Counted from the stretch's first letter, positions 1-49,950 are shown. The stretch: DNA of 49,950 nucleotides from an uncultured Alphaproteobacteria bacterium (GCA_913047365.1 CAJWUK010000003.1:1-49950), one strand, 5' to 3'. Program-made: numbers and translations. Notes: generated by a model not told the origin, from the sequence alone.

Positions 1-67
1 TTTGGCATAGGCCCCCGGCTCCAGTCTTTGGAGGATACGTTACGAGGCCCGACGTGTTCAGATATAA

Positions 68-100
68 ATAAAAAACGGGCCGGAAAATTCCAGCCCGTTT
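68..100 (-). terminator. Rho-independent terminator of the TctC/Bug gene
   Basis: Minus strand reads AAACGGGCTGGA-loop-TCCGGCCCGTTT followed by a T-rich tail, about 30 nt after the stop at 129. Confidence 0.7.
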
Positions 101-128
101 CTCGTTTCAGATGAATTTCGGTTTAGCT

Positions 129-1166
129 TTAGCCGCCGAAGATCAGCTTGCGTGCATGCTTCACGACTTCCGGCGAGGCATTGGTCACCGAGTCGTTCAC
201 GACTTTCTGGATCGCCGCACCCGTGGACGGGATCAACCTTAGCTTGCGCTTTTTCAGTTCGGCCGCGAATGCCGGATCGGCATTCATCTTGTCATAAGCA
301 GCGCGCAGAACCTTGATTGTACCCTTATCCACACCCGGGGGGAGAGCCAGACCACGGCCCAGAAGTCCGGCGACGCTCAGGAAGCCGACGGCTTTCTTGT
401 CGAGGGGATCACTCACCAGCTCGTTGACCATGGGTACGGATTTCGGCAGGTCGGGATCGCGGAAGATGCCGATCTGGGCAATTGCACGAGCAAACGGCTT
501 GTCGCCGGTGAACCAGTGCGGAACTTTGGAGGCCCAAGCCAGCCAGTTAAAGGCCGCCATTTGGGATTCACCCTGCTCTATGGCAAAGATCGACTTGGAG
601 GAACCCTTGTAGCCGGTGACCATCTTGATCTTGTATCCGAATAGGCCGCGGAGCAGCATGGGGTTCAGATAACCGGACGAATTCTTGCCACTTGTGCTGC
701 CGATGATCTGCTTGGATTTGAGATCGTCGAGCTTGGTGACACCTGTGTCGGTGCGAACGACCATCACGACATTGGTCTGGTTACTGGAACCGAGCCATGT
801 GAAATTACGTGCGTCGTATCGCATTTTTTTGGGGCGCATGAGCTGGTTAGTGACGCCATTATCCAACGGAACGATCAGGGTGGAACCGTCCTTCGGCGCA
901 ACATTATAGAACCAGTTCATGGCCTTTGCGCCGCCCGCACCCGGCATGTGCTGCAGGATGATATTCGGGTTGCCCGGAATGTGCTTTCCGAGGTGGTTGG
1001 AGAAAGACACACCGTATTTATCGTAGGTGCCACCCGGTCCGTACGGGATGACTATCTTGATCGTCTTGCCGGCATAGTCCATAGCTGCAGATGCGCTTGT
1101 CGCGGCGCCCGCGGCAACTGCGCCAGCGACGAGACCCGCCACCAACGTCTTCGTATATTTATGCAT
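129..1166 (-). CDS. Tripartite tricarboxylate transporter (TTT) substrate-binding protein, TctC/Bug family
   Basis: Signal peptide, then KTIKIVIPYGPGGTYD, QHMPGAGG and TGYKG motifs typical of the family; GGAG RBS upstream. Confidence 0.9.
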   Translation of the reverse strand: MHKYTKTLVAGLVAGAVAAGAATSASAAMDYAGKTIKIVIPYGPGGTYDKYGVSFSNHLGKHIPGNPNIILQHMPGAGGAKAMNWFYNVAPKDGSTLIVPLDNGVTNQLMRPKKMRYDARNFTWLGSSNQTNVVMVVRTDTGVTKLDDLKSKQIIGSTSGKNSSGYLNPMLLRGLFGYKIKMVTGYKGSSKSIFAIEQGESQMAAFNWLAWASKVPHWFTGDKPFARAIAQIGIFRDPDLPKSVPMVNELVSDPLDKKAVGFLSVAGLLGRGLALPPGVDKGTIKVLRAAYDKMNADPAFAAELKKRKLRLIPSTGAAIQKVVNDSVTNASPEVVKHARKLIFGG

Positions 1167-1312
1167 TTCTCAGTATCTCCCTATTAAGAATTTAGTTTCT
1201 TGCCATCCCTGTTTTGCCATGACTTCGTAAGGCGTGCAAATCACAAACCGCCGAACTATTGTGTGCGCCACGCGGGGCAACGCCCCCATGGTTAACATGG
1301 AGAATTCCTTAC

Positions 1313-1966
1313 ATGTCAGAAGAACAGGCCCTCGCCGACGCCCGGGCACGGATTACCGAATATCGCGACCGCATCCAGCATATCGATGCAAATCACGCCG
1401 ACCTGTTGTTCAGGGAGGCGCGCAACCACAACTGGTGGCAGGAAAAGGATGTCACCGACGATCAGCTGCGCGAAATATACGATCTGCTGAAATACGGCTC
1501 GACTAGCTCCAACACCCAGCCAGCACGGCTAATCTTCATCCGCTCGCAGGAAGCCAAGGAAAAGCTAAAACCCTGCCTGGCGCCGCCGAACGTTGAAAAG
1601 ACCATGCTGGCGCCCGTGACCGCCCTGCTCGCCTACGATCTCGAATTTCACGAGGACTTCGCCCAGAACTATCCGGTCCGCCCGGAAATGGCGGAACGGT
1701 TCCGCAACGATGCAGCCGTCGCCGAAAAATTCGCCTTCCAGCAGGGCACCCTGCAGGGTGCCTATTTGATCATGGCAATCCGGGCGGTCGGTCTGGATGC
1801 AGGCGCCATGGGCGGTTTCAATACCGTCATGGCGGATGAAGTCTTCCTGCAGGGCAAGAACTGGAAATCAAATTTTCTGTGTAATATCGGCTACGGCGAC
1901 CTGGAGGGCATCAAGGGTTCGCGCCTTTACCGCTACGACTTCGAGGAAGTCTGCCAGATCATTTAG
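1313..1966 (+). CDS. rutE: Nitroreductase family protein, RutE/malonic semialdehyde reductase-like
   Basis: LFREARNHNWW, STSSNTQPARLIF, LQGAYLIMAIRAVGLDAGAMGGF and NFLCNIGYGD match the RutE subfamily. Start moved to ATG 1313 behind GGAG. Confidence 0.75.
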   Translation: MSEEQALADARARITEYRDRIQHIDANHADLLFREARNHNWWQEKDVTDDQLREIYDLLKYGSTSSNTQPARLIFIRSQEAKEKLKPCLAPPNVEKTMLAPVTALLAYDLEFHEDFAQNYPVRPEMAERFRNDAAVAEKFAFQQGTLQGAYLIMAIRAVGLDAGAMGGFNTVMADEVFLQGKNWKSNFLCNIGYGDLEGIKGSRLYRYDFEEVCQII

Positions 1967-1994
1967 GAAAACCGTACGAGCGATCAACCAAACA

Positions 1995-2020
1995 AAATGG
2001 CCCGCGACGCGGGCCATTTG
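1995..2020. terminator. Hairpin between convergent rutE-like and rpmB genes
   Basis: AAATGGCCCGC-GAC-GCGGGCCATTT is a perfect inverted repeat. Confidence 0.65.
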
Positions 2021-2042
2021 AATATTGTCTCGGTACCTGCGG

Positions 2043-2333
2043 TCAGTTTGCCGCGGCGAGCGCCTTCTTAACCTTGCGCTTCAGCGCCCGTGCTTCATCG
2101 GGCAGCTTAGAATCGACAGTGCCCAGCAGATAGGCATCCAGGCCGCCCTTGTGCTCTATTGTGCGGATCGCCCGGGCCGACAGGCGCAGACGCACCGTGG
2201 TGCCTAGCGCATCGGACAGCATAGACGTCACCTGTAAATTCGGCAGAAAACGGCGGCGCGTCTTGTTGTGCGCATGGCTGACATTATTGCCGGCCAACAC
2301 GCCTTTGCCGGTCATCTCGCATCGTCTGGACAT
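2043..2333 (-). CDS. rpmB: 50S ribosomal protein L28
   Basis: [30 protein letters not shown] signature. Confidence 0.98.
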
Positions 2334-2424
2334 GGTCTCAACCCCAAAAATCTGGTTCCGACATGGAAAACGGGCCGTCCGCGGCCCGAAGAGCGCGAAG
2401 TTTTAGTCCCAGCGCCCATCTGCG

Positions 2425-3627
2425 TCAAGGATTCTTAGGCCCGGATTCAACCGTTTCCCGCACCTCCGATGCCCGTTTAACCAGGATCATCCGGCTGCCC
2501 AGCGCCATCACCACCATCGCCATTGCGCCGAAGAAATAAGGCCAGTGAATGCCGACAGACGCAAACACCACACCTGCAAGCGCGGGTCCCGCGATTCTGC
2601 CCGACCCGGCGAAGGCCTGCCCCAGCCCCAGAACGCCCCCCCGGCTGCCGGGATCGGCATATTGGGACAACAGACTGCTGAGCGAGGCGGCACAACCCGA
2701 TGTGCCGAGAATCATCAGAAACGCCGCCACATAGAGCACGGGCTCTACCGGTGCCAGCGGCATCAACAGCGCGCCGGCCCCCAGCGACAGGGCGCCAAGG
2801 GTGATCAGGGCTCGCTCCCCGACCCGGCGCGCCAGTGGCCCAATAGCAAACCACTGCAGCATGACGTGGCAGGCGCCCATCCAGGCATAAAAATATCCGT
2901 TATCCGCCGGCCCCCAGCCCCATACCCGGTCGGACCACAGCACGATGATCACTTCTATCCCCGCGAAGACGAAGGGCGGCGCAAACATCAGGCAAAGCAG
3001 CAACCGGGTCTGGGAATGAGCCAGGGCTGCCCGCCAGACCTTCAAACCCCGCCCGGCCCGGGCGCGGCTCCGTTGTTCAGTCGTTACCGATTCTCGGATC
3101 ATTACGATCGCAAGAAAGAAAGCAACCGCCGAAAAAAGCGCGGCTGCCAGATAGGGAAGCATGAACGGCGTGGTGCCGAAATTTACCCCCGCCAACAGAC
3201 CTCCGACCGCGGGCCCGACGACAAAGCCAAGACCTCCTGCGCCGCTTAGCCGGGCGATCTGTTTGGTGCGGTCGGCGGCGCTAGTTACATCAGCCACCAG
3301 CGCATGGGCCACGCCCATATTAGCGGCCATCGCGCCACCCAAAAACCGAACCACGAACAGCATCCAAAGAGATGCGGTAAACGCCAGCAACAGATAGGCA
3401 CATAACGTGCCGCTTATCGTAATCAGCAGGACCGGTTTTCGCCCTATGCGGTCACTGAGCCAACCCCAGAACGGCCCGAACATCGCTTGTCCCATTGTAA
3501 AACTGACTGCGACAAGCGTAACCAGTTCGGGGGAGGCGCCGAATTCCTGAGCATAAAGGGGCAGCAACGGCAACACGATGCCGAAGCCGACGGTATCGAC
3601 AAATACGGTAAGGATCAGGGCGTACAC
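2425..3627 (-). CDS. MFS transporter, TetA/DHA1-like
   Basis: About 12 hydrophobic segments; DTVGFGIVLPLLP and motif A GWLSDRIGRKPVL. Start moved to GTG 3627. Confidence 0.9.
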   Translation of the reverse strand: MYALILTVFVDTVGFGIVLPLLPLYAQEFGASPELVTLVAVSFTMGQAMFGPFWGWLSDRIGRKPVLLITISGTLCAYLLLAFTASLWMLFVVRFLGGAMAANMGVAHALVADVTSAADRTKQIARLSGAGGLGFVVGPAVGGLLAGVNFGTTPFMLPYLAAALFSAVAFFLAIVMIRESVTTEQRSRARAGRGLKVWRAALAHSQTRLLLCLMFAPPFVFAGIEVIIVLWSDRVWGWGPADNGYFYAWMGACHVMLQWFAIGPLARRVGERALITLGALSLGAGALLMPLAPVEPVLYVAAFLMILGTSGCAASLSSLLSQYADPGSRGGVLGLGQAFAGSGRIAGPALAGVVFASVGIHWPYFFGAMAMVVMALGSRMILVKRASEVRETVESGPKNP

Positions 3628-3769
3628 GCGCCCGCCTTTGCCACGATATGCACGCCGTGTCCAGCAGACACGGCATGGATTTAGGGGTTGCTTCAGCCAC
3701 CCCACAGCCTGTGCAAGCAGCGCATCTGTCGGCGAGTGGCTTCTTTTATATCGCGGGCACGGGCCGATT

Positions 3770-4654
3770 CTACCAGACGAAGGCGGGTACCGAGGCCACC
3801 GGACGGACATTCCACTCCAATGCCAGGCGATTCAGGGACGCGGGATCGGGGGGCAGTCCGCCAAGCTCGCCGGTGTGAACACCGGCGACAACCAGCACGG
3901 GATCAACACCAGCATTTTTCGCGCCCGCAAGGTCGGTTCTGAAGGAATCGCCGACGGCGGCGATCCGGGTTTTATCGATCCCCGACAGCACACGAAAACA
4001 ATAGGCGTAAATTTCTGCCTTGGGTTTACCGAACCAGCGGACGCCGCCTCCCAGTTCTTCGTATCGGAGCGCCAGCGCCCCCGCACAGATTATTTTTCGC
4101 CCGCCCCGCACCACCTCGAGATCGGGGTTGGCACAAATCATAGGCAGCCCCAGCTCCGCCCCCTTTTGCAGCAGCTCCTCATAATCGGGAACGGTTTCAC
4201 TGTCTTCCCAGGGACCGGTGTTCACGATCAGATCGCAATCCTCGATTCTGGATGTCTCTTCCCACTCCAGACCCTCGAACAACCCGCGATCCCGATCCGG
4301 TCCCGTGTGGAGGAACCGGTTGCCGATACGGGCATAGAAAGGATCCGACCGTTCTTTCAGGCTCAGATAGGTCGCCTCGCCTGAGGACAGAATCCGGCGG
4401 CAAAAGCCCGCCGGCATTCCCATTTCAATCATTGCCTCAGCGACTGCGGCGCTGCGTCTCGGCGCATTGGTCAGTAGGACAAAGGGCTTTTCCGCCGCGG
4501 TCAGATGCTCCAGCGTATCCACAACACCGGGATACAGGGTCACCCCGTCATGAAGCACCCCCCAGACATCCAGAATGAAGGCGTCATATCGGTCAGCTAC
4601 GGCCGCGAACCCCTCGAAATAGGGAACTGGCGCAGTGTCAGGTGTTTCAGGCAT
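3770..4654 (-). CDS. HAD-superfamily subfamily IIA hydrolase (TIGR01459-like)
   Basis: DVWGVLHDG, LTNAPR, CANPD, GKP and GDSFRTDLAGA motifs. Confidence 0.92.
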   Translation of the reverse strand: MPETPDTAPVPYFEGFAAVADRYDAFILDVWGVLHDGVTLYPGVVDTLEHLTAAEKPFVLLTNAPRRSAAVAEAMIEMGMPAGFCRRILSSGEATYLSLKERSDPFYARIGNRFLHTGPDRDRGLFEGLEWEETSRIEDCDLIVNTGPWEDSETVPDYEELLQKGAELGLPMICANPDLEVVRGGRKIICAGALALRYEELGGGVRWFGKPKAEIYAYCFRVLSGIDKTRIAAVGDSFRTDLAGAKNAGVDPVLVVAGVHTGELGGLPPDPASLNRLALEWNVRPVASVPAFVW

Positions 4655-4849
4655 AGGTGCGCTCTACACTGAATGCCGGCACCGGTAAAGATGGTGTAAT
4701 GCTGTGGGTGGCGTTATCAGGAAACCCGAGAGCCGGGTGCGTCTCTTGCCTGGTTACCGGGTGTCAGCTTAATAGCAGCGGCACATTACTGTCGCCGGAT
4801 CACGGGACGCAAAAGGTTTAAGAACGAATCCGCTTCGGCGGATCAAATT

Positions 4850-5872
4850 CTAATGCGTCCCCCGCCTCTGTATTATTAAGGCGCGGTCGACCGTGACCAC
4901 TGACACTTCGATCATCTTCTGATCCCGAAGCAAAGTCAGATCGATGGGGACCCCGGCCTCGCCCGATCCCCAGATTTCGCGATACAGCGCCGGAAGGTCA
5001 TTCACCTCTTCACCGTTAACCGCAGCAACGACATCACCGGGTTCCACCCCAGCCTTTGCCGCGGGTCCCCGGTCGGATACCGAAGTGATCAGTAGGTGAC
5101 CCATGGTTTCGACGGTATAGATACCGAGCCAGGGCCGCGGCGCATGTTTCGTCTGGCCGTTTTCGAGAAGCGTTTCAAATATGGGTTTCAGAAGATCGAC
5201 CGGCACGAACATGTTACCGGGCTGCTTGTCCGAATTTTCCTCCTCCGCGTCCTGCACGAAAAGCGATCCGATCCCAACCAGTTTGCCGTCATGACCTATC
5301 AGACCGGCCCCCGACCAGATTGGATGGGGAGGTTCGGTGAAGATCGCCCCGGCAATCAGGTATTCCCAATACCCGGCGAATTCTCGAACCGAAGAAACAT
5401 GGGCTGCCAATGCCTGCGCGCGCCCCCCGTGGGCGCCGACCGTCAGCGTGTCGCCTTCGCGGACCGTCGAGGAATGACCCAGTTCGATAGGTTTGACCCC
5501 GAGATCGGACATCGTGCGGATAAGACCAAAGCCGGTTTCGTAATCGTAGGCGATGGTGTGCGCCTCGGCGACGCCACCGATTTTGGTGCCGACCGTGATA
5601 AGGTCGCATTCATTAATTAGGTAGCCGATGGTCAACAGAAGGCCATCTTCTGAGATCAGAACGGCGTTCCCTTCCCGTTCGGTACCAAGATAGGACGCGG
5701 AAAACGCGTCTTCCGGCGCCCGCGCCTGCAACGGTACGATCGCGGAAAGCGCCTTGTCGAGATCGTAATCCAGTTTTTCCGGCTCGGGCCGCGGGGCATC
5801 CGCCAGCGCCGGGTGGAAAAGTGGTGAGATACCAGCCGGTTTGTGGCCGTTCGCGCGTTCGACGCCGGTCAT
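4850..5872 (-). CDS. S1C trypsin-like protein with C-terminal PDZ domain and a degenerate catalytic triad
   Basis: HtrA-like layout; LTIGYL in place of TNxHV, IWSGA in place of GNSGG; PDZ motifs RPWLG..GPAAKAGVEPGDVV. Confidence 0.8.
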   Translation of the reverse strand: MTGVERANGHKPAGISPLFHPALADAPRPEPEKLDYDLDKALSAIVPLQARAPEDAFSASYLGTEREGNAVLISEDGLLLTIGYLINECDLITVGTKIGGVAEAHTIAYDYETGFGLIRTMSDLGVKPIELGHSSTVREGDTLTVGAHGGRAQALAAHVSSVREFAGYWEYLIAGAIFTEPPHPIWSGAGLIGHDGKLVGIGSLFVQDAEEENSDKQPGNMFVPVDLLKPIFETLLENGQTKHAPRPWLGIYTVETMGHLLITSVSDRGPAAKAGVEPGDVVAAVNGEEVNDLPALYREIWGSGEAGVPIDLTLLRDQKMIEVSVVTVDRALIIQRRGTH

Positions 5873-5964
5873 GACAGATACATACTCCTGAATTCGGCAA
5901 TAACCTTAGAGGATTTCCGGCCGGTGGGGAAATCCGCCAGGCCAAACTGAGACACGAGTTTCGA

Positions 5965-7257
5965 TCAGGAACGTTCGTCCACGAAACGCGGCGCCTTGAT
6001 CGATGATTCGAATCGGCGGGCCAGGGTACCTATCTCCAAGACTTCCACGCGGGAAGAAATTTCAAAGGTCGTCTTGATGCTGGCGGAAAGGTCATCGGCG
6101 ATCCTGTCGTTGTTCTCCCCCCTGCGGACCTCTATCTTCACGGTCAGGGTTTCAAGGTCATCATCGTCGGTAACCAGCACGGCCTGGAAATCGTTTACGG
6201 GTTCAATCCCGAAGACAAAATCTTCGAATTCCGCATGGTTGACGTTCACGCCGCGGATTTTGAAAAACCCCGTGGTGCGGTTGGCGTGCCGGATCATGGG
6301 AAACAGATCGGCGAACTGCCCATCGCTCTCGCCGTGCTCTAAATAACGGACTATGTCGCCCGCGTTCCAGCGCAGGAACGGCGTGGCGTGCCCGGTCCAA
6401 AGTGGCGTCTGGCATAAATGGCCCTCTTCACCGGGCGGCAACATATTGCCGGTCTCCGGATCGACGACTTCGATGAAAAACATATCCGACCAAATATGCA
6501 TGCCGTCATGGGCGGTGCCCTCGCCTCCCATCAGGCCGGCCTCACTCATTCCGAAGACGTTGAACACCTCCGCTCCCCAGGTGCGGGCCAGCTTTTCCCG
6601 CTTGGCATCCGAAAGCGGTTCGGCGGAACAGATGATTTTATTCACGCTCGATTGCGTTAGGTCTATATCTTGTTCGGCCGCTAGGTTGGCCAGGTGCAGC
6701 GCGAAGCTCGGCATCGAGATCAGCACCGTGGGCTCCAGCGTCTGGATCAGGCCAAGCTGCACCGCCGACGGCACCGAATTTCCGGCACCGACCCAGGCCA
6801 TACCGACGCCGAACAGATGCGCCGACCGCGCCCAGATTTGCCCTGCAGGGTGAACGCCTATGGGGAACGAGATGTGACACAGATCGCCCGCCCCGATGCC
6901 CATCGCCGGAAAAGACCGGCCCCAGGTGATCAGACCGTAATCCACGTCCTTAAAGGTGCGCGGATAGAAAACCGGCGTTCCCGTCGTTCCACCGGACCGC
7001 CAGTATTCAGCGATGTCGCTTTTGGGCGCGATGCAGAACTGGTCCATGAATTCCGCATGGTCCATCCGGCGCAGGATATCCTTGTTGATGATCGGGATCT
7101 GCTGCCATACCTCCGGGTCGTCCAGCCGATCGGCATCGATATGATCAAGCTTGCCCTGGTACCATTTCGCCTGCTTTGCGCGCTCGAAGGCGACACGTTT
7201 CCGCTCCGACTGGATATTCCCGATTTCATCACGTGATTTCGGCAGCGGCAACAGCAT
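5965..7257 (-). CDS. Phenylacetate-CoA ligase (PaaK) family protein
   Basis: RSGGTTGTP, SAEPLS, FGMSE and FKIRGVNV motifs. Start at ATG 7257 behind GGGAGA. Confidence 0.85.
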   Translation of the reverse strand: MLLPLPKSRDEIGNIQSERKRVAFERAKQAKWYQGKLDHIDADRLDDPEVWQQIPIINKDILRRMDHAEFMDQFCIAPKSDIAEYWRSGGTTGTPVFYPRTFKDVDYGLITWGRSFPAMGIGAGDLCHISFPIGVHPAGQIWARSAHLFGVGMAWVGAGNSVPSAVQLGLIQTLEPTVLISMPSFALHLANLAAEQDIDLTQSSVNKIICSAEPLSDAKREKLARTWGAEVFNVFGMSEAGLMGGEGTAHDGMHIWSDMFFIEVVDPETGNMLPPGEEGHLCQTPLWTGHATPFLRWNAGDIVRYLEHGESDGQFADLFPMIRHANRTTGFFKIRGVNVNHAEFEDFVFGIEPVNDFQAVLVTDDDDLETLTVKIEVRRGENNDRIADDLSASIKTTFEISSRVEVLEIGTLARRFESSIKAPRFVDERS

Positions 7258-7321
7258 TGGACTGGGTCTCCCTTTCATCGCATGATCGCGTTTCCTGTTA
7301 GAGAGCGCAAACCGGAACCGG

Positions 7322-9655
7322 ATGAAAATAGCCATCAGCGGGGGCGGCCCCGGCGGGTTGTACTTTGCCCTGTTGGCCAAGAAGACCTGGCCGTCGCATG
7401 ACATACACGTTTACGAACGAAACCGGGCGGAAGATACGTTCGGCTTCGGCGTCGTGTTTTCCGATGAAACACTGGATGCGTTCCTCGCCCGCGATCCGGA
7501 AAGCTACGACGCGATCACGGACCAGTTCGCCTATTGGGATGAAATCGATTTCAACCTGCACGGCGAAACAGTCCGGTCGACCGGCCACGGCTTCTGCGGT
7601 TGCGGCCGGGTGGAACTGCTTCAAATTCTTCAAAGGCGCTGCGCCGAGGTCGGCGTAGTCATAGATTATTCGACCGAAATAAATAATCCCGCAGATATCG
7701 ATGCGGATCTGGTGGTCGGGGCAGACGGCATCAACAGCGTCGTCCGCGATGCCTTCGCCGATTACTTCCAGCCGAGTTTCAAGTGGCGCAAGAACCGCTT
7801 CGCCTGGCTGGGCACTACGAAGCCCTACGATGCCTTCACCTTCGATTTCACGGAAGACGATCACGGCATATGGGTACTCGGCGCCTATCAATACAAGGAG
7901 GGAATGAGCACCTGGATCGTGGAAGCACCGGAGAGGACCTGGGCGAACGCCGAAGAAGCCGTTGGCGGGCTAAGCGATGAAACGCTGGTGTCGTATATGA
8001 CACAGCTTTGGGCCCATCGGCTGGAAAATGGGAAACACGACCTGATCCCCAACAAAACCGTCTGGCGCCAGTTCCCGATGATCCGCTGCGCTAACTGGTC
8101 CCACGACCGGTACATGCTGATCGGCGATGCGCTGCATACCGCGCATTATTCGATCGGTTCGGGCACCAAGCTGGCAATGGAAGATGCCATCGCCCTTGTC
8201 GATGCGCTAGCCGAGACGGACTCGATCCCCGACGCCCAGCGAAAGTTCGAAGAATTACGGCGCGAAGAAGTGGAGAAGACACAACACGCCGCGGAAGTAT
8301 CGGTTATCTGGACCGAAGAACCCCATCGGTACTGGGACATGACGCCGCTTCAGGCCGCGTTTTCCATGATGTCGCGGTCAAAGCAGGTGACATACGAAAA
8401 TCTGCGCCTCCGCGACCCCGCCCTGATCGACCGGGTCGATACCTGGTTCGCCAACGACGTGCGGAAATCGGGATTGGACGTCGCGGAGAACGCGCCCCCG
8501 ATGTTCACCCCGTTCCGGCTACGGAACATGACCCTCGCCAACCGGGTCGTGGTATCGCCGATGGATATGTATTCGTCCGTCGACGGCGTGCCCGGGGATT
8601 TTCATTTCGTGCATCTGGGATCGATGGCGCTGGGCGGCGCTGGACTGATCTTTTCGGAAATGACCTGCGTGTCGGCGGATGGCCGCATCACGCCGGGCTG
8701 CGCCGGCCTCTACACCGACGACCAGACAGCCGCCTGGAAACGTGTCATCGATTTCGTCCACGCGCAATCGGATGCGAAATTTTGCCTGCAGATCGGCCAT
8801 GCCGGCCGCAAGGGGTCGACCCGGGTCGGCTGGGAAGGCATGGACATGCCGCTGGAACGGGACAACTGGGAGATCATCGCCCCGTCACCCCTGCCCCACG
8901 CGCCGGACATGCACACGCCCCGGGAAATGACCCGCGACGACATGGACCGGGTTCGCGACAATTTCGTCGCGGCCGCAAGGCGGTCGGAAACCGCGGGCGC
9001 GGACATGATCGAACTTCACATGGCGCACGGCTATCTGCTGTCAAGCTTCATCACCCCCGTCGCCAACCGACGGACGGACGAATACGGCGGCAGTCTAGAA
9101 AACCGGATACGCTTTCCACTGGAAGTGTTCGACGCGGTACGCGCCGTCTGGCCGGATGAAAAGCCGATATCGGCAAGGATTTCGGCAACCGACTGGGTGG
9201 GCGCCACTGGCGTCACCGGTGAAGAAGCGGTCGAAATCGCGCGCATGCTGAAAGATCGCGGCTGCGACATCGTCGATGTTTCAGCTGGTCAGACCACCCC
9301 GGACGCGAAACCGATCTATGGCCGCATGTTCCAAACGCCGTTTTCGGAACAGGTCCGCAACGAAGCCCCCATCCCCACCATAGCGGTCGGCAACATCACC
9401 ACCTCGGATCAGGTGAACACCATCCTGGCCGCCGGGCGCGCGGATCTGGTAGCGCTCGCCCGGCCGCATCTGACCAACCCCCACTTCACCCTGGAGGCGT
9501 CCGCCTGGTATGGGCAGACGCACCAGCGCTGGCCCCTGTCCTACGACCCGGCGAAGGACCAGGCATTCCGGATGGCCCAGCGGGACCGGGCGGAAGACCT
9601 GGAACTTAAAAAAGCGGCGGCGCCGTCCAGCCACCGGAATTCAGAGACGGACTAG
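7322..9655 (+). CDS. abmA: Bifunctional salicylyl-CoA 5-hydroxylase / 2-aminobenzoyl-CoA monooxygenase-reductase
   Basis: FAD monooxygenase N-domain (GGGPGGLYFA, TFGFGVVFSD, GDALHTAHYSIGSGTKLAMED) fused to an Old Yellow Enzyme domain (NRVVVSPM, HMAHGYLLSSF, RTDEYGGS). Confidence 0.88.
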   Translation: MKIAISGGGPGGLYFALLAKKTWPSHDIHVYERNRAEDTFGFGVVFSDETLDAFLARDPESYDAITDQFAYWDEIDFNLHGETVRSTGHGFCGCGRVELLQILQRRCAEVGVVIDYSTEINNPADIDADLVVGADGINSVVRDAFADYFQPSFKWRKNRFAWLGTTKPYDAFTFDFTEDDHGIWVLGAYQYKEGMSTWIVEAPERTWANAEEAVGGLSDETLVSYMTQLWAHRLENGKHDLIPNKTVWRQFPMIRCANWSHDRYMLIGDALHTAHYSIGSGTKLAMEDAIALVDALAETDSIPDAQRKFEELRREEVEKTQHAAEVSVIWTEEPHRYWDMTPLQAAFSMMSRSKQVTYENLRLRDPALIDRVDTWFANDVRKSGLDVAENAPPMFTPFRLRNMTLANRVVVSPMDMYSSVDGVPGDFHFVHLGSMALGGAGLIFSEMTCVSADGRITPGCAGLYTDDQTAAWKRVIDFVHAQSDAKFCLQIGHAGRKGSTRVGWEGMDMPLERDNWEIIAPSPLPHAPDMHTPREMTRDDMDRVRDNFVAAARRSETAGADMIELHMAHGYLLSSFITPVANRRTDEYGGSLENRIRFPLEVFDAVRAVWPDEKPISARISATDWVGATGVTGEEAVEIARMLKDRGCDIVDVSAGQTTPDAKPIYGRMFQTPFSEQVRNEAPIPTIAVGNITTSDQVNTILAAGRADLVALARPHLTNPHFTLEASAWYGQTHQRWPLSYDPAKDQAFRMAQRDRAEDLELKKAAAPSSHRNSETD

Positions 9656-9758
9656 CTTTAGACCGGACGAAAGATGCCATCGGTTTCAGAATAGTCATAG
9701 AGCGCGCCATTCCCGATAGAGAACCAGGCGCCGAAGAGGCCTAGCCCCCGTCCGCCAG

Positions 9759-10049
9759 CGCATCAAGCTCGGCTTGGGGGATGGTGCCACCCCGCCGACC
9801 CAGGTGGCCGGCAATATCCCCTGCCCTATCATGGGTATTTTCAGAGATGAGGACCAGAACCCTTCGCCGGAAGACGTGGCCGACCTGGATGCCGCCTTGA
9901 CGGGCACGGACGTGGCACACGAATTTCACCTCTATTACGGGGCGGGCCATCGGTTCCAGGATCTTGTTAGACCGGAAAGCTACCGCGAGGAACAGGCGAA
10001 GGATGCATGGACTAAAATTGGCGTGTTTATGAAAGACAATCTCGGATAG
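9759..10049 (+). pseudogene. C-terminal remnant of a dienelactone hydrolase family gene
   Basis: CPIMGIFRDEDQNPSPED..HEFHLYYGAGHRF..AKDAW is the C-terminal part. In-frame TAG at 9717-9719 and no GxCxGG nucleophile region. Confidence 0.75.
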
Positions 10050-10061
10050 AAGTTTGCCGGC

Positions 10062-11021
10062 CTAACCGCCGAAATGTGTTGAAAGCGTCTTTCTGAGCCG
10101 CGCCTCGCCCACGCCCCGTTTATGGGCTTTCGGCGCGAGTTCATCGAACGCGGCCTTCGGGTCTTTCGCGCGCTGCAGCCGCTTATAGGCTTCGTCCCGG
10201 GGCGGTAGGCCCATGGCTTCAGCAACAAGCGACGTGTAATGGACGACCTCCACGCCATGGACTTCTTCCTGCGGACACAAATTACGATAGCAGGAATGAT
10301 ACAGCGCGGTGACGGCGTCCACACCCTGGTTCTTGGCATCTTGAAACAGGTCCCGCACTAGACCAGCGTGTTTGTCGGGCCCGACGATGCTGATCTGCAG
10401 ATTGCCGCAATCGTGTCCCCAGTCCGGAGTTCCGGTGGCATCGATCACCTCAAGGCCTGGTATTGCCTCCAGGATCGCGCGGGCAAAACGGGAATCCCGC
10501 TGGGCCTGATCGTTGTCTCCGTGGCCGTGAAACATAATACGGCGGTCGACCCGGTTGGGAAATTCAAGGCGGTCGAGATTGTCGACGATGTACTCGGTGA
10601 CATGCAGATAGGGAATATCGAATTCGAGTCCGGTTTCCGCCAACGCGTAATCCATATGGGCATGGCAGGACGGGCAATAGGTCAGCACAGCCTTCGGCGA
10701 ATAGCCTTTAAACTTGGCCAGCGACTGGCTCGTCAATCCCTCCGACACCTCTACATCGCCGTTCGCATGATGAATGATGCCGCAACAAGTGGACGGTCCG
10801 CCCAGCGGCACGTAGTCGACGCCCATGCGGGTCAAAATTTCGGTGATCGTTTCGGCTAGGGCGACCGTCCGCAGGACGTTGCAGCCGAGATAGAGCACAT
10901 AGTCGTGGTTGGACTTGTCTTTTTCGGTCCCGGAACCCCAGCACCTGTCGTCATCGTTCCGGATTGCATCTGCCAAGGGCAGAATCCGGCCGAAATAGGT
11001 GCCGTAATCGAAACCGGCCAT
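10062..11021 (-). CDS. Heterodisulfide reductase-related CCG-domain Fe-S protein
   Basis: YLGC..TCCG..YCPSC, then a degenerate second repeat (HDCG..YHSC). GGGGAG RBS. Confidence 0.8.
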   Translation of the reverse strand: MAGFDYGTYFGRILPLADAIRNDDDRCWGSGTEKDKSNHDYVLYLGCNVLRTVALAETITEILTRMGVDYVPLGGPSTCCGIIHHANGDVEVSEGLTSQSLAKFKGYSPKAVLTYCPSCHAHMDYALAETGLEFDIPYLHVTEYIVDNLDRLEFPNRVDRRIMFHGHGDNDQAQRDSRFARAILEAIPGLEVIDATGTPDWGHDCGNLQISIVGPDKHAGLVRDLFQDAKNQGVDAVTALYHSCYRNLCPQEEVHGVEVVHYTSLVAEAMGLPPRDEAYKRLQRAKDPKAAFDELAPKAHKRGVGEARLRKTLSTHFGG

Positions 11022-11192
11022 ATCAGGACTCCCCGTTCCGCCAAAACGTTAACATTTTCAGGACACTCGCGAAATCGGCAAGAATTCGTTAACCATAAAG
11101 CGGATAAAGCTACCGTCCTGTCGAAAGCGTGAACCCGACGTGAGCATTTAAGGCTGTATGGGACACGGCGCGTCCCCAAGATCTGGTAAGAG

Positions 11193-12641
11193 ATGAAACC
11201 TGCAGAAATGAAAACGACGAATAAAATCCTCAGCGTCCTAAACCCATTCGACCTGTCGCCTGTGGATACGCTGGCGGAGAACGACGAGACCGACATCGAA
11301 GAGGCGTTGACAACCGCCTACAGGCTGTTTCGTGATCAAGATTTATGGCTCCCTGCCCACGCGCGGCTGGCGGTTCTGGAAAAGACCGCCGCGCTGATGG
11401 AGCAGAGATACGACGCACTTGCGGAAACCGCTGTGCGCGAAGGGGGAAAGCCTTTGGCCGATAGCCGTATCGAGGTAACCCGGGCCATCGACACAGTGAA
11501 AGCCACCGCAGCAGTCTTGCGCACCCGGGATGGCGAGACGGTGCCCATGGGGCTTACACCCCCGGCAAACCATCGCGTTGCCTTTACCCGCAAAGCACCC
11601 ATCGGCGTAGTGGTCGCCGTCAGTGCCTTCAATCACCCGCTGAATTTGATCGTCCACCAGGTAGCACCCGCCATCGCAGCGGGATGCCCCGTTATCGTCA
11701 AACCGGCCCCCGACACACCGCTGTCCTGCCTCGCCTTCATCGACACCCTGCATGAAGCCGGGCTGCCGAAGGAATGGGTGCAGGCTATTGTCACTTCGGA
11801 TAACGATCTAGCGGAAAAACTGGTGACAGATACCCGGGTCGGATTCTTCACCTTCATCGGCAGCGCGGACGTCGGCTGGTCGCTGAGGTCGAAACTAGCG
11901 CCCGGCACGCGCTGTGCTCTGGAACACGGCGGCGCGGCGCCGGTGATTGTTACCGGCGACTGCGATGTGTACGAAGTGCGCGAAGCGTTACTGAAGGGTT
12001 GTTTCTATCACGCGGGCCAGGTGTGCGTATCTGTTCAACGCATCTTCGCCCATACCAAGATTGCCACCCGCTTCGCCACCCAGTTGGCGATGAAGGCCTC
12101 GGGCATGCAGCTTGGTGATCCCATGGACAAGAACACCGAAGTCGGCCCATTGATCCGGCCAGGCGAAACCGACCGAGTTCACGAATGGGTGACCGAAGCC
12201 GTGAAAGGTGGCGGCCAGTTACTGACCGGCGGTGAAAAACTGTCCGACACCGTGTACGCCCCGACCGTCGTTTTTAATCCACCCCCGGACTGCCGTTTGA
12301 TGACCGAAGAAGTGTTCGGCCCGGTAGTCTGTGTCGACCCCTGGTTCGAACTGGATGACGCGCTGGCCCGCGCCAACAGCCTGCCCACCGCATTCCAGGC
12401 CGCTGTCTTTACCCGGGATATAGAGCTCGCGATGGAAGTCAGCGGCCGGCTAGATGCATCCGCCGTAATGGTCAACGACCACACGGCTTTCCGCACCGAC
12501 TGGATGCCCTTCGCGGGCCTGCGCAAATCCGGGCTGGGAACCGGGGGTGTGCCCTACACTTATGACGACATGACTGTCGACAAGATGATCGTGCTGCGTA
12601 CCGATTCACTGGTCGCTCCGCCGGACGCCGGACCAACTTGA
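11193..12641 (+). CDS. Aldehyde dehydrogenase family protein (start may be 11208)
   Basis: AFNHPLNL, FIGSADVG, LEHGG, catalytic GQVCVS and EEVFGP. Confidence 0.93.
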   Translation: MKPAEMKTTNKILSVLNPFDLSPVDTLAENDETDIEEALTTAYRLFRDQDLWLPAHARLAVLEKTAALMEQRYDALAETAVREGGKPLADSRIEVTRAIDTVKATAAVLRTRDGETVPMGLTPPANHRVAFTRKAPIGVVVAVSAFNHPLNLIVHQVAPAIAAGCPVIVKPAPDTPLSCLAFIDTLHEAGLPKEWVQAIVTSDNDLAEKLVTDTRVGFFTFIGSADVGWSLRSKLAPGTRCALEHGGAAPVIVTGDCDVYEVREALLKGCFYHAGQVCVSVQRIFAHTKIATRFATQLAMKASGMQLGDPMDKNTEVGPLIRPGETDRVHEWVTEAVKGGGQLLTGGEKLSDTVYAPTVVFNPPPDCRLMTEEVFGPVVCVDPWFELDDALARANSLPTAFQAAVFTRDIELAMEVSGRLDASAVMVNDHTAFRTDWMPFAGLRKSGLGTGGVPYTYDDMTVDKMIVLRTDSLVAPPDAGPT

Positions 12642-12673
12642 CCCAATCGAATTTATTCGAGATCTCTGCCAGA

Positions 12674-13006
12674 AAAGCCTCCGACCTCTCTGTCCACCGT
12701 CTCGAAGCCGAGGGTGTCTAGCGCATTTTCGGCGTCCCGAGAAAGGAAAATGCCGACTTGATACTGACTTAGGAAGATAGTCGAATCGAATTCACCCTTT
12801 GCCGCCACGAGCAGGCCGCCGCCTTCACGGCCGATGCGCACGGTGGGCTGACGGGCAAGGCGGGTGTCTGCCTGGCCACGCTGGGACCGGGGACAACCAA
12901 CCTGGTAGTGGGTGTGACGGATGCGACTATGGATGGCGCGCCGATGGATTATTCGAAGAACCAGAAATTGACCAAGCGCCTCGGCGAAATCGAGGAAGCA
13001 ATCTAA
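12674..13006 (+). pseudogene. Acetolactate synthase large-subunit-like (ThDP enzyme) pseudogene with two in-frame stops and a large internal deletion
   Basis: My translation from 12674: KASDLSVHRLEAEGV*RIFGVPRKENADLILT*EDSRIEFTLCRHEQAAAFTADAHGGLTGKAGVCLATLGPGTTNLVVGVTDATMDGAPM|DYSKNQKLTKRLGEIEEAI*. RHEQ and TLGPG are family motifs. Not in the ORF track. Confidence 0.88.
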
Positions 13007-13030
13007 CGCTCGTTTTCAGCGGCTCCGGCC

Positions 13031-13369
13031 CTAAACCAAAGGCCCATCGAGTTCGTACTTCCTGTCCCGGTCCTCGATCTCGATCACCCAGAGATCGGGG
13101 TCGAACCCTGCCTCTCGATCGATCAAACTTCGCACGGCTTCTCCATCGACTGGATCTTCTCCGCTGGCCGCCCGCCAGGCGGGATCGCCGTCGAGAGTGA
13201 AGGTGCGGGCGAATACCTCGAACGTACCGTCCAACAGATTGCGGACAATCATCACCTGCCCCGCATCCGCATCGCCCCGGCGGATCACCAAAGCAGGCGT
13301 GAAGGCGAGATCGCAGATGCGTATCTGCGCCTTTACCCAGAGGCCGGTTTTAACGCGGGGGCCGGTCAG
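13031..13369 (-). CDS. DUF1491 family protein, probable CTG start
   Basis: Frame extends upstream as (L)TGPRVKTGLWVKAQIRICD; RRGDADAG and FDPDLWVIEIED are family motifs. Confidence 0.85.
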   Translation of the reverse strand: MTGPRVKTGLWVKAQIRICDLAFTPALVIRRGDADAGQVMIVRNLLDGTFEVFARTFTLDGDPAWRAASGEDPVDGEAVRSLIDREAGFDPDLWVIEIEDRDRKYELDGPLV

Positions 13370-14160
13370 GCCGCTTCCACCTTTTCGAAGTCGAAGACGA
13401 CGGGCTCTATATCGCCGGCCTTAATCGCGGCAACGCGTTCGGCTGACAGCGGAAAGCTGAATTGGACGTTGCGCATATCGATCCGCATACCCGCCAGTTC
13501 GACCGATAGTTCGGTCATCAGATCCCAGTCGGCGCCGGACATGTCTTCGGCGTCAAGCCCGATAATACCCTTGCACATGTGACCGAACTCGTCTTCGTAG
13601 ACCAGCGCCGCCGCCTTAGCAATCAGATCGTCCACCCCACCGTTGCCGGCGAGTTTCATGCCTTCGGAAAACAGGGTGCAATAACCGCCTTCAGTGAAGT
13701 AACAGGCCCGCTCTCCAGCCGTGCCGTATTGTTTCTTGATTTCCGCCCGGCGGTCGCGGATAGCGAGATTTTCAGCCCAGTCCGGCACTTCTTTCAGCCG
13801 GGTCGGGCTAAGACGCGGCTCCCCCTCTCCGCGGACGACGTCGTAGGCATCGGCATAGGCGCAGTAATGGGAAAACTCCTCGTACAGGCCTTCCATACGT
13901 TCCAAGATTTCCTCTCGGGGAATCTCGATGTCGATCTTCGGAAAATCGGCGATCAGATCTTCCGCCGGACCGAGATACAGCCCGCGCTGGTCGCCCAGCG
14001 GCGTATCCCAAACCTCTTTCCGTGCCTGGCGCAGCAACCAAAGTCGGTCGGTTTCATTTGTGCGGCCTGACCACGTCCAATAGGTGCGGAACACCTCCGC
14101 CTCGCCCGCGAACAGCGGTGCGACGGAGTCGACCAGGGATTTTAGTTGCTGGCTTGGCAT
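13366..14160 (-). CDS. Hypothetical protein with ferritin-like diiron motifs
   Basis: Acidic helical protein with E..EEFSH..E..EDEFGH; GGAGG RBS. Confidence 0.7.
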   Translation of the reverse strand: MPSQQLKSLVDSVAPLFAGEAEVFRTYWTWSGRTNETDRLWLLRQARKEVWDTPLGDQRGLYLGPAEDLIADFPKIDIEIPREEILERMEGLYEEFSHYCAYADAYDVVRGEGEPRLSPTRLKEVPDWAENLAIRDRRAEIKKQYGTAGERACYFTEGGYCTLFSEGMKLAGNGGVDDLIAKAAALVYEDEFGHMCKGIIGLDAEDMSGADWDLMTELSVELAGMRIDMRNVQFSFPLSAERVAAIKAGDIEPVVFDFEKVEAA

Positions 14161-14172
14161 CGCGGCGCCCTC

Positions 14173-15063
14173 CTATTCAGGCTTCTCCAGATGCTGGACA
14201 TAGACTTTGACAGTGTCCTGCATGGTGCGGGATCGATCAATAGTCTCGCGCGTTTCGGCGGAAAACGGCGTGCGGTCCAACAGACGGTAAAGATCCGCTG
14301 CGCCCTTGTGATAGTTTGGCGTTAATCCGACCGACGCATAAGTCTCGGCAATCTGTTCCATTTCTCCGATCCAACGGCCGGCATCGGCCGGCAGCGCTGG
14401 CACCCTATGGCCCATACGGGCTAGTGCGGCCGCCTGGCTGGCGCCCCACTCGGCCTCCATGATATCTCGGATCCCGAGCGCCTCGGACGCGGTATAGGCG
14501 GCGGTTAGCAGAGAGTCCGTGCCTTTGGTCACCGACGCGTAGACCATCTTTACCGCGGAAGCCCGGCCGATTTCATCGCCGAGCTGGATGATCCGCTTTC
14601 CGTTGCCGTCCAACTGATCCAGCATCGACGCATTTGGTCCGGATACATAGAGGCGGGTATCGGAGTCGGATTTACCGGGCGCCCAGCCGATTATCCCGCC
14701 ATCGATATAATCCGCCCCTGCCGCGCCGACCGTTTTGGCAATGCGCCGTGCCGTCGTGGGCGCAATAGCGTTCATGTCCACGAAGGTCGGTGACTGGCCG
14801 ATCCGGGTCATGGCGGCGGCGACATCCGCTGCCAGCCCTTCCGCCAGTTCGGGCGGCATGATCGACATGACCAGATCTGCTTCGGTGACCAGTGCATCTA
14901 TATCCGCGACATCTCGGAACCCGGCCCGATCGGCGCGCATACGGGTCTCGGCGCTGCGTCCGGCAAGAACAGTGATGACATCGATCTCCTGTCCCTTGAT
15001 CGATGCGCCCACGCCTTCACCCATGTCGCCGGGGCTGAGAATTGCAACGGTTTTAAGTGTCAT
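14173..15063 (-). CDS. NAD(P)-dependent oxidoreductase (6PGDH/HIBADH-like, DUF1932 C-terminus)
   Basis: LSPGDMG, DMNAIAP, DGGIIG, ASAVKMVYA and RWIGEMEQIA. Start at ATG 15063 behind GGAGA. Confidence 0.88.
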   Translation of the reverse strand: MTLKTVAILSPGDMGEGVGASIKGQEIDVITVLAGRSAETRMRADRAGFRDVADIDALVTEADLVMSIMPPELAEGLAADVAAAMTRIGQSPTFVDMNAIAPTTARRIAKTVGAAGADYIDGGIIGWAPGKSDSDTRLYVSGPNASMLDQLDGNGKRIIQLGDEIGRASAVKMVYASVTKGTDSLLTAAYTASEALGIRDIMEAEWGASQAAALARMGHRVPALPADAGRWIGEMEQIAETYASVGLTPNYHKGAADLYRLLDRTPFSAETRETIDRSRTMQDTVKVYVQHLEKPE

Positions 15064-15187
15064 GTCGGTCTCCGGTGTTGAGCTTTTAGCCAAATTAACC
15101 GTGGGGCCAGCGTGAAACAAACATAGAAAAGCCGGCGCCAGGGGGCACAAGGCGCCGACTTTCCGTACTGCAGAAGTGGGGCGCCGG

Positions 15188-16699
15188 TCAGGCGTCACGC
15201 AGCGGCAGGGCAATATAGCGGTCGTTGCCTTTTCTGTTGACCAGCATCAGGACGGCCTTGCGGTCGCTTTTCAGTTTTGAGGCGGCGGAAAGCAGCTTCG
15301 AGACCTGATCAGGTGTCCGGATTTCCTGGCCGGAGACGCGGCGAATGACATCGCCGGGGCGTATCCCCTTTCTGGCGGCAACGCCGTCAGGTGTTACGGA
15401 CATGACGACGACGCCTTTGACACGCCGCCCCAGACCGAACCGGACACGCTGGTTGTCGTCGACCGCCGCCAGGGTCATGCCAAATTTGACCTTGCCGGTT
15501 TCGGTTTTGACGTCAGCGACCTTTTCGGCCGACGGCATTGTGCCGATGGTGACGGTCAGCGTGTGCTCGCCGCCTTCCCGGTAAACCGTCATCTTCGCGG
15601 ACTGACCAGGCGCGATGATCGCGACCCGGCGCGGCAGTTCACGCATTTTCTCGATCCGTTCTCCATCCACCGCAACGATCACGTCGCCCGCTTTGAGACC
15701 CGCTGTCGCGGCCGGGCTGTCGCCGGTGACAGACGCGACCAGCGCGCCTTCGGGTTTTTTCAGGCCCAGCCCCGCCGCCAGATCAGGCGTCACGTTCTGG
15801 ATGTTGACGCCTAGCCATCCGCGGGAAACCGATCCGTTTTCCTTCAGCTGGGCGATGACAGATTTCACCATGTTGGCGGGTACAGCGAAGCCAATCCCCG
15901 CACTGGCGCCGCTGGGAGAGATGATGGCGGTGTTCACACCGATGACCTCGCCGCGAATGTTGAAAGTCGGGCCGCCGGAATTGCCCTTGTTGATGGGCGC
16001 ATCGATCTGCAGAAAATCGTCGTAGGGCCCGGCCCCGATATCGCGGCCGCGGGCGGAAACGATACCGGTTGTGGCGGTGTGCCCCAGCCCGAACGGGCTG
16101 CCGACGGCGATGACCCAGTCTCCGACCCTGGCGGCCGTCGAATCGCCGAACGCGACGAAGGGGAACTTCTGGTCGGATGTCACTTTCAGAAGGGCCAGAT
16201 CGGTCTTCGGATCCCGGCCCACCAGCGTGGCATCGTAGGTTTCGCCGCCCTTCAGGACGATTTCGATCCTGTCGGCGTTGCCGATGACGTGGTTGTTGGT
16301 CACAACATGGCCGTCGGCGTCGATGAAAAACCCTGACCCCATTCCCTGGACGCGAGGCGCCTGGCGCGGCCGGTTGGAACCGTTGTTGTCACCGAACGGG
16401 AACCGGAAATTCTCTCCGAAAAAGCGTTTGAACGGTTCGGGGATTTCCTGCATGCGGACACCGCTCTGCGTCGCTTTGCCGGTGACGCGGAGAGACACAA
16501 CCGCGGGCGATACCTGATCGATGATCTCGGAGAAACTTCCCGGCAGGGATTTGGTTTCCAGAGCGGCGCGCGGGGGCGTCAGCGCCGTCGATGCGGACAG
16601 TTTCTTGCTAGACAGCACCCCGCCCGCGGCGCCGAAAAGGGCGACGGCCCCAAGTGCGGCGACAGCGGCAAGAGCGGTTTTCTTTGAAGTATTCAACAT
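15188..16699 (-). CDS. degP: Do/DegQ family periplasmic serine endoprotease with two PDZ domains
   Basis: Signal/anchor sequence, VTNNHV, DLAL, NKGNSGGP and two PDZ domains. Confidence 0.93.
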   Translation of the reverse strand: MLNTSKKTALAAVAALGAVALFGAAGGVLSSKKLSASTALTPPRAALETKSLPGSFSEIIDQVSPAVVSLRVTGKATQSGVRMQEIPEPFKRFFGENFRFPFGDNNGSNRPRQAPRVQGMGSGFFIDADGHVVTNNHVIGNADRIEIVLKGGETYDATLVGRDPKTDLALLKVTSDQKFPFVAFGDSTAARVGDWVIAVGSPFGLGHTATTGIVSARGRDIGAGPYDDFLQIDAPINKGNSGGPTFNIRGEVIGVNTAIISPSGASAGIGFAVPANMVKSVIAQLKENGSVSRGWLGVNIQNVTPDLAAGLGLKKPEGALVASVTGDSPAATAGLKAGDVIVAVDGERIEKMRELPRRVAIIAPGQSAKMTVYREGGEHTLTVTIGTMPSAEKVADVKTETGKVKFGMTLAAVDDNQRVRFGLGRRVKGVVVMSVTPDGVAARKGIRPGDVIRRVSGQEIRTPDQVSKLLSAASKLKSDRKAVLMLVNRKGNDRYIALPLRDA

Positions 16700-16778
16700 C
16701 GTTCAACTCCTTCTGTACGTGGGAATGCGTCCGATATGGAATATGGCGGATTGCGGCTTACGACCGCCTGTCCGCAAA

Positions 16779-16794
16779 ATTAAAGATTTGTAAT
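16779..16794 (-). promoter_or_regulatory. Near-palindrome ATTACAAATCTTTAAT upstream of degP, possible response-regulator box
   Basis: AT-rich imperfect inverted repeat 80 nt upstream of the degP start. Confidence 0.3.
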
Positions 16795-16824
16795 GTTGAA
16801 AAAACGTCGGAATTCGGCCGGTAT

Positions 16825-17379
16825 TCAGCCCTGTTCCAGCTCGCTGTCCCAATACAGGAAATCGCGCCAGCTTTCGTGCAGGTAGTTGGGCGGAAAGGCG
16901 CGCCCGTTGTTCTGAAGCTGGTGGTTGGAAGGCTCCACCGGGCTGGTCGCAGGTACCATGCCGCAATCCAGTGGCAGGCGGTTGCCTTTCACCAGATTGC
17001 AGGACGAACACGCAGCGACGACGTTGTCCCAGCTTGTCAGCCCACCCCGTGACCGGGGAATGACGTGATCGAAGGTCAACTCGGCGGTGCCGGGCGAGTC
17101 GCCGCAGTACTGGCAGGCGAAGCGGTCCCGCAGGAAGACGTTGAACCGGGTGAACGCGGGGCGCCGCGACAAGGGTACATACTGCTTCAGCGCGATCACG
17201 CTGGGCAGCTTCATCGCGAAAGTGGGCGACCGTACTTCTTCATCGTATTCGGACACGATGTTTACGCGATCCAGGAACACTGCTTTTACGGCGTCCTGCC
17301 ATGGCCAGAGAGAAAGCGGAAAGTAGCTAAGCGGCCGAAAATCGGCGTTGAGAACCAGCGCGGAGGAATCCCCCCTCAC
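16825..17379 (-). CDS. HNH endonuclease
   Basis: LVLNADFRPLS, RDRFACQYCG, TFDHVIPRSRGG and CSSCNLVKG. Confidence 0.92.
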   Translation of the reverse strand: MRGDSSALVLNADFRPLSYFPLSLWPWQDAVKAVFLDRVNIVSEYDEEVRSPTFAMKLPSVIALKQYVPLSRRPAFTRFNVFLRDRFACQYCGDSPGTAELTFDHVIPRSRGGLTSWDNVVAACSSCNLVKGNRLPLDCGMVPATSPVEPSNHQLQNNGRAFPPNYLHESWRDFLYWDSELEQG

Positions 17380-17516
17380 CGGCCCGGTCTTCCCGCACGA
17401 ACGGCTGCTGCTGGTGCACTCATGCCCGAAAGACTAACGGGGGCATCGGACAAGGGCAACCGTACGGCGTGAAGATTTTGTGAATTCAGGCCGGCGGTGC
17501 ACCAGATGTGGTGGTT

Positions 17517-18179
17517 TCAACTCCCCAGGGCGTTCTTCACGAATTCCAAGCCGATGCGGATGCACTGTTCGTCGATGCCGTGGCCGAGGCCGGGGCGGAC
17601 GTGGGTATCGATCTCCACACCGCATTCCCTCAGGGCGGCGGCGGCGGTTTCCATTTCAGAAACGGCCAGCAATTCGTCGGAGTCCCCATGAATCATTACT
17701 ACTGGCGGTTTCGATTTTATCTCGTCCTTGAGCAGATCGGGCGCTTCCATCCGGCCGGAATATCCCACGATGCCGGCGACCGCTTTTTCGCGCCGGGGCG
17801 CGGTGAAAAGCGACATCATCGTGCCCTGCGAAAACCCGATCAGAACCAGGCTTTCCTCCGTCAGGCCACGGCGGTCGAGCTGCTGGTCGATGAAGTTGTC
17901 GAAGATGGCGGCGGTTGACCTGATCGCGCCCAGGCGTTCATCGCGGTCCTGCATCCAGACGTCGTACCATTGATAGCCATAGGGCGAGCCGTCACAGCGA
18001 TAGGGCGCATTAGGAGAAAAGAACGCCGCATCGGGGGCGACATGGGCAAAATACTGGGCCAGCGAGATCAGATCGTTGCCGTCCGCGCCGTAGCCGTGGA
18101 CGAACAGAATGAGCTGCTTCGCAGGCCCGCCGGAGGCGGGTTCGGCCTCGGGGCCGATGAGATCGGGAAGGTCGGTCAT
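17517..18179 (-). CDS. Phospholipase/carboxylesterase (alpha/beta hydrolase)
   Basis: HGYGADGNDL, GFSQG nucleophile, HGDSD and GLGHGI. Confidence 0.92.
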   Translation of the reverse strand: MTDLPDLIGPEAEPASGGPAKQLILFVHGYGADGNDLISLAQYFAHVAPDAAFFSPNAPYRCDGSPYGYQWYDVWMQDRDERLGAIRSTAAIFDNFIDQQLDRRGLTEESLVLIGFSQGTMMSLFTAPRREKAVAGIVGYSGRMEAPDLLKDEIKSKPPVVMIHGDSDELLAVSEMETAAAALRECGVEIDTHVRPGLGHGIDEQCIRIGLEFVKNALGS

Positions 18180-18216
18180 AAAAATTTCCGTTTCGAGGTT
18201 TCAGATCGCATCGATA

Positions 18217-18846
18217 TCATCTTTTACGCGACGTGTTCAGATAGTGATGCCAGAGAAGGCGGGCGGCAACACTGCGCCAAGGCCGCCACTGTTCGCCGAT
18301 ATCCGACAGCAAGTCCGGGCCCGGCCGCGCGTCTAGGCCTTTGATTTCATGTGCTGCCGCCTGCAGCGCGATATCGCCGACCGGCCACACATCCGGCCGC
18401 ATCAGGCACATCAGCAGATACACATCCGCCGTCCACGCCCCGACGCCTTTTACCTGCATCAGGTGGTCGCGCACCGCGTCGTCGTCCATACGGGAAAGCC
18501 TGCGAAAATTTACGGTGCCGTCCTGGATGCATTGGGAAAGATGGCGGATATAGCGGGTCTTCTGGCGGCTTACGCCTGCCTTGCGAAATTTCGCATCGGT
18601 GAGTCCCAGCGCATTGTCAGGCGTGAGATCCTTCATCGCCGCCGACAGGCGATCATACGCCGCCCGGGCAGACGCCAGCGACACCTGCTGTTCAAGAATC
18701 AGCAGCGTCAGCGTTTTAAAACCCGTCGGGCGTTGCCAGGTTGGCGGGTTTCCGTGCCGTTTGACGATTTGACGCAGATCAGGATCGCGCCTTGCGAGTA
18801 TGGTCAACGCTTTGCTAAAGGTCTGATTGCTAAGTCGGGTTGTCAT
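18217..18846 (-). CDS. alkA: DNA-3-methyladenine glycosylase II (AlkA / HhH-GPD family)
   Basis: ILEQQVSLASA, KGVGAWTADVYL, PVGDIAL and WRPWRS. Start at ATG 18846. Confidence 0.85.
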   Translation of the reverse strand: MTTRLSNQTFSKALTILARRDPDLRQIVKRHGNPPTWQRPTGFKTLTLLILEQQVSLASARAAYDRLSAAMKDLTPDNALGLTDAKFRKAGVSRQKTRYIRHLSQCIQDGTVNFRRLSRMDDDAVRDHLMQVKGVGAWTADVYLLMCLMRPDVWPVGDIALQAAAHEIKGLDARPGPDLLSDIGEQWRPWRSVAARLLWHHYLNTSRKR

Positions 18847-18920
18847 CAGAAACTGTCCCGCTGGCAGCGCGCCCGGACACGATCCCGGGACAGGTTGTTC
18901 TATCTCACAGAAGCAGCAGC

Positions 18921-19781
18921 ATGGCAAAACGTCGCAGTGAAGGTGGAGAGGTCACGCGGTTCGCACCGAGCCCAACCGGCTATTTGCATATAGGACACGC
19001 GTTTTCCGCCCTCACCGCGTTTCATGCCCGGGGCAAGGGCGGCACGTTTCATCTGCGCATCGAGGATATAGACCCCGGCCGTTGCAAGGACGAGTTTACA
19101 GACGCCATTCTAGAAGACCTGGCCTGGCTGGGGCTCGACTGGGAAACCCCGGTTCGCAAGCAATCCAAACACTTTAAAGACTACGAAGATGCCCTGAAGA
19201 AACTGAACCTGAAGGGCCTGATCTACCCGTGCTTTTGTACGCGCTCGGAAATCAAGGCCGAGATCGAAAATTCCGTTCACGCGCCGCACGGCCCGGACGG
19301 ACCGGTCTATCCTGGCATCTGCAAGAAACTGTCGGACGAAAAACGCGAAGACCGCATCGACGGCGGCGAAGCGCACGTCAAACGCCTCGACATGCAGGTT
19401 GCCGCCGCTATCGCCGGACCACTGGCCTGGCGCGATGCGGGTCAGGGGATGGTCAAGGCGAAGCCCGACCGGTTCGGCGACGTCGTACTGGCGCGCAAGG
19501 ACGTGCCGACCAGCTATCATCTGGCGGTCACGGTGGACGATCACCTGCAAGGCATCACCAAGGTGAACCGTGGCTCCGATCTGGTGCCGTCGACCGATGT
19601 ACACCGGCTGCTGCAGGGACTGTTAGGATATACCTCACCTACCTACGACCATCACCGGCTGATCAAGGATGCGACAGGCCGAAGGCTAGCCAAGCGCGAC
19701 CAGGACATGACCATCCGTGCGCTGCGCAAAAGCGGCTATACGCCCGAAGAAGTCATCAATATGTCCGGTTTCTCAGGCTGA
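18921..19781 (+). CDS. gluQ: tRNA glutamyl-Q(34) synthetase
   Basis: RFAPSPTGYLHIGH, LRIEDID, CFCTR, YHLAVTVDD and RLAKR; no anticodon-binding domain. Confidence 0.92.
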   Translation: MAKRRSEGGEVTRFAPSPTGYLHIGHAFSALTAFHARGKGGTFHLRIEDIDPGRCKDEFTDAILEDLAWLGLDWETPVRKQSKHFKDYEDALKKLNLKGLIYPCFCTRSEIKAEIENSVHAPHGPDGPVYPGICKKLSDEKREDRIDGGEAHVKRLDMQVAAAIAGPLAWRDAGQGMVKAKPDRFGDVVLARKDVPTSYHLAVTVDDHLQGITKVNRGSDLVPSTDVHRLLQGLLGYTSPTYDHHRLIKDATGRRLAKRDQDMTIRALRKSGYTPEEVINMSGFSG

Positions 19782-19826
19782 CCGGCCAAACCTGTCCGCA
19801 CCGGGCTGAGCCAGCCCCATCCCTTC

Positions 19827-20135
19827 ATGAAAATCCATCCAGACACGGCAGAGGCAGCAGGGGTAAAGGGGGGTGACTGGGCGTTTCTGGAAAACAACCA
19901 CGGTCGGATTCGTCTTATGGCCCGGTTAAACCCGTCCCTGCATCCGAAGGTCGTCTGTGCACCCTATGGATGGTGGCAGGCGTGCACCGCACTGGACCTT
20001 CCCGGCCAGCCGCCGCTTCAAGAAAGCAGCGCCAACCAGAATCTGTTAATCGCGGACAAGGATATCGACCCGCTCAGCGGGTCGGTGCCTCATCGTTCTA
20101 CCCGCTGCCGCCTGGTCGCTGAGGAGAAAACCTAG
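19827..20135 (+). pseudogene. Isolated C-terminal molybdopterin dinucleotide-binding domain, probably a remnant of a DMSO-reductase-family gene
   Basis: IHPDTAEAAGVKGGDW..HPKVVCAPYGWWQ..DPLSGSVPHRS. Only 45 nt separate it from gluQ, so there is no room for the catalytic domains. Confidence 0.7.
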
Positions 20136-21403
20136 GCCGCTTTCTGCCGATTGCGGCGACGCGGTTTTCCGCGCCGGCGGCGGGGCTTGCCGTTCGAATT
20201 GGCCGGGCGCTGGCCATGACCCTGATGGCCGCGGCCGCGCCGTTGCGGCGGCGCCGTTTCTTCGCCTTCCGGCCCGTCGCCTACAACCCTCAGCGACTTT
20301 TTCAAGAGCCGTTCGATATCGCGCAGGTATTTACGTTCGGACGGATCGCAGAATGCGATGGCAACGCCGCTGGCTCCCGCCCGAGCAGTGCGTCCGATGC
20401 GATGGACATAACTTTCCGGTTCGTTTGGTAGTTCGTAATTAACGACGTGGGTCACTCCGTCGATATCGATACCGCGGGCAGCGATATCGGTTGCCACCAT
20501 TACGCGGCATTTACCTTCGCGAAAGCGGTTCAACGCTTTCTGTCGCGCCGCCTGTGATTTGTTCCCGTGGATAGCCGCCGCCGACACGCCCATTCTTTCG
20601 AGCTGCTCGGCCACCCGGTTGGCCCGGTGTTTGGTGCGGGTAAAGACGATGACCCGTTCGAGACCGGGGTCGGAAAAGATATTGCGCAGCGCCTCTGTCT
20701 TGCCGCCGCCAGCGGCGACGTGACGAACAGATTGTTCGATCAGTTCCACCGGCGTGGCCTGCGGCGCGATTTCGATGCGCAGCGGGTCATGCAGAATTTC
20801 CGTCGACAGCCGCGCGATTTCCTTCGGCATAGTCGCAGAAAACAGCAGAGATTGCCGCTCATCAGGCAAGGCTGCCACGATTTTTCTGACGTCGCGGACG
20901 AAGCCCATGTCGAGCATGCGGTCGGCTTCGTCCAGGACGAAATATTCGATGCCGGACAAATCTACGAAATCCCGGGCGAACAGATCCAGCAGACGACCGG
21001 GCGTGGCGATAACCAAGTCCAGTCCGCGTTTTAGGGCGCTGATCTGGCGCTTTTCATTAACACCGCCGAAGATAACGGTGTGACGCAGTTTCATGTGCGC
21101 GGAATAGGCACCGAATTCCTCGCCGATCTGGATGGCAAGCTCCCGCGTCGGTGCAAGCACCAGGGCGCGGGGACGGCGGATGTTTTTCTTCGGGCGTGGA
21201 TCGCGGAACCGGTGGAGAACTGGCAGCGCAAAGGCTGCGGTCTTGCCGGTGCCGGTCTGGGCGATGCCTAGCATGTCGCGGCAGTCCATCAGGCCGGGAA
21301 TAGCCTGCGCCTGGATGGGAGTGGGTGTTACGTGATTGCGTGCGGCCAAGGCACGGAGGACCGGTTCGGCAAGGCCGAGGTCCGAAAACTTAATATTGGT
21401 CAA
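20132..21403 (-). CDS. rhlE: DEAD-box RNA helicase, RhlE-like
   Basis: PTPIQ, AQTGTGKT, PTRELA, DEAD, SAT, HRIGRT and a basic C-terminal tail. Start at TTG 21403. Confidence 0.9.
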   Translation of the reverse strand: MTNIKFSDLGLAEPVLRALAARNHVTPTPIQAQAIPGLMDCRDMLGIAQTGTGKTAAFALPVLHRFRDPRPKKNIRRPRALVLAPTRELAIQIGEEFGAYSAHMKLRHTVIFGGVNEKRQISALKRGLDLVIATPGRLLDLFARDFVDLSGIEYFVLDEADRMLDMGFVRDVRKIVAALPDERQSLLFSATMPKEIARLSTEILHDPLRIEIAPQATPVELIEQSVRHVAAGGGKTEALRNIFSDPGLERVIVFTRTKHRANRVAEQLERMGVSAAAIHGNKSQAARQKALNRFREGKCRVMVATDIAARGIDIDGVTHVVNYELPNEPESYVHRIGRTARAGASGVAIAFCDPSERKYLRDIERLLKKSLRVVGDGPEGEETAPPQRRGRGHQGHGQRPANSNGKPRRRRGKPRRRNRQKAA

Positions 21404-21667
21404 TGGAAAAGTACTTCTTTCTGCCGCGTGCGGATTTCGTTTGTGGCGCGTCTGCGCTCTGGGCACGGGCGTTTTCCGGGTACCGGGCGCGGCCGGCACG
21501 AGGCATTTTTATTTATTTGTTCCCGGGAAATAATGCTGCACACAGGCAGCAATTCGCGCTATCGCGAGACAACTAACGACGGACGTATGCGCCTCTATGG
21601 CCGCTAAGTCAATAAAATATCGGTATTTTTCCGAATTCGATGTTTCAGGAGTCAAATTTCGGGCAGT

Positions 21668-22513
21668 TTAGCAACGCAATCCCTTCAGAATCGTCTCGTA
21701 ATCAGAATGCTCCGGCGGCAAGACGCCGTGTCGGATGCAAAAATCGATGATAACCAGATTACAGTTAAATTTGAAATCGTCGGTCGTCTCAACAATCTCC
21801 ATCACCTCCTCTACGGGCAGCAGCCGGAATTCGGCGACTTCACCATCTTCGCATGAAGGCTGGAAACCGGCCGGTAGTGCCAGATCCCAGCAGAACATCA
21901 TATCGGGCTTCAGGCCGGTCTCGTTTTCCATGGTGTAGGTGATCGCGCCGACGGGCATAGCCTTCTCCGCAAAATGGCGCGGAACGCCCGCTTCTTCCGC
22001 TGCTTCTTTGATCACGTTTTCTTTCAGCCCGAGCTTTACCGGCTGGCCGCCCGCAATCATGTTGTCCAGCTTACCGGGGCAGACTGGCCGATCGTCAGCA
22101 CGAACCGCGATCCACATTTTCAGATCGTCGCCATCGCGGACGAACCCGTTCACATGGACGCCATAGGCGCGGACTCCAAAGAACGGTGCAGCCGCCCGTT
22201 CGATTTCAAACGCATGCGGCCCGCCCCAGTTGCCGCCAACCGGATAAGGCTCCCCGCGCCAGCCGGCCAGCACGCCGTCTTCGAACAAAGCGCGCACCAC
22301 CATATCGACCGAGGCTGTACGGTCCTCATACGCGTCGAGGCCGTCCGCCAGCCGCACGGCGTCGCCGGACAGGTTGAAAACATCGGGAAAGCGCTCCAGA
22401 TGGATTAGGTGTTCCTTGCGAATATGGCCGGCGGCCTCTCCGTCCACGATCAACAGCACAAATTTCTTCAGATCGTGGGCATTGCAGCGGGCAATATGGT
22501 CGAGGAAACTCAT
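21668..22513 (-). CDS. NUDIX hydrolase with DUF4743 domain
   Basis: GWRGE, YGVHVNG and Nudix box GGQP..ENVIKEAAEEAG. Start at ATG 22513. Confidence 0.9.
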   Translation of the reverse strand: MSFLDHIARCNAHDLKKFVLLIVDGEAAGHIRKEHLIHLERFPDVFNLSGDAVRLADGLDAYEDRTASVDMVVRALFEDGVLAGWRGEPYPVGGNWGGPHAFEIERAAAPFFGVRAYGVHVNGFVRDGDDLKMWIAVRADDRPVCPGKLDNMIAGGQPVKLGLKENVIKEAAEEAGVPRHFAEKAMPVGAITYTMENETGLKPDMMFCWDLALPAGFQPSCEDGEVAEFRLLPVEEVMEIVETTDDFKFNCNLVIIDFCIRHGVLPPEHSDYETILKGLRC

Positions 22514-22619
22514 CCCCGTCAGGATAGCCGCACAGATCCTGCAAGAGAAAGGCTGTGCCTGACCCCTGTGACCGGCCGTATTGATTGCTTTTCGGCACCA
22601 GTCTGACCATATTCGCCCT

Positions 22620-22817
22620 ATGTCTTCCGCCCTGCCCGTTCTAATTATCATCGCGATGGTCGCCACGCTGGCGGCCCTCGGTCTGGGGCTGTTCGCTATG
22701 GTCAGGGGCGGGGAATTCAACGCCAAGCATTCAAACAAGTTCATGCGGCTGCGGGTGATCCTGCAGTTTTCCGCAGTGGCATTATTGGGGCTGCTGTTCC
22801 TGTTTTCGTCGAAATAA
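22620..22817 (+). CDS. Twin transmembrane helix small protein (HIG1 domain)
   Basis: Two TM helices around SNKFMRLRVILQ. Confidence 0.9.
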   Translation: MSSALPVLIIIAMVATLAALGLGLFAMVRGGEFNAKHSNKFMRLRVILQFSAVALLGLLFLFSSK

Positions 22818-22875
22818 TCCCTAGGGACGGGCACAAGCGCCCTTGTCAGGATGACGAGATTGTATCCGGTCTCCA

Positions 22876-22912
22876 CATCCTGAGGAGATGCCGCCGGCGG
22901 CGTCTCGACGGA
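22876..22912. repeat. REP-like alphaproteobacterial palindromic element
   Basis: CATCCTGAGGAGATGCCGCCGGCGGCGTCTCGACGGA, with an internal GAGA(T/C)GCCG inverted repeat. Resemblance to known elements is from memory. Confidence 0.5.
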
Positions 22913-22918
22913 CCTTCG

Positions 22919-22933
22919 CAATTGCAGCAATTG
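22919..22933. promoter_or_regulatory. Palindrome CAATTGC-A-GCAATTG, candidate operator upstream of etfBA-hbd
   Basis: 7-1-7 perfect inverted repeat, 10 nt before a TTGACA. Confidence 0.45.
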
Positions 22934-22943
22934 TGACCGAAAC

Positions 22944-22971
22944 TTGACATGTGAGGCGACTCGGGTAGTTT
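22944..22971 (+). promoter_or_regulatory. Putative sigma70 promoter of etfBA
   Basis: TTGACA-N16-TAGTTT. Confidence 0.5.
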
Positions 22972-23081
22972 TCGCACCTGCGAAATAAATGCCTTCCGGA
23001 GGCGTCTTCCGTCGGCAGCGGACGCGCCGGTTCAGGCCTGAAAACAAGGTAGCTGCCCCAAAGTTTGAGAGATTCCGGCCG

Positions 23082-23831
23082 ATGAAACTGCTCGTCGCTG
23101 TGAAGCGTGTAATCGATTACAACGTCAAAGTCCGCGTAAAGGCGGACGAAACCGGCGTTGAGACCGCCAACGTCAAAATGTCCATGAACCCGTTCGACGA
23201 AATCGCCGTCGAAGAGGCCGTACGGCTTCTGGAAGACGGCACCGCAACCGAGGTTGTCGCCGTGTCGCTCGGCGTCCAACAGTGCCAGGAAACCATCCGT
23301 ACAGCGCTGGCGATGGGCGCGGATCGCGGCATTCACGTCAAGACCGACGAAGAATTGCAGCCGCTGGCTGTCGCCAAGCTGCTAGCCAAGATCGTGGAAA
23401 AGGAAACGCCCGATATAGTGATCCTGGGCAAACAGGCTATCGACGACGATTCCAACCAGACCGGTCAGATGCTTGCGGGCCTACTCGGCTGGTCGCAGGG
23501 CACGTTTGCGTCCAAGGTCTACCTGGCAGACGGCAAGGCAAACGTCACCCGCGAAGTCGACGGCGGGCTCGAAACGCTGGCTATCAATTTGCCCGCGATC
23601 GTGACCACCGACCTGCGCCTGAACGAGCCACGCTACGCCTCGCTGCCCAACATCATGAAGGCCAAGAAAAAGGAAATCACGGAAATAACGCCGGATGAGC
23701 TGGGCGTTGATGTCGCGCCGCGGCTTACGACGCTGAAAGTGACCGAGCCGCCGAAACGCGAAGGCGGCATAAAGGTGGAAACCGTAAGCGATCTGATCGA
23801 CAAGCTGAAAAACGAAGCGGGGGTTATCTGA
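23082..23831 (+). CDS. etfB: Electron transfer flavoprotein beta subunit
   Basis: [36 protein letters not shown] and [18 protein letters not shown]. Confidence 0.97.
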
Positions 23832-24784
23832 TGGCTGTTCTGGTCGTTGCCGATCATGACAATACGGCGCTTGTTCCCATTATACTGAACACGGTTACCG
23901 CGGCTGCCGCGATTAACGACGACGTGCATTTGCTGGTTGCCGGCGAAAATGCCGGCACAGCAGCTGAAGCCGCGGCCAGGGTAGCCGGGGTATCGGCGGT
24001 CCTTCATGCGGACAGCCCGGCCTACGGCCATCAGCTTGCCGAGGCTCTGGCGCCACTGATCGTGGGTCTAGCAGGCAGTTACAGCCATGTCCTTTTCCCA
24101 TCGAACACTACAGGCAAAAACGTCGCTCCGCGCGTCGCCGCCCTGCTGGACGTCGCCCAGATTTCGGACATCGTCGAAGTCATCTCCGAAGATACCTTCG
24201 TACGACCGATCTATGCCGGCAATGCCATGGCAACAGTGCAATCGACGGATCCCGTGAAGATCATCACCGTGCGAGGAACGGCGTTTGCGGCGGCGGCCGA
24301 AGACGGCGGTTCTGCGGCGGTTCAGGGTACAGACGGGGCGGAAGACCCCGGCCTGTCCAGCTTCCTCGGCCAGGAACTGACCAAATCCGAACGGCCGGAA
24401 CTAACCGCCGCCCGGGTGATCATCTCCGGCGGGCGCGGTATGCAGTCGGGCGAGAATTTCGAGATCATTGAAAGGATCGCCGACAAACTGGGGGCTGCTG
24501 TCGGCGCATCGCGCGCGGCGGTGGATGCGGGCTACAAGCCCAACGATTACCAGGTCGGCCAGACCGGCAAGGTGGTCGCGCCGGAATTGTACATTGCCGT
24601 CGGTATTTCCGGCGCGATCCAGCATCTGGCGGGTATGAAAGATTCCAAGATTATCGTCGCCATCAATAAGGACGAGGAAGCGCCGATTTTCTCGGTGGCG
24701 GATTACGGAATCGTCGGCGATCTGTTCAAGGTTGTCCCCGAATTGGAAGAAGAACTCGAAAAACAGGGCATTTCCGCCCGCTGA
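23831..24784 (+). CDS. etfA: Electron transfer flavoprotein alpha subunit
   Basis: [28 protein letters not shown] and GISGAIQH; TGATG overlap with etfB. Confidence 0.97.
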
Positions 24785-24857
24785 TTCGTCAACGGGCCGT
24801 CGATAAAACGGGTGATAAGAACATCTGTGACGGGAAGTCATCAGAGGAGCACTTGCA

Positions 24858-25772
24858 ATGGCTGACATTCAGGATCCGGGCGCAACGCCCGAAGCATTGA
24901 GCATCAAACAGATCGGTGTGATCGGCGCCGGGCAGATGGGATCAGGGATAGCCCATGTGGCGGCAACCACCGGCATCCATGTCGCGATGGTCGATATCGG
25001 ACAGGAACAGATCGACCGGGCGATCGCAACCATCGACAAGAATCTGGAACGCCAGGTCGGCCGCGAAAAGATCACGGCCGCCGACAAGCAGGACGCGCTG
25101 GACCGGCTGACCACATCGACCGATTACGCGTCCCTGACCGATTGCGACATCGTGATCGAAGCCGCGACCGAAGACGAAAACATCAAGCGTGAAATATACA
25201 AGGCTATGATCCCGTCACTTCGGGATGATGCCATTATCGCGTCGAACACGTCGTCGATTTCGATCACGCGACTAGGAGCCACCACCGATCGCCCGGAACG
25301 GTTCATGGGCATGCATTTCATGAATCCCGTGCCGATCATGCAACTAGTGGAACTGATCCCCGGTATCGCCACCGACGATGCCACTCACAAGGTCGTCGAA
25401 GGCCTGACCTATCGCATGGGCAAGACGCCTGTGATTTCGGAAGATTTTCCAGCCTTTATCGTCAACCGCATCCTACTGCCGATGATTAATGAGGCGGTCT
25501 ACACTCTTCACGAAGGAATCGGGTCGGTGAAAGATATCGACACCGCCATGAAGCTCGGTGCCAATCACCCCATGGGCCCGCTGGAACTGGCAGATTTCAT
25601 CGGACTAGATACCTGCCTTGCGGTTATGCAGGTACTCTATGACGGCCTCGCCGACACCAAGTACCGTCCCTGTCCGCTGCTAGTAAAATATGTGGAAGCC
25701 GGCTGGTACGGCCGTAAATCCGGCAAGGGTTTCTACGATTATTCCGGCGACCAGCCGGTGCCGACACGGTAG
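24858..25772 (+). CDS. hbd: 3-hydroxybutyryl-CoA dehydrogenase
   Basis: [25 protein letters not shown] and [15 protein letters not shown]. Confidence 0.93.
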
Positions 25773-25791
25773 TAGTTCATAACCTTTAAAG

Positions 25792-25821
25792 AAAAAACCC
25801 GGCTTGAGGCCGGGTTTTTTT
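25792..25821. terminator. Bidirectional Rho-independent terminator
   Basis: AAAAAACCCGGC-TTGAG-GCCGGGTTTTTT between convergent genes. Confidence 0.85.
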
Positions 25822-27016
25822 ATTCCGCTGCCTGGCTCGGCACCTCGGCAGCATCCGGTTCCCATTGGCCGGCACCTTCCAGCGCCATGACATCCCGCAT
25901 CACGTGATTGGAGAACCGTTCCATCGAGGCCATCGCTAGTTCGTGCGACATACTGCCGATCTGGAACATGCCGAGGAAATAGCCGAGCCCGACCTGTTCA
26001 TGACAGGCGGCGAGTTTTTCGCGGACGGTATCGGGGCTGCCGACGATAATCACATCGCGTTCCATCAGCGATTCCACCGTGTGCGTCGACACCAGGCTGG
26101 ATTTGGTTTTCAGTACCCGCTTGTAGGAATCGATCGACATATATCCGGGCGGTAGAAGCATCGAGATCGAATACCGCAGCAACTTGTTGAAGAACAGTTC
26201 GACATGCGGGCGCACTTCGTCGATGGCCTGCTGGTCGGTCTCTCCCACATATATGGGTGCCGCCCAGCCGAGCTGTTCGGATGTCGCGGTATAGCCGTGC
26301 CGGTGTGCCACGTTGCGATAGGCGTTATGGAACCGGACCACGTTCTGGAACGGAGAATAAGTCTGCAGATATGTGTATTTGCGGTCCGGGTGGGCCGCCC
26401 ATTCGATAGTTTCGGTCGACCCCTGGCTTGGTACCCAGATCGGTGGGTGTGGATCCTGATAGGGACGCGGCCAGGTGTTCACATAATCGAAGTGGTAATG
26501 CTTGCCTTCGAACGGGAACGGGCCTTCCTCGGTCCATGCGCGGATCACCAGATCATGCGCTTCGTGGAACCGTTCATGGCTAAACGCTGGGTTGGACCCC
26601 AAAGAGTAATATTCTGCGCCAAGCCCGCGCACCATGCCGCTGATCAGCCGCCCGCCCGTGATGCAATCGAGCATGGCGTGCTCTTCCGCCAGGGTCTGAG
26701 GATGGTCTCGGATGCCGAAGGCGTTGCCGAGAATGGCGATCTTTACCCGCTCGGTCTTGGTCGCTAGCGCGGAAGCCATGACGACCGGCGACGGCATCAG
26801 CCCGTACGCATTCTGGTGATGTTCATTAACACAGACGCCGTCGAAGCCCAACTCCTCAGCATATTCCAGTTCGTCCAGATACCGGTTGTATAGTTCGTGC
26901 CCCTTTTCGGGATCGAACTTAGTGTTGGGATAAGTCACCCAACAGGTGTCGTATTCCTTGTCATAATCGGGATCGACATAGGCATAGGGCATCAAATGGA
27001 ACAGAAAGACCTTCAT
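25820..27016 (-). CDS. LLM-class (luciferase-like) flavin-dependent oxidoreductase, copy 2
   Basis: GFDGVCVNEHHQ, AEEHAMLDCITGGRL, WPRPYQDPHPPIW and VGSPDTV. Confidence 0.92.
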   Translation of the reverse strand: MKVFLFHLMPYAYVDPDYDKEYDTCWVTYPNTKFDPEKGHELYNRYLDELEYAEELGFDGVCVNEHHQNAYGLMPSPVVMASALATKTERVKIAILGNAFGIRDHPQTLAEEHAMLDCITGGRLISGMVRGLGAEYYSLGSNPAFSHERFHEAHDLVIRAWTEEGPFPFEGKHYHFDYVNTWPRPYQDPHPPIWVPSQGSTETIEWAAHPDRKYTYLQTYSPFQNVVRFHNAYRNVAHRHGYTATSEQLGWAAPIYVGETDQQAIDEVRPHVELFFNKLLRYSISMLLPPGYMSIDSYKRVLKTKSSLVSTHTVESLMERDVIIVGSPDTVREKLAACHEQVGLGYFLGMFQIGSMSHELAMASMERFSNHVMRDVMALEGAGQWEPDAAEVPSQAAE

Positions 27017-27048
27017 CGCGACCTCATTATCTTTTTTTCTGGCCCCGC

Positions 27049-28218
27049 CTATTCGGCAGCGACTTGTTCCTGCACGCCGAACTGCTTCGCCGCGGGCATG
27101 ACCTCTTCGGCAAATCGTTTCATGCTGGCGACCGTCATTTCATGGGGCATGGACGCCACCTGGAACATACCCAGGAACGTGCCGACACCGGCTTCACGCT
27201 GGCAATATTCCAGCCGCTTCCGCACTGTATCGGGGCTGCCGCAGATGATTATGCCGGTTTCCAGAAGCTCTTCCATCGACCGCACCTTGGACAGGCCGCC
27301 CTTGTGCTTCATGACATTCTTATATGATCGAAGGCTGAGGTATCCCGGCGGCAGCAGCATTTCGGGCGTCATGCGGAGAAACTTGTTGAAGAACGCTTCC
27401 ATATGCGGGCGCGCTTCCTCCATCGCCTTTTCATCGGTTTCGCCAACATAGATGGGTGCCGCCCAGCCGACCTGATCGTCCGTTGCCTCGTAGCCGTGCA
27501 TGTCGCGCGCGATATCGCGGTACATGTGCAGGAACTTTTTCACTGCCTCGAACGGACTATAGGTTTGAAGATAGGTGTATTTGCGGTCCGCGTGAGACGC
27601 CCATTCGATGGTTTCGAGCGAGCCCTGCGACGGGCACCAGATCGGCGGATGCGGTTTTTGGTACGGGCGCGGCCATACGTTCACGTATTCGAAGTGATAA
27701 TGCTTGCCCTCGAACGCGAAGGGGCCTTCGTCGGTCCATGCGCGGATCACCAGATCATGTGCTTCGTGGAACCGTTCATGGCTGAACGCCGGGTTTGCGC
27801 CCATTGAATAGTATTCGGCGCCGATGCCCCGAACCATGCCGCTGATCAGTCGCCCGCCGGTGATGCAGTCGATCATGGCGTGTTCTTCAGCCAACGTCAG
27901 CGGATGTTCGCGAATACCGAACGCATTGCCAAGCACCGCGATCTTTGCCTTAGAAGTACGGCGCGCCAGCGCGGCGGCGGGCACGATGGGCGACGGCATC
28001 AACCCATAGGCGTTCTGGTGATGTTCGTTGACGCAGAGCCCGTCGAAACCGAGCTCTTCGCCCATTTCGAGCTCGTCCAGATAGGTGTTGTAGAGATATT
28101 TCCCTACCTTGGGATCAAAATTAGAATTGGGATAGACCACCCAAGATGCCTTGTAATCCTTATCATAGTCGAGATCGAGCTCGGCATACGGCATTAAATG
28201 AAACAGGAAACACTGCAT
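27049..28218 (-). CDS. LLM-class flavin-dependent oxidoreductase, copy 1
   Basis: Same motifs as the neighbouring copy; start chosen to align with the paralog (MQCFLFHLMP). Confidence 0.92.
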   Translation of the reverse strand: MQCFLFHLMPYAELDLDYDKDYKASWVVYPNSNFDPKVGKYLYNTYLDELEMGEELGFDGLCVNEHHQNAYGLMPSPIVPAAALARRTSKAKIAVLGNAFGIREHPLTLAEEHAMIDCITGGRLISGMVRGIGAEYYSMGANPAFSHERFHEAHDLVIRAWTDEGPFAFEGKHYHFEYVNVWPRPYQKPHPPIWCPSQGSLETIEWASHADRKYTYLQTYSPFEAVKKFLHMYRDIARDMHGYEATDDQVGWAAPIYVGETDEKAMEEARPHMEAFFNKFLRMTPEMLLPPGYLSLRSYKNVMKHKGGLSKVRSMEELLETGIIICGSPDTVRKRLEYCQREAGVGTFLGMFQVASMPHEMTVASMKRFAEEVMPAAKQFGVQEQVAAE

Positions 28219-28474
28219 CGGGCACATCCCCAATATCTGTAAGGTTTCTAACGATTATAGCGGCAACGGTACATAACGAAACCACCCAGAAACAACTTAA
28301 AATTCGCCCATTCCTGAAGGACCCCATGCAAATACAAAGTGAAAACCCGCATCTTCCGGGGATTTGAAAGAACAGCGGAATGCAGAGCCGGCCGATTATG
28401 GAAAAAAAAATTAATAGACCTGATACTTATTTGAACTATGTTACGGCGCTTGTTGCGACATAAGAGTTACCGCG

Positions 28475-29719
28475 ATGAGTGCACATGAACACATTGTCCT
28501 TACTTCGCACACGCCAGTCGGCGCTGAAGCGCTGCGCCCTATCAATTGGGGTGTGTCTAATCCGATAGAACGTGGCCCGGTCATCGGCACCGTTACCGAT
28601 CCGGCTGCGCGCAATACCGTGGGCACCCATTCAGGCAGCTATTCGGTTTATCTAGCCGCATCCGTGGCCGCCGGCAGGCTGGACCCGAACTTCAAGCCCG
28701 ACCTGCACAACACCGCCCCCGTAGCCGAAATCGGCCCCTATCCGCAATGGTCGGAGCCGAGAAAAATCGTTTCGCTGGATCCGTTCGGCCACATGGTGAC
28801 AGAAATTTTCGCCGACGACCTGGCTGCGGGCGTCGATATCCGCCCAACCATCGCCATTACGCAGGCGCGACTATCGATGCTGGAAATCCGGGAAGCGGTT
28901 TCCTTGGGCCGTTTGAAGGCGGATGGCAAAATCCTGTCGGACAACGGCGATGTCTACGTCACCAAGGTTGCCGTCGATCCGGTCTGGCATCTGCCGGGTA
29001 TGGCGGAGCGGTTGAGCTGCGACACCGGCACATTACGCCGGGCCCTGTTTACCTATACCGGTGGCATGTATCCAGAGCTGGTGACGCGCAGCGATCTGGA
29101 AATCTTTCTGCCGCCCATCGGCGGTCTGTCGGCCTATGTGTTCGGCGATCCGAAAATGCTTGCCGACCAGAAAGTTCCTCTAGCCTGCCGCGTGCATGAC
29201 GAATGCAATGGATCCGACGTGTTCGGATCCGACATCTGCACCTGCCGGCCATACCTTACCCACGGGATCGAGATGTGCGTTGAAATGGCGCAAGCAGGCG
29301 GCAACGGGCTGGTCGTATACAATCGAAAAGAGGGTCGCGCGCTGGGCGAAGTTACCAAGTTTCTTGTTTACAACGCCCGCAAGCGCCAGGAAGAAGGCGA
29401 CAACGCCGCGCGGTATTTTGAACGTACCGAATGCGTAGCAGGCGTTCAGGACGCGCGGTTCCAAGAATTGATGCCTGATATCTTCCACTGGCTGGGCGTG
29501 AGCCGGCTGGACCGTTTTGCATCGATGAGCGACATGAAGCACGATGCACTGGCACGTCAGGGTATCGATATCGGTGAACGCGTCGATCTACCGGAAGAAC
29601 TGATCCCCGAAGACGCGAAGGTGGAGATGGAGGCAAAAAAGGCCGCCGGATATTTCACCAGCACCGATATCAAGGACGCGGACGAATTGAAGGACGTAAA
29701 GGGACGCGCTCTGTTTTGA
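28475..29719 (+). CDS. GTP cyclohydrolase II-like protein of the URC1 type (uracil catabolism)
   Basis: N-terminal extension (RGPVIGT, GTHSGSYSVY) plus RVHDECNGSDVFGSDICTCRPYL Zn motif and RKEGRALGEVTK. Confidence 0.88.
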   Translation: MSAHEHIVLTSHTPVGAEALRPINWGVSNPIERGPVIGTVTDPAARNTVGTHSGSYSVYLAASVAAGRLDPNFKPDLHNTAPVAEIGPYPQWSEPRKIVSLDPFGHMVTEIFADDLAAGVDIRPTIAITQARLSMLEIREAVSLGRLKADGKILSDNGDVYVTKVAVDPVWHLPGMAERLSCDTGTLRRALFTYTGGMYPELVTRSDLEIFLPPIGGLSAYVFGDPKMLADQKVPLACRVHDECNGSDVFGSDICTCRPYLTHGIEMCVEMAQAGGNGLVVYNRKEGRALGEVTKFLVYNARKRQEEGDNAARYFERTECVAGVQDARFQELMPDIFHWLGVSRLDRFASMSDMKHDALARQGIDIGERVDLPEELIPEDAKVEMEAKKAAGYFTSTDIKDADELKDVKGRALF

Positions 29720-30948
29720 CCGCTTCGGTTTCGCACACGGGACTCGTGGACAGCCTTATGACCGCATCGGCGGTGCGCGAACGCTGCTCTGATCTTTTCG
29801 AAAACGGACTGACCGGCACCCTCCCCTGGTTCGTCATCGACATGGGCCGCTTTGAATTCGCCGCCCACTCCGTTTTCTCGGAAATACAATCCGCCTACCC
29901 GGATTTGAACGTGCCATTTCACAGCCGTTGGCGGCATTTCGAATTCGACGGGGTCGATCTATGGGCGGAGTTGGCGGATACTGCGGGGCTGGGGGGCAAC
30001 CCCCGACTGGTCGCGGAAGGCGATCTCGCCATCGTTTCGGTTCTTCTCGATGCCGGAGCCGGACCGGACTGGGCCTATACCGACGAAGCAACCGGCCTGC
30101 GCCTAGGGCGATCCGAAGGCCTCGCTTTGGCAAGCCTGCGCTTGTTTTCTACCGGCCTTTTGAGCGCCGATCCCAGCGATCCGCTAAGAGCCGATTCCAC
30201 ATCTCTGCAACTCCTGTCCGCAGAAGATCTGGGATCCGCCATGCAGGTTGGCCCTGACAACCCCCTTGTAGGGCTGGACCAGCGGACGGCGCTGCTGAGG
30301 AGGCTCGGAGAAATCACAGAGGCCCGGCCCGACCTGTTCCGCAGAGATGGCATATACCGGCCCGGTAACCTGCTTAATTCCCTCGCAAAACAAGGAGGCA
30401 TCACGGCTCCAGGCATCCTGGCCGCAGTGCTGGACGGTTTTAACCGGATCTGGCCGTCGCGGCTGAAATTGGACGGTGTCCCGCTGGGCGATGTCTGGCG
30501 GCATTCCTGTTTGCACCGCGACGACAACACCGACGGGTTAGTGCCGTTTCACAAGTTGTCGCAATGGCTGTCCTATTCCCTGATCGAGCCGCTACAACGC
30601 GATGGGACGCCGGTAACCGACCTAGACGGACTGACCGGCCTCGCCGAATACCGGAATGGTGGTCTGTTCATCGATACCGGGGTGTTGTCCCCAAAGGATG
30701 CCGAGATATTCGAAACAGTGCACAAGCCGGGAGATGAAATCATCGTCGAATGGCGGGCCTTGACCGTGGCGTTGCTGGACCGGATGGCAGAAGCGGTACG
30801 CACAAAACTGGGACTGACGGTTGATAAGTTGCCGCTTGCCAGCGTACTGCAGGGCGGAACATGGACTGCGGGGCGGCGGGCGGCGGCCGAAAAACGCGCG
30901 GACGGCGGCCCGCCCCTTAGGATCGACAGCGACGGCACGGTTTTTTAG
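29716..30948 (+). CDS. URC4/Urg3 family protein (DUF1688)
   Basis: [45 protein letters not shown] and LQGGTW..DGTVF. TTG start overlaps the upstream stop. Confidence 0.9.
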
Positions 30949-30965
30949 TAACGGATAAAACAGTC

Positions 30966-31604
30966 ATGACAGCAAATGCACAGGTCGAGATCGTCGACCA
31001 CCCCCTGGTCCAGCACAAACTGACCTTTTTGCGCGACAAAAACACGGGCTCATCCCAGTTTCGTCAGATGGTAAAAGAACTCAGCCTGTTGCTGGCCTAT
31101 GAGGTCTGCCGGGATCTGCCGATCGAGCAGGTAGCCATCAACACACCGCTGGAAGACATGACCGCGCCCGTGCTGGCCGGCAAGAAAACCTGTCTTGTGT
31201 CGATCCTCCGGGCCGGCAACGGCCTACTGGACGGGATGCTGGAGCTGATGCCGACGGCCAAGGTGGGACATGTCGGCCTGTACCGCGATCCCGAAACCAA
31301 GGTGCCGGTGGAATATTACATCAAGCTGCCGGAAAACATGGACCAACGGCTGTGCATCGTGGTCGATCCAATGCTGGCCACGGGCGGTTCCGCTGCGGCC
31401 GCGGTCCACCGCATCAAGCAGTCTGGCGCCAAGCGCATCAAGTTCGTCTGCGTAGTCGCTGCGCCGGAAGGCATCGAAGTATTCGCAAGCGCCCACCCTG
31501 ACGTGCCGATCATCACTGCGGCCGTCGACCGGGGCCTCGACGATCATTCATATATCCGCCCCGGACTGGGGGATGCGGGCGACCGGCTGTACGGGACAAA
31601 ATAG
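30966..31604 (+). CDS. upp: Uracil phosphoribosyltransferase
   Basis: [22 protein letters not shown] and PGLGDAGDR. Confidence 0.97.
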
Positions 31605-31669
31605 CGCAGCGCGACACGCATAAATAAAGCTATCCTGCTATATACAGCGCAATCAGTGCAGGAAAAGGT

Positions 31670-32887
31670 ATGAGTCATAATGACCGCATGATTATTTGCG
31701 GCGGCGGACCCGTCGGCATGGTGGCTGCGCTGTCACTGGTGCAGCAGGGAATTCCGGTCACGGTGCTCGAATCTTTTGAAACCCCGCCACAGGACCCGCG
31801 CGCGGCAACCATTCATCCGTCGACCCTGGAAATGCTGCACAAGCTGAAACTGGCCGAGGGCATTATCAAACGCGGGCTCAAGGCGCCAGCCTTCCAGTTT
31901 CGCGATCGCACAACGCAGGAAATCATCGCCGTCTTCGATATGAAGCATATCGCGGACGAAACGGATTTTCCGTTCGCCGTGCAATACGAACAGTGGAAAC
32001 TGACACGCGATGCCATCGTGGCGGTCAAAGAATACGATATCGCCGATATCCGCCTTGGATCGGCCGTCACCGCCTTTTCCCAGGATTATGACGGCGTCAC
32101 CGTGGTCTACGAAGACCCTGCCGGCGAGATGCACAAGGTCGAAGGCCGCTATCTGCTGGCCTGTGACGGCGGGCGGTCGACAATTCGTATTGGGCTCGGC
32201 GTGTTCATGTCGGGCTTTACCTGGGAGGAACGGTTCCTGGTCCTGACCTCCAAACACGATTTTGCGGCCAGCGACGGATATCTGAACCGCAATTATGTGA
32301 TGGACCCCACCGAATGGATGGCGGTGTTCAAAGTGCCGGGAGACGACGATCAGGGCATCTGGCGCACGCTGTTCCCTACAGAGGGCCACGAAAAGGACGA
32401 AGACCTTCTGTCAGACGAAGGCGTTACCCAGCGGATACGCGGGGCGCGGTCCGATATGGATCACAACGATGTGCTTCACCGCAACCTCTACACCGTGAAT
32501 CAGCGTGTAGCTGACCGTTTCCGTGTGGAACGCATCTTCCTGGCGGGCGATGCCGCGCATCTGAACAACCCGCTGGGCGGGCTAGGGCTGAATACCGGCA
32601 TCCATGACTGCATGAACATCACCAAAAAGATTGGAGATGTCTGGTTCGGGCGCGCAGAAGAAGACGTGTTTGAACGCTATCACCGCCAACGACATCAACT
32701 TGCAACCGAATTCCTGCAAAGCGTGACCATCGAAAACAAGAAGCGGATCGAGGAAAAGGATCCGGAGGTGATCAAGCAGAACCAGCAGCAGCTTCGCGAA
32801 AATGCCGAAGACCCGGCCAAAGCCAAAACCTGGCTGATGCGGTCATCCCTGCTGGACAGCGTGCGCAAGGAAGAAACGATCGAATAA
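31670..32887 (+). CDS. FAD-dependent monooxygenase (MhpA/PheA-like)
   Basis: GGGPVG, CDGGRS and GDAAHLNNPLGGLGLNTG. Confidence 0.9.
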   Translation: MSHNDRMIICGGGPVGMVAALSLVQQGIPVTVLESFETPPQDPRAATIHPSTLEMLHKLKLAEGIIKRGLKAPAFQFRDRTTQEIIAVFDMKHIADETDFPFAVQYEQWKLTRDAIVAVKEYDIADIRLGSAVTAFSQDYDGVTVVYEDPAGEMHKVEGRYLLACDGGRSTIRIGLGVFMSGFTWEERFLVLTSKHDFAASDGYLNRNYVMDPTEWMAVFKVPGDDDQGIWRTLFPTEGHEKDEDLLSDEGVTQRIRGARSDMDHNDVLHRNLYTVNQRVADRFRVERIFLAGDAAHLNNPLGGLGLNTGIHDCMNITKKIGDVWFGRAEEDVFERYHRQRHQLATEFLQSVTIENKKRIEEKDPEVIKQNQQQLRENAEDPAKAKTWLMRSSLLDSVRKEETIE

Positions 32888-32915
32888 GGTACTGTTCGGC
32901 GGCGCCTGCCCACCT

Positions 32916-33908
32916 TCACTTCAGATAACCGTTTTCCTGGTACCAGTCGACAGCATCGGTCAGGGCCTCGCGCGCGGTCCGGGGAGCATAGCCCAGTCGC
33001 TGCTTCGCCTTGTCCGAAGAATAAAACATGTGATGCGCCGCCATTTTAAGTGCATCCACGGTGACGACCGGATCGCGCCGCGTTACCCGGCCGATCCCTT
33101 CCGCGACCCAGGCAACCGGATACAAGGGCGCCCGCGGTAGCCGCAGCCAGGGTCCCGGGCGCCCCGCATGATCGGTGACGATTTTTATCAGATCGCGCAG
33201 CGGGAGATTCTCCCCGCCCAAGATATAACGCTCGCCGATATCGCCTTTTTCGAAGGCCAGCATGTGACCGTCCGCCACATCGTCAACATGCACGGCGTTC
33301 AACCCGGTATCCAGATAGGCCGGCATCCGGCCCTTTGCGGCATCTATCACGATACGCCCGGTGGGTGTCGGCTTGATATCGCGCGGCCCGAACGGAGCGG
33401 ACGGGTTGACGATAACCACCGGCGCGCCCTCCTCCGCTACCAGGCGGTCCACCTCTTTCTCGGCCAGAAACTTGGACCGCTTGTAGTGGCTGACCATGTC
33501 GGATTCATCGGGCCGCGATGCCTCATCTCGAACATCGCCCTTGTGTCCGGCACCCAGAACGGCGACCGAGCTGGTATAGACAAACCGCCCGACACCGGAA
33601 TCCATCGCGGCGCGGATCAGATCCCGAGTGCCGTCTACATTGGCCCGGTACATCGATGCACCCCCGTCGGGAACCCATAGGCGATAATCCGCGGCTACAT
33701 GAAAGACGGCATCGCAACCGGCCACGGCCGGCTTAAGGGTCTCTAACTGCGACAGATCGCCCTCGACTACCTCTGCTTTCAGGCCGTCGATATTGCGCCG
33801 GTCGCTAGTCGGCCGCATCAGCACCCGGATATCGTGCCCGCCCGCAACCAGGCGGCGCGCCACAGCCGCGCCGACAAACCCCGATGTGCCCGTCACCAAT
33901 GCACGCAT
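32916..33908 (-). CDS. hpnA: Hopanoid-associated sugar epimerase / extended SDR
   Basis: TGTSGFVG, FHVAADYRLW, YKRSK and GPRDIKPTPTGR characteristic of HpnA. Confidence 0.85.
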   Translation of the reverse strand: MRALVTGTSGFVGAAVARRLVAGGHDIRVLMRPTSDRRNIDGLKAEVVEGDLSQLETLKPAVAGCDAVFHVAADYRLWVPDGGASMYRANVDGTRDLIRAAMDSGVGRFVYTSSVAVLGAGHKGDVRDEASRPDESDMVSHYKRSKFLAEKEVDRLVAEEGAPVVIVNPSAPFGPRDIKPTPTGRIVIDAAKGRMPAYLDTGLNAVHVDDVADGHMLAFEKGDIGERYILGGENLPLRDLIKIVTDHAGRPGPWLRLPRAPLYPVAWVAEGIGRVTRRDPVVTVDALKMAAHHMFYSSDKAKQRLGYAPRTAREALTDAVDWYQENGYLK

Positions 33909-33912
33909 ATGT

Positions 33913-34524
33913 CTATTCGCCTTCCTGCAGTTCGCGCGACAGTGCATATATATTGAAGGTCACGAAAATCAGCGTGCCGATCGTTCCCATCAGAAAAAAC
34001 CACCAGGTACCGGTCAACCACACGATTGGGCCGATCAGATAGATTCCGTCTTCCACCTCGAACGGCCCGATCCGGGGATACGGATCGGGGGCGACGCCAC
34101 TTCGAATTTCTACTTTAAACTGCAACAGCATGTTTATCAGAATTAACAGGGCCACCGCCGCCGCCAGCCACAACACCCAGTCCGCCGCGTCGCCGCGCCA
34201 TTCGCCGACCCCCATGCCGAGGAAAAGCGTGCCGTAACTAGCGGTCCCGGTAGCCGAATCGAACAGCGCGCCGAACTTGGATCCCTTGCCCGCCTGGCGC
34301 GCCAGTTCGCCATCCATGTGATCGATAAAGCGGGCGGCAATAACCAGTCCCGCCGCCCAATAGGTCGCCGTTCCCTCGCCCCATGCGAACAGTGCCGCCG
34401 CCGCCAGCCCGAGAACCAGGCTGACGGTCGTTATTTGGTTGGGCGTTACTATTGTGTTGACCAGCGGTCGCACGAGAATAGCGGCGATCTGCTGATCCCA
34501 GGGGGGGGATTGCTCAGTCGTCAT
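33913..34524 (-). CDS. CDP-alcohol phosphatidyltransferase family protein (B)
   Basis: TPNQIT and DHMDGELAR..G..FD; several TM helices; ATGA overlap with hpnN. Confidence 0.88.
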   Translation of the reverse strand: MTTEQSPPWDQQIAAILVRPLVNTIVTPNQITTVSLVLGLAAAALFAWGEGTATYWAAGLVIAARFIDHMDGELARQAGKGSKFGALFDSATGTASYGTLFLGMGVGEWRGDAADWVLWLAAAVALLILINMLLQFKVEIRSGVAPDPYPRIGPFEVEDGIYLIGPIVWLTGTWWFFLMGTIGTLIFVTFNIYALSRELQEGE

Positions 34525-37127
34525 GAGGCATCCTGCGGACGGACCGGCCACAGCCGCATCAATGCCGGCAGCACCATCAGCGTGCAGACCAGGGTAATCC
34601 CGATGGAAAGCGTCAACAGCTCGCCCATGCTGGCCGTGCCGCGATGACCGGAGATCGCCAGACTGCCGAAAGACGCGATCGTGGTCAGCGCGCTGAACAT
34701 CACCGCCCTTGGGGTGGTGGAAGCGAATGCGGCGGCAGCGGAATTTTCCGCCCTGGCACGGGAGACCAGATGGATACCACTGGCGACGCCGAGACCTATC
34801 AACAACGGCAGGACGATTACGTTGGCAAAGTTGAACGGCATGGATAGAATTACCGTTGCTGCCACTGTATAAAGCGCGGCAAGAACAAGTGGGATCAGCA
34901 CCATCGCGGTATCGCGCGTGGAGCTTAGAATCAAAAACACCATCCCCGATACCACGATCAGCGAAATGGCCGCCGCCGTCACAACGGAATTCACCACCGC
35001 GCGGCCGGCTTCCAGAATTTCGACCGGACTGCCCGTCGCCTCCGGCGCGATTTCGCGGACGGCATCGACAAACTTTCTCAGAGCGGCGGGATCTTCCAGA
35101 TCATCACGCGGGTACACCTGAACCCGCGCCCGGCCATTGGCCGCCAGGTATCGTTCGCGAATGCTCGCCGGCAGATCGCGAAGGGCGACTGGCCCCGCAT
35201 CCAGCGCGGTTGTCAGCCGGTTCATCTGCTGGCGGAAATACCGGAACACGTCGGCCTCGAACGCCTCTATCTGCTTAGCCGTCTTCAGTTTTGCCATGGC
35301 GAGGTTGAGAGTCTGCGCGGCCGTGACCAGTTCCGGCAGGTTCTGTTTCGGCTTCAGCATCAGGGTTTGCCTCAGGGTCTTGAAGGTTTCCTCCTTGTTC
35401 CCACTCTCCACCGCGATATTCGGCAGGCGCAACGGCGCCAGAAAAACGTTCATGTCCTCGATGATCGCGAGTTTGTCGTCCTGCTGGTTGGGGACCAGGT
35501 TGGCCGCGGTCATAGCCTTTTCGACCTCGGGTAATACTCTCAGGCGGTTGGCCAGCGAATAGGCTTCCGAAAGCGACGGCGCCAGCAGCTCTATAGTGTA
35601 AAGAGACGCACCCGGCGTAGCCGCCAGGTCGCGGAAGGTCCGGACCGATTCAGTGGATGGATCGCGCAGCTTGATGGGGTCAAGATCGAACTGGGCGAAG
35701 GGCACTGCTACGGCTGCCCCCACGCCAAGGATCAGCGCGCCGATGGCGATCCGCCGGTCGGGTAAGGGCGGTATCCAACGCTTCGGCGCTTCCCACGGCG
35801 CCGGCGGGGGGAAGAGGCTGAGAAAAGCCGGAACCCCGGTAAAGGTCGCGGCGAAGGCAATGAACATCCCCACGCCGGCAATAAGGCCGAGCTCCGACAG
35901 ACCACGATAATCCGTCGGCATAAAGGAAAAGAACGACGACGCGGCGGCCAGCGCGCTGAGACCCAGCGGAGAGGCAAGCGCGTGCCCGGTTCGGCTCATG
36001 ACTTCCCGCTGATCGCCGGGCCCCAGGCGTTCTTCGCGAAAGCGCAAGGTGAAGTGAATTCCAAAATCGACGCCGAGGCCGATAAACAGCACCGCGAAGG
36101 CTACCGAAACCAAGTTCAGATGCCCGATGGAAAGCGCCGTAAATCCGGCCGTCCACACAAGCCCCGCCAATAGAGCAATCAGAATAGCCACAACCAGCCG
36201 GAGCGACCGGATTCCCCACGCCAGCAGCATCGTCACTAGAAAAAGGCTTGCCAGCCCGGCATTGCGGGCGCCGGTGGTCACACTTTCCAGCTCCTCCGTG
36301 GATATCACCACGCCGCCGGTCAGCCGGACGGAAATACCGTTCTCTACCGTCAGCCCCGCATCCGCCGCGAGTCTGCGAATTTTCTCCATCGCATCGGCGG
36401 CGGGTGACAGGGAGGAAAAATCGACCCGCGGTTTGGTCAGGATGATCCGCCGGACGGTGCCTTCATCCTGCAGATGGTTGATCATGTTGCGCCAGGACAT
36501 GGGCGCGGGATTACCGCCGGCCACGCCTTCGGCCGCGACGGTAATCCGTTGCAAAACACTTGCAAGCCGGCGTGCCTGCGCGGGTTCTTCGATCCCCGCC
36601 ATCGCATCGCGTAGCACGGTTTCCAGACCGCGCAAGGTAGGATCGCGTGACAAGGTCGCCAGGAAAGCTTGTGATTCGGCCAGGTCATCCGACAGGGCTT
36701 CGAGATCGTCGATATCGAGATACAGAAGACCGTTGCGGACGAAAAACCGGTCAGCCTCCGGCGCGAACACCAGCGGGAAGCTCTCCCTGTCCGCGACCAG
36801 CCTTCGGACCAGAGTTTCCATCGCCTCGTCGGCGCGATCCGGGATCGCGGCGTCGATCACGATCACCACGTTATCCGACAGGGCGGGAAAAGCATCGCGA
36901 AATGCCTTGAACCGTTTCCGGAACGGTAGTTCCTCGGAAATCATACCGGTGGTGTCGGTATCGATGTCGAGATTTTCCGCCGCATATCCCGAGGCCAAAA
37001 CGGTCAGCGCCAAAGCCCCGGCAAGAACGAGCTTCGGCGCCGCCTGCGCATAGGCGACGATAGCGTCAACTACGTTCGCGAAGGCTTGTCGGGGGGCGCT
37101 GAGCCGGTCGGCGTCTTCGGCGCTCAT
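34521..37127 (-). CDS. hpnN: MMPL/RND transporter, HpnN-like
   Basis: Two-repeat MMPL layout; NLVSVAFAVLFIGLGVDFGIH and NFANVIVLPLLIGLGV..H. Confidence 0.85.
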   Translation of the reverse strand: MSAEDADRLSAPRQAFANVVDAIVAYAQAAPKLVLAGALALTVLASGYAAENLDIDTDTTGMISEELPFRKRFKAFRDAFPALSDNVVIVIDAAIPDRADEAMETLVRRLVADRESFPLVFAPEADRFFVRNGLLYLDIDDLEALSDDLAESQAFLATLSRDPTLRGLETVLRDAMAGIEEPAQARRLASVLQRITVAAEGVAGGNPAPMSWRNMINHLQDEGTVRRIILTKPRVDFSSLSPAADAMEKIRRLAADAGLTVENGISVRLTGGVVISTEELESVTTGARNAGLASLFLVTMLLAWGIRSLRLVVAILIALLAGLVWTAGFTALSIGHLNLVSVAFAVLFIGLGVDFGIHFTLRFREERLGPGDQREVMSRTGHALASPLGLSALAAASSFFSFMPTDYRGLSELGLIAGVGMFIAFAATFTGVPAFLSLFPPPAPWEAPKRWIPPLPDRRIAIGALILGVGAAVAVPFAQFDLDPIKLRDPSTESVRTFRDLAATPGASLYTIELLAPSLSEAYSLANRLRVLPEVEKAMTAANLVPNQQDDKLAIIEDMNVFLAPLRLPNIAVESGNKEETFKTLRQTLMLKPKQNLPELVTAAQTLNLAMAKLKTAKQIEAFEADVFRYFRQQMNRLTTALDAGPVALRDLPASIRERYLAANGRARVQVYPRDDLEDPAALRKFVDAVREIAPEATGSPVEILEAGRAVVNSVVTAAAISLIVVSGMVFLILSSTRDTAMVLIPLVLAALYTVAATVILSMPFNFANVIVLPLLIGLGVASGIHLVSRARAENSAAAAFASTTPRAVMFSALTTIASFGSLAISGHRGTASMGELLTLSIGITLVCTLMVLPALMRLWPVRPQDAS

Positions 37128-37756
37128 GCCCGATTGCGCCGCGCGTGGCCGGCGGCCTCCCAGATGGCGTAAAGCAGGTAAAGCGGCGTTCCGACCCCAG
37201 CAGCGGCAACGAATGGCGGCATCAGCCCCAGCCAGGTGACGGGCCCGACGGCGTACAGCGTGTCCTCTATCTCAAACCCGCCGCGCACGGTCTGAATGGT
37301 GGTTTCCTTGCCGAAGACGGTTTCCTGCCAGAGCCGGATCGAAAAGATCAGCGCGACCGACACGCCAGCCGCGATGCCACAGGGAACCGACCAGTACCCC
37401 AGCCAGGTATCGCGGAACCCGAACCCGGCGCCCACGAACATGGCGCAATAACTGGTCATCGCCGCAACATGGTCGAAATAGTGTCCGAACTTGCTGGTTT
37501 TGTCGGTTGCCCGGGCGAATTCACCGTCGACATGATCCATCCAGACCGCAACCATGAACAAAAGCGAGCCGGCGATGATACCGGCGCGGGTACCTTCAGC
37601 ATAAAGAAGACCGGACGCAATGCCGACCGCCATACCGCAGGCGGTCAGCACATTGGGCGAGACCGGCAACCGCCTGATCAAGCGCACGAAGGCCTTGGCA
37701 ATCCACTGGTCATAGGCGATGCGCGAAGGCGGGGTATTTTCTGTATCGGAAGCCAT
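37124..37756 (-). CDS. CDP-alcohol phosphatidyltransferase family protein (A)
   Basis: SPNVLT and DHVDGEFAR..G..FD. True start is ATG 37756 behind GGAGA. Confidence 0.88.
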   Translation of the reverse strand: MASDTENTPPSRIAYDQWIAKAFVRLIRRLPVSPNVLTACGMAVGIASGLLYAEGTRAGIIAGSLLFMVAVWMDHVDGEFARATDKTSKFGHYFDHVAAMTSYCAMFVGAGFGFRDTWLGYWSVPCGIAAGVSVALIFSIRLWQETVFGKETTIQTVRGGFEIEDTLYAVGPVTWLGLMPPFVAAAGVGTPLYLLYAIWEAAGHARRNRA

Positions 37757-37870
37757 AAATCTCCGTTCGGGCAAAGCCATAGAGGATGCGGGGAATCGTG
37801 TAAATCGCTCCTGATTTTCCGAATGGTTGCCGCTGTCTGTCAGGAGGAATAGCATCATAGGGATTAGAGG

Positions 37871-38347
37871 ATGAGCCCCATGTTCACGCTTAGCCAAACC
37901 ATACCCGTCAACGATACCCAGCCCCGTCTGAACCGAACGCATATATGGGAAGGCCTGGTGCTGAAAGCGGAAAACCCAGTGCCATTCCTGGAAGCCATGA
38001 GCGCCTGCGACGTGATCGAGCGCGGCGACGACTGGCTCCTGCGCGATTTCACGCTGCGTGGCGAAGACATGCAGGAACGGGTGACGTTCGAGCCGCAGGA
38101 ACGTGTCACCTTCGTCCGCACCAGAAGCAGCGCCATGGGCACGATCATGAACGAGATCGTCGAATTGGACGACGGCGAGATCGGATTGCGCTTTACCTTC
38201 ACATTCGACATCGACGGCCTCGAAGACGGCAGTCCGGAAGAAGTCGAATTTGCCGACCGCATGTCGAAAAGTTATTTCCAGGGCGTCGGATCGACGCTCG
38301 CCGAAATCCGCCGCCGGGTCGAAGCCGGCGAACTTGACGCGGCCTGA
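37871..38347 (+). CDS. SRPBCC/START-fold protein (DUF1857/AtaL-like); start may be 37880
   Basis: IWEGLVLKAENPVPF..C and ERVTF motifs. Confidence 0.75.
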   Translation: MSPMFTLSQTIPVNDTQPRLNRTHIWEGLVLKAENPVPFLEAMSACDVIERGDDWLLRDFTLRGEDMQERVTFEPQERVTFVRTRSSAMGTIMNEIVELDDGEIGLRFTFTFDIDGLEDGSPEEVEFADRMSKSYFQGVGSTLAEIRRRVEAGELDAA

Positions 38348-38363
38348 ACGAGGAGACTGAGCA

Positions 38364-38915
38364 ATGACCAACCTGAAACGTATCGGCGGCTTGCATCATT
38401 ACGCCTATCGCTGCCGAAACGCGGAAGAAACCCGCAGCTATTACGAAGACCTGCTTGGCTTGCCGCTGGCACATGTGATCCAGGCCGACGAAGTGCCCAG
38501 TACGGGCGCCTCCAACCCTTATGTGCACCTGTTTTTCGAATTCAATGACGGCAGCTATATCGCCTTCTTCGATCTAGGTGATGAAACCGCCTGCGTGCCC
38601 GACCCGGAGACCCCCTCCTGGGTGAACCACTTCGCAATGCATGTGGAAACCGTGGCAGAAGTAGGGGAATGGAAACGCCGGTTGGAAGACGCTGGTATCG
38701 AGGTTGTCGGCGTGACCGACCACGAATTCGTCAAATCGATCTATTTCTTTGATCCGAACGGCATTCGCCTTGAGATCACATGCGAGGTAATCGGAGAACC
38801 CGAGCGTCAGACCCACCGCGATGATGCCCATGCGGCGCTCAAAGCGTGGACTGACACCCGCCCGGCACCACAGACGGAATATTACCGGTTCAAGAAGGAA
38901 ACTTTGGAGGCGTAG
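38364..38915 (+). CDS. VOC (glyoxalase-like) family protein
   Basis: LHHYAYRC, HLFFE..IAFFD, NHFAM and SIYFFDPNGIRLE. Confidence 0.92.
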   Translation: MTNLKRIGGLHHYAYRCRNAEETRSYYEDLLGLPLAHVIQADEVPSTGASNPYVHLFFEFNDGSYIAFFDLGDETACVPDPETPSWVNHFAMHVETVAEVGEWKRRLEDAGIEVVGVTDHEFVKSIYFFDPNGIRLEITCEVIGEPERQTHRDDAHAALKAWTDTRPAPQTEYYRFKKETLEA

Positions 38916-38925
38916 CCCCCCCGTT

Positions 38926-39004
38926 TGTCATCCCAGTTTTATTCCGGGGTCCAGTTTTCGCTCGGACTGGCCCCTCGGGATCCCGGTGCAAGGCCGGGAT
39001 GACA
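38926..39004. repeat. REP/RPE-like palindromic element with TGTCATCCC..GGGATGACA ends
   Basis: Perfect 9-bp terminal inverted repeat and an internal CCCGG..CCGGG hairpin, between convergent VOC genes. Confidence 0.7.
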
Positions 39005-39018
39005 GTCAGACGGAAAAC

Positions 39019-39633
39019 CTAATCCGGCAAATTCGCCGTCATCTGCTGAACCCATTCGTCTGACGCGCCGGTCGATTTCAGTTCCGACGCCGCCTGTGCC
39101 TTGGTCTGCAGGACCGAGCCAATCACTTTGGGGTTGTCTTCTTCCGCCGGTTGGCAGCAGGCTTCCAGGCGGATGCCATTGGGATCCTTGAAATACATAG
39201 ACACGAGGCCTGGCAGGATATCGACCGGCCCGTCATATTCCACGCCGGCGGCATCAAACCGAGCGCGCATTTCTTCCATCTTGGTCGGTGTTATCGTAAA
39301 GGCGCAGTGCTGCATGCCGCCGATATCGTCGCGGTCGGACTGCTTCTTTTCGCCCTTCGGGATTTCGAAAAACGCCAATAGACTGTCATTGCCCATGTCG
39401 AAGAAATAGTGGCGGATTTCCTCGTATGGCGGGTTGCCGCGGTTGCCGGGTCCGGTACCGACACCCGGAGGGACCTTCATCGCATGTACCAGCGGCATGC
39501 CCACAACATTCACGTAAAAGTCGGTCGTCATCTGCATGTCTTCGGTGGTCAGCGCCAGATGATGGACGCCACGCGTGGGCGGCGGCGTGGACGTGGCCCC
39601 GGATTGTTCCGGGGCTGTACCTGAATCGGGCAT
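39019..39633 (-). CDS. VOC family protein
   Basis: GVHHLAL, RHYFFDMG, MQHCAF and SMYFKDPNGIRLE. Start at ATG 39633. Confidence 0.92.
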   Translation of the reverse strand: MPDSGTAPEQSGATSTPPPTRGVHHLALTTEDMQMTTDFYVNVVGMPLVHAMKVPPGVGTGPGNRGNPPYEEIRHYFFDMGNDSLLAFFEIPKGEKKQSDRDDIGGMQHCAFTITPTKMEEMRARFDAAGVEYDGPVDILPGLVSMYFKDPNGIRLEACCQPAEEDNPKVIGSVLQTKAQAASELKSTGASDEWVQQMTANLPD

Positions 39634-39751
39634 CTCGCTTCTCCCTGAATGATGACGCAACCATAGCAGCACTGGCCCGAAGGGCCAAAATCCTCTACGA
39701 AAGACGCAGAATAAAACGCCTCAAACGCAAATCGATCAAAAGGGAGCTGTC

Positions 39752-40375
39752 ATGATCTACGAAGCAAGAACCTATCGCCTGAAACCGCGCGGCGTGCCAG
39801 AATTCATGAAGACGTTCGGTAAAGCCTATGAGAAGCGCAAAAGCCTCTCTAAGATTTCGGCCTTTTTCTATACCGAGATCGGCCCCCTGAACGAGGTTAT
39901 CCATATCTGGCCTTACAAAGATGCCGACGAACGCGACAAAAAGCGCGCGCGGTCGGTCAAGGACAAGAAGTACAACTGGCCGCCCAAGGTTGCCCATCTG
40001 CAGGAACATATGCAGTCGGAGCTTTTCGTACCCTCCCCCTTCACACCCACCTTTGCAAAGGGAAATAAGGGACCGATCTTTGAATGGCGCGAATACCAGA
40101 TCATTCCCGGCATGATTCCAGAACTCTACAAGAGCTGGGAAAAAGCCATCGGCAAACGGACCGAATTGTCCGAATTGGTCATGGCAATGCACACCGATGC
40201 GGGCGACCTGAACAAGTTCGTCCATATATGGGCCTATGAAAGCCTGGAACACCGTGCCGAAGTCCGCGCAGAAGCCATGGCAAAAGGCATTTGGCCGCCC
40301 CATGGCCGCAAGGAAACCTTGCAGACCCAAGCGAATAAAATCGTTCTGGCAGCACCGTTTTCGCCGATCAAGTAA
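39752..40375 (+). CDS. NIPSNAP family protein (two repeats)
   Basis: YEARTY..GPLNEVIHIW and EWREY..GDLNKFVHIWAYES..R. Confidence 0.92.
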   Translation: MIYEARTYRLKPRGVPEFMKTFGKAYEKRKSLSKISAFFYTEIGPLNEVIHIWPYKDADERDKKRARSVKDKKYNWPPKVAHLQEHMQSELFVPSPFTPTFAKGNKGPIFEWREYQIIPGMIPELYKSWEKAIGKRTELSELVMAMHTDAGDLNKFVHIWAYESLEHRAEVRAEAMAKGIWPPHGRKETLQTQANKIVLAAPFSPIK

Positions 40376-40394
40376 GATCGATCTGACACTCTGC

Positions 40395-40427
40395 AACGGG
40401 CGGGCGCGTCTTGGCGCCCGCCCGTTT
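40395..40427 (+). terminator. Hairpin, possible terminator after NIPSNAP
   Basis: AACGGGCGGGCGC-loop-GCGCCCGCCCGTTT. Confidence 0.55.
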
Positions 40428-40447
40428 GCGTTCTGAGAGGTACCCTT

Positions 40448-41242
40448 ATGGATCTGGGAATCAAGGGCCGTCGTGCCCTGCTTCTGGCGTCCACCCGGGG
40501 GCTGGGTTTCGCCTCCGCGCTGGCATTGGCCCGTGAAGGGGTGTTCGTTTGCGTCAGCGGCTCGAACGGTGAACGCGCGGAAGAAGCGGCGGCAAAAATC
40601 CGTAAAGAATCCGGCGGGGCCGCGATGGGTCTGCCCGGCGATCTATCAAAACCTGCAAACATGGAAACTCTGGTAGCAGACGCGGCGGAAGGCTTGGGTG
40701 GCGGTATAGACATACTGCTGTTGAACCATGGCGGTCCTCAACTTCGCTCTGCGCTGGAGGTTACCCAGGACGAATTAGTTGCCCTCTCTTCCATCATGAT
40801 GAAAAGCATGATCCGCGCTGCGCAGCTTGTCGTGCCCGGCATGGGCGACCGGGAATGGGGCCGGGTGGTTCTGGTCGGGGCGCCGTCTGTGGGAGAGCCG
40901 ATTCCGCATAATGTGCTGTCGAACCTCTATCGCGGCGGCATGGCCAATTACTGCAAAACGCTGGCGGCGGAGGTTATCGGCAAAGGAGTAACAGTGAACA
41001 TCGTCTCGCCGTCCGCCGTCCTGACCGAACGCACACAGTCCACTGCCGAACAGCGGGGCGCCTTACGTGGCGTATCCGCCGAAGAAGAACTCGCCGCCCG
41101 CGAAAGCGCCCTGCCCGCCGGCCGGTTCGGCATGCCAGAGGAATACGGCGCAACGGTTGCCTTCATCTGCAGCGACCTGGCCGGTTACACAACCGGCACC
41201 AACATCCGCGTGGACGGCGGCGCGGCAAAGGGGTTCAGCTGA
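40448..41242 (+). CDS. SDR family oxidoreductase
   Basis: MDLGIKGRRAL..ASTRGLG, NHGGP, SNLYR, PAGRFG and VDGG. Confidence 0.9.
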   Translation: MDLGIKGRRALLLASTRGLGFASALALAREGVFVCVSGSNGERAEEAAAKIRKESGGAAMGLPGDLSKPANMETLVADAAEGLGGGIDILLLNHGGPQLRSALEVTQDELVALSSIMMKSMIRAAQLVVPGMGDREWGRVVLVGAPSVGEPIPHNVLSNLYRGGMANYCKTLAAEVIGKGVTVNIVSPSAVLTERTQSTAEQRGALRGVSAEEELAARESALPAGRFGMPEEYGATVAFICSDLAGYTTGTNIRVDGGAAKGFS

Positions 41243-41493
41243 CCCGATTTTACTTAGCCGCCCCAATTCGCGTCGAATGAACTGATACATCGCCGCCTAT
41301 AGCCACATATTTCGTGATGAGCTGAAAAATATGGAAGAAGACCCAGATCCGCCGGATGTGCGGCACAATGAAGACGCAAACCGCATGATCGAGACAAGCT
41401 GCTGAAACACCGTCATCTCACCCGGTGAAAAATCAGCGTGGGAATAACCCCGTTTGTTTGAGCGGTTCAGCCGGAGACCTGGATTATACGGTT

Positions 41494-42582
41494 CTATGCC
41501 TTCACTAACCTTTCAGGCACCAGCACAGCCCCCCGCATGATCATCCTCGCCGTACGAACTATACCAGCGGCCTGAATTTCATGACCATTCGCCCCATCAG
41601 TTAGGGTCAGGGCAAGGTGAAGTTTCCCCGCAGGGTGTTCGATGGAAAAGCGCGGGCTATTATCGCGCGCAAACAAATCCACAAGCGGTTCGGCCACCGT
41701 TCCCGGCGTGATTGAGGCGTAGGCAACGGCGATGCCGCCGGTGATCGCGTGGGTCTGGTGTGTCTTGTCGGGTACGAAATACCGCGACGTGATGGCGCCA
41801 CCATCTCGTGGCGGGGCGAGGATGACGATTTTCGGCTGAACCTGGCCTGTCACATCGCCAAGACCCATGCGCTGGCCAGCTTCGCGCCGCATGGTCTCGA
41901 CGCGTTCAAAAAACGTGGTGTCCTCGTCCAGTTCGCCGGCGGATTCGTATCCCGTTTTTCCGACATCGGTAGCCCGCATGATCATACACGGCATTGCCGC
42001 ATCGACGATCGTGACATCGACGCCGTCGATGGTTTCCATCTTCTCGCCGGTGGGAAACAGCTTGCCGGTGCGCGCGCCCACCACATTCATGAAATTCAAC
42101 AGGATGGGTGCCGCGGTGCCGGGTACGCCATCGATGGCCGCGTCACCCTCGTATTCCACTTGTCCGCCGGGCGTCGGAATCACGGCTTCGACCAGACCGT
42201 TTGTATTGACCTGATAGATACGGACCCGGGTTTCCCCGTCTTCGGCTTTCACCATGCCGGTCTCGATCGCATATGGCCCGACGCCCGCCAGCATGTTGCC
42301 GCAGGTCGGCGCGTAATCCACCTTGGCTTCCTCCACCGAGAGCTGGGCAAAAAAGTAATCAACATCGGCATCTTCCCGGTCGGATGAGGACAGGATACAG
42401 GCCTTGCTGGTGACGGAGGTCGTACCCCCGACGCCATCGACTTGGCGCGGGTCCGGAGAACCGAACGCCTTTAGGAAGATGTCGTCCCACAATTCCCGGT
42501 CTTCGGGCAGATCGGCTATGTTGAAATACAGCCCCCGCGAAGTGCCGCCGCGCATGAATATGGCCGGAATGGATGTCTGCAA
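41494..42582 (-). CDS. PrpF/GalD family isomerase (4-oxalomesaconate tautomerase-like)
   Basis: MRGGTSRG, GSPDPRQVDGVGG, CGNM, EHPAG and RTAR. Confidence 0.88.
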   Translation of the reverse strand: MQTSIPAIFMRGGTSRGLYFNIADLPEDRELWDDIFLKAFGSPDPRQVDGVGGTTSVTSKACILSSSDREDADVDYFFAQLSVEEAKVDYAPTCGNMLAGVGPYAIETGMVKAEDGETRVRIYQVNTNGLVEAVIPTPGGQVEYEGDAAIDGVPGTAAPILLNFMNVVGARTGKLFPTGEKMETIDGVDVTIVDAAMPCMIMRATDVGKTGYESAGELDEDTTFFERVETMRREAGQRMGLGDVTGQVQPKIVILAPPRDGGAITSRYFVPDKTHQTHAITGGIAVAYASITPGTVAEPLVDLFARDNSPRFSIEHPAGKLHLALTLTDGANGHEIQAAGIVRTARMIMRGAVLVPERLVKA

Positions 42583-42628
42583 GCCAACGATCTCCGTTTC
42601 TGGGCCTAAAGACTAGACCGATTTTAGC

Positions 42629-43801
42629 TCAGGCTGAACCGCCGCTTTCCCTCGCGTAGCGCACCAGTGCCATGAAGCGATAGATCCCGTGGACAAACTT
42701 GCCATAGGGCATGGTAAAAAACAGGCTAAACACCACGCCCAAATGGATCGCCAGCAGCGCCCCCATTGCGGGCGTATCACGCAAGAACAGAAGCAGAAGT
42801 CCGGTCAGGCTGGTCAGGAAAAGCATCAGCAGGAATGCTACGTCCATACCGAAACGGTCTTTGTCCTGCATATCGGGATCACGAATCCACTTGGCCCGCA
42901 AAAGACCCACCGGCCCGATCAGCAATCCAATCCCGCCCAACGTACCCAGCACGACGGGCAGGTCCCACCACGGATAAGGCGCTTCGCGGCCCCAAAAATA
43001 GTGGTACAGCGTGGCTACCGATGTCGAGGCAAAGCACAGCAGGAAGCCGTAAAAGGTGAAATGGTGGTAAAGTCGCCGGTGATCGGGCACGTCGTCTTCA
43101 TCCGCCAGGCAATCCCCGCCGCCGCCATCCAGATACCGCAGCTTGCTGGCATCTTTCATCGCCTGCCAGAAGGATTTGCCGTCGCTCAGCGTGCCGGGCG
43201 AGGGGTCAGCTTCTTTCCAGAATGCCCGCGCGCCCATGAATGTCGCAAGGATCGCATACAGGAAAACCGCGCCGAACAGAACGACCATCGCGTTGTGGGG
43301 CATCAGCTTATAGAACGCGCCCGGCCCGGTATGGGTGCCATATAGAATGGCCGGATCGTTCCAGGCTGCGAACCCGCCGATGAACAGCGCAACGCTAAAC
43401 GCGGAAATGATGCTGACCACCAGCCCATTGCGTGCAAACAGGCCGGAGAACATCCGCGGCCAGGCATAGGCCTGATAGGATTCCGCGCGCACCCGCGCCA
43501 TCACCTTCGGCACGTTGACGTCGAATTCGTGGGGCGGAGAGAACTGGCAATCGTAAAAGCACGCGCCACAGCCATGGCACAGATTGGCCAGATAGTTCAG
43601 GTCGCCATCGGGGAAATCCCGCCGCGCGATCATCGCCGGGAACACGGCGCACAATCCTTCGCAGTACCGGCAGGAATTGCACACCGTCATCAGCCGGCCC
43701 AGTTCGGTCAGCGTTTCCGTTCCGCCCGGCACGGCGCTAAGTCCCGCCTTTTCGGGCTTGGCCAGCGGATCGAAGTCTTTTGCCTGGTCAGTTGCGGGCA
43801 T
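42629..43801 (-). CDS. tcuB: Tricarballylate utilization 4Fe-4S membrane protein
   Basis: CNSCRYCEGLCAVFP, LANLCHGCGAC..CQ..PPHEF and MPYGKFVH. Confidence 0.92.
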   Translation of the reverse strand: MPATDQAKDFDPLAKPEKAGLSAVPGGTETLTELGRLMTVCNSCRYCEGLCAVFPAMIARRDFPDGDLNYLANLCHGCGACFYDCQFSPPHEFDVNVPKVMARVRAESYQAYAWPRMFSGLFARNGLVVSIISAFSVALFIGGFAAWNDPAILYGTHTGPGAFYKLMPHNAMVVLFGAVFLYAILATFMGARAFWKEADPSPGTLSDGKSFWQAMKDASKLRYLDGGGGDCLADEDDVPDHRRLYHHFTFYGFLLCFASTSVATLYHYFWGREAPYPWWDLPVVLGTLGGIGLLIGPVGLLRAKWIRDPDMQDKDRFGMDVAFLLMLFLTSLTGLLLLFLRDTPAMGALLAIHLGVVFSLFFTMPYGKFVHGIYRFMALVRYARESGGSA

Positions 43802-45185
43802 TGTGTGCGGCCTCCCTGCCCGCGATACGGCCAAAAACGCTTCCGATGGTCATGCCGATCCCGGCGGCATATCCCTTACCCAGCACATTGCCGGACATGA
43901 TCTCCCCGGCGGCAAACATGTTCGCCGATGGTTTGCCGTCCTTCATAATGATCTTGGCCTGCTTGTCGACACGGGTGCCCAGATACGTGAAGGTGATCCC
44001 CGGCCGTACCGGATAGGCATAATAGGGCGGCGTTTCCAACCGTTGCGCCCAGTGGGTTTTCGGCGGTTCCAGCCCTTCGGTATGGCAATCGTCTAGAATG
44101 GTGTGATCGAACGTGCCGTCGACTACCGCGCCATTGAAATCGGAAACGGTTTTTTCCAGGGTCTCCGCCGGAATCTGCAGCTTTTGCGCCAGCTCGCCCA
44201 CGGTGTCCGCCCTGATCGGGGGAAACAGCGACGGCATGAATTTCGTCAGCACCGAATGGTCGAACACGATATAGGCGATCTGGTCCGGCTGCTGCGCCAC
44301 CAGCCGCCCCCAGATGGCATAGCGCTTCGGCCAGATATCCTCACCCTCGTCGTAAAAGCGTTCAGCGTGTTTGTTGACCACGATGCCGAACACCACGCAA
44401 TCCAGCCGGGTGATGATCCCGCCATCGTATTTGGGTGCGCGGGCATCGATGGCGACAGCATGGCACTGGGTCGGATCGCCGATTTCCTGGACGCCGGCAT
44501 CCAGCAGCATTCTGAGGATAGAACCCTGGTTGTTGGCAGTGCCGCGGATCAGAAAGTTTTCCGCTGCCTCGCCCCAGTATTCCTTCAACCACTCAATATT
44601 CGATTCAAACCCGCCGGCGGCGGCAACCAGCGCGCCGGCACGCACCGTTTCATCCGTGCCACCTATCCGCGCGGTGGCAGATACGAACATGCCGTTGTCG
44701 ATTTCCATGGACGTCACTTCGGCTTCGTACAGCACGTCAACGCCGATCCGTGCCGCCGTGTTGTAAAGCGCGTTCAGCATCGCACGCCCACCTCCTAGGA
44801 AGAATGAATTCGTCCGCCCCAGTCCCAGCGTGCCGCCCAGCGGGGGCTGGAACCGTACCCCCTGCTCCACGATCCAGTTCAGCATATCCTTTGAATGATG
44901 GATCATGTGGCGGGCGAGTTCCTCGTCGGTTTCGCCTTCGGTGACCCGCAGCAAGTCCTCGAACAGTTCCTCTTCCGGATAAGGCCCGGTCAGGGTATCA
45001 GTCGCCGCATCATGGGCGCAGCGCATGTTGCGGGTATGGCGAGTATTGCCACCGCGGAAAAATTTAGTCGCCCGTTCGAGCACCAGTACGGACGCGCCTT
45101 CAAGACGCGCGCTGATCGCCGCACATAGTGCTGCATTGCCCCCGCCGATGACGAGTACATCGTATTTTTGTATCAGATCCACCAT
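43788..45185 (-). CDS. tcuA: FAD-dependent tricarballylate dehydrogenase
   Basis: GGGNAALCAA, RGGNTRHTRN, RAPKYDGGIITR, WPKRYAIWG and GYAAGIGMTIG. Confidence 0.93.
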   Translation of the reverse strand: MVDLIQKYDVLVIGGGNAALCAAISARLEGASVLVLERATKFFRGGNTRHTRNMRCAHDAATDTLTGPYPEEELFEDLLRVTEGETDEELARHMIHHSKDMLNWIVEQGVRFQPPLGGTLGLGRTNSFFLGGGRAMLNALYNTAARIGVDVLYEAEVTSMEIDNGMFVSATARIGGTDETVRAGALVAAAGGFESNIEWLKEYWGEAAENFLIRGTANNQGSILRMLLDAGVQEIGDPTQCHAVAIDARAPKYDGGIITRLDCVVFGIVVNKHAERFYDEGEDIWPKRYAIWGRLVAQQPDQIAYIVFDHSVLTKFMPSLFPPIRADTVGELAQKLQIPAETLEKTVSDFNGAVVDGTFDHTILDDCHTEGLEPPKTHWAQRLETPPYYAYPVRPGITFTYLGTRVDKQAKIIMKDGKPSANMFAAGEIMSGNVLGKGYAAGIGMTIGSVFGRIAGREAAHNARN

Positions 45186-45289
45186 GTCGCCGGATATTTC
45201 AAAAATTGAGATACCGAGTTTTGCCGCGTTGGCGCGCGGGAGGCAAGACGAAGTCTAGCCGACAGCACGAATACCACTATGATACCGTC

Positions 45290-46771
45290 ATGAACCTTGC
45301 CGAAGCCTTGGACGGCAATGCCCAGCGTCGTCCGCACGCCCCCGCCGTTATCACCGCAACCGACACCATCAACCATGCCGATTTTCGCAATATGGCCTGC
45401 CGCCGCGCAGCGCGACTGGCAGAATTGGGTGTGGAACGGGGCGATATCGTCGGCGTGAATTTGAAGGATAACTCGGAACATCTGGCTGCCCTGTTCGCCC
45501 TTGCGCGGCTCGGCGCGGCGTCCCTGCCCATGGACTGGCGCTGGACGGTGGAGGAAAAATCACGCCTCGCAGAGTTCTTTTCCCCCAAAATTGTACTCTC
45601 TGAACCAGACGACCCGTTCGCCCGTATCGGGGGCGACTGGCAGTCGGTGAAAACGGATAGGGCCTGGCTCGATGCGGTCCGAAAATGCAATCCTGATGCC
45701 ACAGAACTGGCCGATGGCGATCCGCCCTTGTTGCTGGCGCTATCGTCGGGAACGACGGGAATCCCCAAAGGGCCGCTGATCACCCACGATCAGTTCTTCG
45801 CTCGTTTCATGATCTATTTCGCAACTCTGGGATTCAACGAACGCACCCGGTATCTGTGCGCCACGCCGCTCTATTTCGGCGGAAGCCGCGGCTATTCTAT
45901 GTGTTCGGTCTATGCCGGGGGCACGGCCCTCCTCTATCCGCCGCCCTACGAGATGCCGGAATTGGTTTCGTTCGGCACAGAACACGGCGCGACCAAGATG
46001 TTTCTGGTGCCGACGCTGCTGCGTCGCCTGATGGACATGCCGGCGCGGGACGACGGGCAATTGCTGATGCCGGGGCTCGACCTGCTGTTTTCAACCGGAT
46101 CGATCCTGCACCCAGAAGAACGTGATGCCCTGATGAAGAACGTATCGCCCTGGTACCTGAATTTTTACGGTTCCACCGATGGCGGTGGGGCCACCGCGCT
46201 ATTCTGGGACGACCCGCCGGAGGTCGCGGGTTCCGTGGGACGGCCGGTATTCGGGGCGGAAATCGACATAGCGGGTGAGGACGATACGTCAGAGCCGTTC
46301 GGAAAGATCGGCCGTATCCGTTACAAACATCCTGGGACGGCGACGGGATATCACAACGATCGGGACGCCAGCCGTGAGGCCTTTCGCGACGGCTGGTATT
46401 ACCCAGGCGATCTCGGCTGGCGGGATGAGGCCGGTTACCTTTACCTAGCGGGCCGGGCCAAGGACATCATCATCCGGGGCGGCGTGAATATTTATCCAGC
46501 GGAGATCGAACACGTGCTGTGCCAGCACAAAGCGGTACGCGATGCCGCCGTCGTCGCCTGGCCATCGCGCGAATTCGGCGAGGAAATCGCGGCCTTCGTT
46601 GTCTTGCGCGATGCCGCTGCTGATCTGGACAATATCAACGGCTGGTGCCGCCAGAACCTTGCCCGCTACAAGGTACCGCGGGAAATTCTCCCAATCGACG
46701 ACCTGCCCAAAAGCGGTGTCGGTAAGGTGCTGAAGAACGCGTTGTCGGAGCGGCTGGAACCGATCGGGTAG
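45290..46771 (+). CDS. Class I adenylate-forming (acyl-CoA ligase) protein
   Basis: SSGTTGIPKG, YGSTD, GDLG, GRAKDIIIRGG and LPKSGVGK. Confidence 0.9.
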   Translation: MNLAEALDGNAQRRPHAPAVITATDTINHADFRNMACRRAARLAELGVERGDIVGVNLKDNSEHLAALFALARLGAASLPMDWRWTVEEKSRLAEFFSPKIVLSEPDDPFARIGGDWQSVKTDRAWLDAVRKCNPDATELADGDPPLLLALSSGTTGIPKGPLITHDQFFARFMIYFATLGFNERTRYLCATPLYFGGSRGYSMCSVYAGGTALLYPPPYEMPELVSFGTEHGATKMFLVPTLLRRLMDMPARDDGQLLMPGLDLLFSTGSILHPEERDALMKNVSPWYLNFYGSTDGGGATALFWDDPPEVAGSVGRPVFGAEIDIAGEDDTSEPFGKIGRIRYKHPGTATGYHNDRDASREAFRDGWYYPGDLGWRDEAGYLYLAGRAKDIIIRGGVNIYPAEIEHVLCQHKAVRDAAVVAWPSREFGEEIAAFVVLRDAAADLDNINGWCRQNLARYKVPREILPIDDLPKSGVGKVLKNALSERLEPIG

Positions 46772-46889
46772 CGGAGAGCTCTCATCTTTCTGCCTGACCG
46801 ATAGGTAGCGGGCCGGCTTGAGATAAAAACCGTTTTTATCACCGCCGCAATCGACAATTTCAAGGATGTTTCGGAAGCATCAACATCGC

Positions 46890-46918
46890 TTGACAGGACA
46901 GGCCTTCCTACACATTAT
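46890..46918 (+). promoter_or_regulatory. Putative sigma70 promoter of tRNA-Ala
   Basis: TTGACA-N17-CATTAT followed by a GC-rich discriminator. Confidence 0.6.
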
Positions 46919-46950
46919 CCGCCCGCTCGATCCCCCGGGATCGGCTCGGT

Positions 46951-47026
46951 GGGGCCGTAGCTCAGCTGGGAGAGCGCTGCGTTCGCAATGCAGAGGTCGG
47001 GAGTTCGATCCTCCTCGGCTCCACCA
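46951..47026 (+). tRNA. tRNA-Ala (anticodon CGC)
   Basis: GGGGCCG acceptor stem with G3:U70, D-arm AGCTCAGCTGGGAGAGC, anticodon loop TTCGCAA, T-loop TTCGATC and encoded CCA; 76 nt. Confidence 0.97.
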
Positions 47027-47058
47027 ATCTACACTGTCAATTTCACAGGGGCGATTTC

Positions 47059-47361
47059 ATGCAGATTATCCATACGCTGTTCAATCTCCTCGACATCGTG
47101 GTGCACCTCTATATGTGGTGTTTCATCATCTCGGCGATTTTGAGCTGGCTGATCGCATTCAACGTGATCAACACCACCAACCGGTTGATCTATACGGTCG
47201 GTGATTTTCTCTATCGGATCACCGAACCGGCCCTGCGGCCAATCCGAAATCTGCTGCCCAATTTTGGCAACATTGATTTTTCGCCGCTGGTCGCGATTCT
47301 GCTGCTGATCTTTTTCAAAGACGGCATTCTGCGGCAACTTCACATCTGGATCGTCACCTAA
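47059..47361 (+). CDS. yggT: YggT family membrane protein
   Basis: ILSWLIAFNVIN, TEPALRPIR and IDFSPLV. Confidence 0.92.
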   Translation: MQIIHTLFNLLDIVVHLYMWCFIISAILSWLIAFNVINTTNRLIYTVGDFLYRITEPALRPIRNLLPNFGNIDFSPLVAILLLIFFKDGILRQLHIWIVT

Positions 47362-47466
47362 CCTTCCGCTTTCCAATTGCCGGTAAAATGCGTCGATCAG
47401 TCTCTGTATCGAAGGCGACGAATGCGCTAATCAATCGGTTTGGATTGTAGAAGGAGTTTTCGCCGA

Positions 47467-48357
47467 ATGAACGCTGACCGCCGAATTGACGGAAGGGCCT
47501 TTGCTGAAAACCTGCGCGCTCGCGTCACCGAAGAAACTGCCCGAATAAAGGCGGAACACGGGCTCACGCCTGGTCTAGCAGCGGTCCTAGTCGGCGAGGA
47601 TCCGGCCAGCCAAGTATACGTTCGCAACAAGAATAAACAAACCATCGAAGCCGGTATGAATTCGCTGGGAGAGACTCTGGCAGTTGATACGTCGGAAGCC
47701 GACCTTCTGGCGACCGTCGAAAAACTGAACGCCGATCCCGCCGTTCACGGCATTCTAGTCCAGCTTCCTTTGCCCGATCAGATCAATCCCAACGCGGTTA
47801 TAGATGCCATCGAACCCGCAAAAGACGTGGACGGTTTTCATCTGCGCAATGTCGGGCTTTTGGCCACCGGCCGAGGCGGCATGGTGCCGTGCACGCCGCT
47901 CGGCTGCGAGATGCTGCTAAAAGAACGGTTGGGAGATCTGACCGGCCTGAATGCCGTCGTGGTCGGCCGGTCCAATATTGTCGGCAAACCGATGGCGCAA
48001 TTGTTGCTGGGTGCAAATTGCACGGTGACAATCGCTCATTCCCGTACCGCCGACCTGCCGGCGGTCTGCCGGGAAGCCGATATCCTGATCGCCGCCGTGG
48101 GCCGCGCGCAGATGATCAAGGGCGACTGGATCAAGCCGGGAGCGACTGTCATCGACGTCGGCATCAACCGGGTACCGGCGGAAGAAGAAGGCAAAACGCG
48201 CCTTGTCGGCGATGTCGCCTTCGATGAAGCAGTGGAACACGCAGGCGCCATTACGCCCGTGCCCGGCGGTGTGGGCCCGATGACTATCGCCTGCCTGCTG
48301 CGCAACACGCTGGTGGCGGCGTGCCGGCAGAACAATATTGACGTGCCGGATATCTGA
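47467..48357 (+). CDS. folD: Methylenetetrahydrofolate dehydrogenase/cyclohydrolase
   Basis: [31 protein letters not shown] and [11 protein letters not shown]. Confidence 0.97.
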
Positions 48358-48401
48358 TCATCCGATATAACTGGTCCGGATCAGCACCTGGGCCGAACCA
48401 G

Positions 48402-48552
48402 ATGGACGCCGACCTTATCTCCCTTGCCTTTGCAACGCTTGCCTTTGTAGGCGGGAATTTCCTGGTGGCGCGTGGGTCTGGGGACGATCCTGCATGTCGT
48501 GTTCTTTTACCTGCACGAAACCGTTTTCACGATGAACCTGTTGCCGGTTTGG
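48402..48552 (+). pseudogene. Probable NnrU-family remnant with N- and C-termini joined by an internal deletion
   Basis: MDADLISLAFATLAFVGGNF, then after a +1 shift at about 48462, WWRVGLGTILHVVFFYLHETVFTMNLLP. These resemble the first and last TM helices of NnrU proteins (from memory). Confidence 0.5.
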
Positions 48553-48563
48553 AAAAAAACCCG

Positions 48564-49448
48564 CTATTCGGCTGCGTTTCGCAGTGCTTCCCGCCGCGTG
48601 ATGTAATACCCCGCAAGGAAGATGATCACAGCGCCGGTCCACGTCCAAGCATCGATGAATTCTGCGAACAGAAGATAGCCGAACAAAGCGCCCAGAGGCA
48701 GACGCAAGAAATCAAACGGCATCACGGCACTGGCATCCGAGGATTCGAACGCGCGCGCCTGGCAGAAATGGGCGGACCAGCCCGAAAGCGCCATGATCAA
48801 CAACGGCAGAATATCTTCCACTGACGGTGTCACCCATACCCAGAACAGCGGTATGGCGGTAAGCGGCACCATCAGCACATTCATCCAGAAGACGGTGACC
48901 GCGGCGGGATCCGTCCGCGTGAGAATTTTCACGCTCGACCAAGCTCCGGCGTAGAGCGCTGATGACAAAACCACCAGCAGCACGGGTCCGCTGACCTCTA
49001 CAAAGCCGGGTCGGATTATCACCATGGCACCGGCAAACCCGACCAGGGTCGCGGACCAGCGGTGAATACCTACCCGTTCGCCCAGCGCCGTGCCGGCGGC
49101 AATCGTGGTGAACAGGGGTATCAGAAAGGTCAGCGCGATCGCCTGCGCAACCGCGAGTTCAGCAAGCGAATAATACAGCGTCGCCATCGCAAACAGCGCA
49201 AACAGGGTTCTCACGATATGCATCGGCATCCGTTCCGTCCGTAGCGCTTTCAGCCCGGATTTAGTCACCAGCGGAATAACGATGAATACTCCGATGAGCG
49301 CCCGGAAAAAGACGATCTCGAAGGCATCGAACTTGCCGTCCATATGTCGGACGCTGGTCATCATGACCGCGAAACTGACCGCCGCCAGAACGGCCCAAAA
49401 GGCACTTACTACGAAACGATGTCGCCCGGCATGGGCCGTGTCGCTCAT
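48564..49448 (-). CDS. DMT/EamA family transporter
   Basis: About 10 TM helices; EIVFFR, LGERVG..RW, IIRPG and ASAVMPFDF. Confidence 0.92.
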
Positions 49449-49950
49449 CCCTTTCGGGCGTTCAGAAGCCTCAGGCGCAGCGCGTTCAGCTTGATAAAGC
49501 CTTCGGCGTCTCGCTGGTCGTAGACCGTATCGGCCTCGAACGTGACATGCTGTTCCGAATACAGGCTGACCGGCGATTTCCGCCCGACAACGGTTACCGA
49601 CCCTTTGAACAGCTTCAGTCGAACGGTGCCGGAAACATGTTTCTGGCTTTCATCCACCGCCACCTGGATCATCTCCCGCTCGGGCGCGAACCAGAACCCA
49701 TTATAGACCAGCTCCGCATAGCGCGGCATCAACTCGTCTTTCAGATGCGCTGCACCACGGTCGAGCGTGAGGGATTCGATCCCGCGATGGGCGGCAATCA
49801 GGATCGTTCCGCCGGGGGTTTCATAGACGCCCCGGGATTTCATCCCGACATAACGGTTTTCTACGATATCGATACGCCCAATTCCGTTGGCGCCGCCGAG
49901 CTCGTTCAGCTTGGTCAGCAGGGTCGCCGGCGACATCTTTTCGCCGTCTA
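49445..49950 (-). CDS. argG: Argininosuccinate synthase, C-terminal part (runs off the window)
   Basis: [33 protein letters not shown] and DAEGFIKL. Confidence 0.96.

Follow-up and report, generated by a model that had tools for sequence, protein, structure and literature searches.

The window analyzed here is a stretch of 49,950 nucleotides from an uncultured marine alphaproteobacterium, in which the list of open reading frames and the family scans identify four minus-strand genes, coding for a CDP-alcohol phosphotransferase-fold protein, CDP-AP(A), the transporter HpnN, a second protein of the same fold, CDP-AP(B), and HpnA, as one compact unit (Table 1). Direct reading of the junctions revealed that the CDP-AP(A) stop overlaps the hpnN start (ATGA, 37127-37124), that the hpnN stop overlaps the CDP-AP(B) start (ATGA at 34527-34521, ..CATGAC..), and that a 4-nt gap (TAG-ACAT-ATG) separates CDP-AP(B) from hpnA, the last gene. 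The initial annotation had described this same order, overlaps and gap as a single coupled lipid operon, and both the description and the claim are supported. A GGAG Shine-Dalgarno sequence is found 5 nt ahead of the CDP-AP(A) start. The divergent intergenic region is probably the promoter region of the operon; the weak sigma-70-like match found there (37843-37814, minus strand, 9/12) is not above chance, 2 matches being found against 1.6 expected in shuffled sequences.

Table 1. The four-gene unit and the features bounding it, in window coordinates
Feature	Position	Strand	Description
FAD monooxygenase gene	31670-32887	+	convergent, bounds the unit
HpnA	32916-33908	-	330 aa; TIGR03466 474.1 bits (cut-off 367.65); PF01370 125 bits
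CDP-AP(B)	33913-34524	-	203 aa; PF01066 47.3 bits
HpnN	34521-37127	-	868 aa; TIGR03480 909.6 bits (cut-off 751.85)
CDP-AP(A)	37124-37756	-	210 aa; PF01066 49 bits (cut-off 22)
Intergenic region upstream of CDP-AP(A)	37757-37870		114 nt, divergent
AtaL/DUF1857 gene	37871-38347	+	divergent, bounds the unit

The arrangement is more than a chance one, since the same four-gene order recurs, with 67-85% protein identity, in six of the seven closest loci of other genomes (L002-L006 and L008); the exception, L007, has no CDP-AP(B). Within the window, a tblastn search using 19 proteins as queries, together with Pfam and NCBIfam scans of the other open reading frames, detected no homologue of shc, hpnH, hpnG, hpnE, hpnD, hpnM, ppm, ppd or AEPT.

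HpnN belongs to the HpnN family of RND/MMPL transporters, and HpnA to the hopanoid-associated NAD-dependent SDRs ("sugar epimerase" family); both pass their TIGRFAM cut-offs. Against NF052374, the equivalog of the characterised transporter, HpnN scores 711.6 bits, under the cut-off of 1100, a figure which counts against the explanation favoured below. In the available text of a 2025 survey of alphaproteobacterial hopanoids (PMC12583986), HpnA, HpnL and HpnM are all hpn-cluster proteins of unknown function, and the pathway described there features no CDP-AP, cytidylyltransferase or phosphonate gene.

The two CDP-APs are proteins of about 200 residues, with five to six hydrophobic segments. CDP-AP(A), a membrane protein, falls in the tree within the "A" subclade of a hopanoid/phosphonate-linked clade, which in other genomes comes after PntC; CDP-AP(B) is a paralogue, 34% identical to it (BLASTP, E 1e-19), and falls in the "B" subclade, usually following hpnA elsewhere. 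According to the alignment and motif table, the signature of CDP-AP(A) is D74-H-x-D77-G-x-x-A-R ... G91-H-Y-x-D95-H, with Ala at the position of the fourth Asp (residue 99) and a loop G-F-E-I-E-D at 160-165. CDP-AP(B) retains D1, D2, G, A, R, G and D3, carries Gly at the fourth-Asp position, and has an F-E-V-E-D loop but neither of the two His of the A type. Over the 81 rows of the main family, D1, D2, G, A, R and G are invariant and D3 is found in 80, while the fourth Asp is missing in 74, residues at this position including A (37), G (28), D (7) and V (4); it is retained in the canonical enzymes (2/2), in a divergent third type (5/5) and in the Burkholderia type. The acidic loop F-E-x-E-D is specific to the family, is kept in 75-80 of the 81 rows and, by hydropathy, shares the cytoplasmic side of the membrane with the signature.

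In solved members of the family, the role of catalytic base is assigned to the fourth signature Asp. Despite the absence of this residue, both CDP-APs in the window are under purifying selection, with dN/dS of about 0.1-0.2 for CDP-AP(A) against four orthologues, and about 0.13-0.22 for CDP-AP(B) against three. We infer that they are still catalytic, perhaps by means of the F-E-x-E-D loop or, in CDP-AP(A), of the His directly following D3, a residue found also in the eukaryotic enzymes of the CHPT1/CEPT1 type.

For CDP-AP(A), every NCBIfam equivalog scores far below its cut-off, the top score being 52.6 bits against 180, and both proteins fail all the PgsA/PssA/PIPS/Cls equivalog cut-offs. The genome holds two further PF01066 genes, both canonical (130.6 and 106 bits), and in an 88-row tree a long branch with 99% support splits their products from 86 context-linked proteins. 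The CDP-APs constitute a clade separate from the housekeeping ones; scores, tree and motifs agree in setting aside the reservation, voiced in the initial annotation, that they might cluster with ordinary PgsA, PssA or Pcs enzymes.

By profile, the nearest solved structures are AF2299 (36 bits) and CHPT1/CEPT1 (35 and 34 bits; structures compared: 4o6m, 9uet and 8gyw), above PIPS (30) and PgsA (19). AF2299 and CHPT1/CEPT1 share with the CDP-APs the D-x-x-D-G-x-x-A-R ... G-x-x-x-D core in the second and third membrane helices, and CHPT1/CEPT1 join a CDP-activated head group to a lipid alcohol, the reaction type predicted here as well. These matches, however, cover only the first ~95-125 residues, and the CDP-APs differ in the missing fourth Asp, in the F-E-x-E-D loop and in their donor, probably a CMP-phosphonate. 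Another comparison is offered by the bifunctional IPCT-DIPPS (4mnd), a fusion protein whose cytidylyltransferase feeds a CDP-alcohol phosphotransferase, and whose DIPPS equivalog the CDP-APs match weakly. DIPPS joins two soluble inositol phosphates; in contrast, a lipid product is indicated here by the context of an RND exporter, a flippase-like protein and the MlaC-like HpnM.

A survey of the neighbourhoods of full-length CDP-AP relatives covered 52 loci, 39 of which contain at least one hpn gene, while the flanks examined of the other 13 contain none. HpnA is found in 34 loci, in 30 of them directly after a CDP-AP, HpnN and HpnH in 21 each, SHC in 16 and an HpnL-like protein in 15. The commonest immediate neighbour is a PntC-type cytidylyltransferase (NTP_transf_3), present in 33 loci and immediately upstream of the CDP-AP in 31. 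The linkage of CDP-APs both to hpn genes and to PntC-type cytidylyltransferases is conserved; the initial annotation had proposed a survey of these neighbourhoods. The Ppm-PntC fusion, in contrast to the free cytidylyltransferase, lies within the flanks of only 5 loci. Pfam analysis of five loci places the module inside complete hopanoid clusters, and L042 and L049 carry Ppm-PntC, Ppd and AEPT in addition; in relatives the module sits between hpnM/hpnN and ispH-hpnH-hpnG-shc-hpnE. On the megaplasmid of Mycetohabitans endofungorum, one of the Betaproteobacteria, genes for a CDP-AP, a 2OG oxygenase, an LPG-synthase-TM protein, a cytidylyltransferase, aepX, aepY, an AEP aminotransferase, dxs, an MMPL transporter, ispH, hpnH, hpnA, a glycosyltransferase, hpnG, shc and hpnD are contiguous.

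Natural gene fusions were found as well. An HpnN-CDP-AP protein (P0123, TIGR03480 930 bits) and a CDP-AP-HpnN protein (P0199, 806 bits) mirror the two junctions of hpnN with the CDP-APs in the operon. Five proteins fuse a CDP-AP with HpnL/LPG_synthase_TM (e.g. P0132, TIGR03476 334 bits, cut-off 195.65), one joins a CDP-AP to NTP_transf_3 (P0173), following the same logic as IPCT-DIPPS, and three are tandem CDP-AP fusions (P0121, P0122 and P0124).

Genes absent from the window are found elsewhere in the genome. Contig C89 carries Ppd, Ppm-PntC, HpnM (TIGR03481 195 bits, cut-off 160), a free PntC-like gene and HpnG, with Ppm-PntC adjoining hpnM, the free PntC and hpnG; C136 carries HpnD and SHC, the gene for which the initial annotation had wished this genome checked; C261 carries AEPT, C14 HpnH adjoining a PhnY*-like oxygenase, and C240 an HpnL-like protein. 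All seven phosphonolipid core functions are present.

Co-occurrence was evaluated in 301 evenly drawn Alphaproteobacteria, 32 of which, from 29 genera, carry the CDP-AP family. Co-occurrence with shc, another check that had been suggested, is strict: SHC was detected in all 32 carriers, against 61 of the 269 genomes without the family (Fisher p 6e-19, overstated by kinship), as well as in 5/5 Rokubacteria carriers and 5/5 carriers tested from other classes. In 14 of the 32, it shares a contig with the family, at a distance of no more than 11 kb. Co-occurrence with the full Ppm-PntC fusion is strong, 25 of the 27 genomes with the fusion carrying the CDP-AP family and all 27 having an SHC match. 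These statistics overstate the association, because hopanoid producers are common (93 of the 301 genomes) and kin are not independent.

In the explanation that we favour, and to which we give about an even chance, the operon supplies one half of a lipid pathway combining hopanoids with phosphonates, namely attachment of the head group and export, and the genes on the remaining contigs would supply the rest. The PEP mutase-PntC fusion protein, phosphonopyruvate decarboxylase and the aminotransferase would produce 2-aminoethylphosphonate (AEP), which the PhnY*-like oxygenase may hydroxylate and a PntC-type cytidylyltransferase would convert to its CMP conjugate. CDP-AP(A) and CDP-AP(B), as integral membrane enzymes, would then move the phosphonyl head group from this conjugate onto a hydroxyl group of a membrane lipid. 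The most probable acceptor is a C35 hopanoid, through its polyol side chain, such a hopanoid being supplied by SHC, HpnH, HpnG and possibly HpnA. Finally HpnN, translationally coupled to both transferases, would move the product towards the outer membrane, along with HpnM and the HpnL-like flippase-type protein. Genomic context, co-occurrence and gene fusions make a hopanoid the probable acceptor. The initial annotation had suggested choline, ethanolamine, glycerol or phosphatidyl as head group; the phosphonate genes in this genome and in related loci, and the co-occurrence with Ppm-PntC, make an AEP-type phosphonate more likely. AEP is the preferred substrate of PntC enzymes, according to the available part of one report (PMC6697681). 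If the explanation holds, the product would be a lipid class not isolated so far.

Neither a characterised CDP-AP step in hopanoid synthesis nor a phosphorus-bearing hopanoid was found in the literature searched. The available text of the 2025 survey does not contain the term "CDP", its four matches to "phosph" do not concern a phosphorus-bearing hopanoid, and it reports no obvious further candidate genes near hopanoid clusters (PMC12583986). A "terpene-phosphonate" is speculated upon in passing in portions of three papers (PMC8776678, PMC8942020, PMC7285500). The initial annotation had taken the operon for the best candidate for an undescribed system. It is less new than that, its transferase family having already been named bioinformatically, within a family of ppm gene clusters called "Group 1 phosphonolipid" or "Burkholderiales_CDP-OH" (Yu et al. 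2013, cited after the available text of Li & Horsman 2022, PMC8942020). The Burkholderia, Mycetohabitans and Cupriavidus transferases are 35-39% identical to CDP-AP(A) over 85-100% of its length and fall inside the CDP-AP family in the tree. That cluster and the present genome have seven functions in common: Ppm-PntC, Ppd, AEPT, a 2OG oxygenase, a free PntC, a CDP-OH transferase and an LPG-synthase-TM/HpnL-like protein. Unlike the Burkholderia type, which keeps the fourth Asp, the present unit features two old paralogues, both devoid of it, and its transferase genes lie apart from the phosphonate genes, joined to hpnN and hpnA.

The product of the Burkholderiales cluster is equally uncharacterised, and is a phosphonolipid by prediction only; in the available text no link to hopanoid genes is stated for it, squalene synthase and cyclases being mentioned only for a Nitrosococcus cluster (PMC8942020). 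This prediction favours a classical phosphonolipid here as well, with AEP attached to diacylglycerol or to some other lipid alcohol that is not a hopanoid, and the hpn link reflecting co-regulated outer-membrane remodelling, perhaps with shared HpnN/HpnM/HpnL export, a possibility that we consider serious although rather unlikely. Consistent with it, no hpn gene lies less than 14 kb from the seven-gene phosphonolipid core of Burkholderia cenocepacia, and two loci (L050 and L046) pair phosphonate genes with a transferase, without hpn genes in the DNA examined. The substrate of CHPT1/CEPT1, the nearest solved relatives by profile match along with AF2299, is moreover diacylglycerol. Diacylglycerol is universal, yet SHC is found in all 42 carrier genomes tested; the transferase genes are interleaved with hpnA, hpnH and ispH, not merely near them, and the fusions join HpnN and HpnL, families defined by their association with hopanoids.

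Phosphonate cannot be the donor everywhere, since 7 of the 32 alphaproteobacterial carriers and 4 of the 5 Rokubacteria carriers are devoid of the Ppm-PntC fusion. The same chemistry might thus run on a phosphate ester, phosphoethanolamine, phosphocholine or similar, drawn from a CDP-alcohol made by the adjoining cytidylyltransferase, phosphonate genes being a lineage-specific alternative supply. The scarcity of Ppm-PntC relative to the free cytidylyltransferase in the flanks would fit, as would the fact that PntC relatives are members of the family of LicC-type phosphocholine cytidylyltransferases, under which name the gene of Mycetohabitans is annotated. As the main explanation this is improbable: absences are weak evidence in incomplete genomes, nearly all Ppm-PntC genomes carry the CDP-AP family, and the present genome holds the whole AEP pathway, with Ppm-PntC among hpn genes.

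The loss of the fourth Asp, kept by the other types, the lack in CDP-AP(B) of the conserved His residues and the fusions to transporters could also mean that the two proteins are pseudoenzyme subunits, binding a CDP/CMP ligand or a lipid and scaffolding or regulating HpnN or HpnL. Among the four PF01066 matches of the genome, in an assembly only 83.7% complete, no clade member bearing the fourth Asp (D4) was found. A non-catalytic role is nonetheless quite improbable, in that the nearly invariant residues are those expected to hold metals and nucleotide, the acidic loop is retained, a direct cytidylyltransferase neighbour is sensible only if a CMP/CDP donor is consumed, and genomes such as the present one would have a donor pathway without a transferase.

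Sequence and context already refute the idea that ordinary PgsA, PssA, Pcs or PIP synthases lie beside hpnN by chance, the two proteins scoring 25.5 and 24.7 bits against a cut-off of 109 for pgsA, 24.4 and 22.8 against 107 for pssA, and 37 and 48.5 against 170 for PIP synthase, with two canonical genes elsewhere in the genome, a separate clade and a conserved context. Weak matches to inositol-phosphate-type synthases (52 bits) are present, and some automatic names given to CDP-APs are "phosphatidylglycerophosphate synthase" and "archaetidylinositol phosphate synthase".

Two paralogues of the CDP-alcohol phosphotransferase fold, CDP-AP(A) and CDP-AP(B), surround hpnN upstream of hpnA in a compact four-gene unit. 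Reading frames, profile scores and directly read junctions agree in every checked detail with the four-gene description of the initial annotation, and its outline of the unit is borne out, the unit being real and conserved in relatives: the exact gene order recurs in 6 of the 7 nearest ones. Both hpnN junctions are ATGA, hpnA is reached through TAG-ACAT-ATG, and a GGAG is located 5 nt before the first start codon of the operon. The unit is limited at its 3' side by a convergent FAD monooxygenase gene, and shares at its 5' side a 114-nt region with a divergent AtaL/DUF1857 gene; the remaining genes of the window belong to unrelated metabolism and housekeeping, and a search of the window outside the unit for other hopanoid or phosphonate genes found none. 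HpnN passes the TIGR03480 cut-off over residues 22-858 of 868 and scores 711.6 bits, below the cut-off of 1100, with NF052374, the equivalog of the characterised hopanoid transporter; HpnA passes TIGR03466 at full length (residues 1-329 of 330).

Features discussed in the text, with their location and profile scores
Feature	Sequence	Coordinates	Strand	Details
Four-gene unit	window	32916-37756	-
CDP-AP(A)	window	37124-37756	-	210 aa; PF01066 49 bits
HpnN	window	34521-37127	-	868 aa; TIGR03480 909.6 bits (cut-off 751.85)
CDP-AP(B)	window	33913-34524	-	203 aa; PF01066 47.3 bits
HpnA	window	32916-33908	-	330 aa; TIGR03466 474.1 bits (cut-off 367.65)
AtaL/DUF1857 gene	window	37871-38347	+	PF08982 98.8 bits; divergent from operon across 114-nt spacer
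Rejected ORF	window	37864-38262	-	132 aa
GTP cyclohydrolase II-like, DUF1688, uracil phosphoribosyltransferase	window	28475-31604	+	PRK07198 type, 723.7 bits; DUF1688, 453 bits
4-oxalomesaconate tautomerase, TcuB, TcuA	window	41494-45185	-	adjoining acyl-CoA ligase
RNA contig, run X18	window	36954-37156		0 differences
RNA contig, run X18	window	37592-37742
hpnH and PhnY*-like oxygenase	own-genome contig C14 (L097)	1312-3673		back to back
Tandem CDP-AP	L032 (Nitrospinae MAG)	1222-2523	+	433 aa
Divergent third-type CDP-AP	L013	6401-7048
Divergent third-type CDP-AP	L009	645-1376
Divergent third-type CDP-AP	L039	6699-7910
Divergent third-type CDP-AP	L049	4591-5229
Divergent third-type CDP-AP	L042	10249-10905
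Family match with in-frame TAG	genome G292, C37	14413-14997

A scan of one genome per species yielded 80 loci, of which 52 (L002-L053), containing full-length relatives of the transferases, were analysed; the other 28 (L054-L081), matching in the N-terminal half only at about 60 bits, were set aside. The analysed loci come mainly from alphaproteobacterial MAGs, plus Rokubacteria/Methylomirabilota and one Nitrospinae. In this neighbourhood survey, which the initial annotation had proposed for both transferases, at least one hpn gene was found in the flanking DNA of 39 of the 52 loci: HpnA at 34, HpnN and HpnH at 21 each; SHC, the squalene-hopene cyclase, is present at 16 and an HpnL-like protein at 15. 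PntC-type NTP_transf_3 cytidylyltransferases occur at 33 loci, at 31 of which such a gene lies immediately upstream of a CDP-AP; at 30, a CDP-AP is followed directly by hpnA. Ppm-PntC, a PEP mutase fused to a PntC cytidylyltransferase, was seen at 5. The usual order is hpnO, hpnM, hpnN, pntC, CDP-AP, hpnA, CDP-AP, ispH, hpnH, hpnG, shc, hpnE. The 13 loci devoid of hpn genes comprise seven from Rokubacteria/Methylomirabilota, two contigs shorter than 3.4 kb, one phosphonate cluster (L050) and three others. Within 8 kb of the family member, the seven Rokubacteria/Methylomirabilota loci (L030, L034, L035, L037, L038, L040 and L045) feature neither an hpn nor a cytidylyltransferase gene, and the donor or the role of the family may differ in these bacteria.

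Several of the associated functions are also found joined within single proteins. The fusions of HpnN followed by CDP-AP (P0123, 1079 aa, TIGR03480 930 bits) and of CDP-AP followed by HpnN (P0199, 1089 aa, 806 bits) have their counterparts in the window's two ATGA junctions. CDP-AP domains are likewise fused to HpnL/LPG_synthase_TM in either order (P0132, P0208, P0271, P0243 and P0248; TIGR03476 334 bits in P0132, versus a cut-off of 195.65), and a CDP-AP domain precedes NTP_transf_3 in P0173. Two members in the representative protein library combine the CDP-AP with a HalD-like domain (P0157, 476 aa) or an SCO1/SenC domain (P0148, 427 aa). Tandem CDP-AP proteins (P0121, from the Nitrospinae locus, P0122 and P0124) suggest dimeric action of the paralogue pairs. 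The Nitrospinae protein, P0122 (390 aa) and P0124 (407 aa) each contain two complete domains; in the second domain of the first, the third signature aspartate is replaced by Gly.

The own-genome assembly, 83.7% complete in 342 contigs, contains the shc gene for which a check had been proposed: SHC, on contig C136, scores 774.8 bits, over its cut-off, as does HpnH on C14 (552.5 bits). On contig C89 are Ppd (phosphonopyruvate decarboxylase), Ppm-PntC (580 aa), HpnM (TIGR03481 over cut-off), a free PntC-like gene, a BON protein, HpnG and the first part of an MFS gene; the free PntC-like gene and the PntC adjoining the transferase in L013 share 43% identity. Since C89 ends, and C136 begins, inside an MFS gene, the latter being followed by SHC and HpnD, the two contigs probably abut; if so, ppd, ppm-pntC, hpnM, pntC, hpnG, shc and hpnD form one cluster. 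An aminotransferase is located on C261 and an HpnL-like protein on C240, while HpnH adjoins a PhnY*-like 2OG oxygenase on C14. The best NCBIfam match of this oxygenase is methylphosphonate hydroxylase (180 bits, below cut-off), and C14 is a second hopanoid-phosphonate junction of the same genome.

These contents, together with the window transferases, correspond to all seven functions of the phosphonolipid core (Ppm-PntC, Ppd, the 2-aminoethylphosphonate (AEP) aminotransferase AEPT, 2OG oxygenase, PntC, CDP-OH transferase and a second phospholipid-type gene), several of them adjoining hpn genes. The CDP-OH transferase of the Group 1 phosphonolipid, or Burkholderiales_CDP-OH, cluster is homologous to CDP-AP(A) and CDP-AP(B) and falls in the same broad clade: tblastn found 14 plasmid or chromid records from Mycetohabitans, Burkholderia and Cupriavidus, at 34.6-38.8% identity and 85-100% coverage, and the annotated neighbours of the Burkholderiaceae transferases are the seven-gene core. 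On a megaplasmid of Mycetohabitans endofungorum, the annotated core adjoins dxs, an MMPL transporter, ispH, hpnH, hpnA, a glycosyltransferase, hpnG, shc and hpnD; in B. cenocepacia no hpn gene was found within 14 kb of it. In the 342-contig assembly of the window's genome, the seven functions lie on contigs C3 (the window's contig), C89, C261, C14 and C240, the window showing a distance between the transferases and the phosphonate genes of at least 12 kb to one side and at least 33 kb to the other. In contrast to the Group 1 cluster, the transferase is here duplicated, lacks the fourth signature aspartate and is welded to hpnN, and the unit is in this form a variant of a predicted, uncharacterised head-group transferase system.

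Co-occurrence with shc, another check proposed at the outset, was evaluated in 301 evenly drawn Alphaproteobacteria. The CDP-AP family is present in 32 of them (29 genera; one genome, G240, is unpublished) and the cyclase in 93: all 32 carriers possess it, versus 61 of the 269 non-carriers, and cyclase and family member share a contig, at most 11 kb apart, in 14 carriers. Strong matches to the own-genome Ppm-PntC fusion were found in 27 of the 301 genomes (25 full length, 2 truncated at contig ends); the CDP-AP family is present in 25 of the 27, and a cyclase match in all 27, over cut-off in 26. Seven of the 32 carriers have no fusion at E 1e-40 or better, three of them being less than 90% complete. 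The Fisher p values for co-occurrence, 6e-19 and 5e-28, are overstated, as kin are not independent. Rokubacteria carriers have a cyclase match in 5 of 5 cases (4 over cut-off) and Ppm-PntC in one. A phylum-wide sample of 400 genomes added 6 carriers; the cyclase was looked for in 5 of these carriers only, all but G496, from other classes of the phylum, and is present in all 5. Among the genomes checked, the family is thus found only in cyclase-bearing ones.

CDP-alcohol phosphotransferases transfer a substituted phosphoryl group from a cytidine-nucleotide donor to an alcohol, and ciliate enzymes of the ethanolamine phosphotransferase type accept CMP-aminoethylphosphonate. By profile, AF2299 and the choline/ethanolamine phosphotransferases are the solved proteins closest to the family, and PIP synthase and PgsA rank behind them. 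Its constant neighbour is a PntC-type cytidylyltransferase, and AEP is the preferred substrate activated by PntC enzymes (PMC6697681). On these grounds, the most economical reading is that CDP-AP(A) and CDP-AP(B) would catalyse a reaction between a CMP-phosphonate and a lipid alcohol. The strict co-occurrence with the cyclase, the interleaving with hpnA, hpnH and ispH, and the fusions to HpnN and HpnL are suggestive of a hopanoid as the acceptor, if short of proof. A diacylglycerol phosphonolipid travelling with hopanoids is a serious rival.

Both proteins belong to PF01066, above its gathering cut-off of 22 bits. The signature of this family is D1-x-x-D2-G-x-x-A-R ... G-x-x-x-D3-x-x-x-D4, its fourth aspartate being the presumed catalytic base. 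The full signature is found in neither protein: both keep D1, D2, G, A, R, G and D3, and D4 is replaced by Ala in CDP-AP(A) and by Gly in CDP-AP(B). Over the 81 main-family rows, no variation occurs at D1, D2, G, A, R and G, and 80 rows keep D3; the D4 position includes A (37), G (28), D (7) and V (4); the aspartate is retained in the two canonical proteins of the genome, in a divergent third type and in the Burkholderia type. An F-E-x-E-D loop, kept in 75-80 of the 81 rows, would lie, according to the hydropathy plot alone, between the 4th and 5th hydrophobic segments, on the same cytoplasmic side as the signature. The loss of D4 may reflect either a modified mechanism or, less likely, a role of the two proteins as non-catalytic partners. 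Catalysis is favoured by the lack of variation at the metal and nucleotide positions, by conservation of the acidic loop and by an assembly containing no D4-bearing member of the clade. Ordinary PgsA, PssA or Pcs enzymes, the alternative named in the initial annotation, are ruled out by scores far below the curated NCBIfam equivalog cut-offs for all housekeeping synthases, ClsA included (for A and B, respectively: pgsA, 25.5 and 24.7 versus 109.1 bits; pssA, 24.4 and 22.8 versus 107; PIPSynth, 37 and 48.5 versus 170; archaetidylinositol-P synthase, 52.6 and 52.1 versus 180), by two further PF01066 genes in the genome, both canonical, and by a separate clade.

The tree, a quick LG+G4 search, contains 88 rows, namely every family member of the retrieved loci, including the two canonical ones, from which the 86 context-linked proteins are split by a long branch with 99% support. 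CDP-AP(A), 34% identical to CDP-AP(B), falls in a 30-row clade, mostly of genes directly downstream of the cytidylyltransferase, CDP-AP(B) in a clade of 25-28 rows, mostly of genes downstream of hpnA, and the Burkholderia and Mycetohabitans proteins in a third; the deep branching order within the family is unsure, given the quick search and some long branches. Purifying selection acts on the genes of both transferases, dN/dS being about 0.1-0.2 at a dS close to saturation. The family is small: an exhaustive profile search among 1.84 billion proteins found 128 representative clusters with E values of 1e-30 or lower. The divergent third type (58-82 bits to the family profile) lies beside the A and B types in some clusters, and the window's own genome yielded no example of it. 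In another genome, G292, also devoid of Ppm-PntC, the sole family match is interrupted by an in-frame TAG and may be a pseudogene or an assembly error.

Our fullest reading, which we advance tentatively as possible rather than probable, is that of a lipid class never described, in which the polyol side chain of a hopanoid would be esterified to 2-aminoethylphosphonate or its 1-hydroxy form by the D4-less paralogue pair, possibly a heterodimer using the cytoplasmic F-E-x-E-D loop; the pair would pass the lipid straight on to HpnN, and the lipid would be widespread in marine Alphaproteobacteria and Burkholderiaceae. Near-identical DNA is present in runs labelled as marine or seawater metagenomes from 11 studies. 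Phosphonates are a large, poorly explained marine phosphorus pool, and hopanoids are major bacterial membrane lipids and geological biomarkers; phosphono-hopanoids, if real, would be a hidden sink of the former and a missed biomarker class. The operon joins the two fields, through a transferase family fused or coupled to the hopanoid exporter, and opens a direct experimental way to what may be a new lipid class. Finding a phosphorus-bearing hopanoid could identify what a very common orphan cluster makes, give orphan hpn genes a function and show by which means a CDP-alcohol phosphotransferase can act in the absence of its presumed catalytic base.

According to Li & Horsman (2022, PMC8942020), the Burkholderiales_CDP-OH group accounts for 318 of 882 ppm neighbourhoods, about a third, is equated with Yu et al.'s Group 1 phosphonolipids and has yielded no characterised phosphonolipid, and a "possible phosphonoterpene" is named for Nitrosococcus only. 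Other reports contain an antiSMASH "phosphonate-terpene" call (Wang et al. 2020, PMC7285500) and, from a 2021 genome mining of Acetobacteraceae, terpenoid genes near the mutase, with the suggestion of "an undiscovered terpene-phosphonate" (PMC8776678). A 2025 survey of alphaproteobacterial hopanoids (PMC12583986) counts hpnA, hpnB, hpnL and hpnM among the genes whose function is unknown; close to the hopanoid clusters, it noticed no additional candidates. The literature searched, outside which lie most subscription journals and for which supplements may bear on priority, held no mention of a phospho- or phosphono-hopanoid; no link was found there between HpnN and CDP-alcohol, or between phosphonolipid and hopanoid, each search giving an unrelated review, and the combination of hopanoid, phosphonate and cytidylyltransferase gave MEP-pathway papers only.

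Scans for promoters (2 promoter-like sites versus 1.6 expected) and terminators (every match within coding sequence) were uninformative. Of three short contigs obtained from RNA run X18, two fit the operon region, one of them crossing the overlap of CDP-AP(A) and hpnN by 32 nt; since an RNA library can hold DNA and the contigs show neither strand nor level, they are at most a weak hint of transcription. Run X19 gave no matching contig.

The position of the AtaL/DUF1857 gene is conserved in 6 of the 7 nearest relatives (L002, L004-L008), as judged by antisense-frame matches upstream of CDP-AP(A). Its product, of SRPBCC/START-like fold, is a possible lipid-binding accessory of the operon. A minus-strand ORF, which had matched upstream in 6 loci, was rejected as a fifth operon gene: it has no family match and a good AtaL/DUF1857 protein is encoded on the other strand, so that it is an antisense shadow. 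Elsewhere in the window, the row of GTP cyclohydrolase II-like, DUF1688 and uracil phosphoribosyltransferase genes resembles the URC uracil-catabolism set of yeasts, and the row for tricarballylate utilisation is ordinary catabolism.
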